This document shows positions 1-58,931 of a DNA stretch of 58,931 bases, piece by piece. The notes below the pieces were generated by a model. It was not told where the DNA came from. It did no database searches and saw only the letters and a list, made by a program, of their open reading frames with translations. The DNA is from a virus (taxonomy: Duplodnaviria > Caudoviricetes): positions 1-58,931 of the IMG/VR virus record IMGVR_UViG_3300042466_000346. One strand, given 5' to 3'. Made by a program: the position numbers and the translations under genes. Positions within the stretch are counted from its first letter, which is position 1; each line of letters opens with the position of its first letter.

Positions 1-1095
1 TTAGGCAAGGAGGAGTCTTCAGAACTAGATAATATTACTATCTGGGTAAGTGACGAGGAGAAGGGCAAGGAGATGATTCTCAAGAACCGTGAGAACGTCA
101 AGAAGGCATCTGGACTTGAAGCTTACCTGAAGGAAATAATGTACTACCCTCTAACACACGAGGAGTGCTTTATGGAGATGTCTCAGAACATCTTCCCAGT
201 AGACTTACTTCAAGAACAATTACAGAAGCTAGTCAATAACGACATCAAGGGAGATAACGTAGAACTCTACTTCAAGCAAGATGGTAAAGTTGCACACAAA
301 TTCACTGACAAAAAGCCAGTAGTAAACTTTCCAGTTAAACCGGCAGATGACATTGAGGGTTGCGTAGTTATTTGGGAATACCCAATATCAGACGCACCTT
401 ACGGTCTTTATACTGGTGGAACGGATCCATACAAACAATCACAAGCCCATTACTCAACTTCTTTGGGTTCCACCTACATTTACAAGAGAGTGCATAACCT
501 CTCAGGTGAAGGTTGGCAAAACATAGTAGTAGCTGCATACACAGGTCGCCCTAAGAAGATTGAGCAATGGTATGAGACTACCAAGATGCTCTTAATGTAC
601 TACAACGCAAAGACTCTGTGTGAAAACATGGACTATGGTTTTATCCAGCATTGCGTAGAAAAGAACATTGGACCTAGAGTACTAGAGAGAACTCCTTCCT
701 TCCTAACAGATATTCACCCTAACTCTACAGTTAATCGTGACTATGGAATTCACATGACAAGGGAAATTAAATCTCACTTGCTAGGATTAATTATTGAATA
801 TCTTACGGAAGAGATTGATATTGAGAGAGATGCGGACGGTAATGTTGTAAAAACTAGGTTAGGTGTATCTAGAATTTTAGATCCTCTCTTGTTAAAAGAA
901 TTACTAAAATTTACACCAAAACTTAACGTTGACCGTATTATTGCATTTGGATTGACATTAGCTATGTCTAGAACTCTTGCTAACAAGATTACAGTGCATA
1001 GTAATTCTGAGGATGACCGACTCAAAGAATACTTTAGGAGTCGTAAACCTTATTCACCTTTTAGAAGTAGCACCTCATCACCATTTAGATTATAA
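1..1095 (+). CDS. terL: Terminase large subunit, C-terminal nuclease half (5'-truncated by window edge)
   Basis: Frame is open from base 1. RNase H-fold terminase motifs GGTDPY, TLCEN and DRIIAFGL; directly upstream of portal as in crAss-like phages. Confidence 0.9.
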   Translation, partial: LGKEESSELDNITIWVSDEEKGKEMILKNRENVKKASGLEAYLKEIMYYPLTHEECFMEMSQNIFPVDLLQEQLQKLVNNDIKGDNVELYFKQDGKVAHKFTDKKPVVNFPVKPADDIEGCVVIWEYPISDAPYGLYTGGTDPYKQSQAHYSTSLGSTYIYKRVHNLSGEGWQNIVVAAYTGRPKKIEQWYETTKMLLMYYNAKTLCENMDYGFIQHCVEKNIGPRVLERTPSFLTDIHPNSTVNRDYGIHMTREIKSHLLGLIIEYLTEEIDIERDADGNVVKTRLGVSRILDPLLLKELLKFTPKLNVDRIIAFGLTLAMSRTLANKITVHSNSEDDRLKEYFRSRKPYSPFRSSTSSPFRL

Positions 1096-1101
1096 CAAGC
1101 C

Positions 1102-3546
1102 ATGATTATAGAAGTTTTAAAGGAATTCAATGACCCATTAAACAATGCGTACATTTATCCTAAGCAATTTGTAACCAAAAAAGAGAAGGAGACGGAGTCC
1201 TTCATAAAGTCCACTATGGACTACTTTGCAAATATTGCATTTGCTCAGTATAAGCAGAACGTCAAGTTCCGAAAAAACTACAGACTGTATAACGGAGAGT
1301 TTAACTTTAACGATTACGTTAACCAGCCAGAGTATAAAGAACTGATTGACTACTTGTCTGACGTACCTGACCAAGAGCCAGAAGTACCTCAGTACTTGAA
1401 GCACTACTCCATCGTGACTTCTCCGCTTAACCAGCTTAAGGGTGAGTTGATTAACAGACCTCACAAATACAAAGTAAAGGCTGTAGATGACGAGGCAATC
1501 AACGAGACCATTGACTTCCGTACCAACATCATCAAGGATTATTTCTTGGAGAACTTGGCTCGTGAATTAGAAGGTCAGCAGTTGAGTCCTGAAGAAAGAG
1601 CTGAGCGGGAACAAAAAATCCAGAATGATATTTTGGATTATACCTCTGTAGCTGAGGAGTGGGGTAACAAGGTATTGAATGCTTTGCGTTACCACTTTAA
1701 CTTTAAGGCCCAATCTCAAGAATCATTCCTGGATTTCCTTATTACCGGCCAAGAGTATCACCACTTCTATCCCGATAACTCTCGCATGGGTTTCAACTAC
1801 AAGGTAGAGAATCCATCTAACGTATGGTACTTGGCAAACCGGAATGCTCACTACACTTCCGATTGTTGGGCAGTAGGAACTATCGAGGTTCTTTCTTTGA
1901 CAGAAATTGTAGATAGATACTCTTTGACTGCTAAAGAAATTGACCACTTGGAAGAAAGAGCTGTGCAGAACTTGCGTAACAACGAGTACTCACCGATGTC
2001 TCCTGCCCTTCCTAACCCAAATGATCCTTTGTGGCAGTTGACTTTTGAGAACGTAGGTGACTTTGCCAATGGAGGTATTGACCACAACGTATTCTCATTT
2101 AACTCTCAACATGCTTTCACAGTAGTTACTGCTTACTGGCAGTCTAAGAAACTAATCTACAAGAGAACTTACCTAGATGAGGAAGGATTTCAGCAAGAGA
2201 TGTTTGTATCTGAAGATTACAAGTTTGACAAAAAACTTGGTGACGTAAGCTTGGAAGAAATCTGGGTAAACGAGTGGTGGAGAGGTATCAAGATTGGTGC
2301 CGATATCTACATCAACATCGAACCTTTAGAGTTCTCACAAACTGTACCTATCGTAGGTATTGTCAATACTACCCGTAACACTCAAGGTAAATCACTTTTG
2401 GATTTGATTAAGCCTTACCAGATTCTTTACAACATCTGTATGAACCAGCTTTGGGAATTGCTAGAAAAAGAAGTGGGTGTGGTATTCTTGGGTGACCTTA
2501 AGGTTGTGCCTAAGAAAGACTCTCAAGATCCAATCGAGATGATGCTTTGGAACGCTAAGAACCGAGGAGCATTGTTTATCGATACTTCAATTGAGAATAC
2601 CGGAGGAGCTGTACAGTTCAACCAGATGTCTCGTGTTGACTTGAGTCGTAGTGCCGAGATACAAACTCGTATTCAATTAGCTCAGACACTCCGTATGGAA
2701 GCCTACGAGTTGATTGGTATCACTCGCCAACGTTTAGGTAGCACTACTCCTTCGGAAACAGCAACTGCAGCTAACAACTCTCTGCAGCAATCATTCTCTC
2801 AAACAGAAACCTGGTTTGCTTTCCACGATATTGTTCTTCAGAAAGTATACCAGACAATGCTAGACGTTGTTCAGTACATTGAGTTGCAGAAGCCAACCTC
2901 TACTTTGAACTATCTTAACTCTGAGTTAGAGTCTGTGTTCTTGAAAGTAAACAAGAATGAGTTGCTTCACGAGTTGTTCGTGTTCGTATCCTCTTATGCA
3001 GAAGACAAAGTTACCTTGGAACAGATGAAACAGTTGGCTCAACCTGCTATGCAGAACGGAGCAGAGTTGGCAGAGATGCTCGACTTGTTTACTGCTGCCT
3101 CTGAAAGAAGTCTTCGTAAGACCTTGAACGATGTACAGAAACGTAAGGAAGCTGTTCGTCAACAAGAACAAGCTATGAAGCAGCAAGAGTTGCAACAACA
3201 GCAACAACAGTTCCAGCAGAAGATGGAATTTGAAGCACAGTTGAAGCAGCAAGAAGCTGAGCGTGAGGACTTGAACAAGGAACTTGATCGTCAGAACAGA
3301 CTTGAGGTTGAGAAACTGAAAGGTATTGCTAACGAAGGTTCTTATAACCCAGAAGTAGACACTACTCAACTTCTGATTGAACAGACCAAGTTATCACAAG
3401 CTGCTTCTAAAGACAGTTTTGCTAAGAGTGCCAAGTCCCGTGAAATCAATATCAAGGAGAAAGAACTTCAGTTGAAAGAGAAGGACATCGACACCAAGTT
3501 AAAAATTGCTGAGATTAACAAAAACCGCTTCGACAGAAAGAAATAA
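1102..3546 (+). CDS. Portal protein (crAss-like)
   Basis: 814 aa after terL; crAss-portal-like segments (YRLYNG, LKGELINRP, WVNEWWRGIKIG, LIGITRQRLG) and Q/E/K-rich coiled-coil C-terminus. Confidence 0.9.
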   Translation: MIIEVLKEFNDPLNNAYIYPKQFVTKKEKETESFIKSTMDYFANIAFAQYKQNVKFRKNYRLYNGEFNFNDYVNQPEYKELIDYLSDVPDQEPEVPQYLKHYSIVTSPLNQLKGELINRPHKYKVKAVDDEAINETIDFRTNIIKDYFLENLARELEGQQLSPEERAEREQKIQNDILDYTSVAEEWGNKVLNALRYHFNFKAQSQESFLDFLITGQEYHHFYPDNSRMGFNYKVENPSNVWYLANRNAHYTSDCWAVGTIEVLSLTEIVDRYSLTAKEIDHLEERAVQNLRNNEYSPMSPALPNPNDPLWQLTFENVGDFANGGIDHNVFSFNSQHAFTVVTAYWQSKKLIYKRTYLDEEGFQQEMFVSEDYKFDKKLGDVSLEEIWVNEWWRGIKIGADIYINIEPLEFSQTVPIVGIVNTTRNTQGKSLLDLIKPYQILYNICMNQLWELLEKEVGVVFLGDLKVVPKKDSQDPIEMMLWNAKNRGALFIDTSIENTGGAVQFNQMSRVDLSRSAEIQTRIQLAQTLRMEAYELIGITRQRLGSTTPSETATAANNSLQQSFSQTETWFAFHDIVLQKVYQTMLDVVQYIELQKPTSTLNYLNSELESVFLKVNKNELLHELFVFVSSYAEDKVTLEQMKQLAQPAMQNGAELAEMLDLFTAASERSLRKTLNDVQKRKEAVRQQEQAMKQQELQQQQQQFQQKMEFEAQLKQQEAEREDLNKELDRQNRLEVEKLKGIANEGSYNPEVDTTQLLIEQTKLSQAASKDSFAKSAKSREINIKEKELQLKEKDIDTKLKIAEINKNRFDRKK

Positions 3547-3549
3547 AAT

Positions 3550-3590
3550 AAAGGCCGTCAACTATTTCTATAATAATAACGGCCTTTTTT
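3550..3590 (+). terminator. Intrinsic terminator after portal
   Basis: AAAGGCCGT...ACGGCCTTT inverted repeat running into a T tract; long loop. Confidence 0.6.
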
Positions 3591-3596
3591 AACTTC

Positions 3597-3626
3597 TTGC
3601 GTTAATTTTTTAATATATTACTTTTG
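3597..3626 (+). promoter_or_regulatory. Bacteroidota sigma-A promoter (-33 TTG / -7 TAnnTTTG)
   Basis: TTG 3597-3599, 19-nt spacer, TACTTTTG 3619-3626. Confidence 0.8.
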
Positions 3627-3647
3627 AACCTAACCAAACCAACCAAC
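3627..3647 (+). promoter_or_regulatory. AACC-repeat 5' leader
   Basis: AACCTAACCAAACCAACCAAC immediately before ATG 3648; similar leader at 6446-6470. Confidence 0.55.
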
Positions 3648-4823
3648 ATGAGTACTAATGAAAACCCATTAGAGAATTTAGAGTTCTTTGAAACATTCTC
3701 CAGTGACGATCCAATTGATGCAGCGCCTCAATATGATCCCAACAAAAACGTTGCACCTGATATTTTAGGTGCAGATGGTAAAATTAAAGACCCCATCCTA
3801 GAACCAGATGACGAGGAGGAAGAGGAGGAAGAAAATCCAACTCCAGTTCCTGCTCCGAAGTCTACTCCAAAACCTCCTGCTAATCCTCTTAATGAGGACG
3901 AAGAAGAAGAGGAAGAAGAGTCTACTGGTCTAGAGGACAATGAAGATGATGAAGTTAACTACTTTGAAGTTTTCGGAAAAGGACTGGTAAAAGCAGGTAT
4001 GCTTGAACTAGAAGAAAACGAAGAAGTAGAGTGGACTGAAGAAACCTTCTTGTCTAAGATGGACGAGACCATTGAAAAGAAAGCTTGGGACACATTAGAA
4101 GGACTTGCAATGGAAACTTACGGAGAAGCCGGAGTTAAACTTGTTGAAGATATCTTCATTAATAAAGCACCTATCCAACAATACCTTCAGATGTTTGCTA
4201 ACCAGCAAGTAGTAGCAGATGTTGACTTGGATGACGTAGTTAACCAAGAAAGAGTTGTTCGTCTTTACCTAGCTAAAACAGGAATGGACGAGGACGAAAT
4301 TGAGGACCAAGTTACGTTTGCTGTTAACAATGATAAATTGGGAGCCTATGCACAGAAGTATCATGGTAAACTAGTTGAAAGACTGAACCAAGAGAAAGAT
4401 GCATTAGCCCAACAAAGCCGTGAGCAGGTTATGATGCAGAAGCAACGTGACCAAGAACGTGAAGAGTCTTACGCAGCTGTTCTAGAAAAATCTATCAAAT
4501 CTGGTGATATCGAAGGGTATCCCATTAATGAGAGATCAGCTAGCGACCTTTTCCAATTCGTTCTTGCCAAGCCTCACCAGTTACCCAATGGACAACGCAT
4601 TACTGAGTTTGAATACAAACTTGCTCGTATGCGCCAAGAAGACCCTTCAAAATTTTTAGCACTGGCACGTTTAGTTCAAAATGATTTGGACTTAACTCCC
4701 GTAAAGAAAAAGGGAGTTACAGAAGAAACTAACTCCATCTTTAATGAGTTGAAGACCAAAACAAAAAAGACAACTAAGAGTTCAAAGTCTGACCAAGACG
4801 TTTTCTCTAGGTACTTTAAATAA
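3648..4823 (+). CDS. Acidic scaffolding-like protein preceding the capsid gene
   Basis: Very acidic Pro/Glu-rich N-terminus, helical C-terminus, conserved position between portal and MCP. ATG 3648 preferred over TTG 3624, which lies inside the promoter. Confidence 0.65.
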   Translation: MSTNENPLENLEFFETFSSDDPIDAAPQYDPNKNVAPDILGADGKIKDPILEPDDEEEEEEENPTPVPAPKSTPKPPANPLNEDEEEEEEESTGLEDNEDDEVNYFEVFGKGLVKAGMLELEENEEVEWTEETFLSKMDETIEKKAWDTLEGLAMETYGEAGVKLVEDIFINKAPIQQYLQMFANQQVVADVDLDDVVNQERVVRLYLAKTGMDEDEIEDQVTFAVNNDKLGAYAQKYHGKLVERLNQEKDALAQQSREQVMMQKQRDQEREESYAAVLEKSIKSGDIEGYPINERSASDLFQFVLAKPHQLPNGQRITEFEYKLARMRQEDPSKFLALARLVQNDLDLTPVKKKGVTEETNSIFNELKTKTKKTTKSSKSDQDVFSRYFK

Positions 4824-4846
4824 AAAAATAAACACAAAATACTACT

Positions 4847-6391
4847 ATGCCAAATCTAAGTATGCCAAGGGTCAACGGGTCAGTTATAGCTAACGCCCAC
4901 ATGACCAGTTCTTACTATTCTAAGAATGGTTTGAACAAACTCACCGAAAAGAACTTCGTTGAGACAATGTTGAAGTCTAAGCCTGACCAGTATGACAAAA
5001 TGATGATTCGTTTGTTTACAGACACTCGTTTGTATTCTAACGATTTGATCGACCTTGTTATGAAGTCTGGTAAGCCTTTCTCTGTTAACGATCCTAATGG
5101 TGTTTTCACCTACAAGATCAAGAAGCGTGCTGAGTTGCCTAAAGTAATTGCTACTTACGCTGCCGGTTCTACTTCTGCTTTGCCTGCTAGACCAGGTATT
5201 GACGGACAAGAGTTTGACGTTGTTTTTGACAAGCAAGCTTTCAACGTGAACGACATTATCACTGCTCACCGCTACGAGCAAGAAACTCAAATCCAAATTG
5301 TTGCTGAGCCTGAGCGTTTCCAGAACGGTTTCAGATACCGTTGTCGTGCCGCTGGTTCAACTTCAGCTGACTTTGTTAACGTACGTTTCCTCGTTGTAGG
5401 AGTTGAGTACTTCAAAGTTGGTAACGTGTTGGGTGAGTACACTACCAGCTTCTCTGGTCTTGGCTTGTTCGACGGTAACTTGGAAGTAATGGCTGACGTT
5501 CTTAACCAATATGGTGTAGAGCACACTATTACTGACTGGGCTGATGCTACCAAATTGGGTGCACAAACTGATGCTACTGGTAATCCTTTGGATATCACTT
5601 ACTACTCTGTAACTGATGCTAATGCTGAAGGTGAAAAAACCAAGATTGTTGGTTGGGAGCCTACAGTATCTCGCTTGTTGCGTATGGAAATGTTGCGTAT
5701 GCGTGCCAACATGTTGATGTGGGGTCGTCAAGGTAACACTAAAGATGAAAAAGGTCGTCCAACTCGTTTGAAGCCAGGTTTGTGGCAGCAATTGCACTTG
5801 GGTAACGTTCTTTACTATGACCGTGGTCAGTTCTCTTTGAACCTTTTGCGTTCTGCTATCGGAGACTTGTTCTACAACCGTGTTAAATTGGCTGATCGTT
5901 ACGTAAAAGTATACACCAACCGTGCAGGTATGGAATTGGCTTCTACTGCTATCCGTAAAGATTTCAACAGCTCAAACATGACTTTGAATGCTGAGAAATT
6001 CATGGATGGTAAAGATCGCTTGAAGCAAGGTTATGCATTGCAGTTTGACCACTTCATGACTACTGAGACAGGTCCAGTAGAATTCATCGAATTGGAACAG
6101 TTGAACGAGCATGCTACTTTCTTGGAGTTGGGTCCTAACAAGAAGACTCCTCCAATCTTCATCATCATGGACGTAAGCAACGAAGGTGGTGCTAACATCC
6201 GTGAGGTGAAATTGTCTACTCGTCCTAACATGTACTACCAGTACATTGCCGGTTCAGTAGGATTCGGACAGTCACAAACTGTTATCGCCAACAAAGATCC
6301 ATACAGTACCTACATCATGAAGGACTTCTGTGGTATCTTCTTGGAAGATCCTACCCGTACCGTAATCATCAAAGAATACCCACGCTTGTAA
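4847..6391 (+). CDS. Major capsid protein (crAss-like)
   Basis: 514 aa, strong high-expression codon bias (AAC, TAC, TTG, CGT), crAss MCP-like segments (LMWGR, PGLWQQL, GIFLEDPTR), synteny. Confidence 0.88.
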   Translation: MPNLSMPRVNGSVIANAHMTSSYYSKNGLNKLTEKNFVETMLKSKPDQYDKMMIRLFTDTRLYSNDLIDLVMKSGKPFSVNDPNGVFTYKIKKRAELPKVIATYAAGSTSALPARPGIDGQEFDVVFDKQAFNVNDIITAHRYEQETQIQIVAEPERFQNGFRYRCRAAGSTSADFVNVRFLVVGVEYFKVGNVLGEYTTSFSGLGLFDGNLEVMADVLNQYGVEHTITDWADATKLGAQTDATGNPLDITYYSVTDANAEGEKTKIVGWEPTVSRLLRMEMLRMRANMLMWGRQGNTKDEKGRPTRLKPGLWQQLHLGNVLYYDRGQFSLNLLRSAIGDLFYNRVKLADRYVKVYTNRAGMELASTAIRKDFNSSNMTLNAEKFMDGKDRLKQGYALQFDHFMTTETGPVEFIELEQLNEHATFLELGPNKKTPPIFIIMDVSNEGGANIREVKLSTRPNMYYQYIAGSVGFGQSQTVIANKDPYSTYIMKDFCGIFLEDPTRTVIIKEYPRL

Positions 6392-6400
6392 TTTTAGCGG

Positions 6401-6436
6401 TCTATGACGGGGGAGGTAACACTCCCCCTTAATAGA
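6401..6436 (+). terminator. Stem-loop after MCP (terminator or stabilising hairpin)
   Basis: GGGGGAG/CTCCCCC stem 6409-6428 with outer TCTAT/ATAGA pairing; weak U tract. Confidence 0.6.
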
Positions 6437-6445
6437 TATAAAATT

Positions 6446-6470
6446 AACCAAAACCTAAACCAACCAAAAT
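6446..6470 (+). promoter_or_regulatory. AACC-repeat 5' leader
   Basis: AACCAAAACCTAAACCAACCAAAAT just before ATG 6472. Confidence 0.55.
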
Positions 6471-6471
6471 A

Positions 6472-7410
6472 ATGAAAGATATTGCCAGAGGGGTACGTAT
6501 TATTAAACCCTACAGAAAAGATCCCGGAACTAACTTGCGTACGTTAGAAGGATCATTGTACCAGAATGGTTACAATTTTATTCCAGGAACAGCTCGTAAG
6601 TTTTACCCTAGGGTAGATTCACGAGGAGTAATCAGAACCGGATTAGATGAGACTTCTCAAAAGTTGAAATCTATTTTGGATTTGAAAGTAAGAGAACAAG
6701 AAACTCAACGAGTAAAGCAACTTAAGGAATACTACGAAGCTTTATTGGATGAGTCCTTAGATCCTACTAGCACGTTCTATGACGAAATTAAAGATAATGG
6801 TATCGGCCTCGAAGATGGCGATAACATTTTTAACTTGGATAACCCAAGAGACGCTGTGAATTTTTACTGGCTCATGGAGACAGAAATGATTGCAGAGAAT
6901 CTTGATGCTATCGAGACCGGAACTGTAGACACCTCATTGGTAAAATTCTACGTGTTTGATGGTACAGTTGAATCTAAAGTTACGTTTGACCGTAAGAAGA
7001 AGATCAACAGTGCAATTGCATCTTTAGATAAGATGACAGCATCTAAGCGTAAGAAGATCCAAAAGTTGATCGGTTTAGGATTAGCTGCAGATTCTTCAGA
7101 AGAAGACATCTACATCTCCCTAGACGAGTACTTGCGTACTCCTGCATCATCTCTAGGAATGGACCCAATCGAGAACTTCTCTCGAATTACTGCATACAGC
7201 GATGATTTGTTAGACGTTAAAGCTTTGGTTAAGGACTTGTTAGATACAAACATTGTTAGAATTAAAGGTTCTATTATCTACGAAGGTGATAATGTTTGGG
7301 CCAAGTCACTTGAAGAGTTTGAACTTTTCTTGGCTGACCCTAAAAACACCGTAGAATATACTGCCTTTAAGGACAAACTGAAGAATAAATTAAAGATAAG
7401 CGCACTCTAA
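6472..7410 (+). CDS. Conserved crAss-like protein downstream of MCP (function unknown, likely assembly)
   Basis: 312-aa ORF in the conserved post-MCP slot; FNLDNPRD motif. Confidence 0.6.
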   Translation: MKDIARGVRIIKPYRKDPGTNLRTLEGSLYQNGYNFIPGTARKFYPRVDSRGVIRTGLDETSQKLKSILDLKVREQETQRVKQLKEYYEALLDESLDPTSTFYDEIKDNGIGLEDGDNIFNLDNPRDAVNFYWLMETEMIAENLDAIETGTVDTSLVKFYVFDGTVESKVTFDRKKKINSAIASLDKMTASKRKKIQKLIGLGLAADSSEEDIYISLDEYLRTPASSLGMDPIENFSRITAYSDDLLDVKALVKDLLDTNIVRIKGSIIYEGDNVWAKSLEEFELFLADPKNTVEYTAFKDKLKNKLKISAL

Positions 7411-7413
7411 TAA

Positions 7414-8130
7414 ATGATACCTGTAGAAGATCTGGTGTACGAGTTTAAGTTGATGATTAATAAAGTCAACAGACAGGATAACGTTGATATCCCTGTGGAG
7501 GACATTATTCTCTATTTGAACCGTGCCCAAATGTCTTGGATTAAAACAAGAATTAATCCTAACAACATCTACAAGACAGGGTATGAATCTATTAGAAAAC
7601 GCATTGATGACCTTCAAGTTCTGAAGATTAACAGTGCTAGCTTAAAACCCGTTAAAACTAACGACCTCTTTCATGTCGGATATGAATGTCCACTAGAAGA
7701 TGTTGCTAACTATATGTTTTACGTGTCGTCACATTGTGTGGGAAAGAAGCAAAACTGCTCCAAGAACATCTCAATTGACCTCGTAAGAGAAGGTGACTTA
7801 GATACTATGTATCTCGACGCAAACTTTAGCCCTTCATTTGAATGGAGAAGCACACTAGCTACCATAGGCAATAATAAGTTGTTCGTATACACAGCAGACG
7901 AGTTCGTTATTGAGAAAGTCTTTTTGACTTACTTAAGGTATCCAAAAAATATAGACATGGATGGCTATAGTAAGTTAGATGGAACTGACTCTATTAATCA
8001 GAACTGTGAGTTACCTGAATACGCTAAGGGAGACATTGTTGACCTGGCCGTTAAGTTTGCAGCACAATCTAATGATAATCAAATCCAAGCTGCATTTGCA
8101 GAGGATAGGTTAGTTAAAAACTCAGAATAA
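7414..8130 (+). CDS. Head-tail ring/adaptor protein (crAss-like)
   Basis: LNRAQ, GYESIRKRIDDLQVL, YLRYP and CELPE...IVDLAV resemble crAss ring proteins. Confidence 0.7.
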   Translation: MIPVEDLVYEFKLMINKVNRQDNVDIPVEDIILYLNRAQMSWIKTRINPNNIYKTGYESIRKRIDDLQVLKINSASLKPVKTNDLFHVGYECPLEDVANYMFYVSSHCVGKKQNCSKNISIDLVREGDLDTMYLDANFSPSFEWRSTLATIGNNKLFVYTADEFVIEKVFLTYLRYPKNIDMDGYSKLDGTDSINQNCELPEYAKGDIVDLAVKFAAQSNDNQIQAAFAEDRLVKNSE

Positions 8131-8141
8131 AACATAAAAAT

Positions 8142-9521
8142 ATGAATCACAAAATCACACAAGTGTTCGTAGTTGGTGGATCCGCTGCGACCGTAGACAC
8201 CTCCGCAGAAGCATTTCCAGGTACTGGTACTACAGATACCTTGAAGGCTCGCCAGTTGAACTTCTACAAGCCTGACTATTCTGTAATTGCTCGTGCAGCT
8301 GCAACTGCAACTATCGGTAACGATATCTTTGTTGCTGTAGGAACTTCAGATACTGTAGGTTCTAAGTTTGGTAGTTTCAAGTCTTCTGTAATCAAAAAGC
8401 AGAATTTGACTCGTGTTACTAAGAGTGTTTACAACAACACTACTAGACAGCAGATTACCTTCATTGGTTATGATGAAATCACTGCCAGCAAAACTCCTTC
8501 TTTTGCTTGTGACGAAGAGTACTTCGTAACTTTCAAAATTGATGAGTACTGGTCTAAGGGTATTTATCAGCCTTTGATTCAAGAGTCAGTTCGTGTTAAA
8601 ACTACTTCTTGCACAGAGTGCGGTGGTGGTTGCGATGCTTTGAACTGCTGGGCTTTCATGCAGGAATTGACCGACAAAATCAATGCTAACCCTATCTTGA
8701 GTAAGTACTTGAGTGCTACTCACTCTATTGTAGGTTCAGCACCAACTTACCGTTATGTATTGAACTTGCCTGACTCAGGTGATTCAACTGCAGAAGCAGC
8801 TACTTTAACTGCATTGCAGGCTTACTACCCATCTGGAACTTATGGTACCATCACTGAGACCAACACCGAAGATGCTGACTCTACTGGTCAAATTTTCTTC
8901 ATCATTGCTACTCCTTTGGTTGCAATTGAGAACATGCCTGTTTACAACGGTATTGCTTGGGAGAAACAGTTGGTATCTGCAGGTTCAGTAACTTCTTGCG
9001 GTATCAAAGTAACTGGTAAAGCAGTTGATGCTTTTGGTAACGCTTGCGTACCTGATGCAGTTCCTTACGTATTCAACTTGGTTAAGTTCCAAGCTAAAGT
9101 ACACAGAGGTCCTTTCAACTCTCAAGATTTTGATATCGATGATATGCAAACTCCTTGGGCTATCACCACTGTACAAAGCATCCAGTACCCAATTGGTGCC
9201 GTAAGTGCTTTGGCTGAGATGGAGCGTAACTACTTCACTAATAACTTGCCTGCAGTTGCAGAAGCTCGTTACTACTGGAACCCTATCTACAACGAAGCTG
9301 CTAACCCATTCTTCTTCGTAGATCAGACCCGTACTGCAAGTGGTTACACTATGTTCGAAATCTGCTACACAGATCCTTCTCCAGTTGGATTTGAGAAGAA
9401 AGACTTGAACGAGCATGCGGTTGTGTTGTTGGTAGATGCTGCAGTTTCCAGTTTGGTTGCTGACGTACAGATCTTCTTGAACAACTTCTTGAGCGGTTCT
9501 GCGTTGCCTCAATTGGTATAA
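8142..9521 (+). CDS. Abundant structural protein, probable auxiliary capsid protein
   Basis: 459 aa, MCP-like codon bias, followed by a strong terminator; position matches the crAss auxiliary capsid gene. Confidence 0.6.
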   Translation: MNHKITQVFVVGGSAATVDTSAEAFPGTGTTDTLKARQLNFYKPDYSVIARAAATATIGNDIFVAVGTSDTVGSKFGSFKSSVIKKQNLTRVTKSVYNNTTRQQITFIGYDEITASKTPSFACDEEYFVTFKIDEYWSKGIYQPLIQESVRVKTTSCTECGGGCDALNCWAFMQELTDKINANPILSKYLSATHSIVGSAPTYRYVLNLPDSGDSTAEAATLTALQAYYPSGTYGTITETNTEDADSTGQIFFIIATPLVAIENMPVYNGIAWEKQLVSAGSVTSCGIKVTGKAVDAFGNACVPDAVPYVFNLVKFQAKVHRGPFNSQDFDIDDMQTPWAITTVQSIQYPIGAVSALAEMERNYFTNNLPAVAEARYYWNPIYNEAANPFFFVDQTRTASGYTMFEICYTDPSPVGFEKKDLNEHAVVLLVDAAVSSLVADVQIFLNNFLSGSALPQLV

Positions 9522-9528
9522 TCTTAAC

Positions 9529-9555
9529 GGGGAGGATTAACCTCCTCCCCTTTTT
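9529..9555 (+). terminator. Intrinsic terminator
   Basis: GGGGAGGA/TCCTCCCC stem followed by TTTTT. Confidence 0.8.
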
Positions 9556-9579
9556 ATCACCCTTTAATTTAAATAAAAA

Positions 9580-10041
9580 ATGAAAGATATTATTCTAAAA
9601 ACAGGCACCCATACCGTAGCTGTAACTAACAAGGATGTAGCTTCTGGAAAAATCCCAGGAACTTCTCTTGAGAAGTTTGTAGTTAACTTGCTGAAGAACC
9701 CTAGCTGTTGCGCTAAGTTTGTAGTATTGACCAAAGGAACTGTAACTCAAGGCACAAGTGTTACGACTGCAGTTACTTTGAATCAACCTGCTGGCGAACT
9801 TGTAACATTCTCTTTGGCTGCTATAGCTGCAGATACTACTGCAACCTTTACTGTAAACAACTCCTTCGTTAAGGCAGATTCATTGATTCTTGCTAACGTA
9901 GTTGATTGGACAGGCAGTACCGGTTTCCCTCTAATCATCGTAGATGATGTTGTTGCTGGTTCATTTAAGATTAGCATCAGAAACGTGTCAGCATCTGCTG
10001 CACTTGATGGTGTTCTAACTGTTGGATTTGCAATCATGTAA
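9580..10041 (+). CDS. Small beta-rich structural (head fibre/decoration-like) protein
   Basis: 153 aa, T/V/A-rich beta character (TFTVNNSFVKADSLIL, GSFKISIRN); flanked by terminators. Confidence 0.5.
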   Translation: MKDIILKTGTHTVAVTNKDVASGKIPGTSLEKFVVNLLKNPSCCAKFVVLTKGTVTQGTSVTTAVTLNQPAGELVTFSLAAIAADTTATFTVNNSFVKADSLILANVVDWTGSTGFPLIIVDDVVAGSFKISIRNVSASAALDGVLTVGFAIM

Positions 10042-10047
10042 TTTAAC

Positions 10048-10073
10048 GGGGTGGGAAACCACCCCTTATTTTT
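10048..10073 (+). terminator. Intrinsic terminator
   Basis: GGGGTGG-GAAA-CCACCCC followed by TTATTTTT. Confidence 0.8.
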
Positions 10074-10078
10074 AAACT

Positions 10079-10585
10079 ATGCCAAACGTAAAATTAAACC
10101 TCGAAGTATACAAAGCCAAAGACTGTGGATTTATCTCAGTACTTGACACATCTTTTTACCCTATTGCTCCTGACACTGCTAACCTACAGGTAGATGTCCC
10201 CGGATACGACACTCCTTTTGAGTTTGAGTTTGTTCTGGGAGAAGTAAACATTCTAAATGCATATACTTTTGGATGGGTAGCATCAGAAGATACTGTTGGT
10301 GAGTTGCCTGATGGGGTTTATAATTTCGTATTGACAACATGCCCTGATTTAGGCATTAATAGCAGATTCCATTTGCGGACCTGCAAAATCGATTGCCGTC
10401 TTGCAGTACAGTGGGCAAAGTATGTTGACTGCTGTGATGACGAGAAAATGCTTTACTACTTAGATAAAGTGGATTTCTTACTCAGAGGAGCTGAGGCTCA
10501 GGCTGATTTGTGTAACCCTGTAAAAGCTACCGAGCTTTATCGTAAAGCTGATGACTTACTCAGAAGAATTGAACTTGACTGTTAA
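10079..10585 (+). CDS. Conserved structural protein (Ig-like N-terminus, helical C-terminus; vertex/hub-like)
   Basis: LPDGVYNF motif and Cys-containing helical tail; position in the structural module. Confidence 0.5.
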   Translation: MPNVKLNLEVYKAKDCGFISVLDTSFYPIAPDTANLQVDVPGYDTPFEFEFVLGEVNILNAYTFGWVASEDTVGELPDGVYNFVLTTCPDLGINSRFHLRTCKIDCRLAVQWAKYVDCCDDEKMLYYLDKVDFLLRGAEAQADLCNPVKATELYRKADDLLRRIELDC

Positions 10586-10739
10586 GAAAAAACTTGCCAA
10601 TGCTGCTTACAAAGAGTTGCAGCATATCAAGTACTTAACAAAACCATACCATAGAAAGTCTAGAAAGTATGCTAGTTTCCTTAGATACCAGCATTGCCTA
10701 GACTGCGACACAACTTTAAACTTTAAAACAAAACACTAA
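10551..10739 (+). CDS. Small basic hypothetical protein
   Basis: 62 aa, fills the gap between two genes, CxxC motif. Confidence 0.45.
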   Translation: MTYSEELNLTVKKKLANAAYKELQHIKYLTKPYHRKSRKYASFLRYQHCLDCDTTLNFKTKH

Positions 10740-10740
10740 A

Positions 10741-11307
10741 ATGGCTAAATGTTGTCAAACTAATAACTGTGTAGAGATAGAACCTTCTGGTTGTGTCAAG
10801 TACACTGGCACGCCTACTGCTGGCGGGCTGATTGATAAGCAGGATTACTGCGACCCCTATCTTAATGATATTATCAAGTTGTTTGATGACAACTTGACCT
10901 CTTTAGATGTACGAGTAGGTATTGATAAAACTGCTTTAGATGCAGTCAATACTTCTTGTGGAATTACTCCTGTAATCAACACAACTACTATTACTGTAAA
11001 AGACGAGAAGTATTATTCTTCTCAGGTTGTTCTTAAGTTGTTGGAGGTTGTATGTGAACTAAGGTCTCGCTTAAATTACCTTACTAGCGAAAATACTAAC
11101 ACTAACTTAGGCAACCTTCATTGGGAAGAAATGCCTTTGAGTACAGGATTTATTGCTTGGCTTAATAGTGTTAATCCAGAAACAGGTGTAACGTATGCCC
11201 AGTGTCTTGGAAACAACGTATGCGACCCTAATACAGGCTTGCTTACTTTAGGAGATTTATTGAAAGCAATCATTAACAAACTGTGCGACTGCTGCACTAT
11301 TCAATAA
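10741..11307 (+). CDS. Cys-rich fibre-associated structural protein
   Basis: C-x7-CVKYTG motif shared with the next gene; ends LCDCC. Confidence 0.5.
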   Translation: MAKCCQTNNCVEIEPSGCVKYTGTPTAGGLIDKQDYCDPYLNDIIKLFDDNLTSLDVRVGIDKTALDAVNTSCGITPVINTTTITVKDEKYYSSQVVLKLLEVVCELRSRLNYLTSENTNTNLGNLHWEEMPLSTGFIAWLNSVNPETGVTYAQCLGNNVCDPNTGLLTLGDLLKAIINKLCDCCTIQ

Positions 11308-11315
11308 TATAAGAA

Positions 11316-13244
11316 ATGGGACATTGCGTTGATTGTTACGGAACCTCTACAATAGCACCATGTGCTACAGTAGGGTGCATATCTACTAACTACGGTAAGT
11401 GTATCACTTACTCTGGCGTAGATTTATATTGCTCTCTAGGAGCTGTTGGAACATTTACTACTGCAGGTACTGCGGTTGTTCCCGGAACTACTACAGTTTA
11501 CACTTTAGGTGGAACTAACGTAAGTGGTACTGGAACAGGTGCTACCTTTGAAGTAACTCGTACAGTAGGTACTAATACCTACACAGTAAAAATTGCTAAC
11601 CGTGGTTCTGGGTATGCAGTAGGAAACCAAGTTAAAATCTTGGGTACATCATTAGGTGGTGCTACTCCTGCGAATGACGTGGTATTCACTATTACTGCTT
11701 TGAATCCAGTAATTGCTTCTGGTGCAGTTCTAGATGATATTATCACTAGTTTCCACAATGCTTTGTGTAGTGGATTAGCTGGTGGTGGTTTGGATTACTC
11801 TTCCTTAAACTACTCATGCCTTCGTCAGTCAGGTGTATTGACCGGTATTGGTACTGCAATTACAACTGAAGCTCAGTTTGTTACTTCTGCATCCGCTGCT
11901 TTGTGTTCTTTGTACACAACTTTGAATGCTTACGATACTACTGTAAATATTAGCTCATTCACTAACGTAGGTTCTTTGCCTGGAGTAACTGCTCCTTACA
12001 ACCTTAATGAAGTATTAGGCGGAGTTGCAACTGCAATCACTACTATTAATAGTGGCTTGAACTACGCTTCTATTACTTCTAATCCTTGTGTAGCTTACGC
12101 ATTCACCACTAAACCTAGTACTAGTGTAGTAGCTGACTACTTTAACTGGATTACTACTAACATGTGTGGTATGTTCCAGAGTCTTACTACAAGCATTGGT
12201 ACCGTAAGCACACTTGCTACTTCACTGAAGACTTATATTTCTGGTGTTTCTGCAGTTCCAGCTAACGTTGATACTTCTGTATTGGTGGGAGGTTCTGCAA
12301 CTAGTACAGCTTCTGCTGCTTTGATTCTTTTGATTTCTCAAGTAGATTCTTTGAACAGTTCTGTATCTACTCTTACCACAAATAATCTAAGTCTTACTTG
12401 GGCATCTTGTTTTGGTGGTACTTATCCTAGTAACTCTGTATTTAAAACTCAGACCTGGAACTGGTCTAATGCCTCTGTAAGTCTTCAAACTCAGTTGGAT
12501 AGAATTGTTTCAGTTCTTGCTACACTGAATATAAAGTTTGATGCAACTCAATTCACAATTACTACTGGTGCTTGTGGTCCTACTATTGCTTTGGCAGCAG
12601 GTGTTGCTTTCAGTGCTGCTAGTTTGAACGTTTGTTTATTGGATAACCTAGGTGACGTAACTGCGCCTACGCCTGCAGGTGGAGACTTCCTAGTAAGAGA
12701 CTCTTCTATCAGCCCTAATCACTGGAGAAACAAAACCTTCACCATTAAACTAAACGGTGCTACTGCTAATGTAACTCGTACAGATACCTCTACTAATGTT
12801 GAGTTTGACCTCGCAGTACTTGATAGTACTCCTGTGGCTCATCCTTTGGCAGGTGTAAGTGCTGCTACATTTAACGTAACAAATGCTGTTCGTTTTCCTG
12901 CCGGTAGCGTTGGTTTTCCTCACGGATATAAACATGGCCAAGTAGTTGCATTGCATGGGGTACTTCAGATGAACATTACTGCCCCCTTCTCATTAGCTCA
13001 CTTGGGTGTGTTAAACATAGCAACTATTCCCACAGCAATTAGACCTGCAGACCCAGTATACTTTAACGTAGAACTTTATGTTAAGGTGGGTGCTAGTTAT
13101 TCTAACGTCTACACCAGAGCAACTGCTCAATTGGACACTGCCGGTAACTTTGCTATCGTATTAATGAACCCAGCGGGATCACTTGCTCTTACATCAGGCG
13201 ACTTAATTGAAGTTGTCATCGGAGGTAATAGCTACGCTTTATAA
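11316..13244 (+). CDS. Tail fibre-like protein
   Basis: 642 aa, T/S/A/G-rich, C-x7-CITYSG N-terminus, C-terminal receptor-binding-like domain (VALHG...IATIPTAIRP). Confidence 0.6.
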   Translation: MGHCVDCYGTSTIAPCATVGCISTNYGKCITYSGVDLYCSLGAVGTFTTAGTAVVPGTTTVYTLGGTNVSGTGTGATFEVTRTVGTNTYTVKIANRGSGYAVGNQVKILGTSLGGATPANDVVFTITALNPVIASGAVLDDIITSFHNALCSGLAGGGLDYSSLNYSCLRQSGVLTGIGTAITTEAQFVTSASAALCSLYTTLNAYDTTVNISSFTNVGSLPGVTAPYNLNEVLGGVATAITTINSGLNYASITSNPCVAYAFTTKPSTSVVADYFNWITTNMCGMFQSLTTSIGTVSTLATSLKTYISGVSAVPANVDTSVLVGGSATSTASAALILLISQVDSLNSSVSTLTTNNLSLTWASCFGGTYPSNSVFKTQTWNWSNASVSLQTQLDRIVSVLATLNIKFDATQFTITTGACGPTIALAAGVAFSAASLNVCLLDNLGDVTAPTPAGGDFLVRDSSISPNHWRNKTFTIKLNGATANVTRTDTSTNVEFDLAVLDSTPVAHPLAGVSAATFNVTNAVRFPAGSVGFPHGYKHGQVVALHGVLQMNITAPFSLAHLGVLNIATIPTAIRPADPVYFNVELYVKVGASYSNVYTRATAQLDTAGNFAIVLMNPAGSLALTSGDLIEVVIGGNSYAL

Positions 13245-13250
13245 GATATT

Positions 13251-13320
13251 GACAGGATTTTTTGGTTGGTTACCCCTGTCTAATTACTAGTCGGAGCCTA
13301 GGAAACTAGGCTCTACTGGT
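13251..13320 (+). ncRNA. Putative structured intergenic RNA (two hairpins)
   Basis: Hairpin 1 GACAGG(13251-56)/CCTGTC(13275-80) with loop ATTTTTTGGTTGGTTAC; hairpin 2 13286-13320 with core GAGCCTAG-GAAA-CTAGGCTC. Expression is unproven. Confidence 0.4.
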
Positions 13321-13331
13321 TTAAGTAAAAC

Positions 13332-13361
13332 TTGACTAAAATTGAAATTTAATTATATTTG
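13332..13361 (+). promoter_or_regulatory. Bacteroidota sigma-A promoter
   Basis: TTG 13332-34, 19-nt spacer, TATATTTG 13354-61. Confidence 0.8.
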
Positions 13362-13375
13362 TAATAACGAGTGTT

Positions 13376-14017
13376 ATGTTAACTAATGGAGATTTAATCG
13401 CAAGAGTGAAAAGTGCTAATAAATTCATTACTAGCGATGACCTTATTAGTGACCGTTTCATTTATAATCTACTTAAATCAAAGGCATCTGTCTTGATTAA
13501 AAGGGAGATTAACTTGAAAAAATTATTAATGTCTGATAGTATTTATCAGGCATACGAGTGTATTTGTTTGATAGAAGCACCTGGTGCGGAATGTGATTTA
13601 GGTTGCCCTATTCGCAGAACAGCTAAAAAATTACCTAAGATTGAAGAAGGATTATATTCCTACTTTATTCAAGGTGTATTTAATACCTCAAACTCTGAGG
13701 AGTTGTTTCCTACCAGTATCCGTGACTTTATCAATCACAGTCGGCTTAGAGTAAAAACCAACCGTTCCTATTATACTATCCGTAATGGATACCTCTATGT
13801 TTTGAATCCAGACGTTGAGTCTGTAAACATGTATGCCTACTTTACTGAAAGCATCGAAGACATGGATGGTACCCAATGTTTAAGCATGTACGATAAGGAG
13901 TTCAAGATAGCTGCTTATTTGGTAGATGGTTTATTGCAACTTGTTAACCAAGATCTAATTAACTACCATAAGATGCCTGTTGAACAAGAGGATAACAATA
14001 GGGATGAACAAATGTAA
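13376..14017 (+). CDS. Tail ring protein (crAss-like)
   Basis: 213 aa; DDLISDRFIY, RTAKKLPKI, YYTIRNGYLY; precedes the IHF-like gene as in crAss phages. Confidence 0.65.
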   Translation: MLTNGDLIARVKSANKFITSDDLISDRFIYNLLKSKASVLIKREINLKKLLMSDSIYQAYECICLIEAPGAECDLGCPIRRTAKKLPKIEEGLYSYFIQGVFNTSNSEELFPTSIRDFINHSRLRVKTNRSYYTIRNGYLYVLNPDVESVNMYAYFTESIEDMDGTQCLSMYDKEFKIAAYLVDGLLQLVNQDLINYHKMPVEQEDNNRDEQM

Positions 14018-14019
14018 TT

Positions 14020-14469
14020 ATGGAAGTTAGCCCAAAGAAGTACAAGACCTACCGATCCGACGTAAACTACTCTAACAAAAAAGCTTACAATCAGTTTCTA
14101 AAAGAAACAAAACGTTCTGATATTACCTACGAAATGTTTAGTAAGATTCCTCAAATGGTGCATGAGAGGATGATTAGTAAAATGTATTCAGGTGCTTACT
14201 CTGTTCGCATCCCTAAGCTAGGGTTGTTCCGTTTACTTAAGGTAGCTCCCTTTGGTGAACCACATGCAACCATTGACTGGGGTAGATATCGTAAGACAGG
14301 CATCTGGGCACCATATCGTAACACCCACACTGACGGGTATATCTATAAGGTTCACCTTTATAGTTATTCCAAGAAGTTCCCTGAGTTAGGATTCTTTAGA
14401 TTCAGACTCGCAATAAAGCACCAAAGACATTTAGCCCAATTGATAAAAAATAACGAAATACACCGATGA
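14020..14469 (+). CDS. IHF/HU-like DNA-binding protein (crAss tail-module type)
   Basis: Basic 149 aa; VRIPKLGLFRL, IDWG and NTHTDGY motifs; synteny. Confidence 0.65.
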   Translation: MEVSPKKYKTYRSDVNYSNKKAYNQFLKETKRSDITYEMFSKIPQMVHERMISKMYSGAYSVRIPKLGLFRLLKVAPFGEPHATIDWGRYRKTGIWAPYRNTHTDGYIYKVHLYSYSKKFPELGFFRFRLAIKHQRHLAQLIKNNEIHR

Positions 14470-15302
14470 AGTACGAAAATATAAACTTCATATCTTCTGA
14501 GCCAATTGTGGCGGAAGTTAAACAAGAACTTAAGTCTTACTTCGAGGCAGGTGCTATTAGTGAAGTTTTGATTCCTACTTTCATTGACCAGTCCTTGCGT
14601 AAGCTTAAGGTAATGGTTCTTCAACCTGAAGAGACTGTAGCTCACTTTGTAAACTATAAGTCAGAGCTTCCTTGTGATTTTGCACTTCTAGATAGAGCTG
14701 CTTTGTATGATTCTCAGATAGAGTTTAGTTCTGGTATCACTACTATGAATGGGTACTTCTACATGTCTTCAGACTGTTCCTTCAGTGGAGAGTGTTGCAA
14801 TGATAAAACAGAGTACTTCGAACAAATCTTTGTATCTAATCCAGGCTTTAAGATTAGCATGAAGATGCCTAGGCCTATCCGTGTTTACCATGGATCTAAG
14901 GCATTATGTACAGAACAGTGTGCTAACTTGTATGCACCCGGCCCAGACATTATCCAGATTAATAACAACAGGACTATGTCTGCTTCTTTTGAGGAGGGCT
15001 GTATTTATGTAAGATACTTTGCTAGACCTACGGATGAATTTGGTATTCCTAAGATTCCTGAAATACTAGAAGTCGAAGAGTACATTAAGGCTTATCTTAA
15101 GTTTAAATTCTTTGAGATGCTTTGGCATTCTCAGTTAGATGAATCTGCTGCTCAGATTGAGCGTAAGTTTCAATACTACAAACAAGACCAGCTTGCTAAA
15201 CTACAGGCAGCATTTGGGTACTTGTTGACTAAGACTAAACAACAGAGTGCTGATAGCGTTGTGAAGGCACGTAATAAGTTTGTTAAATACCATATCATTT
15301 AA
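14466..15302 (+). CDS. Tail tubular/ring protein (P22 gp4-like)
   Basis: ASFEEGCIYVRY, DEFGIPKIP and EEYIKAY motifs; directly upstream of the stabilisation protein. Confidence 0.7.
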   Translation: MKYENINFISSEPIVAEVKQELKSYFEAGAISEVLIPTFIDQSLRKLKVMVLQPEETVAHFVNYKSELPCDFALLDRAALYDSQIEFSSGITTMNGYFYMSSDCSFSGECCNDKTEYFEQIFVSNPGFKISMKMPRPIRVYHGSKALCTEQCANLYAPGPDIIQINNNRTMSASFEEGCIYVRYFARPTDEFGIPKIPEILEVEEYIKAYLKFKFFEMLWHSQLDESAAQIERKFQYYKQDQLAKLQAAFGYLLTKTKQQSADSVVKARNKFVKYHII

Positions 15303-18300
15303 TGGAAAATAAAGTAAATCAGAATATCATTGGTCTTAACCTGGACTCTATTAACTGGCAAGTTAAGGAGAACCAGATTACATGGGCTTTAAATGCTAAT
15401 GTGCAAGCTCATGACGGTGACTCTGTTACTTACACAAATGAACCCAGCAACACAGAATGCTTTAGATTTGATCAAGGCACTTTGTCAGGATTTATTGTAG
15501 TAGGATTTACTAATATTATTGAGCAGTCTAAGGTTATTCTTTTCCTTACTCACCCAGACGGACGTTCTCGCATAGGTCAGATTACTGCTCTAGGCGATTC
15601 TTGTTTAGGTGTAGAAGTTACTGAAGAAGATTGTGGATGTAAGGCAGGTACCATCGTCACTACAGCTACTGTTGTAACAGACCTACCTGCAGATGAAGTT
15701 ACTTTACAGTGTCCAGATGGCTACTTCTATGATGCAGTTACTAACCTCTGTAAGAAGGTTCAATACGTTCCTATCGACGAAAGCTCTCAAACACTACCTG
15801 TAATTGCTACTTGCGTTAACGGAAGTGGTTGTGGTGTATTCTCTACCCACGGTTCTTTCTTACCTAACGTCTATACTAGCGCATACTCTACGTTAACACC
15901 TTCAGACTACTACACAATCAAAACTGAGTTACCTACACCTACTGGTACCAACTTTTGGAATCCTAATGGTATAGGTGTATTTAACGTAGCTACTTACTTA
16001 AAGAGTATTGCAGTACAAGCGGATTTAAATCCAGGAGGCGGACTATGTCGGGAGTGTCACACAATTAGTACTGTAACTCCTGAGAATCCTTCGGGGTATA
16101 TTGGTTTTGCTGAGACTGTTTGTATTGATCAAACCAAGGAGTATTATATGTCTTTGGCTGGAGACGAAGCTCTTCGTGTCTATATTGACAACGTTTTAAT
16201 TTTTGACTTTGATCCTGTAACCCCTTCTAAGATTCTAGGAGGAGCAGCATCTAATCTTTGGTCAAGACTTCACTTCTTTCCAATTACTTTAACTGCTGGT
16301 AGACACGTATTCAGGTTTGAGTACAAAAACACTGCAGGTATTGGTATGTTTGCTTATGAGGTATATGATATCTCATTGGCTCAGTTGCTTGACCCAAATC
16401 TTACTCAAGCAATCTTAACTGCATCTATTGCTCGTAGTAATGGTGAGCAGATTAGTTCTTTGCCTAAGAGAGGTTCTTACTTCACAGAGACGGAGAATGC
16501 TTGTCCAGACGGGTACATACTAACTGTAGACGAAAACTGCGTAGCATCTTGTAGTACTGTAATTACCGCAGAGAGAGAAGAGGTTACTGTTTCTTCTACT
16601 TGTTGTAAGTATGAGGATATAATCATTGACAATTGTTTAGACGAATGTGAACAGTCTTGTTACGAGTATGTAGTAGGATTAACAATAGACTTAAGTATTG
16701 AAAATACCGCTCTTGAAAAAGATTTTACTTACGAAGACTGTGCAGGCAATATTGTTCGTGACTTTATTCTAGGTGAACCTAAACGATTTACAGCTAGAAA
16801 AGGTACACTACTTTTAGAAGGGCCGTACATAGAAATACTTCAAGAAGTTCAAGTAGAGGATACTACCCCTGGAGTATTTTCTAAAGGCAACTGCTGTTTA
16901 AATTTTGATCCTGCCTTCCCAGTGAATGCGGAGTATCGTATAGATGACTGTGAAACCAAAGTTTATTATATTAGTAGGAATAATCCACCTCGCTATTTTT
17001 CTGATTTGTATCCTTATGGAAAAGACGCCTGTGGGAAGAATCGTACGTGCATTAGAGAAAGCTGTGAGGATTCTAAGCTATTTCCTAATTTCTGCATCCC
17101 AGAAGTTCACGCTACCTCTGTAGATAGTGGAGGTATGCTGGCAGCAGGTGCCTACTCGTTTGCTATAGCATACTGTGATGAGAACGGAGATGAGTTTGTA
17201 GATTATACAGACTACACCAACCCTATTCCAATTTTTGAAAGGACTATTACTGAACAGACAGAGTATGTAACCTCTAAGTCTATCACAGTTAATGTTAAAC
17301 ATAAGACTCGCATATTTGAGTACTTCAGTTTAGTAGTAGCAGAAACAGTAAACACAACTAACACATATCACCTAGTAGGTGTATACCGGGTAAATCAGGT
17401 CACAGACCAAGACACTGTAATCTATACAGGTGATTATAAAACTACTTTCTCTACAGTTGCTCCTGTAGTTAGAAGCCCTAGATACGATACTGCTAACATC
17501 ATTGAGAAGCAGAATGATATCTTGATGCTTGCTGACTTAGAAGAAGCTCCTAGATACAACTTCCAGCGTTTTGCTAGTAGATTGAAACTACTTTGGGAAA
17601 CTGTGAATATGCCGGCTGATGGACAGTTTGATTACTCATCCCCTGAAGTTGCTTACTTCTTTAGAACCTACCAGAGGGATGAGGTTTATCCTTTCGGTAT
17701 TAAATTCCGAATGAGTAATGGTAAGTACACTGATGTATTCCATATTCCTGGAAGAACTACGTTTACTGTTTTACCTCAGAATATAAATTTTGGAGATACT
17801 ACCTTACTAGATGGATCAAGTAACTTAGATGTATTTGTAGCGCAGACCGATTGTACTATCCCTGATCAACTGCCAGTTTGGAAAACATACAATACGGCTT
17901 CTCCTGGAACTAGTGTTGACTATGATGAGGACTTAGCATCGGATATTGAGAAACAATACAACTGTGCTATCACTAATGGTCTTCAAGGTGAGTTTGCTTA
18001 TTGGGAATCTACTGAGTTGTATCCTTGTTATGATGAGATATGGGAACAGTCTACTGACCCTAATGCTCCTTACTACAACCCAGAAGCATTAGCAGGCAAA
18101 CCTATTCGTCACCACAAGTTTCCCGACTCAGCTATTACCCACATTCATGACCATGACATTGCTTCTGGATCTACAGCGGATTCAGGAATTGGTGTAGAGA
18201 GTCCAAGTATATTGCATCCTATTGGAGTTCGTCTAGATGAAGCATCTTTGCTTAGTCTATTAAACCAAAAAAATCCAGACGGAACCTACGCTTACACTGT

Positions 18301-21300
18301 ATACGATCCTATCAAACGCAAGGAGATACCCATCAAAGATGTTATCTGCGGATATGAACTTGTACGAGGTAACCGTGTAGGTAATAAGTCTGTAATTGCT
18401 AAAGGATTACTTTATGATGTAGGAGAGTACTTTGATACTACTAATGATAAGAAGTATTACTACTCTAACTATCCCTACAATGACTTACGTGTAGATCCTT
18501 ACTTGATGAATGCTTCTCGTTGGTATGATGAGTCTAGAGAAATATTCCTTACCGACTCAGCTTTTATTGACGGTATCGGACGTGTAGGTGGATTCAGAAC
18601 TTACGACTTTAATGGAGGTAACAACAGATTTACTTTCTACTCCCCTGACACAAGTTTCCAGTTTCCTAAAATTGGTACAGAATTAAAACTTGAGACTGTA
18701 GAGTTTGGTAGAGTACTCGGACACTTTGTTCCCGTAGCTGAACATCCTCAGTATAGATTTTTGCAGGAAGGTGCGTTCAGAGATGCGGGACGTTTGTCTG
18801 CTATCTTATCAGCAAACGTTTCAGGATCTACTGAAGTGAGTGCAACAGTAACTGGTGGATTTGCTAATGGTTCTCGTTTTGATGTTCGCTACGATAAGCT
18901 TCTTGCTAACGAGCAGGTAATGCTTGATTTAATAGGTAAACTGATTCCGTTTGTAAATTTTGCTTATCAGTATAATTCTATTGCAAACTATAATCAGTAC
19001 GTACCTATCAATCCGTTGGCTACAGTTCCACACTTCGGTAGTAGTCGTAGATTTATTGAATTAGGTTATTACGCTAATGAAAGAATCGTTCAGGTATTTG
19101 ACGATGCTCCATTACATAATCGTTTAAGAGAAACTTCTGTTTACCTCAAGGTAAAAGACTTTATTAAAAACATTGAGTCTCAATTACTAGATAACTCTAG
19201 ATACGTTACATCTGCTACAACCTTAGTAGATGAAACAGGCGCTACTGTTAGTGACGAGGGTCATACATTAAACGCAACTACTGAACATCAAAGACGTACT
19301 ACCCGTGCTTACTATGGTTCTGTTAAACGTCAGTTTCCAAATCAGTATGGTCAGGTAGAAAACATTAAGTATGTTTCTACTGGGTATGCAGTTGATTTGT
19401 ACAGAACTGCTGGAGGTGGTGTGAGTCTTGAGTATAAGTATTATCCTGCTTTTGGTGGAGACACATTCATTACTCCTTTCTCCTTTAAGCGTAAACATTC
19501 TTTCTTTACAAGAAACTTAGTTAATCTTCCTGCCAAGGTAGATGAAGTACCATTTGATTACTGGTTATTCCCTAACATGGCATACCCAACCTACTACATT
19601 GGTACCGCTAGTAATGTTAATGCTATCAGTGGTTCAGAGATTGCAGTTGCTTTTGCTTTCGTAGCTGCAGGAGTTGGTGCTGGTATTGCTGGTATATCAT
19701 TAGGCGGAGCATTGGCTGTTGTGGGCGTGTATGCGCTTAACTTAGGAATCATGGAAGGCTTGAATGAACTCTGGAGTAAGTTTACTAAAAAGACTACTCT
19801 CGATGGTTCTAGTGACCACAGATACTATCAGGATGGTCACTTCTATACAGCCTCTTACGGGCTACCTATATTCTTTGTAGAGTCTGATGTTAATACTCAT
19901 TTTCGTCACGGTAGGGATACTGATAAAGAAAACTTCTACCCCAACGTAGGTGGGGGTATTCCTGATGATTGGTTGCAAGAAGCTACGGTACCTATCAAGT
20001 ACGATAACTTCTACCACTATAACGCTACTTACTCTGCCCAGAACTTAAGTCCTAACATGCCTTACAGGTTGAAGTATCCTTCCTTGGAGTGTTTAGTGAA
20101 TCACCAGAATCGTGTGATCTACTCAGACCAAGCAAGTAAATCTAATCTGTTGACAGACAAGTGGCTTAACTTCCGTCCAGGGAACTTCTATGATTTCCCT
20201 AAGCAAGGTGGTCGTTTAATTGATTTGAATGCCGGTGAAAGCGAAAGAGTATATGCTCGTTTTGAAAACACTACCAAAGTATACAATGCACGTATTGTAC
20301 TTACCTCTACTTCTCCTTATCAGTTGGAGATAGGTAACGCAGATATGTTCAAGCAAAAGCCTGTTGACTTGGCCGCTACTGACTTAGGTTATATCGGAAG
20401 CCAACACAAAGCTTATGTACGTTGTGAGTATGGAACCTTCTGGGTAGATGCTAAACGTGGACACGTGTATCAAATCACAGGAGACGGATTCAACGAAATC
20501 AAATCAGAGTTGAACTACAACTGGTTCAAAGAAAATCTACCATTCCAGATAATCAAAGATTTGCCTGAGGCAGATGTTGACGTGCCTTCTTTAGGTATTG
20601 GTATTACTATGGGATGGGATGAAAGATTCGAGCGTGTATTTATTACCAAGTTAGACTACAGAGTTAGACCTGAGTTTAGGAAGGGAAATACATCAGAGAT
20701 ACTTTACATTAACGATAGACTAGATCCTAACTACAAATACTATGTATTGAAGACCGGAACCACTGTCACTAGAGTTTCTTTATTCAACGGTACTTACTTT
20801 GAGAATAAGTCTTGGACAGTTGCTTATGCACCCAAGTTGAAAAACTTTATCTCCTTCTATTCTTTCTTGCCAAATTTCTATGTAGCTCAGTTGGGTCACT
20901 TCCAAACAATCACAACCACCGCTGCAGGAAGTTCACTTTGGAACCACAACCTACACCCGTACTTGTATCAGACTTACTATGGTAAGTTATATCCATACAT
21001 CATCGAGTATGCGGTTAACAGTCTTCCAATTAACTCTATCTTGACTTCAGTTTCTTTGATTGCAGAGATCCAAGAATACTACAGCAAGACCGAGTACTAC
21101 TCTCTGGGTACTGCGAACAATAAAAATATTGCCAACTTTAACAAGGCTATCATCTACAACAGAGAACAGTCTTCAGGTATTATTAACTTGATACCGGAAG
21201 TGTTTGGTAATACTAGACAGAAGCTTCTGTATCCTAGAATGGGAACTACTGGCATCGAGACTTTGTTATCTCGTAGGGAGAACAAGTATACCTTTAATGG

Positions 21301-21547
21301 TTTCTGGAACATTGCTGCTCAAGCAAATGGTCAGCCTCTGTGGACAACCAAGTGGACAGACTTATTAGCAAGTTACCCAATAGATAAGTTGCCTAATATG
21401 AAGGCGATAAGAAACGTAGGTTTGTCTTATCAAAAGAATAAGATTAAGTCTGACTTCACCAGAGTACGATTAATTCAAGACAAGTACAATAGATATAAAT
21501 TTGTGAACAGTTTGCAAATTAATCAAATCAACCAAACTGCCTTATAA
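15302..21547 (+). CDS. Tail stabilisation / muzzle protein (P22 gp10-like) with inserted domains
   Basis: GLNLD, ALNAN, CLNF, GAYSFAIAY, YQRDEVYPFGI, IRHHKFPD, GGDTFI and FISFYSFLP motifs typical of the crAss protein. Confidence 0.82.
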   Translation: MENKVNQNIIGLNLDSINWQVKENQITWALNANVQAHDGDSVTYTNEPSNTECFRFDQGTLSGFIVVGFTNIIEQSKVILFLTHPDGRSRIGQITALGDSCLGVEVTEEDCGCKAGTIVTTATVVTDLPADEVTLQCPDGYFYDAVTNLCKKVQYVPIDESSQTLPVIATCVNGSGCGVFSTHGSFLPNVYTSAYSTLTPSDYYTIKTELPTPTGTNFWNPNGIGVFNVATYLKSIAVQADLNPGGGLCRECHTISTVTPENPSGYIGFAETVCIDQTKEYYMSLAGDEALRVYIDNVLIFDFDPVTPSKILGGAASNLWSRLHFFPITLTAGRHVFRFEYKNTAGIGMFAYEVYDISLAQLLDPNLTQAILTASIARSNGEQISSLPKRGSYFTETENACPDGYILTVDENCVASCSTVITAEREEVTVSSTCCKYEDIIIDNCLDECEQSCYEYVVGLTIDLSIENTALEKDFTYEDCAGNIVRDFILGEPKRFTARKGTLLLEGPYIEILQEVQVEDTTPGVFSKGNCCLNFDPAFPVNAEYRIDDCETKVYYISRNNPPRYFSDLYPYGKDACGKNRTCIRESCEDSKLFPNFCIPEVHATSVDSGGMLAAGAYSFAIAYCDENGDEFVDYTDYTNPIPIFERTITEQTEYVTSKSITVNVKHKTRIFEYFSLVVAETVNTTNTYHLVGVYRVNQVTDQDTVIYTGDYKTTFSTVAPVVRSPRYDTANIIEKQNDILMLADLEEAPRYNFQRFASRLKLLWETVNMPADGQFDYSSPEVAYFFRTYQRDEVYPFGIKFRMSNGKYTDVFHIPGRTTFTVLPQNINFGDTTLLDGSSNLDVFVAQTDCTIPDQLPVWKTYNTASPGTSVDYDEDLASDIEKQYNCAITNGLQGEFAYWESTELYPCYDEIWEQSTDPNAPYYNPEALAGKPIRHHKFPDSAITHIHDHDIASGSTADSGIGVESPSILHPIGVRLDEASLLSLLNQKNPDGTYAYTVYDPIKRKEIPIKDVICGYELVRGNRVGNKSVIAKGLLYDVGEYFDTTNDKKYYYSNYPYNDLRVDPYLMNASRWYDESREIFLTDSAFIDGIGRVGGFRTYDFNGGNNRFTFYSPDTSFQFPKIGTELKLETVEFGRVLGHFVPVAEHPQYRFLQEGAFRDAGRLSAILSANVSGSTEVSATVTGGFANGSRFDVRYDKLLANEQVMLDLIGKLIPFVNFAYQYNSIANYNQYVPINPLATVPHFGSSRRFIELGYYANERIVQVFDDAPLHNRLRETSVYLKVKDFIKNIESQLLDNSRYVTSATTLVDETGATVSDEGHTLNATTEHQRRTTRAYYGSVKRQFPNQYGQVENIKYVSTGYAVDLYRTAGGGVSLEYKYYPAFGGDTFITPFSFKRKHSFFTRNLVNLPAKVDEVPFDYWLFPNMAYPTYYIGTASNVNAISGSEIAVAFAFVAAGVGAGIAGISLGGALAVVGVYALNLGIMEGLNELWSKFTKKTTLDGSSDHRYYQDGHFYTASYGLPIFFVESDVNTHFRHGRDTDKENFYPNVGGGIPDDWLQEATVPIKYDNFYHYNATYSAQNLSPNMPYRLKYPSLECLVNHQNRVIYSDQASKSNLLTDKWLNFRPGNFYDFPKQGGRLIDLNAGESERVYARFENTTKVYNARIVLTSTSPYQLEIGNADMFKQKPVDLAATDLGYIGSQHKAYVRCEYGTFWVDAKRGHVYQITGDGFNEIKSELNYNWFKENLPFQIIKDLPEADVDVPSLGIGITMGWDERFERVFITKLDYRVRPEFRKGNTSEILYINDRLDPNYKYYVLKTGTTVTRVSLFNGTYFENKSWTVAYAPKLKNFISFYSFLPNFYVAQLGHFQTITTTAAGSSLWNHNLHPYLYQTYYGKLYPYIIEYAVNSLPINSILTSVSLIAEIQEYYSKTEYYSLGTANNKNIANFNKAIIYNREQSSGIINLIPEVFGNTRQKLLYPRMGTTGIETLLSRRENKYTFNGFWNIAAQANGQPLWTTKWTDLLASYPIDKLPNMKAIRNVGLSYQKNKIKSDFTRVRLIQDKYNRYKFVNSLQINQINQTAL

Positions 21548-21549
21548 TC

Positions 21550-21933
21550 ATGAAAGACAAAGAAATTTTTACAACTGTTAAACCCGAGGTAATCTTCGGA
21601 CAGTTGTTTCAATCTAGGGATACAATGCACATTGTTCACCTTCAGACACTTAATTATTCCGAGCACAAAGCATTGGACTCCTACTACAGCGGACTCCTAG
21701 AACTAATTGATGATTTAATCGAAGCCTACTTTGGAACGTTAGGTGGGAAACGAATTAACTTTAAGATTCCTGCCTCTGAGTATGTAAACGCTAATCAGCA
21801 CTTAACTCAGATGCTTGACTACCTTAAAAAACACCGTGGTGTTTTTGGAGCAGACAACACGCACATTCAGAATATCTTGGATGAAATCTTAGCTCTAATC
21901 TCCAGTACTATCTACCAATTAACTCTTACATAA
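21550..21933 (+). CDS. Ferritin/Dps-like four-helix protein (DUF5856-like)
   Basis: HIVHLQT...EHKALDSYY...DDLIEAY...NILDEI pattern. Confidence 0.7.
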   Translation: MKDKEIFTTVKPEVIFGQLFQSRDTMHIVHLQTLNYSEHKALDSYYSGLLELIDDLIEAYFGTLGGKRINFKIPASEYVNANQHLTQMLDYLKKHRGVFGADNTHIQNILDEILALISSTIYQLTLT

Positions 21934-21934
21934 A

Positions 21935-23758
21935 ATGAATCGCTTAAAGAAATCTTACTCAACCTGCTTAGAATGTGGTGGCAAAACAAGAATGAAGTCC
22001 GGAGGTAACTGGATTCAATCTGCCATTAAAAAGCCAGGTTCATTTACAGCTCAAGCTAAAGGTGCAGGTATGAGTGTTCCTGCGTTCCGTGATAAAGTAC
22101 TTGCTAACAAAGGAGACTTCTCCTCTACTACTGTAAAGAGAGCTAACCTCGCTAATACTCTTTCTAAGATGCGTAAGGGAGAAATGGGAATGATGACTAG
22201 GTCATCTCCTGTATCTACTAAGACTACCAAGAACTTTGCAATAAAAAGCAATAAAGGCCAGGCAAAGGTAGCACCTAAGATGTCTACTATAAGATCAAAG
22301 GATAGATACGGTGAAGACGGCATGGAGATGGAAATGGGAAGCACCAACCCTACTCAAATTAATTTGATGGACTCTAATACTATGCGTAGGAAAGAGATGC
22401 TAGGTGAGAGAGAGGCACAGTTGCAGGAGAAGAAGAACGGAGTTCCTGAGAATCAGATGGCACCTTTGTCTATGATGCGTGGTGGCAGACTCTATGCTCA
22501 GTTAGGTATGTTGAATGGCAAAGCTATTCAAGGACCTAAGCCAGCACCAGTTGCAGCCGCTCCTGCTAAACCAGCAGTTAAAGCTATGTCTAATGAAGAG
22601 GGCATGGACGAGGTTCCAAGAATCGAAGCAATCGATCCAAAGTTAACTCAAGCTAAAGCTATGTTGAAAGAAGACAACAAAGCTCTTGAAATGGCTAAGG
22701 TGAGAGATTACCAGATGATGCTTAATAAAAAGTACGGTGCAGGATTAGCTACTGACGGTGCATGGGGACCAAAGACACAGGCTGCTTATGAAAAGTACAT
22801 GCTGAAGCCTGCTGCTACTGTTGCTAAGTCTAGTGGTGATATGAGACCATCAAGAGCTGATCTGCCAGGTAACTTCAAGATGAATTTTAACACGCCTGTT
22901 GCTAAAGGTACTATGGGTCCTTCTAGAGCTGACATGCCTGGTAATTTCAGAATGAACTTTAATACTCCTGCAGCCCCAACTGCTACTGCTTCATCTTCTT
23001 ATAAAGGCACTAGTCAACCTTTGTGGCAAACTGCTAAAGAAAGACAAAGTTTTATTCCTGGTAAGGCTGGAGATATGGTAGTTAATCCTAACTATTCTTT
23101 TCTAAATAAACCTGCCAATAAAACTAATGCAACTAAAGCTGGAACTAAATCTACAACTGGTGGCAAAGCTCCTATACAAATCCCAGGCAGTCCTGAAAAA
23201 AAAAAAACAGCCGTGGTAGATAATCGTCAGTTACCTCTGACAGGAGTATTGGTTGATAGGGGTACAAATGAAACTTTTGTTTTTGGTAAGGATAACAACT
23301 TTCAATTCCCTGTCTTGACTGGTCAAAACCGCAACATGTATGCAGATGCTAATACCTTCACTGTTGATCAATTAGAAAAAGATAAATCAGGTAGAGTTAC
23401 TCCTCGAGGTTATTATATATTTGACCAAAACAATGTAACTGCTTCTGATAAAAAGTCTTACAATAATAATATCCGACACCTAGAGCCTATTACTGCTTTT
23501 GGTACTCCGGAACCTCAAGCTACTAATATTGCTGTACATCAGACTTATGATCCTGCTCGTAGAGCACCGTTCTATGATAAGTCGGGGGATCAAAGAGGCA
23601 AGTCTTATGGTTGCGTTAATGGACGTTGTGGTGATGTAGCTACAATGTTTAATCAAGTAGCAGATAGAGATACTGTGATGGTTATCGATTCTCGTAGACC
23701 TGAAGACCAACAGTTCCTTAAACAAGCACAAAAAAGAGTTGCAAAAAAGCAAAAATAA
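21935..23758 (+). CDS. Modular putative cargo protein: basic N-terminal module, peptidoglycan-binding domain, C-terminal L,D-transpeptidase (YkuD-like) domain
   Basis: YQMMLN...DGAWGPKTQAA; VLVDR...FPVLTG...TPRGYY...AVH-x21-SYGCVN. Confidence 0.7.
   Translation: MNRLKKSYSTCLECGGKTRMKSGGNWIQSAIKKPGSFTAQAKGAGMSVPAFRDKVLANKGDFSSTTVKRANLANTLSKMRKGEMGMMTRSSPVSTKTTKNFAIKSNKGQAKVAPKMSTIRSKDRYGEDGMEMEMGSTNPTQINLMDSNTMRRKEMLGEREAQLQEKKNGVPENQMAPLSMMRGGRLYAQLGMLNGKAIQGPKPAPVAAAPAKPAVKAMSNEEGMDEVPRIEAIDPKLTQAKAMLKEDNKALEMAKVRDYQMMLNKKYGAGLATDGAWGPKTQAAYEKYMLKPAATVAKSSGDMRPSRADLPGNFKMNFNTPVAKGTMGPSRADMPGNFRMNFNTPAAPTATASSSYKGTSQPLWQTAKERQSFIPGKAGDMVVNPNYSFLNKPANKTNATKAGTKSTTGGKAPIQIPGSPEKKKTAVVDNRQLPLTGVLVDRGTNETFVFGKDNNFQFPVLTGQNRNMYADANTFTVDQLEKDKSGRVTPRGYYIFDQNNVTASDKKSYNNNIRHLEPITAFGTPEPQATNIAVHQTYDPARRAPFYDKSGDQRGKSYGCVNGRCGDVATMFNQVADRDTVMVIDSRRPEDQQFLKQAQKRVAKKQK
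22841..22975 (+). repeat. 72-bp (24-aa) tandem duplication
   Basis: MRPSRADLPGNFKMNFNTP / MGPSRADMPGNFRMNFNTP with starts at 22841 and 22913. Confidence 0.85.
23196..23207 (+). repeat. A12 homopolymer in CDS
   Basis: GAA AAA AAA AAA ACA, just before the L,D-transpeptidase-like domain. Confidence 0.9.
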
Positions 23759-23761
23759 TTT

Positions 23762-25981
23762 ATGTCAGTAAATAGTTTTCTTGAGAAGTTAAAACAGCGA
23801 GTATCTCCTACACCTGTAGATGAGACAGGGATGTGGTATCAAAATGATGATGTCATTGTTCCGTCTAATAAGATTACTATGAAAGGTCCTAATGGTGAGG
23901 ACGATTACTTTGAAAAGCCTATACTCGGTGTGGGTATGCAGTCAGGTAAGCAAGTAATGATGCAACCTGGTGAGGAGTATGAGTTTCCTGAAGATAAGGA
24001 AGTCTACGAAACTCAAATGCAGTTAGGTGGAAGAATTGATAACGTCTCCCCTAGAGGTGATGTAGATTTTTCTGTAGGCAACAAGAATAAACTTTCAGGT
24101 CAAGTAGTGGGGTCAATCAATGCTCCTTCATTACAGATGAATTCCTTGACTCCGAGATTAGCTTACTCTAATAAAGGATTTAACGCTAACGTATCTCCAG
24201 GTGGTTTTGGTGCCGGCTATGAGGGTGAGAAGGGTTATATAGACTACAATCAATCTACTGCAGGAAAGGATACTTACAGAACAGCTAGTGCTGGTTACAA
24301 CACAGAGAGAGTTAACTTAAATGCCAATGCTACTATGCGTAACAATATGCTAGAGAATGCAGGCATTGAGGGTTCATACCAAGTCACTCCTAACTTATCT
24401 TTATCTGGTAACTACAACATCAACAAAGGTGAGCAAGGAACTGATAAGAATTACTTTGCAGGATTTAGATACACTAAGTCTTTTGAGGATGGCGGTGAGG
24501 TTGAGGATGAAAATGACGATGACAAAGAGATGGTAGATGGGATTGCTAGCATCTTAACAAGAGTTAAAGATAAGAACAACAGAAAGCAAATTGCGAATGA
24601 AATGATACTTGATTTTAAAAAAGAAGGTGTTAAGTATAACCTCAAAGATTTTAAAAAATCTGCTAAAATAATGCAGATGGGGGGAATGTCTATTCCTGGA
24701 GTTAACGGTACTGTAGTTGCTTCTAGTAATACTTCTAGACTAAAGAAAGCATACATGCAACAAGCGGGCTATGTTAAGTACGTACCGCCTAGTCAAAGAC
24801 CTTTAACGTTTCGTAGTGATAACCCAAGTACTTCAGATAATACAAGGGTTAATACGGTTATGTCCAATAAACCTATTACACCTGTAGCAATCCCTAGTAA
24901 GCCTGTAACTAGGTCAAAGTCTAATTCTAGTCTTAATAATAGACTAGCAGCTATGTCTGAAGTAGAGGATAGGATTTATGCAGATAATACTGCTGTGTAT
25001 TCTATTCCCCCTATGAACCTAACAAAGAAGGCAAACTATGATGTTGAGGAAGACTACAGACAATCTGTAGAGTCTGGATTAGCAGGAAGACTATTGAACG
25101 TGCTTCCTACCCCATTGGCTTCCTACATTAGAGGATTAGCAGATGAGGACAATACAACTGCTGATTTTACGGAGAGTCAGAAACAAGCTGCAGCTTACGC
25201 AATAGCTAAAGCAGAAGCAAGAAAATCAAAGGCAGGTGATGAGGGCTACACAGGAAGTTTTGACTATGCAGATTATCCTGCAGGGTATAGAGACGAGCAA
25301 GGGGTTGCACATAACCCTGCACTATCTAACTTATTTAACTTACCTTCTTTGGATGGAAAAACCGGTAAACGTTTAGATAACGTAACTAAGTATTGGGGAT
25401 CAGCAATGATGCAGCCTACACTAGGTAAGGCCAATTTTAAGAAGTATAATGATGAAGAGTACCTAATACATGATAGGTATAACTTTGATTCCTATAATCC
25501 AAATAGTAAGTCTATAGTTGATAGGGCAGAGAAATTTGCAAATGAGTGGGGCGTAGAAACTGAAACTAATTTAAGAGTTCCTGTGAAGTACGTAGAGGAT
25601 GCTAGAAAACAAATAGCTGAGGAAGACGCTCAACCAAAGGTAAAGCAACCTGAGGAACAAGCAAAACCTACAGTTAAACCTACTGTAGAGAAAGCACCTG
25701 CAAACGTATCAAAACCCGTTGTAGAGAAGTCTAAACTTCAACAGAGTTATGAGCAAGCTAAGCCTTCTTTTAAAAAGACTTTAACCATTACTACGACTCA
25801 ACCAAAACAAACAACTCCTGCTAAACAAGCACCTTCACGTAATCAAATAAATAGTGAAGAGAGTAAAGTGCAGAACTACCAAAAGATGTTGAATAGTAAA
25901 TACAATGCAGGTCTAGAAGCTGATGGAGCTTGGGGTCCTAAAACTCAAGCAGCTTACGAAAAATATATACTCAAGAAATGA
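23762..25981 (+). CDS. Modular putative cargo protein with beta-barrel-like module and C-terminal peptidoglycan-binding domain
   Basis: Modules separated by MQLGG, FEDGG, MQMGG and MQQAG; C-terminal YQKMLN...DGAWGPKTQAA. Confidence 0.6.
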   Translation: MSVNSFLEKLKQRVSPTPVDETGMWYQNDDVIVPSNKITMKGPNGEDDYFEKPILGVGMQSGKQVMMQPGEEYEFPEDKEVYETQMQLGGRIDNVSPRGDVDFSVGNKNKLSGQVVGSINAPSLQMNSLTPRLAYSNKGFNANVSPGGFGAGYEGEKGYIDYNQSTAGKDTYRTASAGYNTERVNLNANATMRNNMLENAGIEGSYQVTPNLSLSGNYNINKGEQGTDKNYFAGFRYTKSFEDGGEVEDENDDDKEMVDGIASILTRVKDKNNRKQIANEMILDFKKEGVKYNLKDFKKSAKIMQMGGMSIPGVNGTVVASSNTSRLKKAYMQQAGYVKYVPPSQRPLTFRSDNPSTSDNTRVNTVMSNKPITPVAIPSKPVTRSKSNSSLNNRLAAMSEVEDRIYADNTAVYSIPPMNLTKKANYDVEEDYRQSVESGLAGRLLNVLPTPLASYIRGLADEDNTTADFTESQKQAAAYAIAKAEARKSKAGDEGYTGSFDYADYPAGYRDEQGVAHNPALSNLFNLPSLDGKTGKRLDNVTKYWGSAMMQPTLGKANFKKYNDEEYLIHDRYNFDSYNPNSKSIVDRAEKFANEWGVETETNLRVPVKYVEDARKQIAEEDAQPKVKQPEEQAKPTVKPTVEKAPANVSKPVVEKSKLQQSYEQAKPSFKKTLTITTTQPKQTTPAKQAPSRNQINSEESKVQNYQKMLNSKYNAGLEADGAWGPKTQAAYEKYILKK

Positions 25982-26436
25982 AACAGATGATCAAACGTAA
26001 AGATGGTTCTTATTCCCAGAGAGGTCTTTGGGATAACATCCGTGCTAATAAAGGTAGTGGCAAAAAGCCTACACCTGAAATGCTTAAGCAAGAGAAGAAG
26101 ATTAAATCTATGGGCAGCGGAGGAAGTCTTTACCAGTCTTACATGGCTAAGGGAGGAACTATCCGTCATACTACTAAAGGTCCCGGTGCTAATTACCGCC
26201 CTACTAAATCAGGTGCAGGTATGACAGCTAAGGGTGTGGCAGCTTATAGAAGAGCTAACCCCGGATCTAAATTACAAACCGCAGTTACTGGCAAGGTAAA
26301 GCCTGGCAGTAAAGCAGCTGGTCGTAGAAAATCTTATTGCGCTCGTTCACTAGGACAGTTAAAAAGATCTTCTCAAGCTACTAAAAATGATCCCAACTCA
26401 AGAATACGTCAAGCACGTAGACGTTGGAAATGCTAA
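25978..26436 (+). CDS. Basic phage protein (DUF6321-like C-terminal module)
   Basis: GMTAKGVAAYRRANPGSKL...RRKSYCARS...RRRWKC; family recognised from memory. Confidence 0.6.
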   Translation: MKQMIKRKDGSYSQRGLWDNIRANKGSGKKPTPEMLKQEKKIKSMGSGGSLYQSYMAKGGTIRHTTKGPGANYRPTKSGAGMTAKGVAAYRRANPGSKLQTAVTGKVKPGSKAAGRRKSYCARSLGQLKRSSQATKNDPNSRIRQARRRWKC

Positions 26437-26459
26437 TCACTAAACTAAACTAACTATAA

Positions 26460-26615
26460 ATGGCAACCGCAGCAAAATCAAAATCAAGCTCCATCTCTCT
26501 TAAGTTTAAAGTTAAACCTAAGGTTCGTAGAAAGGGAGTCGTAGCAAAGACAAGGGCTTCTAAACTCAAGTCGAGTAAAAATTATCTAAAGAAAAAAGTT
26601 GGGCAAGGAAAGTAA
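26460..26615 (+). CDS. 51-aa highly basic protein (absent from the ORF track)
   Basis: MATAAKSKSSSISLKFKVKPKVRRKGVVAKTRASKLKSSKNYLKKKVGQGK; A-rich leader; TAATG coupling to the next gene. Confidence 0.75.
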   Translation: MATAAKSKSSSISLKFKVKPKVRRKGVVAKTRASKLKSSKNYLKKKVGQGK

Positions 26616-27334
26616 TGATTGTATACAAAGTTACTAACTCAGTAAATGGCAAGGTATATATTGGGTATACCACTAAAACACTTGATCAAAGGATTAAGGC
26701 TCATTTAAGGAAAGCAAACTGTCTTACTCAGAAACACCATACTCAAGCTTTTAAGTTGGCTTTAAGGAAGTATGGTAAGGAGTGTTTTCTTTGGGAAGAG
26801 TTAGTAACTTGTAGTACAAAAGAAGAAGCTTGTGAAAAAGAAAAACACTTCATAGCAGAGTATAACTGCGTTGTTCCTTTAGGTTATAATATGACTTTGG
26901 GAGGAGAAGGGGGAATATTTTCAGAAGATGTCAAAATTAAGATCTCTAATTCTGTAAAAGATTATCATAAAAACAATCCTGAAATCTGGCTTAATAGTAC
27001 CCTAGCTAATGCTAGTACAGAACAGAGGAGTGAGTGGGGCAAAAAAGCAGCAAATACTAAAATTCAAAATGGGTTTAAGTACAAAACAGGATTCACAAGA
27101 CCACAGGAGTCTAGAGAAAAGATGAGTAAAACTAGACGAAAGAAATACTCCTGTACTTGGTACAATTTTAAAACAAAAACATTAGTGGAAGCATCTTCAA
27201 CAGATATGAGTGAATTTACAGGATTATCCGTAGGCACATTCAATCATTTAAAACATGAAAGACTTCGTATTACTAAGTGTGGTTGGGTTTATGTTCCTGC
27301 TGAGTCTAATTACATTGCACTAAATAGGGGGTAA
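26615..27334 (+). mobile_element. Free-standing GIY-YIG homing endonuclease
   Basis: IVYKVTNSVNGKVYIGYT, R..H, EKHFI, GYNMTLGGEG; NUMOD-like C-terminal segments (ESREKMSK). Confidence 0.88.
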
Positions 27335-27355
27335 GCAATTACCCCTTGCTTTTTT
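27328..27355 (+). terminator. Intrinsic terminator overlapping the endonuclease stop codon
   Basis: GGGGTAA-GCAA-TTACCCC then TTGCTTTTTT. Confidence 0.7.
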
Positions 27356-27375
27356 ATGTTAATCTTGTATATTTG
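27346..27375 (+). promoter_or_regulatory. Bacteroidota sigma-A promoter
   Basis: TTG 27346-48, 19-nt spacer, TATATTTG 27368-75. Confidence 0.8.
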
Positions 27376-27439
27376 TATAATAAGTATAACTTATTGAGTT
27401 ATTAATATTTAATATTATAACTTCTAAAATTAAAAACTA

Positions 27440-30400
27440 ATGCTTAGACATTCTCTCTATAAGAAATTTGGTAAGAAATTCTATAAGGAAGGAGGCAGCG
27501 ATGAGAATCCTTTTGGGATTCCTTCAATCAAACCGCCTGCACCTTTAGGGAATTACAGTACTAAAGAGCAACCTGAAGGCACCATTACATCTGGTGATGC
27601 TTCATATGCACCGGGAACATTCAATACTGACAAGGCTAGCAGTATGTTTACTCCCGATGCTTCACCATTTTTCAGTAACATTAATCCTGAAAATATCTAC
27701 GATGTAGACCAGAGCACTCCAGAGATGGAGCAAGGTCCCTTGACTAAGTCAGAGACTGAAAAGCGTGGTCTTATGTCGGATTATAAAATCCCCGAACCTT
27801 CTTTCAAGGATAAGTTAAAGAGTAACATAAAAAGCATTGGCAATGACATTAAAGAGAATTGGCAGGACTATGCTACTGTTGGATTAACAGGAGCACTAGG
27901 TGCTGCTAATTATATGGATGCACAGCGTAAAGAAACTGAACTAAATCAATCAATTCAATCTAGACAATCAAAACCTCTCTACGACTATAACTACATGTAT
28001 GGTCGTACTACGAGTGGAGGTACCGAGTACCAACCTATTGTTATGGCACAAAAAGGAGCAAAAATTACAAACCGTTACAATACTCCTGAAGGAGTAAATA
28101 ATAACGTAGAAATTGAAGACGGAGAGTTTTTGATTCTACCTGACGGTACTAGCGAAGTGGCTAAAGGACCTTCGCACTCACAGAGTTACAAAGCAGATGG
28201 CCAGTCTATGAGTGGCATCAATACCATCTTACCGAATAACACAAGAGTATTCTCTAATCATATGAAACCTTCTGACGGGGCTAAACTTAATCCCGAAGAA
28301 CAGTTTGCTAAGATAGGTGCATACTTACAAGCTGGTGGTGACTTTAGTCAACTAGACATGACTACTATGTTCCGTGCTAAAAAAGGTAAAGATAGTAACA
28401 AGACCTTTGCTGAGATTGCTAAGCGTTATGATAATACTGAGTATGACGAAGTTTTGAAGAATCCTTTTGCTAAGGAGGTAGACAAACAGACTGCTCGTAT
28501 TATGAAGGAGCGTAATGATAAAGTACTTGACCAATTGTTCAGAGATCAGCAGTTTCTTAACGGCAACTCTAATGGAGAACAGAAGCAAATGGCTAAAGGC
28601 GGTATTAATAATCCTGGCTTTGAAGCACTCCCTGGTTATGTTCAAGCAAAGATTACTGCTAACATGGCAGAAGGTGGCGATGTTGGTAGTGCACCTGTCA
28701 ATACATTTATGTCTCCAGGTGTAGGTAATGATCCTAAATTTGAACAATACTATAATCAACAACGTCAAAGTTTCACTCAGGCAGGTGTTAAAGAAGCACC
28801 CTCTCGTAATGATATCTACTCTTATTACCAATCTGCTAATCCTCAGTCAGCAGTAGATCAAACAGGACGTATGTTGTTTAGTAACCCTAAAGGAACTATT
28901 TCTTCAGGCACTACCTTTAGTCAAGCTGTAGATCCTAACACAGGTATGGCATTAAACCAAGGTACTAACTTAGAAAAATCTGCTTTTGATCAACAAGCAA
29001 AAAGATTTGCTTATGGTGGTAAACTATACATGCAAGATGGAGCTAAGAAATATAAACTTCCTGAAGGAACTGTTCTTAAGAAAGAAGGCGACAAGACAAT
29101 TAAGCCTGGTGATTATGTTCAACTAGCAGACGGTACAGTAAAGAAGTTGACTAAGATAGATACCAAGCGTGTACGTGAAGCTTCTAAATCTTCTGTAGCT
29201 TCTAACTACGATGAGGGTAAGACCTTTATTAAGTCTTGGGCAAGTCAATCCCCTGAGAACCAACAAAAACTAGAACTAGCTAATGCTGCATTCCAGCGTG
29301 GTATTAACGAAGGAAGTATCAAGGTAATCAAGGAAGGACCTAAGAAAGGTCAGTACGAGATTACAGGTAGCTTTAAACCTGCCAACATGAAAGAACGTTT
29401 GGCTATGTCTGACGTAATCAACAAGTCGGGTAAAGGTTTTGGTACGGATCAGTTTCAGATTGGATTACAGACAGGAACTGAAGGATACTCTCAAAGAGAT
29501 CCTAAGACTGGTACCATTAGAGGTACTGGTTCGTTTGTAGCTGGTTTTAGTCCTGCAGAATACGAACAGCGTTTTACTTACGCAAGAGCCAAGGCAGAAG
29601 GTATGTCAGAGGATGAAGCTATTGAGTTGGCAGAGTCTCAAGACCCTAAGGTTCGTGCAGAAAACCGTAAGACTTTCTTGAAGGATATCGGAATGAATAG
29701 TGAAGGAGTACCTGATGAAGCTTTGCTATCTGATGACTTCTACAAGAATAGGTACTCTGATATAACCAAGAACATTGAAAAGAGTTTTGGAGAAGGCGAC
29801 TTCCGTCCTTCTATGGGTAATGACTTGATGTCTGGTTGGGAGCATTACGATGCTATCAACTATCAAGGTAATCCAATGTACGAGGATGTACCTGAAGAAC
29901 CTGAAAATCCAGGAGGTATTCCTGACCCTAACTTCCCAGAAAGAGGTAAGTATACTAGAATGCCTTATGACACCATGCAGGCTATTCCCGGAGCTTATGG
30001 ATTAGCCCAAGCACAAGATATATTCCCTTATGCAATTCCTGAGGTTCAGTCTCCTTATATAAAGCCACAGACTTTAAACATTCAAAGTGAGTTGCAAGAC
30101 ATCGACAACATGCAGGCTTCTGCTTTACGTGCAGGTGCTGATCCAAACATGACCTATGCAATGTCCTTGGATGCTAAGAACAAAGCATTCCAAACCAAGC
30201 AGAACTATGATGCTGAAGGTCGTTGGAAAGCAGATGCTACTAACTTTGATGCTGAGTTGAAGACTAATGCTATGAACGCTGAACTCTTTAACAAGACCTA
30301 CAATGATATGTATGCTACTGCTAAGTCTAATCAATCTGAAGCTAAGTTAGCAGCAGTTACTGGTTTGGTAGGTAGTCGTGCTCAATACAATGCAGACGAA

Positions 30401-30847
30401 AACATGAAGGAGTTCTACCATAACAACTTCATGCCTTCTTACAATTGGGACCCTAAGACAAAGACTTGGTCTGTTGTTAATCCTGGTGATATAGTAGACT
30501 ACGCAAACAAAAAGCAAAGTACAGGTACTACAGGTACTACTGGAAAAACAACCACTACTGGAACCACAGGGACTACCAGCACTACTGCCAGCACTACTAC
30601 TACCGGTTCAGCGTCTGCTCAACCTACTACAGCTAAAGGCACACCTATGGTTAGAGGTATTGCAGAACCTTCTGCACCCGGTACGTTCCCCTTTATGTCT
30701 ACCCCTTCATTTGACGAGGTTGATGGGATGGCTACTGATCCAACACAGAATTTAGGTACTAAGTTCCAAAAGAAAAACGGAGGTCTTCAACATGCCTACT
30801 TAAAAGCAGGCGGAAAGATTTACCATTTCACATACCCTAAAAGTTAA
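27440..30847 (+). CDS. Virion cargo/ejection protein (crAss cargo protein 1-like)
   Basis: NVEIEDGE...GPSH...RVFSN and KTFAEIAK motifs, Gly/Ala hydrophobic segment, many xxGG motifs, Thr-rich tail. Confidence 0.65.
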   Translation: MLRHSLYKKFGKKFYKEGGSDENPFGIPSIKPPAPLGNYSTKEQPEGTITSGDASYAPGTFNTDKASSMFTPDASPFFSNINPENIYDVDQSTPEMEQGPLTKSETEKRGLMSDYKIPEPSFKDKLKSNIKSIGNDIKENWQDYATVGLTGALGAANYMDAQRKETELNQSIQSRQSKPLYDYNYMYGRTTSGGTEYQPIVMAQKGAKITNRYNTPEGVNNNVEIEDGEFLILPDGTSEVAKGPSHSQSYKADGQSMSGINTILPNNTRVFSNHMKPSDGAKLNPEEQFAKIGAYLQAGGDFSQLDMTTMFRAKKGKDSNKTFAEIAKRYDNTEYDEVLKNPFAKEVDKQTARIMKERNDKVLDQLFRDQQFLNGNSNGEQKQMAKGGINNPGFEALPGYVQAKITANMAEGGDVGSAPVNTFMSPGVGNDPKFEQYYNQQRQSFTQAGVKEAPSRNDIYSYYQSANPQSAVDQTGRMLFSNPKGTISSGTTFSQAVDPNTGMALNQGTNLEKSAFDQQAKRFAYGGKLYMQDGAKKYKLPEGTVLKKEGDKTIKPGDYVQLADGTVKKLTKIDTKRVREASKSSVASNYDEGKTFIKSWASQSPENQQKLELANAAFQRGINEGSIKVIKEGPKKGQYEITGSFKPANMKERLAMSDVINKSGKGFGTDQFQIGLQTGTEGYSQRDPKTGTIRGTGSFVAGFSPAEYEQRFTYARAKAEGMSEDEAIELAESQDPKVRAENRKTFLKDIGMNSEGVPDEALLSDDFYKNRYSDITKNIEKSFGEGDFRPSMGNDLMSGWEHYDAINYQGNPMYEDVPEEPENPGGIPDPNFPERGKYTRMPYDTMQAIPGAYGLAQAQDIFPYAIPEVQSPYIKPQTLNIQSELQDIDNMQASALRAGADPNMTYAMSLDAKNKAFQTKQNYDAEGRWKADATNFDAELKTNAMNAELFNKTYNDMYATAKSNQSEAKLAAVTGLVGSRAQYNADENMKEFYHNNFMPSYNWDPKTKTWSVVNPGDIVDYANKKQSTGTTGTTGKTTTTGTTGTTSTTASTTTTGSASAQPTTAKGTPMVRGIAEPSAPGTFPFMSTPSFDEVDGMATDPTQNLGTKFQKKNGGLQHAYLKAGGKIYHFTYPKS
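30519..30606 (+). repeat. Thr/Gly low-complexity tract
   Basis: TGTTGTTGKTTTTGTTGTTSTTASTTTTG. Confidence 0.7.
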
Positions 30848-30854
30848 CTAACTC

Positions 30855-32750
30855 ATGATTTCGCATAATTCCAAAACCTTCAAGTACCCAGACTATATCT
30901 CTCCTCTACCATCTGATGAGTACATCAAGTATGCAGAGAAGAAACAGTCAATGTATGATGAAGGCTTAGCCCAAGTTAAACAGACTGTAGATAACTATGC
31001 AAGTCTAAGACAGAATATCTTAACTGATGTAGAGAAAGAGTACTACGACAAAGCAATGACCAACCTTGTACAAGGTATCAATAAAAATGCTGGTGTAGAC
31101 TTCTCATTCAAAGGAAACGTAAATGCTGTTCTTGGCATGGGTAAGACACTCGAAAGAGATAGTAATATCCTAACTGCCATAGGTAACGGTAAAGAAGTTC
31201 AGCGTAGACAAGAAGCCTTAGCTAAAGTAGATGGTTCTAAACGATCTGCTGCTAATGATCACCTCTACATGAAGGACGTTCAAGAATACTTGAAGTCAAA
31301 CAAGCTAGGTCAGAAACTTTCATACGGTAAAACCTATGAAGAGTACTATGACATCAGTAAGGATTGGAAAGACTTCTGGGGTACCATCAAAGGTTCTAAC
31401 CAAACAGAAGAGATAAACATGCAGTCTAAGTTTGGACCTGCTTACATGGAAAAGGTAACTAAGGAAGGATTTACAAAGTCAGAGATTGCTCAAAAGTTTG
31501 AAGCTTATCTTGCTAACAATCCTAAAGCACTTCGTCAATTACAGATTGACGTAGGGTATAACCTAGACAATCTTGGTAAGGAGAATGCTTACACAGGTTA
31601 CGTACAGAACATGCGTCAGACAGCTGATGCAGCTTCATCTACAGTTAACAATTTGGATAGAGCTATTGGTGAGTTGGAACAATCGTATACAAAGACCAAG
31701 TCACCTATCATCAAAGAACAAATAGACCAGTACAAGTCTATGCGTGACTATCAGAATCAGGTAAGGGTTATGGCTATTCAGAAATCAGAAACTCCTTTTG
31801 AAGAGTTTGATGTTAATGATTACGCAGGTATCTATAAGTCTGAGTTTATCAGCAACATGTCTAACATGTATGCAGGTCAGAAAGTATCTAGAGACTTAAT
31901 TAAAAATGAGTACTGGGTACAACAGAAAGAGGATAACCGTATCTTGATGCGCCACAATCTTTCTATGCAGAGAGATAAGGCTAAGTTCCAGATGGAAGTA
32001 CAAGACCGTTACATCACTACCAAGAAAGACGTTGAGTTGGATGTTCCTCAGATGACCGCTGTTATTAAGAACGTGCCTCATGCTATTAATCAGCTTGACA
32101 AGGTAATTGGTAAGGCAGTAAATCAAATGGGTATTCCTAGAAACTCAGGAGCTGCTATGAATATTGAGAGAGCACAGAAGGCCCTTAGACAAGCACAAGG
32201 ATTAACTGGTGTTGCTCAGTTGAGTAAAATCAAGGAAGCATTTAATTACCTTGGTCCATCTAAAATAAATGCAAGACTAAAACAAGATATTGCTAGTATC
32301 TTTGGTCTTACTAACGTGAACACTGCGGCTGAGTATGATGACTTTGTAACACAGGTTAGTCAACAATTGAATACAACAGCTTCAATGCTTTCTGCTGAAG
32401 TAGCTAAAGGTAAGAGACCTGGCGTAGAAGGAGACATGGCTCGTTCAAGACAAATCAGTTACAACGATGCATTTGACTACTCTGTTGGTAGCATTGAGAA
32501 TATGAACTTCATTCTTAATGGGGATGCCTTGACAGGAAGACTTGCTATTGCTTCTCCTGAATCTACTGGCTACAGTAGTGAAGAAACTATACAAGTGCCT
32601 AAGTTAGATGCACAAGGAAGACCTGTCATGAGTGAGAAGGGAAAACCTATAATGGTAGACAAGGTAATCAAGACTACCACCAAGGCAAGCAACAAGGTAA
32701 ACAGACCTGAAAAATACAAAGTGAGTGCTAGTACAGAAAGTGAAGATTAA
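30855..32750 (+). CDS. Virion cargo/ejection protein
   Basis: YISPLP...KQSMYD N-terminus; helical; between cargo 1 and the RNAP gene as in crAss phages. Confidence 0.6.
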   Translation: MISHNSKTFKYPDYISPLPSDEYIKYAEKKQSMYDEGLAQVKQTVDNYASLRQNILTDVEKEYYDKAMTNLVQGINKNAGVDFSFKGNVNAVLGMGKTLERDSNILTAIGNGKEVQRRQEALAKVDGSKRSAANDHLYMKDVQEYLKSNKLGQKLSYGKTYEEYYDISKDWKDFWGTIKGSNQTEEINMQSKFGPAYMEKVTKEGFTKSEIAQKFEAYLANNPKALRQLQIDVGYNLDNLGKENAYTGYVQNMRQTADAASSTVNNLDRAIGELEQSYTKTKSPIIKEQIDQYKSMRDYQNQVRVMAIQKSETPFEEFDVNDYAGIYKSEFISNMSNMYAGQKVSRDLIKNEYWVQQKEDNRILMRHNLSMQRDKAKFQMEVQDRYITTKKDVELDVPQMTAVIKNVPHAINQLDKVIGKAVNQMGIPRNSGAAMNIERAQKALRQAQGLTGVAQLSKIKEAFNYLGPSKINARLKQDIASIFGLTNVNTAAEYDDFVTQVSQQLNTTASMLSAEVAKGKRPGVEGDMARSRQISYNDAFDYSVGSIENMNFILNGDALTGRLAIASPESTGYSSEETIQVPKLDAQGRPVMSEKGKPIMVDKVIKTTTKASNKVNRPEKYKVSASTESED

Positions 32751-32761
32751 AGTTAAAAACA

Positions 32762-35700
32762 ATGCCAAACGATCCATATAAAATTATTCCAGGTAAACCA
32801 CTTAACACACCTGAATTTAGAAAGGCCCAAGACATTATTGATACTGCTGATGCAGGTATTCGTGCAACTAAGTTTGTCGATGCCGTAGATCAGATACAAA
32901 AGTTTGAGGCAGATAAAGCTAAGTTAGAGCAGTCAGTTAGTAGTGGTATCACTGATATCTTAGCTACTAAGGCTGCTATTGATGTAGCACCTGCTCCATC
33001 TTTTGGTGATTTAATTACTGCTGGTGCTGAATTGGATAACATGGGTGGCTTAGGAGGTACGCCAGAATCTGTTCTTAAGAAGAAAAAAGATCTAGCTGAC
33101 TTTACTAAGGATCCGGACATTGTTAGAGCTGCAACTATTTACAAGGATAAAATCCAGAATGGTACGCCTAGTGAAATTTACAAAGCAATCAATGATTTGC
33201 GTAGTAGTTACAGTGCGGCTAATTACAATCTCAGTAAGGATGATCGTGCTGGGTTTACTAAGTCTTACCAAGACCTAGTAAACTACGGTAAGAGTGTTGC
33301 TATGTACAAGTATGCCCAAGACAACGTAAACAAGTGGATGTCTGAGGGTAGCGCACTCCCAAAGAATGTAACACCTAAAGGACTTAAGAGTCAGAAGACT
33401 ACTGACAAAGAAATCCTAGACATGGTTGCTGGTTTTGATGGATTGAATATTGGTTCTAAACTTTACAACAATGCTGACTTACAGGTATTCCGTAATACCT
33501 CTGATCAAGAGTTACGTAGTACTACAGGTAGTCGTGCACTTATAGCTGGGTTAGAGACTCAGTACAATCGTGCTGTATCTGATGTACTCCGTGATAAGAG
33601 CGGTGAGTTATCTCAAAAACTTAATGGATTGAACAATGAAATTAAGCGAGCAAGTACAGACGAGCAGAGACAAGCATTAATTAATCAAAGAATACAAGTA
33701 CAACAAGCTGCTGCTAACATAGAAGGTTTAAGTAAAAAGATGAGTCTTTTTGCTAATGAAGACAACTTTCTTAAAGCAAACTACAAAGACCTTTACGAAG
33801 AAAAGCAGAATCTTAAGCGTAGGGAATATTACAAAAACGAAGTAGACCCTAACGAAACTGTAATCTTTGGGGAGAATAGTGACCCAGGCGAGTTCTTCAG
33901 TCGTACCGCTGAGATGGTAGGTGCCAACCTTGCTAGAACTTGGTCTGGTTTACAGTCTCTTACAGGTTTTGAGAAGTCTGCTTTCTTTACAGGATTAGCT
34001 GCTGATAGATTAGCTCCTTTGAGCTATCGTATGGGTAAGGACTTGAATAAAAATTACCAGATTGATGAGAGTGAATTGACTAGGGATATTAACGGTAATA
34101 TTGTTACTCATGATATGCCTGTCTACACTGACGCTAGTGGTGAAAGACAATGGAGCGGTGAGGCTATCTTTGAGCAAGTACTACCTATTGTTACAGACAT
34201 AGCAGTTACTACTTTAGTGAGTAGGGCTACAGGTGGTCTTGCTAGACTCGCACCTATGGGTGCTTTGCGTTGGTCTAACATAGGAAAAACTGTAGGACTA
34301 ACTGCAGAAGGAATGAATGCTGTAAGACCTTACGTGTCTACTTTTGGTTCTGTTACTGCTAGTACATTCCCCAGATTCTATGCGGAAGAAAGACGTAACT
34401 TTAAAGAAGGTGGAGCTGCAGGTACTGCATTCTTAAGGGCTGCTGCAGAAGGTTTGACTGAATCTATTTTACCTGATACAGATTTGTTTTTAGGTTCTAG
34501 AGGAAGTGTCGGATTGCTTGACAATGCTTTCAAGCGTGGTGCCGGTTATGTAGGAGGCAAAGTAGATGACCTTACAGGTGGTTCTTTGGGTAGATTAAAT
34601 ACCAAACTTACTGCTCAGACAGATTTAATGTTAAGCATGCTTCCTAAAGGTATGGTAGATCGTAAGGTAATGGCTGCATTGCTTGCTCCTGGTTTACGTA
34701 AAACTCTATCTGCAGGTACTCAAGAATCTATAGAAGAAGTAGGTTCTTTGGTTGCTAACTACTTTATTGATAAATATGCTGCCACTCAAAACTTTGAGTA
34801 CGAGCAAAACAACGAACTTACATGGGGTTCTGTTTGGGAAACCTTTGTTACCTCCCTAGGTCCCTCTGCTATTATTGGTGCAGGAACAGCGTTTGGTCGT
34901 CGTAGTATGAAGGAAGCTAAAGACTCTGATGGTAACACTATCCGTAACAGTGATGGTACTATTAAGTATGTAACCGATTGGAGTACAAGTGCTTTGGCAC
35001 ACGAACGAGCAAATACCGCACGTTGGAACGTAGCCAATAACCCTGAAATTTATAAGAAGTTAATCTCGCAGAAAAAAGAATCTGGGGAGTATACTGCAGA
35101 AGAAGCAATTAGGCAGACAGCAGTTGTAGAGCGTATGTCTCAGAAGTTAAATGAGATGCTACCTTCTATCAAGAGCATTAAGAACTTGAACACTATGTTG
35201 GATGACCCCAACACTATGGTTGAGTACTTCAATGATAAGATGTTTGCAGAAGAGTTGCTTAATGTAAACATAGACGAACTATCTGATGAGGATAGAAAGG
35301 CTTATGAGGCCTCTGTAAACAATACGGCTAACAAGTTACAAAAGACTGAGCGTATCATTGACCAGTACTCTAACATGACTGAGATTGAGAAACGTGCTGT
35401 TATTAAGAAATTGTATGATGATAAGGTAGCCGAGGCTCAGTCTGATAACAGTACTATAGCAGAATTGCTTACTGCTAGCTTTATGCTAGATCCAACTGAT
35501 TTGGAAAGACGTAAGAAGGATGAGAGATTCCAATTCATTGCTGACTTGAATGACCGTTATCAAGGTGCTTTAGTAAACACTCTAGCTAGACGTGTTGCTA
35601 ACTTCAAAGACACTCTTCTGAATAACCCAGAGAATCTTACAGTACGTGAGCTTCTTACTATGGCAGAAGTTTTTGCTCCTGCTCTTGATAAATTAGAGCA

Positions 35701-38700
35701 AGCAAATATGGAGGTACCATTCTCTCCGCTTGCACAGACACAACAGAATGCAGAGTTAACAAACATTCCAGGACCTCAGCCTTTATTTGCTGCTCCTGAA
35801 CTTGCTCAGTTAATTCGTAATGAGTTGGCTAATAGATCTACACTTACAGAACTCCAAGCTATTGAACAAGGTGCTATGAACCTTAACATTCCAGATGTTA
35901 AGAGAGAGCAAGAGTTCGACATGGCTTTGGCAGAACTTAGTGAGGATGAATTGTCAAAAGGTTTTATTGAAGAAGACGCTCATCCTGAGTGGTCACCTGC
36001 AGTACGTGCAGTAATTACTGGTATGTTGGAAGCCCACATGGCTGAAAAAACCAACACTGGTAATGAGACTAGCCTAGAGAAAAAAAGAAAAGCAACTCTT
36101 ACTAACTTCTATGGAGTAACTTTAAAGGAAACTGATCCGTCTGCTAAGATTGCTCAGATAAACAAAGCAATAAGAGAAAAGGCTGCGTTGACTCCTGCTC
36201 GCCAAGACTTTGGTGGCCGTAGACAACCTGCTCCAGTGCCTCAAAGAGATGATAACTTCCGAGGTTTGGCTGCTGTAAACCCAATAGTATTTGATGAGTT
36301 CACAGGATACCGTAATAGCTTTGAAGCAATTATTAGGAATACTGACCTAGACGAGTCTACTATAAAAGAAGAGACGGCAGCATTCTCAGTGGCAGTTGTA
36401 CAGGTATTGTCTGGCTTAACTACTTTTGAGGATTTGTATAGTGCCTTGTCTGGACTTTACCCTTCTGCAAACTTGGCGTTTAGTAAGTTCTTCCAAGAAG
36501 CAGCTGAAGGTAACTTCGATGTATCTACTATAGATGGTTTAGGTTTATCGCCTTCAATGGTTAGTAGAATTTTCTACTTAGCAAAAGTTGCTACTGTTGC
36601 ATTGACTCCATACCAGAAGGTTGAAAATTACATACAGTCTTTCTACGCAATTGAAAGCATTGAGGAACTAGAAGCATTTGACAATGCTGTACACCCTGAA
36701 GATCCAGACAGACGCTTAATCAACAATAAGATGGTTAGAGCCAAGCGTAAGGAGATTCAGACTCGCTTGTCATTTGACATGAAGAAGAATCAAGGGTTTA
36801 CTTCCACAAAAGTAGGGAATAAGACATACTTGTTTCAGATTATTCCTCAGCCTAACAACAAGAAAGAACTGCGTATTGTAGACCCTAACACAGGTAAGTC
36901 CCTTAAACGTGGTAAGGTAGTAGATACAATCGTTAGTCAGTTGATTACTTCTGGCCAGTTGTTTGATTCGCATGACTTTAGGTATGCCATGACTGAATCT
37001 GAGAGCATCCGGTATGTCACTGAAGATGCTCAAATTGATTTCTTGATTGACCAGTTCTTAGGTCAGATAGGTGGAGTGTATTTGAACAAAGCCTCTTTAG
37101 ATATGCTAGCATCTGCAGATAGACCTACTGCGTTTAACTTCTCTCCTTACACATCTAATAAGAGAAAAGATGGTGGTATGTCGGTTATGTCTTTGGAAGA
37201 TTTAGCTAGCAATGCAGAACTTTTGGATTCAGCAGGATTGACTATTGATGACATTGTTGATTTCTTGCAACGTCATAAAACTCAGAAATATGTATCAAGA
37301 GTAGGAAAAGCTGTTGCTGATAGAATAATTAAGAATGAAGTTATTGATGGCTTCGGTGTATCTATTAGTGATGATGTGGTACGTCAGTTAGTTTCTGCAT
37401 ACACATCTCGCTTTACAGTAGACCCTGTATCTAATGCAACTATTGACTTGAACAACTTACCTTTTGAGTTACGCAATGATCTAGTAGAAGTGATGCGTGA
37501 GCGTAACAGAGGTACTATGTTTGAAGAACTTATTCCTTCTACTGACTCAGCGCTTAACTTCTATGACCCAATCATGCTTGGAATGATTGGAGATGTACTT
37601 GATACTCCAGCATTTAGAAATACTTTAGACCCACAATACTTACAATATTTAGATGAATTTTATGAAGACGCAACCAACACAATCTACCCCCTCAACACCT
37701 ACGAAGACATTAGCGGACTTTTTTCGGAGGAAACTACTGATGTCAGCACAGACCAAGAAATAGAGAATCCCTACGATGAGGTTATAGATGCTGCTCAAAA
37801 AACCTTCCAGGTACAAGTAGACAATGACTATCAGATTAGTTTATCAATAATTGATACTGATATATTTGACGAGTCTTTACTAGGTGACCCTGCAGTAAGT
37901 TTTGCTTACCGAGTTCTTCACCAATACCGTGAGACTGGTATGGTCGGACAAGACTACAATGTGTTGGTAGGTTCTATGATGGACATCTACAAACTAGTCT
38001 TAAATGCCGAAGATTATCAGTACCTAGTTAATGTTAAGAACAGTCCTAAAGGTACTCCTGTAGACGGTGCTAGAATCAGACAGATTCTTAGTACTGAAGG
38101 ACTCCCTATGCATAACAAAGGATTCTTTAACTACATTATCACAAATCCTTCAACAATTGGTAGCGGCCTAGGTTCTGTATTTGTAGACAGCGATAAACAG
38201 ATTCTTAAGTTTAACCAAGCAGGTGTAGTATCTAGTGAAGGTTCTCCTTTGATTAGTACTTTGAAGAAGAAGACTCCTGCAGAATTAGCTCTTAGAGAAA
38301 AGATTACTAGTTCTCCTGGACAGATACTATTTACTAAAGTAGTAGGGCTTAGGTCAGGTAAAGAAGCAGTAGTAGATGCAAGTAAAACTGTAGGTACTAT
38401 TGTTTTGAACACAGATGAAAGTAATCGTGTTATTACTAGTGCTTTCGGTGAGTACACTTTGTTCAAAGGAGGCGTATACATTCAAAACAATGACTCTGTC
38501 TATCCATTCCAAGCGGTGATTTTGCCTAGTGCTCCTGATGGATTTGTATCTGCCTTAGTAGATGCATTTAACAACGGAACATTACCTGCTGGTTTGCCTA
38601 CTGAATTATCTGAAAACCCTAAAGCATTTGTAGAGTATGTTAACGCTTTACTTTATCTGTCTCCTAAGAATAACGGAGGTTTGATTCTAGGTACTAACTC

Positions 38701-41700
38701 TAAAGGTAAGATCACATACAAAGCTAAAAACAAAGCAGGTAAGTACCAGCACATTACAGGTAAACCAGAGGTTCAAGCAAAACGAGTAGCAGAAGCTTTT
38801 ACTAACATCCGCTACAACGTAAATAAGGATAACCTAGACTTAAATGGTCCATTCTCTTTGATCAAGATGCTGGGAAACCAGTTGGCTGTAATACCTTTTA
38901 ACACTTACGAAGGTATGCTTAAGAGCGATGAGTTTGGTGCCAAAGTTAGTACAACCGTAAACCAAACCTTTGCTTTAGATAGTGAGTACACTATCCATAC
39001 AGAAGACACACTTCTTCCAGAACAAGCAGGTGTTGAGGTAACTGTGCATCCAACTGCAGATACTGTCTCTACTCAACCTACAGATGCTGTAGCTGATATA
39101 GAAAGAAGAAGACAAGAAGAGTTAGCAGAATTTGATGTTTTTGTAAAACGAGAAGATGGTAGACGACAAAAACCTCTTAGTAAAGATTTTATAGAAGATA
39201 CAATTTCTAAAGTAAATGCTAAGTATGATGCCGAACTAGCTGCTTTAAGTGACGTCGACGATTTGGATGATGACATCGACTACGACTCTATCTTTGGTGA
39301 TATTGCACCTGATGATGTACTAGAGCGTTCTTTACTTTTACAGAACACTATCTCTGAGCAAGAGAACAATGCTGCTCAAGTTTGGGTAGAGAACAGCCCT
39401 ATCTTCAAAGGCACTAGATTTATCTTTGACAAGACCATAGCACACCCCACTGCTTATGCAGTTTGGTCTAAGGCTGGTGTGTTCTTGTTTGAAGGAGCAA
39501 ACTATGCAGAAGGTTATCACGAAGCATGGCATGAATTCTCTCAGTACTACTTGACTAAAGAACAGAAAGATTCTTTGTATGCACAGGCTAGAAAAATCTA
39601 CGGAGACTTAAGTCTAGTAGAACTTGAAGAAAAACTTGCAGAAGACTTCAGACAATTTGCTTTATCTAACGGTAAAGTATTCCCTGAAGGAATCAAAGCC
39701 AACAAAGAAGCTAAGAGTGTGTTCCAGAAAATCTGGGACTTCATTACCAACTTTGTTTCTGACAAGAAGACAGTTGATTTCTACTTTGGTCAGTTGTACA
39801 AAGGTCAAATCAGTAGTTACACTCGTAACGAAGACCAAGCCTACTTCAAGGAACTTAACAGTAGCAAACTTGTAGTTAACCTTGCTGACGGAACTAAGAA
39901 AGCCTTTAGCTTTAAAGAGGGTGATGAGATTCTAAATCAGTTTGACTCTCTCTTCGTTAGCATGGCTAACCGTTTGGTTTCTCAACTTAATGGTTCTGTG
40001 GTTAACGTACTTGACAATAAAGCTTACATAGTTCGTACTTATAAAGCAGTAGATGGTGCTTTACAATTAGCCCAGGCTAAATACAATCAATTGGTTGCAG
40101 AAAATCCAACACCACTACGAGTTGCTCGTAAAGAGTACCTTGATATGTTGGTAGGTAATCGTCAGACATTGTTCTTGTTCCACAAGACAGCTTCTACTTT
40201 GTTCTCAGATAAAGTTAAGCAAGCACTTAACGAAGAGGTGGTAGATGCTACGTTGATGGATGACATGCCTGCATTTGGTCAGTTTGAGAGTGCAGTTAAC
40301 GAGCAGTCTCAAAAACTTAAGGCAGCCCCATTGATTATCACCGCTATCAAGAGTTTGCCTCAATATAAAAACAACCTCCCTGTAAAGGACAAGGTGTTTG
40401 GGGTGAACAAGATTGGTGACTTTGATACTAACTGGAACATCTTACAGAGAACTTTATCTGGTACTAACAGTTACGCAGATATGTATAGAAGGATTCAAGA
40501 CTTGACTACTCGTTATGGTCAGTTCCGACAACTCCTTTCTTACCTGCCTAAACCCTCTGAGACTGATGTAAAGCAGAGTACGCTAAACTTTAAGAACGCT
40601 TTCTTCAATACCTTCTCTATGCCATACATAGATGGGTATACAAATGAAATCACAACCACTACTGAAAAGGATGGTCAAACTAAAGTAACCCACGCTATCT
40701 ACAAAGCACAGTCACTAGACTCTAAAAACTTGCGTCGTGCCTGGGATAACGATTTTTATGTTACTGATGGATTCTATAAGAGTATTGATGGAGAGACTGG
40801 TAGTTACTATCTGAACGCAGATAAATACTTTGAGGATTACCCAACTGTACCGGATGAGCCTATCTTCACCTCAGAAGAGGATAAACTCAACTACCAAGAG
40901 TCTCTGTATGCTATGCTTACTCCACTAGGATTTAACTTTAGTGAGTTTGGTAAGGAGGCTTTGTTTACTATGCCCGTTAAGGATTTCCGTAGACAAGTAG
41001 AACGTATCCATAAAAAGATCATTTCTCTAAGTGAAACACAGCGATACATCTTTACTCCTTTAACTAGTATTTCTTCTGAGCACATTAACTCTGAGGACGA
41101 AGTTGTTTTCTCTGAGCAAACTGCTTTACTTGAACTTATTCAGTTCGAGGTACAAGCTAACGTAGAGTATGTGAACGACATGCAATACAATGCTTTGGGT
41201 AAGAAAGTATGGTCTGTAAATCCACATACTTACATGACAAGAGTTCTTTCTATTATGAATGACTCTACCCTGTATCCTACCTTGGACGATGTATACAGAG
41301 AGTTGCCTCAGTTAGATCCTGCTAAGAACCCTGCTGCTTCTTTCTCTGCTGTAATTAAGTACATGTTTACACCAGCCGGTAACAGAAGACTGAATCCTGA
41401 TAACTCTACTAGAACTCTTGATATTGCTAACTTGTTGGGTGTTAAAGAAGGTTTTGATGGAGAGAAGACCATTGATGTTGTAACCCCTGTAAAACATTAC
41501 ACAGATGTTATGGGCTTACTAGCTTCTGGTGTTGAAGAGGTTAACCGTTTCTCAGGTAAGAGCACTACACGTGGTTTGGTACTTGATGACAGATTCCGCT
41601 ATGAGTTAGGGATGAAGTCTGCTTTTACCTACAACAATAGTTTGGTGATTCCCGATGCAGTATTTGCGAATAGTATTTTGCCAATACTCTTTGGTGAGAT

Positions 41701-44700
41701 TTACACAACCCTAAACCCTTCTAGTAAGTTCCGAGTATCTGTAATGGAGAATGAAACTACTCCTATCTTATCTTATTTTCAGCAGATTCTTGAGCCAGCT
41801 GTTCGTGCCCAGTTGTTTGCTAGCTTTAAGGAAGAGTCTAACCTAGCTAACTATACTCTAGTATATGACAAGTTACCTACTGACTTGAAAAATAAAGTAA
41901 TCAAACAATTCAGTGCGTATATCTACGACAACATTCAGGCAAGTAATGCTTTCTTCCAGGGTGTTTATTCTGTTCCTTTTGAAGACTTGGCAAAGTACCA
42001 TGTACTAAGCTTTATCTCTCGTGTAGAACAACACAAATTATTCTATGGCCATCCTTACTACTACAAGAATGATAAAGAGATTGAAAAGCGTATCAGTGCT
42101 TGGAATGCTTACGGTAGTTATGCAGTAATAGATCAACAAAACTTAGAGTCTGTTAAGGACGCATACACACAACGTGATGCTTTCTTACATCATAACTCAA
42201 AGAGCAATGCCCCTGTGGATGTTGCTACTGGTATGAGCAGAGACTTATCTAAGATTTCTTACATAGTCCTCAAGGATACCGCTGTGTCTTCTGATACGGC
42301 TAACAACAGTGATGCTTACAACAAAGTAGGCGGCACTAAGAACGGTAAGAAAGTTACCTTAAAACAGTACTACAATGATAAGGATTCTAAGCGTCATGAT
42401 GCAGCTGCGTTCTGTACCATGGACTTCTACAAACGCTTCTACAAGTTGTCTACAGGTGTTAGCGAGGCAATGCGTAAAGAGTTTGATAGACAGGATAGAA
42501 TCTATGCTCTACTTCTTCAGAAACAATCTGGTGTAGATAATCAAGAAGAGTTAGATAAAGTATTGAACGAAGGTCCTTACTATGCATTTAACATTAAGAA
42601 ACTTCAGTATGCAGGTCACGCAGCCATAGAATCAGGTGAAAGTATTCCTGTATTCCACAAGTACTCTGTTAAGCCTATCCTACCTTCTGAATTAGTTACT
42701 AGTCCAGAGTTGGCTCAGATACTTGCTAAAATGCATGCATCAGGTGCTGACTACGCTGTGGTTTCTTCAGGTACTAAGATTGCCGAGACTATTGAGCCAG
42801 TTAACTTGTTTAATGAGGATGGTAGTGTAGATACTAATTTTGTTCCTACAGGTTCTATCGACATGAGATACCTTAAAGAACAGGTGTTGGTAGAGAACAA
42901 GGAAACCTTCATGAGTATTTTTAGTACTCAGTTCAGAAAACTTGCTTACAAAGATTCTGAGAAGAGCGAACTCTACGAGGCTTATAGAAAGTACATCGAT
43001 GAGTTGGTATCTCTAGATAAGATTAGTTTTGTTTCTAAACTAGAAGACCAAGAAAAACTTGTAGAATACTTGCTAAAGGAACTTTCTAAGAAGAACGTAG
43101 CTGAAGCAACTAAAGACTTAATTAAACTTAAAGAGAACGGTGAACTCCAGCATACACTTGATGCTATGATTGACCGTACTGTTATGGAGAGTGCTATTGT
43201 AGCCTCTGTAACGAACGATATCTTAAAACAAAAAGTACCAGGTGCTCAACGAGTTCAGTACCCTGCGTCATTGATTAGGCCCGGAAGAAAGCTTGGTTAC
43301 TACGACCTAGTTACAAATGCTGAGAACAAGAAAGTAATCAAGCAAGCCGAAGCCATGATTTCTTTCTCAAAGGGTTACTATCCTTTGTTAAATTTAATGT
43401 ACAACGGACAGACTATCGGTGAGTTTGATGCAAAAGGTAAGCCAGTAAACATGTCTAGTGCCGTAAGAAGACTTAACGAAGCATTGACTAATCCTATTTT
43501 CGTAGAAGCCAATTCAGCTATCCTAGATAAAGCTTTGACCATTGCAGCGATTCGTGTACCTGGTCAAGATTACAACTCTATGGAAAGCTTCCGTGTTGTT
43601 GAGTTCTTACCCGAAGAGTCAGGAGAAATCATCTTGGTACCTGATGAAATGGTTATCAAGTCTGGTTCGGATTATGATATTGATAAGTTGTTCTGCTATG
43701 ACCCATTCATTGAGTTGGACGGTAGTGTGTTGACTAATAACATTACACCACAACAAGCCTTTGAAGCAAGAGAAGCAGCTAAGCAAGAACTAGAAGCTAT
43801 TAGAGAAACTAAGAAATCTCTATCTAAAGGTATCAATGCTATTCGTAAGCGTATCCAAGAGGTAGTGACTATCGCAGGATTCGATGCAAGCAACACAAGG
43901 CTTAAAGACCTGTACAAAATGTACACAGACTTTAATGCTGAGCAAGAGGAAGAAGACAGACCTATTAGTCAAGAAGATGTAGCTAGGCTTGCTAACTTCT
44001 TTAAGGAACCCTACGAGACTAAAAAGAAGAAAGCTACCACAGAGATTAAAAAGATTCTAACTGCTCTTAGAACAGCTAATAACGAAGGTCTGAGTGATTC
44101 TTTGTTTGCTTTGAATGAAGAGTTGTCTGCTTTATTGGAGCGTGAGAGATTCCTAACTCACGAGGTTAAGGCTATCCGTGGTCGTTTCTCAAACAACTTA
44201 CTCTTTAACTTGGCAGAACGTTTGACTGATGAATCATTGTTTACTTTGTTACTTCGTCCTAACAGTTCAGATACTGTGACTGAGATGGCAAAGTTGTTTG
44301 GTGAGTCTAACAAGTACACTACGGCTTCTTACACAAACATTGTTAATCCTTTGTACCAATTATATGTGCATCAGTTGAATGCATTCAAAAAGTCTTTGGG
44401 TGTTGATGCAAAATCTAACGTATTGCATGCAATCCTCCAAAAGGCTGGCTTGGTTGTAATTGATAAACAAGCTGTAGAAGATTATCCTCTAGATGCTAAT
44501 GGTAAGTCAACAGGTTTTCTCGATTTCAGTTCTAATTTTGACGTAGAGTACAATAAAACTAAAGGCAAGAAAGGAACTCGTATCGGAGACATCAGTGGTC
44601 AGTTGATTACTGCTCACGTAGATATCGAACGAGACGATAACATTGCTAAGATTTTCCTTAACAATAAACTTACTCCGACTGCTAACTATATGAACATGCT

Positions 44701-46873
44701 TGGCAGCAGGTTTGAGGATATCGTAAAGATGATCAACCTATCTTACAAGAACGTTGATGGTGTTAAGAAGGATTCTTCGATCATCCGATACGCAAGAGGT
44801 AGTGCTAAGTACTTATCTAAACGTGACTTTGTACAAGCTATTCTAAATGAAAAACTAGATAAAGCTTTTGCTTGGTCTAAGAAAACAGGAGAGCCTCTTC
44901 CAGAGTATGCTCAGTTCTTAAATGCTTCTTTGAATCAGTTTGGTACTGAGATTATGGTAAATGCCCTTAAGAAGAGACTGAATGCTTATCGTATCAGTAA
45001 CCCTGACGCATTGCTCAGCGATCAGACTGAGATGGGTGACTTGCTTCGTTTTGTAGGATGGATTGCAACTGAAGAACAGCAAGATAAACTATTCATACTT
45101 TCATCTAATACAGACTTCGATACCTTTACTCCTCAGAACTTTGAGTCGTTCCGTAAAGGTGGTCAAGAATTGGCTGATTTGATGAAGTCTAACTTCTTTA
45201 ATAAAAAGGGTGTTCAGAATGTAATTTTTGAATCTGTAGTATCGCCTTTCCAACTTCAACAAGACATCTTTGATAAGTTGGAAACTATATTCCCAGTATC
45301 TGCAAACAAAACATTAACTAGTCTTATCATCAGACTTCACAGAAGTATGAAGGCTCTTAACTACAGGTTGGATTATGATACCTTCTCAAGAGTATTTAAG
45401 AATGACTTGCTATACTCTTTGTTCAGAAACAACGTACCTCAAGTAGCCGAGTACGAGAAACTTCTAGATAAGCGTAACCTCGGTCACATCAGTACCTTGT
45501 ACAACAACCTTAAGGTTAGATTGGGACAAAGAGGTATTCAGTCTGATAACTTAATCTTTGACGGGGTAGTGTTTACTACCAATGAAGATAGTCAGTTTAT
45601 CAGGGCCGGTTATGTGCAATCAGAGATTGACTACTCAGTAGATATGCTTCGTGAAGACTTCAGTAATGGATTCAACTGGTCTCATCCTAGCCTAGACCCG
45701 ACTAACGAGGATGACCAAAGATTGATTCAAGATATGCAATCGTTCTTCAAGGCTTATGCTTATGCAGGTATCATCGGTACCAACTTGAACAAACGCTATG
45801 ATTCATACTTGCCTTTGATTCCTGAACAGGTTTACACGTTGCCGATGTCTTCTATCATTTCAGAGTTTACTGTTGGCTTGGCTGAAAACATCAAAACCAT
45901 TACAGATGCTTTGGTTGCAGACTATAACGCCAAAGAGAACAAGGAACTATCTGATGTTCTTAAGGAAACTATGACGACCACTAGCGAAGAACGTGGTACT
46001 GTTATCAATAACGTATTGTCTGAACAGATGGATACCTTGCTAGATTCTTTGGGAGATTCACACATAGCTAAGTTTGTTCGTAGGTTCAAGGAAGTACATC
46101 CAGAGTTTAGCCGTACTAAAGACCCTAACATTGACTTGTTCTACTTTAAGGACTACGACTTGACTAGAGAGTCTATCACCCCTAGCAGTAAGGTACTTCA
46201 GTCTAGCTTGACTACCCGTAACGATAATCCAAACCGTGAGTATACGCCTAAAGAAGTACTAGAACTTCAGCCTAATGAAGTTTTTGTATTCGGTGCTAAC
46301 ACACTCGGCCACCACGGATCAGGCTCTGCCGGTTATGCTCAATACAAAAACGGTAAGGCTAACTACAATGTACTAGAACCAGGAACCAAAGGCTACTGGT
46401 CTGAGTACGGAGTTACTGACCGTATTATGCAAGGTACGAACGGTATGTCTTACGGAGTTGTTACGAAGTTCGCATCAATGAAGAACGGTAAACTTAAGAT
46501 AGGTGCTAAGAATAGTATTCCTTTGAGTGCTGTGGAGGAGTCAGTAGTAGGTATGTTAAAGACTGCTGCCGACAATCCTAACTTGAAGTTCTTGGTTACT
46601 GCTATCGGAGTTAAGCAGGCTGGTTGGAACACTCCTCAGATACGTTCAATCTTTGCTAAGCACAATGCTATCATACCTGACAACGTAATTCTTCCTAAGA
46701 TTTTTGAAGTTAGAGACAGTATTGTTCCTACTACAACCACCGATGAATCTGGTAACATTGTACCGCTTGTGCCTGAGAACTTCGAAGCAATCAAAAGAGA
46801 TGCTATCAAGGATACTTTCCAAGAGTTAGCAGACATCAGTAATAACCATGAAAACTTCTGTGGCGGGGCTTAA
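32762..46873 (+). CDS. Virion-packaged DNA-dependent RNA polymerase polyprotein (phi14:2 gp66-like) with zincin and macro-like domains
   Basis: GSDYDIDKL catalytic motif (DYDID 43670-43684), RVPGQ..S, STQFRKL; HEAWH...EEKLAEDF at 39518; C-terminal VFVFGAN..GHHGSG domain. Confidence 0.88.
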   Translation: MPNDPYKIIPGKPLNTPEFRKAQDIIDTADAGIRATKFVDAVDQIQKFEADKAKLEQSVSSGITDILATKAAIDVAPAPSFGDLITAGAELDNMGGLGGTPESVLKKKKDLADFTKDPDIVRAATIYKDKIQNGTPSEIYKAINDLRSSYSAANYNLSKDDRAGFTKSYQDLVNYGKSVAMYKYAQDNVNKWMSEGSALPKNVTPKGLKSQKTTDKEILDMVAGFDGLNIGSKLYNNADLQVFRNTSDQELRSTTGSRALIAGLETQYNRAVSDVLRDKSGELSQKLNGLNNEIKRASTDEQRQALINQRIQVQQAAANIEGLSKKMSLFANEDNFLKANYKDLYEEKQNLKRREYYKNEVDPNETVIFGENSDPGEFFSRTAEMVGANLARTWSGLQSLTGFEKSAFFTGLAADRLAPLSYRMGKDLNKNYQIDESELTRDINGNIVTHDMPVYTDASGERQWSGEAIFEQVLPIVTDIAVTTLVSRATGGLARLAPMGALRWSNIGKTVGLTAEGMNAVRPYVSTFGSVTASTFPRFYAEERRNFKEGGAAGTAFLRAAAEGLTESILPDTDLFLGSRGSVGLLDNAFKRGAGYVGGKVDDLTGGSLGRLNTKLTAQTDLMLSMLPKGMVDRKVMAALLAPGLRKTLSAGTQESIEEVGSLVANYFIDKYAATQNFEYEQNNELTWGSVWETFVTSLGPSAIIGAGTAFGRRSMKEAKDSDGNTIRNSDGTIKYVTDWSTSALAHERANTARWNVANNPEIYKKLISQKKESGEYTAEEAIRQTAVVERMSQKLNEMLPSIKSIKNLNTMLDDPNTMVEYFNDKMFAEELLNVNIDELSDEDRKAYEASVNNTANKLQKTERIIDQYSNMTEIEKRAVIKKLYDDKVAEAQSDNSTIAELLTASFMLDPTDLERRKKDERFQFIADLNDRYQGALVNTLARRVANFKDTLLNNPENLTVRELLTMAEVFAPALDKLEQANMEVPFSPLAQTQQNAELTNIPGPQPLFAAPELAQLIRNELANRSTLTELQAIEQGAMNLNIPDVKREQEFDMALAELSEDELSKGFIEEDAHPEWSPAVRAVITGMLEAHMAEKTNTGNETSLEKKRKATLTNFYGVTLKETDPSAKIAQINKAIREKAALTPARQDFGGRRQPAPVPQRDDNFRGLAAVNPIVFDEFTGYRNSFEAIIRNTDLDESTIKEETAAFSVAVVQVLSGLTTFEDLYSALSGLYPSANLAFSKFFQEAAEGNFDVSTIDGLGLSPSMVSRIFYLAKVATVALTPYQKVENYIQSFYAIESIEELEAFDNAVHPEDPDRRLINNKMVRAKRKEIQTRLSFDMKKNQGFTSTKVGNKTYLFQIIPQPNNKKELRIVDPNTGKSLKRGKVVDTIVSQLITSGQLFDSHDFRYAMTESESIRYVTEDAQIDFLIDQFLGQIGGVYLNKASLDMLASADRPTAFNFSPYTSNKRKDGGMSVMSLEDLASNAELLDSAGLTIDDIVDFLQRHKTQKYVSRVGKAVADRIIKNEVIDGFGVSISDDVVRQLVSAYTSRFTVDPVSNATIDLNNLPFELRNDLVEVMRERNRGTMFEELIPSTDSALNFYDPIMLGMIGDVLDTPAFRNTLDPQYLQYLDEFYEDATNTIYPLNTYEDISGLFSEETTDVSTDQEIENPYDEVIDAAQKTFQVQVDNDYQISLSIIDTDIFDESLLGDPAVSFAYRVLHQYRETGMVGQDYNVLVGSMMDIYKLVLNAEDYQYLVNVKNSPKGTPVDGARIRQILSTEGLPMHNKGFFNYIITNPSTIGSGLGSVFVDSDKQILKFNQAGVVSSEGSPLISTLKKKTPAELALREKITSSPGQILFTKVVGLRSGKEAVVDASKTVGTIVLNTDESNRVITSAFGEYTLFKGGVYIQNNDSVYPFQAVILPSAPDGFVSALVDAFNNGTLPAGLPTELSENPKAFVEYVNALLYLSPKNNGGLILGTNSKGKITYKAKNKAGKYQHITGKPEVQAKRVAEAFTNIRYNVNKDNLDLNGPFSLIKMLGNQLAVIPFNTYEGMLKSDEFGAKVSTTVNQTFALDSEYTIHTEDTLLPEQAGVEVTVHPTADTVSTQPTDAVADIERRRQEELAEFDVFVKREDGRRQKPLSKDFIEDTISKVNAKYDAELAALSDVDDLDDDIDYDSIFGDIAPDDVLERSLLLQNTISEQENNAAQVWVENSPIFKGTRFIFDKTIAHPTAYAVWSKAGVFLFEGANYAEGYHEAWHEFSQYYLTKEQKDSLYAQARKIYGDLSLVELEEKLAEDFRQFALSNGKVFPEGIKANKEAKSVFQKIWDFITNFVSDKKTVDFYFGQLYKGQISSYTRNEDQAYFKELNSSKLVVNLADGTKKAFSFKEGDEILNQFDSLFVSMANRLVSQLNGSVVNVLDNKAYIVRTYKAVDGALQLAQAKYNQLVAENPTPLRVARKEYLDMLVGNRQTLFLFHKTASTLFSDKVKQALNEEVVDATLMDDMPAFGQFESAVNEQSQKLKAAPLIITAIKSLPQYKNNLPVKDKVFGVNKIGDFDTNWNILQRTLSGTNSYADMYRRIQDLTTRYGQFRQLLSYLPKPSETDVKQSTLNFKNAFFNTFSMPYIDGYTNEITTTTEKDGQTKVTHAIYKAQSLDSKNLRRAWDNDFYVTDGFYKSIDGETGSYYLNADKYFEDYPTVPDEPIFTSEEDKLNYQESLYAMLTPLGFNFSEFGKEALFTMPVKDFRRQVERIHKKIISLSETQRYIFTPLTSISSEHINSEDEVVFSEQTALLELIQFEVQANVEYVNDMQYNALGKKVWSVNPHTYMTRVLSIMNDSTLYPTLDDVYRELPQLDPAKNPAASFSAVIKYMFTPAGNRRLNPDNSTRTLDIANLLGVKEGFDGEKTIDVVTPVKHYTDVMGLLASGVEEVNRFSGKSTTRGLVLDDRFRYELGMKSAFTYNNSLVIPDAVFANSILPILFGEIYTTLNPSSKFRVSVMENETTPILSYFQQILEPAVRAQLFASFKEESNLANYTLVYDKLPTDLKNKVIKQFSAYIYDNIQASNAFFQGVYSVPFEDLAKYHVLSFISRVEQHKLFYGHPYYYKNDKEIEKRISAWNAYGSYAVIDQQNLESVKDAYTQRDAFLHHNSKSNAPVDVATGMSRDLSKISYIVLKDTAVSSDTANNSDAYNKVGGTKNGKKVTLKQYYNDKDSKRHDAAAFCTMDFYKRFYKLSTGVSEAMRKEFDRQDRIYALLLQKQSGVDNQEELDKVLNEGPYYAFNIKKLQYAGHAAIESGESIPVFHKYSVKPILPSELVTSPELAQILAKMHASGADYAVVSSGTKIAETIEPVNLFNEDGSVDTNFVPTGSIDMRYLKEQVLVENKETFMSIFSTQFRKLAYKDSEKSELYEAYRKYIDELVSLDKISFVSKLEDQEKLVEYLLKELSKKNVAEATKDLIKLKENGELQHTLDAMIDRTVMESAIVASVTNDILKQKVPGAQRVQYPASLIRPGRKLGYYDLVTNAENKKVIKQAEAMISFSKGYYPLLNLMYNGQTIGEFDAKGKPVNMSSAVRRLNEALTNPIFVEANSAILDKALTIAAIRVPGQDYNSMESFRVVEFLPEESGEIILVPDEMVIKSGSDYDIDKLFCYDPFIELDGSVLTNNITPQQAFEAREAAKQELEAIRETKKSLSKGINAIRKRIQEVVTIAGFDASNTRLKDLYKMYTDFNAEQEEEDRPISQEDVARLANFFKEPYETKKKKATTEIKKILTALRTANNEGLSDSLFALNEELSALLERERFLTHEVKAIRGRFSNNLLFNLAERLTDESLFTLLLRPNSSDTVTEMAKLFGESNKYTTASYTNIVNPLYQLYVHQLNAFKKSLGVDAKSNVLHAILQKAGLVVIDKQAVEDYPLDANGKSTGFLDFSSNFDVEYNKTKGKKGTRIGDISGQLITAHVDIERDDNIAKIFLNNKLTPTANYMNMLGSRFEDIVKMINLSYKNVDGVKKDSSIIRYARGSAKYLSKRDFVQAILNEKLDKAFAWSKKTGEPLPEYAQFLNASLNQFGTEIMVNALKKRLNAYRISNPDALLSDQTEMGDLLRFVGWIATEEQQDKLFILSSNTDFDTFTPQNFESFRKGGQELADLMKSNFFNKKGVQNVIFESVVSPFQLQQDIFDKLETIFPVSANKTLTSLIIRLHRSMKALNYRLDYDTFSRVFKNDLLYSLFRNNVPQVAEYEKLLDKRNLGHISTLYNNLKVRLGQRGIQSDNLIFDGVVFTTNEDSQFIRAGYVQSEIDYSVDMLREDFSNGFNWSHPSLDPTNEDDQRLIQDMQSFFKAYAYAGIIGTNLNKRYDSYLPLIPEQVYTLPMSSIISEFTVGLAENIKTITDALVADYNAKENKELSDVLKETMTTTSEERGTVINNVLSEQMDTLLDSLGDSHIAKFVRRFKEVHPEFSRTKDPNIDLFYFKDYDLTRESITPSSKVLQSSLTTRNDNPNREYTPKEVLELQPNEVFVFGANTLGHHGSGSAGYAQYKNGKANYNVLEPGTKGYWSEYGVTDRIMQGTNGMSYGVVTKFASMKNGKLKIGAKNSIPLSAVEESVVGMLKTAADNPNLKFLVTAIGVKQAGWNTPQIRSIFAKHNAIIPDNVILPKIFEVRDSIVPTTTTDESGNIVPLVPENFEAIKRDAIKDTFQELADISNNHENFCGGA

Positions 46874-46877
46874 TTGA

Positions 46878-46907
46878 TTGTGTAATTTTATTATTAAACT
46901 ATATTTG
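46878..46907 (+). promoter_or_regulatory. Bacteroidota sigma-A promoter
   Basis: TTG 46878-80, 19-nt spacer, TATATTTG 46900-07; ATG only 5 nt further on. Confidence 0.8.
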
Positions 46908-46912
46908 TAAAG

Positions 46913-49900
46913 ATGATTTGTCCTAATTTAAATGATCCAGAGGTAAAAGCTAAGTTTGATCAACTGCTTAGTGTAGTACCTGAATATGCTTATTACCTCT
47001 GGGATAAGTATGAGGGAGAAGTTCCTGCTAAATACTACAACCTAAGTACAGTAGCCCCTGGACTAGGAACATCCGTTACTACTGTTGAGAATGCTATTAA
47101 AAGTAACCTACCAAAAGAAATTAGTAATGCTGTTAGTGTAGTGGACCTTGTTCCCTTAGATATACTTGGTAGAGAGGATCTATTCCTTTCTATGAAGGAG
47201 ATCCTGAACGAGAATGGAATTACAGATGAACTTTTAATTAACTGGGCTGGTAAGAACAAAGCAGTAATTGGAAATATAAAAAAGTTTAGGTCTACAGAAC
47301 AACTTGAGAAAGTAGTTGATACTATATATAACAACAAAGCTAAGGTAGAGAACCACGTTGAACTTAAGTCAAATGAGTTAGCTTTAAATAGTTTTAAAAA
47401 GTGGGTAGAAGCCTTAGAGAAGTACCCAGTACCTTTTAGAGACTTAATGTTAACTCACGCTATTAAGTACTTGAATCCACAAAGAAGGTCTAAGTATGTT
47501 TTACAGTTAAGCAAGGTAGCACTTCAGAAAGCGTATGGCATAGTTGTAAACAAACCTCACGAAGCTAATAGGATAGGTAAACTATATGATGAAGAGGTTC
47601 TAGCTACTTTATCAGATTCTGTAGATCATGAACCTTCTGCTAGTGGTAAGGGATATTGGGTGCATGTGCCTAGAACAGCTAAAACTGATGAAAAATTATC
47701 AGATAGAGAACAATACAAAACAAATGTAGAAACTCTTAGAAAACTGTCTCCCTCTACTTGGTGTACTTCTGGTTCTATGACAGAATATTACGTACAAAAC
47801 TATGATAATTACTTACTGATTGTAGATGGTATTACTGTTGCAGGGATTGAGGTAGGAATAAATAACACAAGCTCTAGACAATTACATGGTACTAAAGTAT
47901 TTTATCTTTTTAAATCTGATGGTTATTTAAAAGATGGGTATGCTATTTATTCTGATAGAAAAGAAGAACTTGATGATAAAAATTTATTAACTTCTGAAAC
48001 AACTAAAAACCCAAGTGGAGTAGAATTTACTTATATAAACCTAAAGGAAGAAGATAAAGAAAAAAGACCAGTAAAAGAAGTTACATCAAGAGCTAACAAT
48101 GGGGTAGCACCAATAGATCATTTAGATGATATAATAGCATTTTTTGAAAAGCATAACTTAGACTTAAACAATAATTCTGTTAAAAGAGCTCAACAATTAA
48201 AGTCTGAAGGAAAAGTAGATTCTGAGTATAAAGAAGAATTTCAAGGTTATATAGATCCATTTGACTACGAAGGACAGCCAGATTTTTATGATCCAGATTA
48301 TGATTTTGATGTAGACCAGTACGAAGAATTAAGAGCAGAGGAGAGAAATAGAAGGCAATTAATTGCAGCACAATTGATTTCTGTAGAAGAAACTCTAGAC
48401 AATCTTGAATTACTAGCATTACAAAACGAGAACAATGTTTTTCAGCAAATTCCCCAAGAACTTAGAGATGACGAAACTGTAGCAAGAAGGGCAGTTCTTT
48501 TAGACCCCCATAACATAAGACACATAAGTACTAACGTTCCTTTTTACAGAGAACTTGCAACTGAGGTTGTTACTAATACTCCTTATATCTGGAGTTACCT
48601 ACCAGAAGAAGGTAGAAATATACCTGGATTAGAGGAAATATACCGACAGTATAATCTAGAAGATGACCTTCCTTTCTCTAAAACTAGTTCAAAACAAATA
48701 CAAGGGTACTATGATCCTAAGAATGATAAAGTCGTAGTAGTAGCATCTAATGTATCTCCAGAAGAAGCCCCTAAGGTTGCTATTCACGAAGTAGCCCACA
48801 GAGGTATGCTTAGGATGGCTAAAGAGTTGAAAGGAACGAAGGAACTTTATCAAGTATTGTTTAACTCTGAGAAGGAGTTAATGAAAAAACTTCCTGAGTT
48901 ACTTAAGAGAACTGGACATACAAACATAGAAAGTTTGTTACAAGACTATGGATTTAGTACAGAGTCAGAAGAAGGTAAAGCAAAACTCCTAATGGAGTTG
49001 GCAGCAAGATGGGCAGAGACTTTAGTAGATAAACCTAAACCTACTTGGTGGAAACAATTCTTGTCAGGTATTCAACAGTGGGTAAAAAACTTTACAGGTA
49101 AGACCTTAAATGAGGCTGAAGTAAACGAGTTGGTAGGTGGATTTGTTAGATATGGTACTGCACCTGTATCTAACGTCATGTATAGTAAGGCTACTCTAGA
49201 TGACATTAAGAATCATTACTTAAGACTAGAGGTAAATTTAAAGCTTGCACAGGACCTACTGAAAAACCCTGAGTACGTTAGTCTAGATAGCTACAGTAAG
49301 AAGATTGCCTACATATCTAACAAAGTATGGCAGTCTGAAACTCAGAAGATTAAAGACAGGCCTTCTGTGACCTTGATTGGTAATAGAATCTACCACACTA
49401 GTACCGAGTACGTAAAGCCACACCAGATTCTTGGCTATGCTGATACTACCGCTTTAAAGATTAACAGTAAATACATCATCAACGGAGGCAAGAAGATCGC
49501 TTGGGCAAGGTACGATGACTCTGGAGTATACGTAGAGATTGACCCTCGATACAACTTTGCTGCTGATATAGTTGACCTAGTAGAAACCGTAGAAGAGGAA
49601 GAGATACGTGCTGAGATTGAAATGATGGGTTTGCAGGAAGCATTAGATGCTGAGAAGCATGCATTGATGGAGAAGTTAATCCAGTCAAATGAATTGTTAA
49701 TTGACGGAGAAGTATTGCCGCTAAGTAATGTTATGTTCCAAAAGACCATGGAGTTATCTAATGTTCTTAAGAGAGGTAACGTACGTAAGTTTGGGCAAAT
49801 CTTTGACAAGTTGGTAGCTAAGTTCCCAGGTGTAACCTGGGCATGGGATACTAGTATTGATGGTGCTGCTCGTGTAGATCTAGCAACCGGACAGATACTT

Positions 49901-52900
49901 GTTAATCCTTACTTGGTAAAAGAAGATACTGCTTGGCATGAGTTCTCACACTTTATTATCAGAGGTCTAAGGACTTCTAATCCAGAAGCGTTTAGTAAAC
50001 TTGTCGCTCAAGTAGAAAAATTGCATGCAGAGAATCCTACAGGATCATCTCAAGCTTATGTAGAGGCTAACTACCCTGAGTTAAAAGGTACTGCAGAGTT
50101 CTGGGAGGAAGTAATTGCTACTGAGGTTGGTTCCCAAGCAACCGAGTACACTCCAAAGACAGGTCTTTACAATACCATTGTACAGTTCTTTACAGATATC
50201 TTAACTGATTTAGGATTTGTAACTCCTAAGTTTGATACATTGGGAGACATCGTAACAGCGTTATATAATCCTAACTTTGAGTTTGAGTTCTACCCAACTA
50301 ACTCTGAAGTATCCGATTACATGTTCAGTAGGGTTATGCCTAAGGATATAGATGCGTTCACTGAGCATTTGATGCGTGACCCAAATAATCCAGATGACTT
50401 TAGTCCTGCCATTAAGCAGATTCAGTTAATATCTGATGCAATCACTGACCAAGAGTTTGCACGTTTGATGGACACCAACAAGTACTTTACTAGTGAAGAG
50501 ATTAGAAAGTCAACTTCTCTAAGACAAGCAGGTGCCGTATTCGAGTCTTCTAAAGGTCGGATAAAGGCCATGGCTACCAAAGAGGATGTAGCAGAGGCTG
50601 TACTAGATTTGGCAAACTACATGCAGTACATGTCAATCTACTTTCAAGGATTGATTGACCACTTGCAGACACTTAGCCAAGACCCTAACATACCTCCTGG
50701 AAAAAAGCTAGGCGATATTCACAGGGCTTTCAAACAAGCATTAGTTGTACAGAGACACATAGAAGAAATCACTGGAGATAGATTTAACAATCAAGGAGCG
50801 TTAGCTAGAAGTGTATTCAAGCCTAACACAGTTTCATCTATCGTACAGTTGGCTCAGACTTCTGCTAAGCAAGAGGTAAACACTAATCCTTTCTTGAAGA
50901 ACTTGTTCTGGTTGAAACAGTCGCTTAACTCTATTGTTGAGAAGCACAACCAATACATTCAAGAGCCTATTCTAGATGAACTTTCTGAGTACTACGAAGA
51001 GGCTACCAAAGGATTGATTGAAACTATTAACCAAGACATTCAACAACTAGATTCTCAGTTGTCTAAGAAGTCTTTTGATGTAGTAGGTCAAGCTAATAAA
51101 AACAATGCAGACCGTACTTACCGAAACCGTGTTGTACGTGCTATCAGTAAGGTGGGTAACGGGGTAGATTCTAAATTTGTAGTAACCTATACAGACGGAG
51201 CTATTCAAGAGTTTACAAACTTTAGGCAGTTTAAGCTGTCATTTGAGTTGCCTGTATCTGTAGGTAATATCTTAAATAGAATCCAAGACAGTAAAGACGA
51301 CTACACCAATAAGCTTCCTACACGAGAGAACTTGTCTAAGTTACTTATGGATACTAATAGTGAGTTGTTTGCTGCGTTTGACACAGCCACTACCACTAAG
51401 AACCCAGGAATACAACTTGTAGCCAGTTACTTGAAAGGCATGGATATCTCGCATAGAGGTTCTTTGACTACCCTACGTAGTGAGATGGAGAACTTAATGC
51501 AAGATATCATCGCTGAGGAGGGTGCACAGTTTGGCGGATCTATCGTAGACGTTAAGAGTTTCTACAAGCCTTACTACAGGGAGACTTTCTTGTACGAGGT
51601 AGTTGATGGAGTACTTAACAAAGACAAGCGTATCTTAGTTTTAAATACTGCTACCAAGACAGTAGAGATGCGTAACTACATGACTGAGCAGAACTACAAC
51701 ATTCAACATGGTATGGATGATGTGGCTGACTTAGACCCGACTGACATGAGTGCCGAGGCAGTTGCTAGGCGCAGTGCTGCGGAACAGAAAGTACAGGAGG
51801 CAATTGAGAACCTTGAGAAGTTCAAAGAACAGTATACTGAACGTCCGTTCACTGATAAATACTATGAGATTCAAGCCAAGCTACCTGTAGAGATTCGTAA
51901 CAAGCGTAACAGCATCTACCAAGAGATGGCTGCTGTTAGAGAAGCTTTCGTAGGTGGTGAGATTACAGAAGAAGCGTTTGAATTACTCCGCTTAAACCAA
52001 GCAGAGTTGGATGACATGGAATCTCTTTACGATTCTTTAGGTAATCTTAAACAGGGAGAAGCCTATGATGTAGCAAAAGCAATCATCGATTGGAAGACTG
52101 CTAAGTCAAATACCGAGATTCCTCAGTTGGATGCCAATGGTATGCCGTTGCTGGATGCCAAAGGTCAGCCTATCGTGAAGATAGTACCAACTACTGTTTA
52201 TCCTAAACTATCCGATGAGACCTTAAACGTATTCACCAGGACACTTTCTTCACGTAAACAGAAGTTACAGTCAGCTATTGCTGCTGCTGAGAGTCAATAC
52301 AAGGCTGCACAGAATGATTCTGCTAGACAGTTGGCTCTTAGATTAAAACAAGATGCTTACGATGAGTATAATCGTTGGGCTTCTATCTACACACGTACTA
52401 CTTACTCTCAGGCTTTCTATGACGAGCGTGCTTTAATTACTAGTGAGATTCAACAGTTGTTGGGTGACAGAGGTGATAACCTAACTGAGTTGTATGAGAA
52501 TCTATTTAACTTGCTTAAGGGTAAGAAAGATAGAAATGGTGAGTACATGCCTAACGAAGTTAGTGATGGTCAACGTCAGACTGCTAAAGAACTAGAAGAA
52601 CGTATCGAGGAGATTAAAGGTCTTACTCGTCAGAACTCTCCCTTAGATAAAGACACTAAGGAAAAGTTAGTAGTACTTGTCCAAAAACTTCAAGACTTAC
52701 AGAGTAACGTTAACTCAAAAGCCTACGAGAAAACTGTAGAGGACATCAAAGCAAGTTTGCGTACTCAGATAGCTACAGCTAATCCTACATTAGATAGTTC
52801 TTCTATTGAGAGACTTGTAAGCCAGGCATTTAAACAGTCTGCTTGGTACGCAGATAACCACATTAAAAAAGTAAGATACGATTCTCAGAGAGAGGAAACT

Positions 52901-55345
52901 GTTCTTGTAGAGGAGCCTATCTTTATGTGGAGAGTAACTAGGCCTAATGATGAGTCTTATATTGAGGAAGAAGCTCCTTCATTCCTGTGGTTTAGTCCTA
53001 AAGTAAGTACAGAGTTTCAGAACCCTAACCACGTGTTGGGAGAAACTACCTTCAAGGAGACTACCTCAGGTCCTTACTATAACGCTAACTATGATAGTTT
53101 AAGAAGCAATCAGAAAGTTCTGCTTGGTCGTATGCGTGATGCACTGAACGGTGCACAGTCTGAACTTTACAAAAAGGATAAGTTAGGTGATATTATCCCC
53201 GGAATCTATAAGACAGGAGGTGAATTATTCATTGACTTGATTACAGGTAGATCTAATCCGTTAAAACGTTGGTGGAATCAACAAAAGGAATGGTTGTTAG
53301 GTGAAACACGTCAGGCATTGGGTGATGAGGATGAAACTTTTGGTATTGCAGAACAAACAGATGCTTTTGGAGAACCTATTACTAGAGAGTCTCGTAAGTT
53401 ATTCGTAAGATATAGCCGTCCTATGGCTGCAGAAGAACAGTCTTATGATATTATGACTGCCATTGCTTCTTACTCAGCATCTGCTGCTAGGTTTAGAACT
53501 CATCGTAAGTACCAATCTACTATTCTGGCAATGGAAGAATTGCTTAGTGGTAGAAAGGCACCTGCTTCTTTGTTAAATAAACAGGGTTCTTCAAGCAATA
53601 AAGTAATTGGTGATTTGATTGACCGTCAGTTGTATGGTAAAGGAGTAAATAATCCTAAGAACGTTTTTGCTAAAGTAGCCAATGGTATTCTACATGGTGC
53701 AGGTAGACTTGCCGGTGCTAAGAGTTTGGGTTTTAACGCCATCTCTTTGTTCCCTAACTACTTTAACGGTTACAAGAACAACTTGGCAGACCGTAGATTC
53801 TATGACTTGAGTTACAGCGATTACTTGGCTGCCTACAAAGAGACTATGGGATTGTCTTTAGACTTTATCACTGGTCATGCTCAGACAGGTAATAAGCCTC
53901 TACGTATGCAGATCATTGATTTCTTTGGGGGAACTCAATCTAACTACGAGCAAGAGTTTAAGGAGTTGTCTAACAAAGGAGTCTTTAAGTATTCTAAGTT
54001 CCATAAGTTTGTCTCTAACTTAAGGGAGTACACTGAATATGATATTGCTGCGCAGACAACGTTTGCCATGCTTAATAAATATCGTGTACCTCTAACTACT
54101 GGTGGAGAGATTAAGCTTAAAGATGCTTTCCACATAGTAAACGGGGCACTTGCTATCAAACCTGACGTAGTAGTTTCTCCTCAGTTGCTTAGAAAGATTA
54201 AGGATGAGATATCTACCGCTAACTATCGTGCACAGGGTGTATACGATAGTATCGGACAACCTACTGTAGCCAAGTACGCTTTGGTACGCCAACTTCTGTT
54301 TTTGAAGAAGTGGGTTCCTATGCATGCTAAGACAGAGTGGGGAGTAGGAAACATTCACTATGGTGCCGGTGTTAAGACTGTAGGTGCCAACTTAGCAATG
54401 ATGCGTTTTCTTCAACAGACTTTCTTTGAGTATGGAAGATTCTGGGAAGCAAGTAAAAACTTGACTAAGGCAGAGAAGGCAGCATTGGCTAAATTTAGAT
54501 TTAACTTCTTTGCTTACTTGACTCTAGGTAATGTTATCAGTCAGATGGCTTTGTCTCTTGAGTGTGAAGATGACGGAGAGGCTGACTGGAAGGACTACGT
54601 TTGTTTCTTGTCAAAGAAAATAGCTAACGAAGCTGAAGGTGTATTCACTCTTTGGGGCATGAACGAAATGTTGTTTACTTATGTACAAGAGCAAGCAAAC
54701 GGTACAGGATTCTTCGAGAAGTTAGGTTGGTCTGTTTTTGGTCCGTTCAGTGTATTTAGAAAGTTTGTAGATTGGGACAATGGTTTGTATAGCACAGACC
54801 CTTACTACAAGTATCGACCTAACTCTGATAAGATTGATTGGGATAAAACGCACCCAACCCAAGCAGGTAAGCCTGGTTTAGGTGTACTTGCAATGGAGAT
54901 ACTAGGAACTAAAGGTGCTATGTTAGGATTAGATGCTAAGTCTATCGAGTTCCAGAACAGAGCATTTAACAGTTACACTCCTAAGACGTACACGAAAGAG
55001 TTGCGTACTCGTTACCTTGAAAATCATGATGGTCTTGAGACTATGAAGACTCGTACAGAAGAAGCTCAAGCTAAAAAGCAGTACAAGAAACAGCTTAAGC
55101 AACTACAGAAAAGAGTATCTGCATTTGAAGCCGCTGGTGAAGATGTGCCTCAGGAAATCTACGATGAGATGGAAGTATTAAACTCTAACTACTCTGTAAG
55201 ATTAAGTGAGATTCAGGCAGGACGTGAACCCAACAAAGTATTTACAGGAGTGAAACCATTCTATATGTCAAGGCCAGGATTAGACTTAGAGGAAGAAGAA
55301 ATTTCTCAAGCAGTTGAAGCTCCAAGTTCTGATGAGTTTGATTAA
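46913..55345 (+). CDS. Giant polyvalent virion cargo protein with two zincin-like HExxH domains
   Basis: MICPN N-terminus typical of the crAss post-RNAP giant protein; HEVAH (48785), HEFSH (49937), WCT module, large helical C-terminal region. Confidence 0.72.
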   Translation: MICPNLNDPEVKAKFDQLLSVVPEYAYYLWDKYEGEVPAKYYNLSTVAPGLGTSVTTVENAIKSNLPKEISNAVSVVDLVPLDILGREDLFLSMKEILNENGITDELLINWAGKNKAVIGNIKKFRSTEQLEKVVDTIYNNKAKVENHVELKSNELALNSFKKWVEALEKYPVPFRDLMLTHAIKYLNPQRRSKYVLQLSKVALQKAYGIVVNKPHEANRIGKLYDEEVLATLSDSVDHEPSASGKGYWVHVPRTAKTDEKLSDREQYKTNVETLRKLSPSTWCTSGSMTEYYVQNYDNYLLIVDGITVAGIEVGINNTSSRQLHGTKVFYLFKSDGYLKDGYAIYSDRKEELDDKNLLTSETTKNPSGVEFTYINLKEEDKEKRPVKEVTSRANNGVAPIDHLDDIIAFFEKHNLDLNNNSVKRAQQLKSEGKVDSEYKEEFQGYIDPFDYEGQPDFYDPDYDFDVDQYEELRAEERNRRQLIAAQLISVEETLDNLELLALQNENNVFQQIPQELRDDETVARRAVLLDPHNIRHISTNVPFYRELATEVVTNTPYIWSYLPEEGRNIPGLEEIYRQYNLEDDLPFSKTSSKQIQGYYDPKNDKVVVVASNVSPEEAPKVAIHEVAHRGMLRMAKELKGTKELYQVLFNSEKELMKKLPELLKRTGHTNIESLLQDYGFSTESEEGKAKLLMELAARWAETLVDKPKPTWWKQFLSGIQQWVKNFTGKTLNEAEVNELVGGFVRYGTAPVSNVMYSKATLDDIKNHYLRLEVNLKLAQDLLKNPEYVSLDSYSKKIAYISNKVWQSETQKIKDRPSVTLIGNRIYHTSTEYVKPHQILGYADTTALKINSKYIINGGKKIAWARYDDSGVYVEIDPRYNFAADIVDLVETVEEEEIRAEIEMMGLQEALDAEKHALMEKLIQSNELLIDGEVLPLSNVMFQKTMELSNVLKRGNVRKFGQIFDKLVAKFPGVTWAWDTSIDGAARVDLATGQILVNPYLVKEDTAWHEFSHFIIRGLRTSNPEAFSKLVAQVEKLHAENPTGSSQAYVEANYPELKGTAEFWEEVIATEVGSQATEYTPKTGLYNTIVQFFTDILTDLGFVTPKFDTLGDIVTALYNPNFEFEFYPTNSEVSDYMFSRVMPKDIDAFTEHLMRDPNNPDDFSPAIKQIQLISDAITDQEFARLMDTNKYFTSEEIRKSTSLRQAGAVFESSKGRIKAMATKEDVAEAVLDLANYMQYMSIYFQGLIDHLQTLSQDPNIPPGKKLGDIHRAFKQALVVQRHIEEITGDRFNNQGALARSVFKPNTVSSIVQLAQTSAKQEVNTNPFLKNLFWLKQSLNSIVEKHNQYIQEPILDELSEYYEEATKGLIETINQDIQQLDSQLSKKSFDVVGQANKNNADRTYRNRVVRAISKVGNGVDSKFVVTYTDGAIQEFTNFRQFKLSFELPVSVGNILNRIQDSKDDYTNKLPTRENLSKLLMDTNSELFAAFDTATTTKNPGIQLVASYLKGMDISHRGSLTTLRSEMENLMQDIIAEEGAQFGGSIVDVKSFYKPYYRETFLYEVVDGVLNKDKRILVLNTATKTVEMRNYMTEQNYNIQHGMDDVADLDPTDMSAEAVARRSAAEQKVQEAIENLEKFKEQYTERPFTDKYYEIQAKLPVEIRNKRNSIYQEMAAVREAFVGGEITEEAFELLRLNQAELDDMESLYDSLGNLKQGEAYDVAKAIIDWKTAKSNTEIPQLDANGMPLLDAKGQPIVKIVPTTVYPKLSDETLNVFTRTLSSRKQKLQSAIAAAESQYKAAQNDSARQLALRLKQDAYDEYNRWASIYTRTTYSQAFYDERALITSEIQQLLGDRGDNLTELYENLFNLLKGKKDRNGEYMPNEVSDGQRQTAKELEERIEEIKGLTRQNSPLDKDTKEKLVVLVQKLQDLQSNVNSKAYEKTVEDIKASLRTQIATANPTLDSSSIERLVSQAFKQSAWYADNHIKKVRYDSQREETVLVEEPIFMWRVTRPNDESYIEEEAPSFLWFSPKVSTEFQNPNHVLGETTFKETTSGPYYNANYDSLRSNQKVLLGRMRDALNGAQSELYKKDKLGDIIPGIYKTGGELFIDLITGRSNPLKRWWNQQKEWLLGETRQALGDEDETFGIAEQTDAFGEPITRESRKLFVRYSRPMAAEEQSYDIMTAIASYSASAARFRTHRKYQSTILAMEELLSGRKAPASLLNKQGSSSNKVIGDLIDRQLYGKGVNNPKNVFAKVANGILHGAGRLAGAKSLGFNAISLFPNYFNGYKNNLADRRFYDLSYSDYLAAYKETMGLSLDFITGHAQTGNKPLRMQIIDFFGGTQSNYEQEFKELSNKGVFKYSKFHKFVSNLREYTEYDIAAQTTFAMLNKYRVPLTTGGEIKLKDAFHIVNGALAIKPDVVVSPQLLRKIKDEISTANYRAQGVYDSIGQPTVAKYALVRQLLFLKKWVPMHAKTEWGVGNIHYGAGVKTVGANLAMMRFLQQTFFEYGRFWEASKNLTKAEKAALAKFRFNFFAYLTLGNVISQMALSLECEDDGEADWKDYVCFLSKKIANEAEGVFTLWGMNEMLFTYVQEQANGTGFFEKLGWSVFGPFSVFRKFVDWDNGLYSTDPYYKYRPNSDKIDWDKTHPTQAGKPGLGVLAMEILGTKGAMLGLDAKSIEFQNRAFNSYTPKTYTKELRTRYLENHDGLETMKTRTEEAQAKKQYKKQLKQLQKRVSAFEAAGEDVPQEIYDEMEVLNSNYSVRLSEIQAGREPNKVFTGVKPFYMSRPGLDLEEEEISQAVEAPSSDEFD

Positions 55346-55349
55346 CCTC

Positions 55350-55379
55350 TTGACTTATTTATAAATAAACTTAACTTTG
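55350..55379 (+). promoter_or_regulatory. Bacteroidota sigma-A promoter
   Basis: TTG 55350-52, 19-nt spacer, TAACTTTG 55372-79. Confidence 0.8.
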
Positions 55380-55417
55380 TAATGTCGGACGCAAGTCGGT
55401 TTTAATAACGAAAGAAA

Positions 55418-55720
55418 ATGGATAATTATCAACAAGTAAACGAACAAGGAAAACGCTTGAGAGCGATTTCAGCACACACTGGACTTTCTGTAGGCTCTGG
55501 AGGCTTTAAACGCCACGGCACAGGTACTGTATCAAACGTACGCTACAATGCACTAGTAGTACAAGAAGATACTGTATTCACAGAATTTCTTGTCAATGGT
55601 GCTTCTGAGTTGTCTAACAATGGTATGAGTACTATCACCTTCAAGCAAGGAGCATTTCTTCCTGGAGGAGTGATTACAGGATTTGCTATCTCTTCAGGTA
55701 GTGTAATTGCCTATAAGTAA
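55418..55720 (+). CDS. Small beta-rich virion-associated protein
   Basis: 100 aa ending SSGSVIAYK; translationally coupled to the fibre gene. Confidence 0.55.
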   Translation: MDNYQQVNEQGKRLRAISAHTGLSVGSGGFKRHGTGTVSNVRYNALVVQEDTVFTEFLVNGASELSNNGMSTITFKQGAFLPGGVITGFAISSGSVIAYK

Positions 55721-57453
55721 TGATACAAGGCATTGGATTGGGCATTGGAATCAATCGTTCCAACTATGCCCAAGGGATTTTTTCGGCTTATCAGAGTCGG
55801 GTTGTTGCCGATGGTGGAGTAACTGAGGCGGGTGCTTGTGTAAATGCAGTAAGTTCGTTATTGCAGTCAGCATCATTGTTGCTCATTCCATCGGGCTACA
55901 AGTCGGGCAAAGCATATGCCGAAATTCCCACCAACGGAAACGGTGATTTAACTTGGACACGGGCGAGTGATGCTTGGCGTACAAATGCCGATGGGTTGAT
56001 TCAACGAGTTCCGTGGAATTTGTTGTCAAACACAAATACTTTTAGCAGTTGGAGTTTAGAAGGTGGAGCATTGACAAGCGGTTTTGCTGACCCAGAAGGC
56101 GGATTAACTGCATATAGATATGTCCAAACAACTGGTGGACTTTATTCGGGTAGTTCTACGGCAACATCAGGTAATAAAACTGCATCTATATGGTTGAGAA
56201 GTGTTTCGGGTACATCAATCACTTGTAATCTTCAAGATGGCGGAAGTGGAAATAATACAGTTGTTACTGTTACGGGCGATTGGCAATTATTTACCGCTAC
56301 ATATACAACATCTACATCAAGACCATCTTTATATGTATGGGGAATTTCAAACGCATCAGGGATTTTTGTTTGGCATCCACAATTAGTAGAAGGCAGTTCA
56401 GCCCAAACCTATTTCCCCACAACCGATAGGTTGAATGTACCCCGTCTATCCTATATGTACGGCAGTTGTCCTGCGTTGTTGTTAGAACCGCAGAGGACAA
56501 ATGTATTTCAAAATAGTGGATGGACTGGGGGAGGTGCTACACCTACTGGGTGGACATCTTTTATTAGTGGTAGCACAACTGCACTTGCATCAATAAAAAA
56601 TTTAAGTGTTACTGCGTATCGTTTTAGCGGAACATCACAAAGGACTTTTTTTGTTAATTCAATATCCGTTACAAGCGGAACAACCTACACAATTAGTTTT
56701 TATGTTGAAAGCGTAACAACTGCCGCAGAAATACAACAATGCGTTTCTTTTGGTTCGTCAACATCTTCAACATACTACAAAAATGGCGTTGCGATTACAT
56801 CATTAACATTGGTTGAAGCGGGGAATTTATATTCCGTTACTTGGGTTGCAGGTACGACAGCAACTGCCGACATGAGAATTGGAATCGGAACGCAATCAAA
56901 TGTAACTGCGAACATCGTTATATCTATGCCCCAAATGGAACAAGGGGCGTATCCCACAACATTCATTTTGTCACCCGTTGGTGCATCAGCCACCCGTATT
57001 GCCGATTCATTCTCACGCAATAACATCTACACCAATGGTTTGATTACATCAAGTGGGGGTACTTGGTTTGTGGAGTTGAGGGGGAATTTGAGTTATACAA
57101 GGGATAACACGCAAAATCAATTACTTTTTTCGGACACAGGTTTGACAAATTTTTTCCGTTTAAGAAATGACGGAACACCAAATACAAGGTTGAGAATTCA
57201 AAAAAATGTTTCGGGTACAACAAGCGACCTTTTCTTAACAAATACCGACACCGTAAAATTTGCGATTAAATGGAATGGCAGTACTGCGGATGTGTTTGTG
57301 AATGGTACAAAGGAAGTAAGTGCAACATCATTTACCGCTACTCAATTACAAGATTTAACAGTAAATCCACAAGTTCCAATTTTTGTTCAAGCAATGGGAT
57401 TTTATACAACCCCGTTGAGTGACACTCAATGTCAAACCCTTACCACCTTATGA
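55720..57453 (+). CDS. Fibre/spike receptor-binding protein with carbohydrate-binding-like and LamG-like domains
   Basis: LTWTRAS, LLLEPQRTN, two QL/MExG...Y/F linkers, C-terminal FAIKWNG...VFVNG...LSDTQCQTLT. Confidence 0.65.
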   Translation: MIQGIGLGIGINRSNYAQGIFSAYQSRVVADGGVTEAGACVNAVSSLLQSASLLLIPSGYKSGKAYAEIPTNGNGDLTWTRASDAWRTNADGLIQRVPWNLLSNTNTFSSWSLEGGALTSGFADPEGGLTAYRYVQTTGGLYSGSSTATSGNKTASIWLRSVSGTSITCNLQDGGSGNNTVVTVTGDWQLFTATYTTSTSRPSLYVWGISNASGIFVWHPQLVEGSSAQTYFPTTDRLNVPRLSYMYGSCPALLLEPQRTNVFQNSGWTGGGATPTGWTSFISGSTTALASIKNLSVTAYRFSGTSQRTFFVNSISVTSGTTYTISFYVESVTTAAEIQQCVSFGSSTSSTYYKNGVAITSLTLVEAGNLYSVTWVAGTTATADMRIGIGTQSNVTANIVISMPQMEQGAYPTTFILSPVGASATRIADSFSRNNIYTNGLITSSGGTWFVELRGNLSYTRDNTQNQLLFSDTGLTNFFRLRNDGTPNTRLRIQKNVSGTTSDLFLTNTDTVKFAIKWNGSTADVFVNGTKEVSATSFTATQLQDLTVNPQVPIFVQAMGFYTTPLSDTQCQTLTTL

Positions 57454-57791
57454 CCTTCGCAAAATACTCATTCCTAAACCAAGCCGAATGGCTAACATAC
57501 CAAGCCCAAATCAGCACAACGGTTGAAGGTAGCGTAACCTACACGAATTGTGCAGTCCACGAAATAGGGCAAATCTGTTTAGCAACAGACAACGAAGGTA
57601 ACTGCACCGACCTTTCCCCGTTGTATGCCGTGGACATCCTTTGGAATGGTGAGCCGTTGGAATCGTTCAGCACAAAAGAGGTGTTCCCAAATCCCGTGGG
57701 CGTTCATACTTTTAGTGGGTGTGAGTCGCTTTACTTTGCCCGTTTCTGTGAATTTAATCCGTCATCACCCTTTTGCAATATCCCTGAATAA
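57450..57791 (+). CDS. Fibre-associated small protein (possible chaperone)
   Basis: ATGA overlap with the fibre stop codon (start 57450 preferred); YAVDILW...GVHTFSG; same atypical codon usage. Confidence 0.55.
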   Translation: MTFAKYSFLNQAEWLTYQAQISTTVEGSVTYTNCAVHEIGQICLATDNEGNCTDLSPLYAVDILWNGEPLESFSTKEVFPNPVGVHTFSGCESLYFARFCEFNPSSPFCNIPE

Positions 57792-58210
57792 TGAAGACCT
57801 CTTTCCTCTTATACACAGGTACAACTCTCTTAGCTTTTTTAGGAACTTACTTCCTTAATCTAGGAGCAGATAATGCTGAACAGTACTTAGCTGTAGTTGC
57901 TGTTGTGTTTATAGATGGATTCTTTGGGGTATGGGCAGGAACTAAGATGGAAGGCTTTAAGACGCATAAAGCTCTTAGCGTGCTTAAAACTTTAATGGTG
58001 TGGGTATTTATGCTTACAGGTATCTTAATGATTGAGAAGGGCTTTGAAGGCACTTTCTGGCTAAGTGAGACTATCTGTGCTCCTTTTATTCTCTTTCAGC
58101 TTATAAGTGCACTCAAGAACGCAGCTAGGGCTGGCTTGATAAAGAATGAGTTACTGCAGTTAATCTTAGATAAAATCGACCAACATAAAGTAAATGAAAA
58201 ACAAGATTGA
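57791..58210 (+). CDS. Holin
   Basis: 139 aa with 3-4 hydrophobic helices, IDGFFGVWAG, ISALKNA and a charged C-terminus (phage holin 4-like). Confidence 0.75.
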   Translation: MKTSFLLYTGTTLLAFLGTYFLNLGADNAEQYLAVVAVVFIDGFFGVWAGTKMEGFKTHKALSVLKTLMVWVFMLTGILMIEKGFEGTFWLSETICAPFILFQLISALKNAARAGLIKNELLQLILDKIDQHKVNEKQD

Positions 58211-58514
58211 AGTTATTGTTATAGGGCTACTACTAATCACAGTAGCTTTTTTGTTATGGGAAAGACAAAGCTTAAGTAGCGGTAGTGAAGAGAAATTTAT
58301 GTCTTACATGGACTCTATGGAGAAACGCAACGAAAGTTTCCTCAGTAGGGTAGATTCTTTATCTACACTTAAACATGAACAATTTAGTTACTATGAAAAA
58401 ATCAACCTCAAGTATGACACTATTCAGATTGCTCTTGATACTATGCCTGACATTGACGGCACCAAGTATCTACTCACAATCTCTAGACAGCTTACCGCTA
58501 AAGGAGTTGAATAA
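58194..58514 (+). CDS. Spanin-like inner-membrane protein
   Basis: Single N-terminal TM helix plus helical soluble domain, after the holin, overlapping the next gene. Confidence 0.5.
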   Translation: MKNKIEVIVIGLLLITVAFLLWERQSLSSGSEEKFMSYMDSMEKRNESFLSRVDSLSTLKHEQFSYYEKINLKYDTIQIALDTMPDIDGTKYLLTISRQLTAKGVE

Positions 58515-58764
58515 CGAATTCCTTAAGGGAATCAAAGCCAGAGAACGTGTAGTTGTTCTTAAGACTGTTATTCACTTGGACAGTCAGCAAATCAGTCTCT
58601 ACAAGGATTCTATTGTACCTAGTTATCAACAGATGATTGAGGTGTCTAAAAAAGAAGTCTATGACCTTAATAGAACCATTGACCGTAAGGATGCAGAGAT
58701 GAAGCTTTACAAGTATGGTTTTGTAGGTATGTCTATCCTAGCAATCCTTGGATTTATCTTATGA
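58414..58764 (+). CDS. Spanin-like partner with signal peptide and C-terminal TM helix
   Basis: MTLFRLLLILCLTLTAPSIYS|Q signal, coiled coil, C-terminal hydrophobic segment; start 58414 preferred over 58375. Confidence 0.5.
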   Translation: MTLFRLLLILCLTLTAPSIYSQSLDSLPLKELNNEFLKGIKARERVVVLKTVIHLDSQQISLYKDSIVPSYQQMIEVSKKEVYDLNRTIDRKDAEMKLYKYGFVGMSILAILGFIL

Positions 58765-58931
58765 AAAACTTATTATTAACTCTAGTTGTTCTTTTGTCTG
58801 GTCAGTTATTTGCCCAGAGAGATAGCGTTCTAATCAAGACCCCAATATACTCTTGTGTATACTCAGAGGTTCTCCAACAACCTAAACGTGTGTGGTACAC
58901 AGTACAATGCCCTACAGGTTCTTATCCTCGT
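58761..58931 (+). CDS. Secreted protein, probable DNA/RNA non-specific endonuclease (3'-truncated)
   Basis: MKNLLLTLVVLLSGQLFA|QRDSVLIKTPIYSCVYSEVLQQPKRVWYTV; signal peptide plus Y..Y.....P..V.Y pattern of NucA-type nucleases; catalytic motif lies outside the window. Confidence 0.5.
   Translation, partial: MKNLLLTLVVLLSGQLFAQRDSVLIKTPIYSCVYSEVLQQPKRVWYTVQCPTGSYPR

Follow-up and report, generated by a model that had tools for sequence, protein, structure and literature searches.

At the 3' end of the capsid operon of a crAss-like phage, a small hairpin (hairpin 1) presents a loop that is complementary to the leaders of the two genes flanking the capsid gene. The loop–leader complementarity in this genome is more than chance, and hairpin 1 is, as judged from sequence, a good candidate for a phage regulatory RNA. 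The window, the whole stretch of DNA analysed here, is 58,931 nucleotides long and is from a crAss-like phage with a Bacteroidota host.

Hairpin 1 and the capsid operon

In all tests, a simple caller defines genes as ORFs of ≥50 aa from the first ATG, chosen greedily by length; any wrong starts would add noise equally to real and shuffled queries. The caller finds 30 genes in the window, every one on the + strand. A DNA similarity search against deposited phages gives no match for the window. The features relevant to hairpin 1 are the following.

3597-3626, + strand: promoter of the capsid operon, Bacteroidota-type, TTG-N19-TACTTTTG
3627-3647, + strand: leader of the pre-capsid gene, A/C-only, AACCTAACCAAACCAACCAAC
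3648-4823, + strand: pre-capsid gene, 391 aa, acidic N-terminal half with runs of E
4847-6391, + strand: major capsid protein, Crass_capsid match
6409-6428, + strand: G+C-rich hairpin GGGGGAG-gtaaca-CTCCCCC, directly 3' of the capsid gene
6472-7410, + strand: post-capsid gene, 312 aa, no family match
9529-9550, + strand: strong intrinsic-terminator-like site inside the operon, from a terminator scan
10048-10065, + strand: second strong intrinsic-terminator-like site inside the operon, from the same scan
11316-13244, + strand: last gene of the operon, 642 aa, no Pfam, PHROG, or PDB sequence match
13251-13280, + strand: hairpin 1, 6-bp stem (GACAGG 13251-13256, CCTGTC 13275-13280)
13286-13320, + strand: hairpin 2, 15 bp, one bulge, GAAA loop
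13332-13361, + strand: promoter of the next unit, Bacteroidota-type, with tail-ring protein 2 first
13376-14017, + strand: tail-ring protein 2 (CrAss_Ring_2), first gene 3' of the hairpins

Promoter positions suggest that the capsid operon, 3627-13320, is a single transcript, with three internal hairpins or terminators between its ends. The promoter at 3597-3626 is kept 5' of the pre-capsid gene in relatives. A counterpart of the hairpin at 6409-6428 is also found in relatives, and this hairpin is likely an attenuator upstream of the post-capsid leader. Contigs of three RNA-type runs on positions 1-20000 cover the capsid gene and parts of 7630-10714. Over 11340-13340, two runs on record as RNA (X19 and X20) have no contig, and contigs cannot show ends or levels; a run that is probably DNA (X18) has trace depth only over the same interval.

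The two genes flanking the capsid gene had been taken for probable assembly factors in the initial annotation. The pre-capsid gene looks scaffold-like by its acidic composition only, and the post-capsid gene has no family or fold match. Neither of them, nor g111, g88, or g70, has a match in Pfam, PHROG, or PDB sequences. The AlphaFold2 model of the post-capsid protein (mean pLDDT 65.2) has no PDB fold match at E ≤0.001; the best hit is a 60-residue RecA stretch at E 0.26.

Hairpin 1 starts 6 nt 3' of the stop codon of the 642-aa gene (13242-13244). Its loop is 18 nt long (13257-13274), is U/G-only across 13258-13271, and holds the proposed seed TTTTGGTTGGTT at 13260-13271. The region 13235-13335 folds into two hairpins with a free energy of -33.2 kcal/mol (z -4.24), and 0 of 200 shuffles is as stable. 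Hairpin 1 is followed by TAATTAC and is not itself a terminator, because no U run follows it. Hairpin 2 may be terminator-like or 3'-end-stabilising; its tail is TTT only, and it may terminate weakly. A terminator consensus scan of the window calls neither hairpin. The promoter of the next unit reads TTG-N19-TAtaTTTG, or, written differently, TTGAC-N17-TATATTTG. The fold and this promoter agree with the anatomy described in the initial annotation, in which a second, GAAA-capped hairpin and a new promoter follow the first hairpin. The 5' arm TTGACAG was also considered as a promoter and dropped, because there is no TAnnTTTG box at the right distance. Rfam covariance models give no match overlapping 13246-13325 at E up to 10, and the five weak Rfam matches are all elsewhere (E ≥0.45).

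Among 32 distinct intergenic sequences from relatives, at Ring-2 identities of 51-88%, 31 retain the loop core GGTTGGTT and all 32 have TTGGTT. This conservation equals that of the neighbouring promoter boxes, of which TTGA and TATATTTG are invariant in all 32 sequences. The loop of hairpin 1 is under strong purifying selection. The stem of hairpin 1 is 92.9% paired and mostly sequence-conserved, with a double change in one of seven pairs; the arms are a perfect inverted repeat, and the palindrome is kept after a change in one relative (L044). The compensatory changes that mark a structured RNA are carried by hairpin 2 (double changes in 12 of 15 pairs; RNAalifold, 10 of 13). In an alignment fitted to the model, the whole structure is 93.5% paired versus 87.7% in shuffles, and 0 of 500 shuffles reaches this value. 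The element is single-copy per genome (601,018 bases scanned). One weak second match (23 bits, in G002) was rejected as an ordinary terminator. A scan with a capsid-protein profile, aimed at more distant relatives, stayed within the same clade (capsid identities ≥65%).

Complementarity between the loop and the leaders

The sequence AACCAACCAAAA at 6458-6469, 2 nt 5' of ATG 6472, is a perfect 12-nt complement of the loop, and AACCAACCAA at 3637-3646, 1 nt 5' of ATG 3648, is a 10-nt complement. All letters and coordinates of the loop and of both complements are as given in the initial annotation. The capsid gene (4847-6391) is between the two leaders, and the pre-capsid and post-capsid leaders are the only AACC-repeat leaders among the 30 called genes, again as had been noted. 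Both leaders are candidate targets by complementarity, but the set is wider than this pair. A conserved third leader with the motif belongs to g111, the first gene of the packaging operon, which is outside the window; this leader is directly 3' of a promoter -7 box.

The loop 12-mer with at most one mismatch has five sites in the window versus 0.44 expected, and 0 of 100 shuffles reaches five. The two other one-mismatch sites are within genes. The bare 8-mer GGTTGGTT is weakly enriched in the window (5 versus 1.72; two of 100 shuffles reach five) and is not enriched genome-wide in the near-identical genome G001 (14 versus 11 for the backwards control). We compared the 30-nt hairpin with 1000 composition-preserving shuffles, with the start region defined as -30 to +15, which is 1.1% of strand positions. 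A 12-nt complement in any start region is reached by 0.5% of the shuffles (P 0.005), and two start-region matches of at least 10 nt by 0.4% (P 0.004). In RNAduplex, the post-capsid leader (-16.4 kcal/mol) ranks 1 and the pre-capsid leader (-14.5 kcal/mol) ranks 5 of the 109 start regions of G001. The cofold gains of these leaders are -7.7 and -5.4 kcal/mol, respectively, versus -0.2 and 0.0 kcal/mol for the control start regions of the capsid and Ring-2 genes. The partners are low-complexity, A/C-only on one side and U/G-only on the other. Therefore, some of the complementarity stems from composition.

In relatives, the best hairpin complement in any start region was compared with 300 shuffles in each of five genomes that are 90-94% complete. 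The shuffle P values are 0.010, 0.473, and 0.003, and 0 of 300 shuffles in each of the last two genomes. Thus, start-region complements exceed shuffles in the window and in four of the five genomes. The genome-wide best match is inside a start region in three of five genomes, versus 6-12% of shuffles, and the best-matching start region is that of a different gene in each genome. By duplex energy, the g111, pre-capsid, and post-capsid leaders rank 9/5/1 of 109, 9/10/5 of 116, and 4/2/15 of 118 start regions in three genomes, and 1/3/2 of 110 and 8/3/7 of 133 in the other two. Two matches were set aside. The genome-wide best match of G002 is within codons 6-12 of the gene that follows Ring 2, outside the start region as defined here, and a 13-nt match at 17235 of G003 is within the large terminase gene.

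The initial annotation had proposed looking for covariation of loop and leaders in relatives. In the G004 clade, the hairpin sequence GGTTGGTTGTCTGT faces the g111 leader ACAGACAACCAACC over 14 nt. In G005, the loop is TTTATTGGTTTT and the leaders end in AAAACCAAT-ATG; a 19/20 match spans the ATG of a 70-aa ORF. In L040, the loop is TTAGGTTGGTTT and the leader is AAACCAACCTAA. Two lineages show matching changes on both sides. Among 24 distinct loci, own pairings exceed permuted pairings in the sum of longest complements (P 0.0046) and in the energy sum (P 0.0004), both uncorrected for phylogeny; for g111 alone at these loci, 0 of 5000 permutations reaches the own pairing, likewise uncorrected. 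When reduced to seven clade representatives, with all 5040 permutations, the own-versus-permuted P values are 0.007-0.059. For the pre-capsid and post-capsid leaders taken alone (24 loci), the longest complement gives P 0.84 and 0.58, and the pre-capsid leader alone gives P 0.015 by energy. The loop alone with the two window leaders (23 loci) does not pair better with its own leaders than with permuted ones (P 0.23, 0.41, 0.20, and 0.09). In the most populous clade (represented by G002 and L008), the pre-capsid and post-capsid leaders carry CCAAACC or CTAACC, with the loop unchanged; the best start-region complement of G002 is no better than shuffles (P 0.473), and its energy sum gives P 0.09. 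In short, complementarity is kept in relatives, partly through lineage-specific matching changes, but the loop-only tests and the largest clade do not follow.

The marine Cellulophaga phages phi17:2 and phi4:1, at 24% Ring-2 identity, share the synteny of portal, gene 067, gene 066, gene 065, and ring 3/4. The module is retained in them: a hairpin whose loop is U5-GG-U5 comes first, then a terminator with U8, and then the promoter and Ring 2. The counterpart of hairpin 2 carries the U8 tail. Against their own loop, the positional post-capsid and pre-capsid leaders rank 1 and 9 of 178. The Cellulophaga phage is AT-rich, and its shuffle test gives no significant excess (P 0.75 and 0.77). Both the hairpin and AACC leaders are absent from the outgroups FpV4/Fpv1 and csAssE-Sib. 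In the relative Lbo-JY46, the hairpin is absent and a single terminator is present; the same genes have A/C-rich leaders that lack CC. Therefore, the leaders do not need the hairpin.

Possible function of hairpin 1

Translation-rate setting without Shine-Dalgarno pairing is described as still under study for Bacteroidota and their phages, and initiation in F. johnsoniae as tuned by start-region structure and upstream adenines (PMC6847099). We tentatively favour, at slightly under even confidence, the reading that the hairpin 1 loop serves as an antisense seed and represses leaders lacking a Shine-Dalgarno sequence, working in cis or, as a small RNA derived from the 3' end, in trans. The capsid/assembly operon would end in a conserved RNA element, hairpin 1, whose open U/G-only loop would be the seed for the A/C-only, Shine-Dalgarno-less leaders of a few late genes, namely the scaffold-like pre-capsid gene, the gene after the capsid gene, and g111. 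Of these leaders, the pre-capsid one would be the operon's own 5' UTR. Pairing would span about -13 to -2 relative to the start codon. Because Bacteroidota initiation needs an unstructured A-rich leader, such pairing should block 30S loading and lower translation. In the trans mode, an RNA of ~75 nt comprising hairpin 1 and hairpin 2 would persist as the 3' remnant of the operon transcript; in the cis mode, pairing would occur within full-length transcripts. We infer that the RNA accumulates, that it actually pairs, and that the effect is negative. Since two strong terminators are inside the operon, the hairpin RNA should be rarer than its targets.

It is unlikely, but carries real weight, that hairpin 1 is a structured RNA with another job and that the complementarity is a by-product of two low-complexity motifs. 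The job might be that of a phage or host protein site, an RNase processing or 3'-end-protecting signal, or a termination/antitermination helper at the operon boundary. A/C-only leaders cannot fold and, on this account, would therefore translate well without a Shine-Dalgarno sequence. In accordance, stem and loop are both sequence-conserved with one of seven stem pairs double-changed, as for a protein-recognised hairpin, and the loop is constant where leaders drifted in the G002 clade. The order of stop codon, hairpin 1, hairpin 2, promoter, and Ring 2 is kept even in the Cellulophaga phages, Lbo-JY46 has A/C-rich leaders and no hairpin, and the loop-only covariation test is negative. However, such a job leaves unexplained the long lineage-specific start-region complements, in which stem nucleotides and letters other than A and C take part, the better pairing at clade level with own than with foreign leaders, and the best leaders on the same positional genes at 24% Ring-2 identity. 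In addition, the hairpins have no Rfam family match.

The pairing could also be real but positive or structural, with hairpin 1 closing a 5'-3' loop or contacting other late 5' ends. The result would be protection from 5'-end-dependent decay, or coupling of stability to translation, and not repression. 5'/3'-UTR interactions are described as controlling stability or translation for B. subtilis hbs and S. aureus icaR (PMC5737220, PMC3868564). The operon that ends at the hairpin begins with a complementary leader right after the promoter at 3597-3626, and the g111 leader likewise abuts its -7 box. We consider this improbable. The pairing extends over the nucleotides adjoining the start codon on its 5' side and, in G005, over the ATG as well; therefore, it would be expected to hinder 30S binding. 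Moreover, the post-capsid target is inside the operon rather than at a 5' end, and few transcripts would hold both ends because of the internal terminators.

It is very improbable that a dsDNA-binding regulator reads AACCAACC/GGTTGGTT in either orientation near late promoters, with TTGACAG...CTGTCAA as a dimer operator ~70 bp upstream of the Ring-2 promoter. Leaders always carry the motif in sense orientation and the hairpin carries it in antisense, and the best conserved part is the spacer, or loop, and not the arms, although the arms are a perfect inverted repeat that remains palindromic after the change in L044. The motif adjoins Bacteroidota promoters at three sites, but there is none at the post-capsid site. 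In the leaders, the motif keeps a short, constant spacing from the ATG, as suits a role in RNA or translation, and the neighbouring hairpin 2 covaries as RNA.

Equally slight is the probability that hairpin 1 is an ordinary operon-end structure with no specific function and that the leader match is a post hoc coincidence. The motif was indeed chosen post hoc, the 8-mer counts are those of a sequence not enriched genome-wide (14 versus 11 in G001; 5 versus 1.72 in the window), and the shuffle test shows no excess in G002 or in the Cellulophaga phage. Against coincidence, the loop is kept at 51-88% Ring-2 identity, the shuffle test gives P 0.005 in the window and P ≤0.01 in four of five genomes, and hairpin 1, with no U run, is not itself a terminator. 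Finally, the suggestion in the initial annotation that a minus-strand transcript shows AACCAACC in its loop as a decoy for a leader-binding protein has almost no probability: the hairpin can form on either strand by sequence symmetry, but 30 of 30 window genes are on the + strand, no Bacteroidota-type minus-strand promoter is near the hairpin (the three pattern matches, at 55564, 25664, and 10113, are far from it), and model R1 on the minus strand there scores 14.8 bits only.

The antisense-seed reading can be extended beyond this clade. It is possible, at clearly less than even confidence, that an ancient phage-encoded 'anti-leader' RNA with a hairpin-displayed U/G seed, placed where the capsid/tail-fibre operon ends, is common to freshwater crAss-like and marine Cellulophaga phages and tunes translation of a late-gene regulon by RNA-RNA pairing. 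If so, the anti-leader RNA might also reach host mRNAs with similar leaders. Among crAss-like phages, it would be the first described regulatory RNA (a limited literature search on these phages, a weak negative, found no report of one) and an RNA route to controlling translation in a phylum that makes no use of Shine-Dalgarno sequences. Should the pairing be real, it would define a leader regulon of g111, the pre-capsid gene, and the post-capsid gene, would give an abundant phage group a simple, testable post-transcriptional control of virion-protein stoichiometry, and would offer a portable seed/leader pair with which to engineer Bacteroidota expression. Because the module is present in cultured Cellulophaga phages, the hypothesis is testable at the bench.

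Relation to known regulatory RNAs

Lambda sib retroregulation and the T7 intercistronic RNase III hairpins act via RNase III cleavage of the hairpin itself. Like them, hairpin 1 is a structured element 3' of a phage gene block that would control upstream messages; unlike them, it would do so by loop-leader complementarity and not by cleavage. In Firmicutes, small RNAs with C-rich loops (RsaE, RNAIII type) pair with G-rich Shine-Dalgarno sequences. Hairpin 1 resembles these RNAs in that a hairpin loop is the complement of a generic ribosome-loading motif and could reach several mRNAs. However, the chemistry is inverted, with U/G facing A/C leaders, which suits a phylum without Shine-Dalgarno pairing.

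The enterobacterial small RNAs of the CpxQ, SroC, DapZ, and MicL type are derived from 3' UTRs. As in these RNAs, a conserved putative seed is positioned between the last stop codon and what would be the terminal hairpin of the mRNA, the seed is the best conserved part, and several targets would be paired at their start regions. Unlike in these RNAs, the putative seed here is in a hairpin loop, genes of the same operon would be among the targets, and the element is encoded by a phage within a late structural operon. In addition, the host phylum is described as being without Hfq and ProQ (PMC7366714).

The S. aureus icaR mRNA has a 3'-UTR motif that complements the ribosome-loading region of the same transcript, as is proposed for hairpin 1 (PMC3868564). 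The icaR motif, as described there, is an anti-Shine-Dalgarno sequence on a monocistronic mRNA, whereas in the phage the U/G loop would pair with an A/C leader that lacks a Shine-Dalgarno sequence, across a ~9.7-kb polycistronic RNA with internal terminators, and further targets would be on other transcripts.

Within Bacteroidota, the precedent is GibS. Unlike hairpin 1, GibS is described as a host sRNA from an intergenic region whose 5' seed is long and single-stranded (PMC7366714), and the two have no sequence relation. Like the proposed action of hairpin 1, GibS pairs at start regions, and this start-codon pairing is reported to repress B. thetaiotaomicron mRNAs that lack Shine-Dalgarno sequences, with neither Hfq nor ProQ and with no chaperone known in that account (PMC7366714).

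The capsid operon and its terminal hairpins

The window is a complete IMG/VR record of 58,931 bases, about half a phage genome. Among its products are a large terminase, a portal, a major capsid protein matching Crass_capsid (4847-6391), and the crAss tail-ring proteins 3/4, 2, and 1. Judged by the Ring-2 protein, the cultured phages nearest to it are those of Flavobacterium psychrophilum (~30% identity) and of Cellulophaga (24%), and pattern matching locates Bacteroidota-type intergenic promoters (TTG-N17-21-TAnnTTTG) at 3597, 13332, 27346, 46878, and 55350. The phage is crAss-like with a Bacteroidota host, and lake-water metagenomes are its main source. The tail/virion part contains very large ORFs at 15302-21547 (2081 aa), 32762-46873 (4703 aa), and 46913-55345 (2810 aa).

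Features of the capsid operon (+ strand coordinates)
3597-3626, +, operon promoter; the A/C-only leader AACCTAACCAAACCAACCAAC comes immediately after it, then the pre-capsid and capsid genes
6409-6428, +, G+C hairpin, followed by the second A/C leader and the post-capsid gene
9529-9550 and 10048-10065, strong terminator-like sites with T5 tails
13251-13256/13275-13280, hairpin 1 stem GACAGG/CCTGTC, 18-nt loop, U/G-only over 13258-13271
13286-13320, hairpin 2, 15 bp with a GAAA cap, then the Ring-2 unit promoter

The hairpin 1 loop carries TTTTGGTTGGTT (13260-13271). Its exact reverse complement, AACCAACCAAAA, stands at 6458-6469, ending 2 nt ahead of the post-capsid ATG (6472). Over ten bases the loop sequence also complements AACCAACCAA (3637-3646), 1 nt before the pre-capsid ATG (3648). 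On re-reading, all sequence letters of the initial annotation for the loop and both leaders are correct, and the GAAA-capped hairpin followed by a new promoter is borne out. The leaders had been assigned to probable assembly factors; the pre-capsid product (391 aa, N-terminal half acidic) looks scaffold-like by composition only.

The last operon gene (642 aa) stops 6 nt upstream of hairpin 1. Promoter positions suggest that the transcription unit with the U/G loop at its 3' end starts with a leader complementary to that same loop. The G+C-rich hairpins at 6409-6428, 9529-9550, and 10048-10065 look like graded attenuators, and expression would fall along the operon. In two freshwater studies, metatranscriptome contigs align to the capsid gene and to portions of the genes downstream (4860-5900, 7630-9174, and 9512-9908); such contig coverage is uninformative on RNA levels or ends.

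Conservation of the element and the leaders

A Ring-2 scan of IMG/VR returned 49 related loci, 51-99% identical. TTGGTT is invariant across the 32 distinct intergenic sequences, 31 of which also keep GGTTGGTT; the loop core is as conserved as the promoter boxes, and the spacers are variable. In an alignment fitted to the model, hairpin 2 has double changes in 12 of 15 pairs and is a well-supported RNA helix. The hairpin 1 stem, in the same model-fitted alignment, is 92.9% paired and mostly sequence-conserved, with a double change in one of seven pairs, from locus L044. In the window and in each of five complete relatives, the covariance model detects the element just once, and Rfam has no family matching the element. 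The sole weak additional hairpin-model match (23 bits) is at L112:9683-9756, minus strand (at ~109.7 kb in rebuilt genome G002), where ACCAACCAA-ATG starts a 5-codon ORF running into a strong terminator, GGGGC...GCCCC TTTTT. At two loci (L004 and L040, ~9930-9945), CTAACCAACG is inserted between hairpin 2 and the -33 box; being complementary to the hairpin 1 loop in cis, these 10 nt may provide a local alternative pairing.

The pre- and post-capsid leaders are A/C-rich in all relatives examined. CCAACC is retained in most clades, the exception being the largest (L008/G002), with leaders AAACCAAACTAACC and AACCAAACCAA. In one clade (L030, L032-L037, and L045), a 5-bp hairpin, GACAA...TTGTC, arises in the pre-capsid leader itself, right up against the ATG (e.g. 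L034:143-172, ~30 nt before ATG); its loop, ACCAACCAAC, is a possible kissing partner of hairpin 1.

We rebuilt G001 (110 kb, near-identical to the window) and four other genomes, 90-94% complete. The initial annotation saw two AACC-repeat leaders; both are confirmed in the window, but the rebuilt genomes contain further AACCAACC leaders outside it. The chief one precedes g111, a gene of 111-126 aa with its own Bacteroidota promoter, located ~6.4 kb ahead of the pre-capsid gene as the first in a unit containing terminase and portal. CCAACC is still present in about half of the distinct g111 leaders of the G002 clade. When the 8-mer is located on the sense strand of surrounding genes in G001 (ten occurrences), four end at most 4 nt from a start codon, two more lie at most 30 nt upstream of one, and one directly follows an ATG; genome-wide in G001, the 8-mer is not enriched (14 vs 11 for the backwards control). 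Just ahead of the large terminase, a gene of 70 aa opens with ATG GAA (A)AC CAA CCA ACC (G001 22484-22498 in window orientation; G003 16173-16188), so that AACCAACC comes immediately behind its start codon, a placement conserved in two clades.

Complementarity tested against composition

Because A/C-only leaders pair only with U/G-rich RNA, a composition control is needed. In the window, a 12-nt complement in any start region (-30 to +15) arises in 0.5% of 1000 composition-preserving hairpin shuffles, and two start-region matches of at least 10 nt in 0.4%. The loop 12-mer occurs five times at no more than one mismatch, against 0.44 expected; two additional sites are intragenic. When the two-hairpin RNA is cofolded with each of the two window targets, the gain is -7.7 and -5.4 kcal/mol; the start regions of capsid and Ring 2 give -0.2 and 0.0.

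We scanned the reverse complement of hairpin 1 across five genomes against 300 shuffles. The whole-genome best match falls in a start region in G003-G005 (6-12% of shuffles); a point against is that the top-matching target varies among the genomes.

Best start-region complement (P); loop duplex-energy ranks of g111/pre-capsid/post-capsid; energy sum of the three start regions against 200 loop shuffles (P)
G001: 0.010; 9/5/1 of 109; 0
G002: 0.473; 9/10/5 of 116; 0.09
G003: 0.003; 4/2/15 of 118; 0
G004: 0/300; 1/3/2 of 110; 0.005
G005: 0/300; 8/3/7 of 133; 0

Some lineages show matching changes. Over 14 nt, the 3' side of the hairpin in the G004 clade, GGTTGGTTGTCTGT, is opposed by ACAGACAACCAACC in the g111 leader, 5 nt before the ATG; in this clade the pre-capsid leader itself folds into a small hairpin displaying ACCAACCAAC beside the ATG. 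G005 has the loop TTTATTGGTTTT and three leaders ending AAAACCAAT-ATG; in addition, 19 of 20 positions match across the ATG of a lineage-specific 70-aa ORF. In L040, a T-to-A loop change meets CCTAA in the leader, giving 12 nt.

Covariation between the relatives' hairpins and leaders holds in part. Among 39 of 49 capsid-anchored loci with all four elements (24 distinct combinations; 10 incomplete loci left out), each hairpin matches its own leaders better than permuted ones (longest-complement sum, P 0.0046; energy sum, P 0.0004; relatedness ignored), and the g111 leader alone gives 0/5000 permutations (same combinations, relatedness ignored). With one representative per clade (seven clades, all 5040 permutations, three representative choices), P is 0.007-0.059. 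But the loop alone with the two window leaders is not significant in 23 loci (P 0.23, 0.41, 0.20, and 0.09), and the pre- and post-capsid leaders singly give no longest-complement signal (P 0.84 and 0.58).

Candidate mechanism and deeper relatives

Start-region structure, along with upstream adenines (-3, -6, -12, and -13), tunes initiation in Flavobacterium johnsoniae (PMC6847099). In Bacteroides, GibS pairs across the start regions of mRNAs that lack a Shine-Dalgarno sequence and so represses them, with no involvement of Hfq or ProQ (PMC7366714). A U/G seed in an open hairpin loop, beside a stable terminal hairpin, is what one would expect of an RNA serving to mask A/C leaders. We tentatively favor antisense repression, in trans as a ~75-nt 3'-end-derived RNA or in cis. 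In its workings, this candidate element would resemble either sRNAs derived from 3' UTRs or 5'/3'-UTR interactions of the icaR type. Against this, hairpin 2 has a TTT tail only, and internal terminators should leave the hairpin RNA rarer than its targets.

That the hairpin is conserved for another reason, its complementarity being incidental, is less likely; it would fit the G002 clade, which keeps the loop despite drifted pre- and post-capsid leaders. This clade also fails the shuffle test, a result against antisense pairing. It is unlikely that the same pairing instead serves a stabilising 5'-3' role. A DNA site and chance are each improbable, and the minus-strand decoy raised by the initial annotation is scarcely credible, all 30 window genes (simple ORF caller) lying on the + strand.

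In the Cellulophaga phages phi17:2_18 and phi4:1, the gene order portal, 067, 066, 065, ring 3/4 is shared, with 067-065 equivalent by position only. Their Ring-2 homologue is preceded by the same module: a hairpin of 9 bp whose 12-nt loop reads U5-GG-U5, then a second hairpin with U8, and finally a TAgaTTTG promoter. Among 178 start regions, 065 (AAAACCAAAAA, 11-nt complement) ranks first for this loop and 067 ninth; the shuffle test in this AT-rich phage is not significant (P 0.75 and 0.77). FpV4 and Fpv1 leave no gap between Ring 2 and the gene before it, AACC leaders are missing from FpV4, and the gut phage csAssE-Sib has neither hairpin nor AACC leaders. Therefore, the hairpin and CC-containing leaders co-occur in two lineages and are both absent in two. 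Among the papers listed by a literature search on crAss-like phages, none concerns a regulatory RNA of this group, a weak negative.

A/C-rich leaders as such can occur without the hairpin: Leptolyngbya phage Lbo-JY46 has only a terminator at the pre-Ring-2 position, and its equivalent genes still have A/C leaders (AACAACAA type). This phage, deposited with a cyanobacterial host, has crAss-type structural gene order and Bacteroidota-style -7 boxes, TATCTTTG and TAACTTTG, before its Ring-2 and pre-capsid homologues (L135:1430-1476 and L138:1650-1681). Its deposited host may deserve a second look.

Follow-up and report, generated by a model that had tools for sequence, protein, structure and literature searches.

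Four neighbouring ORFs of 607, 739, 152 and 1135 aa (hereafter p607, p739, p152 and p1135) in IMG/VR record IMGVR_UViG_3300042466_000346 repeat a short hydrophobic-x-x-Gly-Gly motif, which raises the question of what these proteins are and what the motif does in them. The window, that is, the whole 58,931-nucleotide stretch that was analysed, is a 51%-complete viral fragment. A preliminary description had listed 15 motif instances in ORFs of these sizes; all of them were found with the right coordinates, in ORFs as described (Table 1), and an instance absent from its list, LECGG at 21968, probably belongs to the CxxC N-terminus.

The data place the four ORFs among the small "cargo" (ejection) proteins, presumed to be internal to the virion, of an aquatic crAss-like podovirus, as had been supposed. 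They lie where a crAss-type virion module has its cargo genes, from the muzzle gene to the giant virion proteins; Ring 1, Ring 2 and Ring 3/4 proteins (Pfam matches) are encoded upstream of the muzzle gene, and in relatives, too, a DUF5856/Dps-like gene directly follows it (tblastn match in 38/80 loci). Comparison of gene order gives the same position, after the muzzle gene and before the RNA-polymerase-related giants, to the cargo proteins C1 (gp45) and C2 (gp46) of crAss001, of which C1 extends from tail to capsid (Bayfield et al. 2023, PMC10172136). The cargo proteins of both are largely disordered apart from a few ordered stretches, and have a long hydrophobic helix close to the N-terminus; gp45 resembles p1135 in carrying FDTGG at residue 17 after a basic leader and FAYGG at residue 559, just after its portal-bound domain; however, crAss001 has two cargo genes, whereas the window has four plus a gene at the C2 position. 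No significant sequence similarity was detected in the comparison with crAss001 gp45 and gp46 (BLASTP E 0.24 and 0.21), between an 88-sequence profile and gp45 (hhalign probability 0.8%, E 0.075) or between the 631-aa ORF and gp46, and the 120 p1135 homologs listed matched no Pfam family except for one precomputed PF20606 on homolog P0196. An indirect sign of virion presence is that MS/MS underlies the annotation as virion proteins of gp040, which carries six motifs, and gp041 in the related, cultured Cellulophaga phage phi4:1.

Table 1. Features of the cargo block and its surroundings, in window coordinates.
Feature	Position	Strand	Remark
2081-aa muzzle (MUZ) protein; upstream edge of cargo block	15302..21547	+	Pfam crAss_MUZ PF25731, E 2.6e-39
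127-aa DUF5856/Dps-like gene	21550..21933	+	no motif
p607	21935..23758	+	
MKSGG junction, p607	21992..22006	+	end of 24-aa leader, phrog_20603 module directly after
MMRGG junction, p607	22472..22486	+	
p739	23762..25981	+	AlphaFold model
MQLGG junction, p739, N-domain / beta meander	24017..24031	+	
FEDGG junction, p739, last beta strand to MVDGIASIL 3-helix module	24482..24496	+	
MQMGG junction, p739, end of helix 294-305, then MSIPGVNG module	24671..24685	+	
p152: GLWDNI basic module (aa 1-44), two motifs, DUF6321 module (aa 61-152)	25978..26436	+	
MGSGG junction, p152, after GLWDNI module	26110..26124	+	
MAKGG junction, p152	26143..26157	+	
p1135, C1-like by position	27440..30847	+	
YKEGG junction, p1135, after conserved N-terminal MLRHSLYKKFGKK helix	27482..27496	+	motif in 32/117 homologs
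LQAGG junction, p1135, end of helix 285-297	28325..28339	+	43/120 homologs
MAKGG junction, p1135, before INNPGF module	28589..28603	+	55/119 homologs
20-aa INNPGFEALPGYVQAKITAN module, p1135	28604..28663	+	most conserved short element of the family
MAEGG junction, p1135, end of helix 399-412	28664..28678	+	113/119 homologs
FAYGG junction, p1135	29006..29020	+	
MQDGA, degenerate variant, p1135	29030..29044	+	
LKAGG junction, p1135, before 10-aa C-terminal tail	30800..30814	+	47/118 homologs
631-aa ORF at position of cargo protein C2	30855..32750	+	no motif
HEAWH (HExxH), 4703-aa giant protein	39518..39532	+	candidate zincin site
HEVAH, 2810-aa giant protein	48785..48799	+	HExxH in 72/84 aligned homologs
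HEFSH, 2810-aa giant protein	49937..49951	+	HExxH in 35/36 aligned homologs

The data also show that the four proteins are built like beads on a string, from short modules that can be exchanged and a small number of enzyme or membrane-type domains, which bears out the earlier view of them as strings of modules. In p607, a CxxC leader is followed by a basic module (aa 25-81, phrog_20603), a peptidoglycan-binding-like stretch and a YkuD L,D-transpeptidase-fold domain (aa 438-583). AlphaFold models were made of p739 and p1135 (mean pLDDT 57, 44% of residues below 50). The p739 model suggests an N-helix, a conserved beta N-domain (aa 34-79), a porin-like beta meander (100-237), a 3-helix module (253-305), a disordered stretch and an alpha/beta domain (420-625); the C-terminus (698-736) is peptidoglycan-binding-like, with phrog_2649 at aa 641-735, and MQQAG is also present in this protein. 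VDAC and porins top the Foldseek matches of the p739 model (E 2e-3). For p1135, the model predicts a long helix at 122-174 and a beta domain around 225-275, as well as helical domains and, at 902-997, a C-terminal coiled coil.

This organization recalls the phage polyvalent proteins of Iyer, Burroughs, Anand, de Souza and Aravind (2017, PMC5512222), which are virion-delivered mosaics of cell-wall enzyme, nucleic-acid-binding and unknown domains in shifting order, with HExxH domains in the same or co-packaged giant proteins. Here, too, unrelated domains (counting YkuD, the peptidoglycan-binding-like stretch, DUF6321 and the porin-like beta module) share one polypeptide, and the architecture varies among relatives. 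The differences are that many modules here are just 20-60 aa and highly basic, and that the HExxH domains match no Pfam family; moreover, the available text of PMC5512222 defines domains, not junctions, and the words "linker" and "glycine" are absent from it.

The motif is far more frequent in the four ORFs than their composition predicts. Residue shuffles within each ORF, which keep its composition, gave expectations of 0.67, 0.64, 0.26 and 1.51 for [MFYL]xxGG in p607, p739, p152 and p1135, against 3, 3, 2 and 6 observed, in total 14 versus 3.08 (Poisson 4.6e-6); MxxGG was seen 8 times with 0.73 expected (Poisson 1.0e-6), and has a single instance, in a GIY-YIG gene, among the other 26 ORFs of the window (~16,600 aa). 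In a Gly-matched control, M, F, Y, L or W stands at -3 of 14/19 GG pairs in the four ORFs versus 15/65 elsewhere (Fisher 9.0e-5), and Met alone at 8/19 versus 1/65 elsewhere in the window (1.4e-5), while [IV]xxGG occurs once in the four ORFs versus 7 times in the rest of the window. Neighbouring registers show no enrichment in the four ORFs (h-x-GG, as in adenain and ubiquitin-type sites, 1 instance; h-x-x-x-GG 4; versus h-x-x-GG 14). The enrichment that had been proposed for the broader [MFYL]xxG[GA] holds for the GG form but not for its widening to G[GA]; h-x-x-G-[not G] stands at 13.7 versus 12.0 per 1000 aa (ratio 1.1). The GG codons are mixed (GGT 11, GGA 9, GGC 7, GGG 1), a variety which argues that selection acts on the protein. 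Among homologs, 244 motifs versus 62 expected were counted in p739-like proteins (n=81) and 374 versus 116 in C1-like ones (n=120). Flanking genes (97 versus 117 expected in 389 ORFs) and the giant proteins (4703 aa, 3 versus 2.65; 2810 aa, 2 versus 1.62) are not enriched, nor does the motif characterise Crassvirales as a whole (crAss001 gp45, 3 versus 2.2; FpV4 gp30, 1 versus 1.0).

Over 598 GG sites the -3 residue is M in 215 (10.3x), F in 69, Y in 46 and L in only 26 (0.7x), and I and V lie outside the six commonest residues. In 675 distinct motif contexts the position after the hydrophobic residue favours helix-forming residues (Q 4.8x, E 3.0x, A, K), and the residue after GG is seldom Pro (0.02x) or Ala (0.09x), with M, I and W enriched. 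The core is Phi-x-x-G-G, in which Phi is M > F > Y plus some L/W, and the fuller, seven-position form is K-Phi-[QEAK]-x-G-G-[not P/A/G]-[V/I/L/M/W]. A protein may carry up to 10 copies, and some stand in tandem 4-8 residues apart (MGSGG-SLYQSY-MAKGG, FQKGG-QLNK-YEDGG).

The Met/Phe/Tyr-x-x-Gly-Gly signature is indeed a mark of the seams where the swappable modules of the four cargo-position ORFs meet. The preliminary description had placed it at module boundaries, where it is seen both in the AlphaFold models and at comparative breakpoints, and had thought of payload swapping, which in relatives indeed takes place at motif seams. Local BLAST HSPs end exactly on the last G of a motif in 103/1036 cases, and 17.2% of HSP ends lie within ±3 residues of a motif versus 6.2% of random positions. 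An indel in p1135 relative to L003 (aa 414-535) begins directly behind MAEGG and stops directly behind MQDGA, and the 20-aa INNPGFEALPGYVQAKITAN module is flanked exactly by MAKGG and MAEGG, as already noted; in L004 the N-terminal GLWDNI module of p152 is fused via MAEGG to this INNPGF module of p1135, in a different gene. A module family may begin a protein, end it or lie inside it: the MVDGIASIL module, internal in the window, is found at the C-terminus in L007, and the MSIPGVNG module is N-terminal in 27, C-terminal in 41 and internal in 6 other proteins. The payload modules are highly variable and the N-terminal parts before them conserved, and mosaic homologs carry SLT+LysM and other inserts. 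Pelagibacter phage HTVC027P has the same modules as small genes of their own, and stand-alone versions begin right after GG, as in P0270 and in HTVC027P gp52, a DUF6321 gene that starts at the residue following the GG of the p152 MAKGG. The junctions themselves are kept: MKSGG of p607 is retained in L002, L003 and L007, G89 of the p739 MQLGG is nearly invariant across 58 homologs (the junction reads FQAGG in phi4:1 gp040), M409, G412 and G413 of the p1135 MAEGG are nearly invariant, and homologs without the p1135 MAKGG have xAKNGAG/S in that column. We read the motif as a conserved element that joins the modules of mosaic ejection proteins.

As to how such a junction works, we tentatively propose, at somewhat less than an even chance, that the motif acts as a helix cap plus hinge. 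It would close the last helix of a module as a Schellman-type C-cap, with Phi at C3, Gly at Ccap and C' and a free NH supplied by the next residue, and the Gly-Gly after the capped helix would be a flexible hinge; such a role needs no cleavage. In the models, 8/9 motifs are placed in segments of pLDDT<50, while the block that holds the ninth has a mean of 58 (p ~0.008 for the 8/9 by a hand binomial estimate, confounded by Gly content). Predicted helices terminate at or within the motif (H399-412, with MAEGG at 409-413; H285-297; H1117-1122; H294-305), and the Schellman register appears to fit H399-412/MAEGG and roughly three other helices, in segments where the models are of low confidence. 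The Schellman C-cap, following Aurora and Rose, reportedly has a hydrophobic C3, Gly at C', an NH donor (no Pro) at C'' and a hydrophobic leaning at C''. The motif appears to share the hydrophobic C3, the Gly, and the lack of Pro and hydrophobic leaning after it, and helices in the models break off at its first G; unlike the general cap, it prefers Met/Phe/Tyr over Leu/Ile/Val, has a second invariant Gly and excludes Ala after GG. A plain hydrophobic cap would be expected to favour Leu, and the M/F/Y bias with L depleted speaks for a side-chain-reading pocket, i.e., recognition by another protein. The exclusion of Ala is not accounted for by a cap, and tandem motifs so close together are odd for one.

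Possible, if doubtful, is that the motif is a processing site, cut by an endopeptidase after GG or before Phi. In that case the cargo genes would encode true polyproteins, and the HExxH (zincin-like) domains of the giants, an unrecognised phage protease or a host enzyme would free leaders, short basic tails and modules of 20-150 aa from them, either inside the capsid or once the proteins are ejected. Such cutting would suit a seven-position signature in which Phi is selective for its side chain (M/F/Y rather than L/I/V) and Pro, Ala and Gly are excluded after GG, sites that are predicted to be accessible and disordered and that occur in tandem, leader-like N-terminal sites at 24 aa (p607) and 19 aa (p1135), a last site followed by a short basic tail, and separate genes for the same modules that start right after GG. 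The only candidate enzyme is provided by the conserved HExxH domains of the giants, which contain three such motifs, two of them in conserved domains of the 2810-aa protein; HExxH is also present in phi4:1 gp041, adjoining the motif-rich gp040, and within 4/197 motif-rich proteins versus 0.3 expected, but the HExxH segments of the giants have no significant Pfam or PDB match. Zincin-like peptidases are predicted, not demonstrated, to process phage polyvalent proteins in PMC5512222, which cites a processed P1 DdrB and an N4 vRNAP that is packaged unprocessed. The available text of the N4 and crAss001 papers reports no processing of ejection proteins, and that of PMC10172136 on crAss001 contains no mention of the motif and no proteolysis terms. 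None of the protease families searched was found in five related records, three of them at least 90% complete: Peptidase_C5 and C48 (clan CE), prohead S78 (PF04586) and ClpP (PF00574) gave 0/5, Prok-JAB none, and C39 0/5 with a control that matched in 7/14 genomes, whereas the 0/5 for prohead S77 (PF03420) is uninformative, its control also being without a match anywhere; an unrecognised or host protease would still be compatible with this. The motif also occurs in small pelagiphage proteins and non-crAss loci, which makes one phage-specific enzyme unlikely.

Adenain cuts basic adenovirus core proteins at (M/I/L)xGG, and the motif had been likened to its sites. Both place a hydrophobic residue and then Gly-Gly at seams of small basic DNA-associated internal virion proteins, with Pro excluded after GG. 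However, Phi is here M/F/Y, not M/I/L, and the register differs: adenain, ubiquitin-type and double-glycine sites have the hydrophobic residue at P4, whereas here it lies one position further off, at P5. Double-glycine leaders for C39 export are 15-30 aa long, end in GG and have hydrophobic residues at -4, -7 and -12; in the p607 and p1135 leaders, which also end in GG, the hydrophobic residue stands at -5, and the majority of sites lie inside the proteins. T4 internal proteins have capsid-targeting leaders, and the prohead-protease site ends in Glu. The T4/phiKZ-like ejection proteins are packaged with the DNA and ejected, and are similar in having short N-terminal leaders and several sites per protein; they differ in the Glu site and the dedicated S77-type protease, against GG and an uninformative S77 search here. 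In SPN3US, which has an ejection-protein bolus, the prohead protease cleaves proteins during head assembly (PMC10052503, PMC5694885).

It is unlikely that the exposed Phi-x-x-G-G serves, uncleaved, as a short linear docking motif. Any payload with the motif would then be packaged, and binding to repeated virion sites (portal, tail barrel, muzzle, capsid interior or scaffold) or to an assembly chaperone would load and order the cargo. A side-chain-specific Phi repeated in accessible linkers and variable payloads behind conserved N-terminal parts are consistent with this, as are the short helical segments of crAss001 C1 that bind the tail barrel in 12 copies and the 14-residue C1 segment that binds the muzzle in 6 copies (PMC10172136). 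The resolved gp45 segments 214-245 and 425-552 fall between its motifs at 17, 260 and 559, but no resolved crAss001 cargo segment contains a motif. Furthermore, crAss001 gp45/gp46 and FpV4 gp30/gp31 are not enriched despite the same virion plan, the motif is found in small stand-alone pelagiphage proteins, and the giants lack enrichment although their positional counterparts in crAss001, gp47/49/50, are packaged, having been detected in virions (PMC10172136). Of the repeated capsid-loading tag with swappable payloads envisaged in the preliminary description, the swapping stands, while the unenriched giants make a general tag unlikely.

That the motif is a by-product of Gly-/Met-rich low-complexity linkers is scarcely credible: the Gly (7.2-12.5%) and Met (3.0-5.6%) contents of the four ORFs are above those of most other ORFs, but the composition-preserving shuffles and the conservation of motif positions in homologs at 40-50% identity already rule this out, and the confinement to one register and the varied GG codons also speak against it.

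If the motif is a helix cap plus hinge, the hinge between modules would let each of them fold, unfold and refold independently, during storage in the capsid and tail and during threading through the portal and muzzle, and modules with a junction at each end could recombine into new genes with their function retained.

The four motif-bearing ORFs, named by the length of their products in amino acids (p607, p739, p152 and p1135), occupy the cargo position of a crAss-type virion module in the window, which is estimated to be 51% complete and has every gene on the + strand. The genes upstream of them encode the large terminase subunit, the portal, the major capsid protein, crAss ring proteins 3/4, 2 and 1 and, with 2081 aa, a protein that carries the crAss muzzle domain (E 2.6e-39); on the downstream side a 631-aa ORF is followed by two giants of 4703 and 2810 aa. 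The assignment is made because this gene order parallels that of crAss001: muzzle gp44, cargo C1 gp45, cargo C2 gp46, then RNA-polymerase-related gp47, gp49 and gp50. Of these, gp45, gp46, gp47, gp49 and gp50 were detected in virions by mass spectrometry (PMC10172136). No significant similarity was found by BLASTP or hhalign between p1135 (C1-like by position) and gp45 or between the 631-aa ORF and gp46, and searches of 50,697 phage records with this region of the window (megablast) and p1135 (tblastn) gave zero matches. Their domains are consistent with a role as ejection proteins: a YkuD L,D-transpeptidase-fold domain (E 8e-7) and an endolysin-family stretch are found in p607, the same peptidoglycan-binding-like stretch as in p607 forms the end of p739, and DUF6321 forms the end of p152. 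For aa 400-625 of p739 the ESM Atlas returned unnamed viral clusters only, Colicin_M at 0.90 being taken as a lead. Between the binding stretch and YkuD, p607 contains a direct protein repeat (MRPSRADLPGNFKMNFNTP / MGPSRADMPGNFRMNFNTP).

Coordinates of genes, modules and sites in and around the cargo block
Feature	Position (nt)	Strand	Remark
DUF5856 gene	21550-21933	+	127 aa
p607	21935-23758	+	ORF of 607 aa
Direct repeat	22880-23050		p607, ~aa 316-372
p739	23762-25981	+	ORF of 739 aa
Beta meander	24059-24472		p739
p152	25978-26436	+	ORF of 152 aa
GLWDNI module	25978-26109		p152, aa 1-44
DUF6321 module	26158-26433		p152, aa 61-152
GIY-YIG gene	26615-27334	+	Between p152 and p1135
p1135	27440-30847	+	ORF of 1135 aa
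Thr/Gly tract	30530-30620		p1135, ~aa 1031-1060
HEAWH	39518-39532		4703-aa giant
HEVAH	48785-48799		2810-aa giant
HEFSH	49937-49951		2810-aa giant

All motifs listed in the preliminary description are present at their positions, and LECGG at 21968 is an additional instance overlooked there. Against shuffles of each ORF's own residues, [MFYL]xxGG occurs 3, 3, 2 and 6 times in p607, p739, p152 and p1135 where 0.67, 0.64, 0.26 and 1.51 are expected (in total 14 versus 3.08; Poisson tail 4.6e-6), and MxxGG occurs twice in each where 0.24, 0.10, 0.09 and 0.30 are expected (8 versus 0.73; Poisson tail 1.0e-6); the other 26 ORFs (~16,600 aa) hold a single MxxGG, located in the GIY-YIG gene. The enrichment persists against a glycine-matched background, the comparison asked for in the preliminary description: within the four ORFs, M, F, Y, L or W stands at -3 of 14 among 19 GG pairs, versus 15 of 65 elsewhere (Fisher 9.0e-5), and Met at 8 of 19, versus 1 of 65 elsewhere in the window (1.4e-5). 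It is specific to one register: with h a hydrophobic residue, h-x-GG is found once and h-x-x-x-GG four times in the four ORFs. The loosened form ending in Gly or Ala, also proposed earlier, had to be dropped, h-x-x-G-[not G] showing no enrichment (ratio 1.1). The codons of the GG pairs differ between sites, so the signal lies in the protein, and a DNA-level origin (a recombination hotspot or an internal Shine-Dalgarno GGAGG) was rejected for the same reason; internal start codons as the cause of the Met were rejected because orthologous sites alternate between M, L and F. The GIY-YIG homing endonuclease gene (Pfam E 5e-11; phrog_314 E 6e-33) is found in its interval only in the window, the close relatives L002 and L003 having a ~290-nt gap instead, and looks like a recent mobile insertion into the cargo block.

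Related viral contigs at 82-89%, 48% and 40% identity share the cargo block. The corresponding genes in them again show an excess of the motif, and the muzzle, DUF5856 and C2-position genes on either side have none. The DUF5856 gene (a Dps-like 'starvation-inducible regulator') directly 3' of the muzzle gene is kept in all relatives seen and in 38 of 80 module-bearing loci, and places a ferritin/Dps-like protein in the cargo block. Among close relatives GG is constant, the x residues vary, and the first motif residue, Phi, may be M, L or F. Taking products of residue frequencies and not shuffles as expectation, here and for the DUF6321 proteins and module-bearing ORFs below, 374 motifs versus 116 expected are found in the 120 p1135 homologs listed, and 244 versus 62 in 81 p739-like proteins. 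Of 119 homologs, 113 keep the motif at the p1135 site that follows the INNPGF module, where M409, G412 and G413 are nearly invariant; at other sites it is present in 55/119, 47/118, 43/120 and 32/117. A set of 514 distinct ORFs taken from 87 loci includes 125 with at least two motifs; these hold 394 versus 85 expected, an excess that is selected since the group was picked by its motif content, and the remaining 389 hold 97 versus 117. The motif is not a property of all Crassvirales, a proposal rejected because crAss001 gp45 (3, at residues 17-21, 260-264 and 559-563, versus 2.2 expected) and Flavobacterium phage FpV4 gp30 (1 versus 1.0) are not enriched. Nor is it a general feature of DUF6321 proteins: 120 longer ones, mostly K-rich marine proteins with other linkers, hold 38 motifs versus 58.7 expected.

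A fuller signature emerges from 675 distinct motif contexts. Phi is followed by Q (4.8x), E (3.0x), A or K and almost never by a beta-branched or aromatic residue; directly after GG, Pro (0.02x background) and Ala (0.09x) are avoided and M, E, I, W and K favoured, and the second position after GG holds V, I, L, M or W. In a set of 598 GG sites, position -3 is occupied by M in 215 (10.3x), by F in 69, by Y in 46 and by L in just 26 (0.7x).

The cargo proteins are mosaics in which this conserved, register-specific motif marks the junctions and modules are exchanged at them. The earlier suggestion that the motif lies at boundaries between modules is borne out by comparative breakpoints and by low-confidence seams of AlphaFold models, and the suggested swapping of payloads is seen among relatives, in which modules change gene and position. 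An L004 protein consists, from N- to C-terminus, of the N-terminal module of p152, MAEGG, the INNPGF module of p1135 and MQEGG; the three-helix MVDGIASIL module is internal in p739 (FEDGG to MQMGG) and C-terminal in L007 after MENGG; and L003 lacks aa 414-535 of p1135, a gap running exactly from the end of MAEGG to the end of MQDGA. When 332 proteins were split at the motif and the pieces of up to 90 aa clustered, the MSIPGVNG module was C-terminal 41, N-terminal 27 and internal 6 times, the MVDGIASIL module C-terminal 27 and internal 39 times, and the GLWDNI module N-terminal 30 and internal 4 times. In all-against-all BLASTP of 131 motif-rich proteins, 103 of 1036 local HSP ends fall exactly on the last G of a motif and 17.2% within +-3 residues (6.2% for random positions), and 16.2% of HSP starts lie within +-6 residues (8.9%), counts that are inflated by the inclusion of related sequences, the events not being independent.

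The same modules are also found as separate genes. Pelagibacter phage HTVC027P has a row of small basic genes (gp44-gp52) built from them, in which gp52, a stand-alone DUF6321 protein, starts at the residue right after MAKGG of p152 and is 92% identical to the p152 module over 91 aa. Matches to the DUF6321 module, which is highly basic and strongly conserved across phages of different host phyla, are present in 327 phage records (pelagiphages, cyanomyoviruses and cyanopodoviruses). The GLWDNI, DUF6321, INNPGF and KKPGS basic peptides (20-90 aa) occur as separate genes in pelagiphages and cyanophages. At least 531 IMG/VR matches at 79-100% identity were obtained with the GLWDNI module (MIKRKDGSYSQRGLWDNIRANKGSGKKPT...), which is N-terminal, internal or C-terminal in the proteins that contain it (66 to 1618 aa). 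Markers of the crAss cargo block lie within 6 kb in 49 of the 80 loci kept and are lacking there in 31; in the latter, 13 module-bearing ORFs hold 39 motifs versus 9.3 expected. In two homologs of p152 (P0001 and P0002), another small module, of the NPSLWSRAK...YPSAYANGW type, is split by a ~250-aa insertion beginning with Cys, which looks like an intein/Hint domain.

The AlphaFold models are modest (mean pLDDT 57, 44% of residues <50). Segments of pLDDT <50 contain the p1135 motifs at 15, 384, 409, 523 and 1121, and the motif at 296 falls in a block with a mean of 58. Three helices of this protein (285-297, 399-412 and 1117-1122) terminate at or within a motif, and a fourth (514-521) stops just short of one. 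The p739 model comprises an N-terminal helix, a beta N-domain (34-79), an 11-strand antiparallel beta meander (100-237; pLDDT 68-80), the three-helix module (253-305), an alpha/beta domain (420-625) and a C-terminal binding domain, with MQLGG, FEDGG and MQMGG within low-confidence seams separating parts. Eight of the nine motifs in the two models lie in segments of pLDDT <50 (p ~0.008, a hand binomial estimate against 44%, confounded by Gly content), and none is buried inside a confident domain. The beta meander, which ends ...GFRYTKSF immediately before FEDGG, has VDAC and bacterial porins as top Foldseek matches (E 2e-3 to 4e-2), a lead by which the ejectosome may have in it a module that forms an outer-membrane pore. 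For the p1135 model, Foldseek gave no PDB match at E <= 0.001 (best E 1.8). The Thr/Gly low-complexity tract of p1135 (TGTTGTTGKTTTTGTTGTTSTT...), whose length differs among close relatives, may be a glycosylation site or a spacer.

We tentatively propose, as the most likely reading, that Phi-x-x-G-G closes a helix as a cap and that its Gly-Gly serves as a hinge. With G412 as Ccap, M409 of p1135 falls at C3 and G413 at C', which we take to be the register of a Schellman C-cap and which would account for the ban on Pro after GG. With cap and hinge together, each module could fold and unfold independently of the others during storage and threading, and recombinant proteins would stay functional. 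Three features argue for a protein that reads the motif: M, F and Y are preferred to L, I and V, Ala is excluded after GG, and some sites are in tandem. This keeps alive a processing site, a possible but less favoured reading, and a docking motif, which we consider unlikely. As a full proposal, in which an unrecognised protease, in the HExxH domains of the giants or from the host, cuts at the motif and the cargo genes of this lineage and many aquatic phages encode polyproteins, processing is rather doubtful. A general packaging tag, as the preliminary description had it, is improbable because the giants lack the motif.

Peptidase_C48, C5, C39, S78, ClpP and Prok-JAB were not found in five related records (76-94% complete); S77 also gave no match there, a result that is uninformative since its control matched nowhere. 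The giants carry three HExxH sites, two of them kept in 72 of 84 and 35 of 36 aligned homologs from a library of 1.84 billion proteins, with homologous domains in other proteins, mostly giants of 2000-6000 aa. No significant match was found for the three segments or ten short homologs in Pfam, or for the 2810-aa protein among PDB sequences (phmmer); matching no Pfam family, the regions may be unclassified zincin-like domains. Of 197 motif-rich proteins, 4 contain HExxH in cis (0.3 expected). Complex prediction of the HEVAH domain (aa 560-790 of the 2810-aa protein) with p152 scored 0.00, which neither supports nor opposes binding. In its accessible part, Iyer et al. 2017 (PMC5512222) predicts that zincin-like peptidases process polyvalent proteins and records that P1 DdrB is processed and N4 vRNAP packaged unprocessed; linkers and glycine are not discussed in that part.

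No description of the motif, or of processing of crAss-type cargo, was found in the literature searched, many subscription papers and supplements lying outside it; proteolysis terms are absent from the accessible crAss001 text (PMC10172136), and a 2026 N4 paper, in its accessible portion, calls crassvirus ejection proteins unresolved. The present set belongs among the polyvalent or cargo proteins and differs from them in its defined seam code. A cultured system in which cutting and hinging can be sharply tested against each other is offered by Cellulophaga phage phi4:1, whose gp040, a virion protein according to its MS/MS annotation, has 895 aa and 6 motifs, at residues 81, 324, 333, 515, 548 and 888, versus 1.08 expected, and consists of a p739-type N-domain, then FQAGG, fused to a C1-type core; its gene adjoins that of gp041, which has two HExxH. 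Cellulophaga phage phi17:2 is likewise in culture.

The wider issue is how crAss-type podoviruses store, order and eject megadaltons of protein. The seam motif is a practical tool to parse otherwise unannotatable proteins into modules, and it is evidence for payload exchange at defined junctions, between genes and between phages of different host phyla; the DUF6321 module is 92% identical in the window and a Pelagibacter phage. If the polyprotein reading is true, cuts would release leaders, enzymes, a porin-like module and ultra-conserved basic peptides, as a phage counterpart of adenovirus core-protein maturation, and the motif would be a portable 'cut here' code for injected effector arrays. 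Cut seams would mean a new maturation system in tailed phages, with a recognised protease absent; seams that act as hinges would provide a design rule for proteins that have to be unfolded and threaded through a tail.
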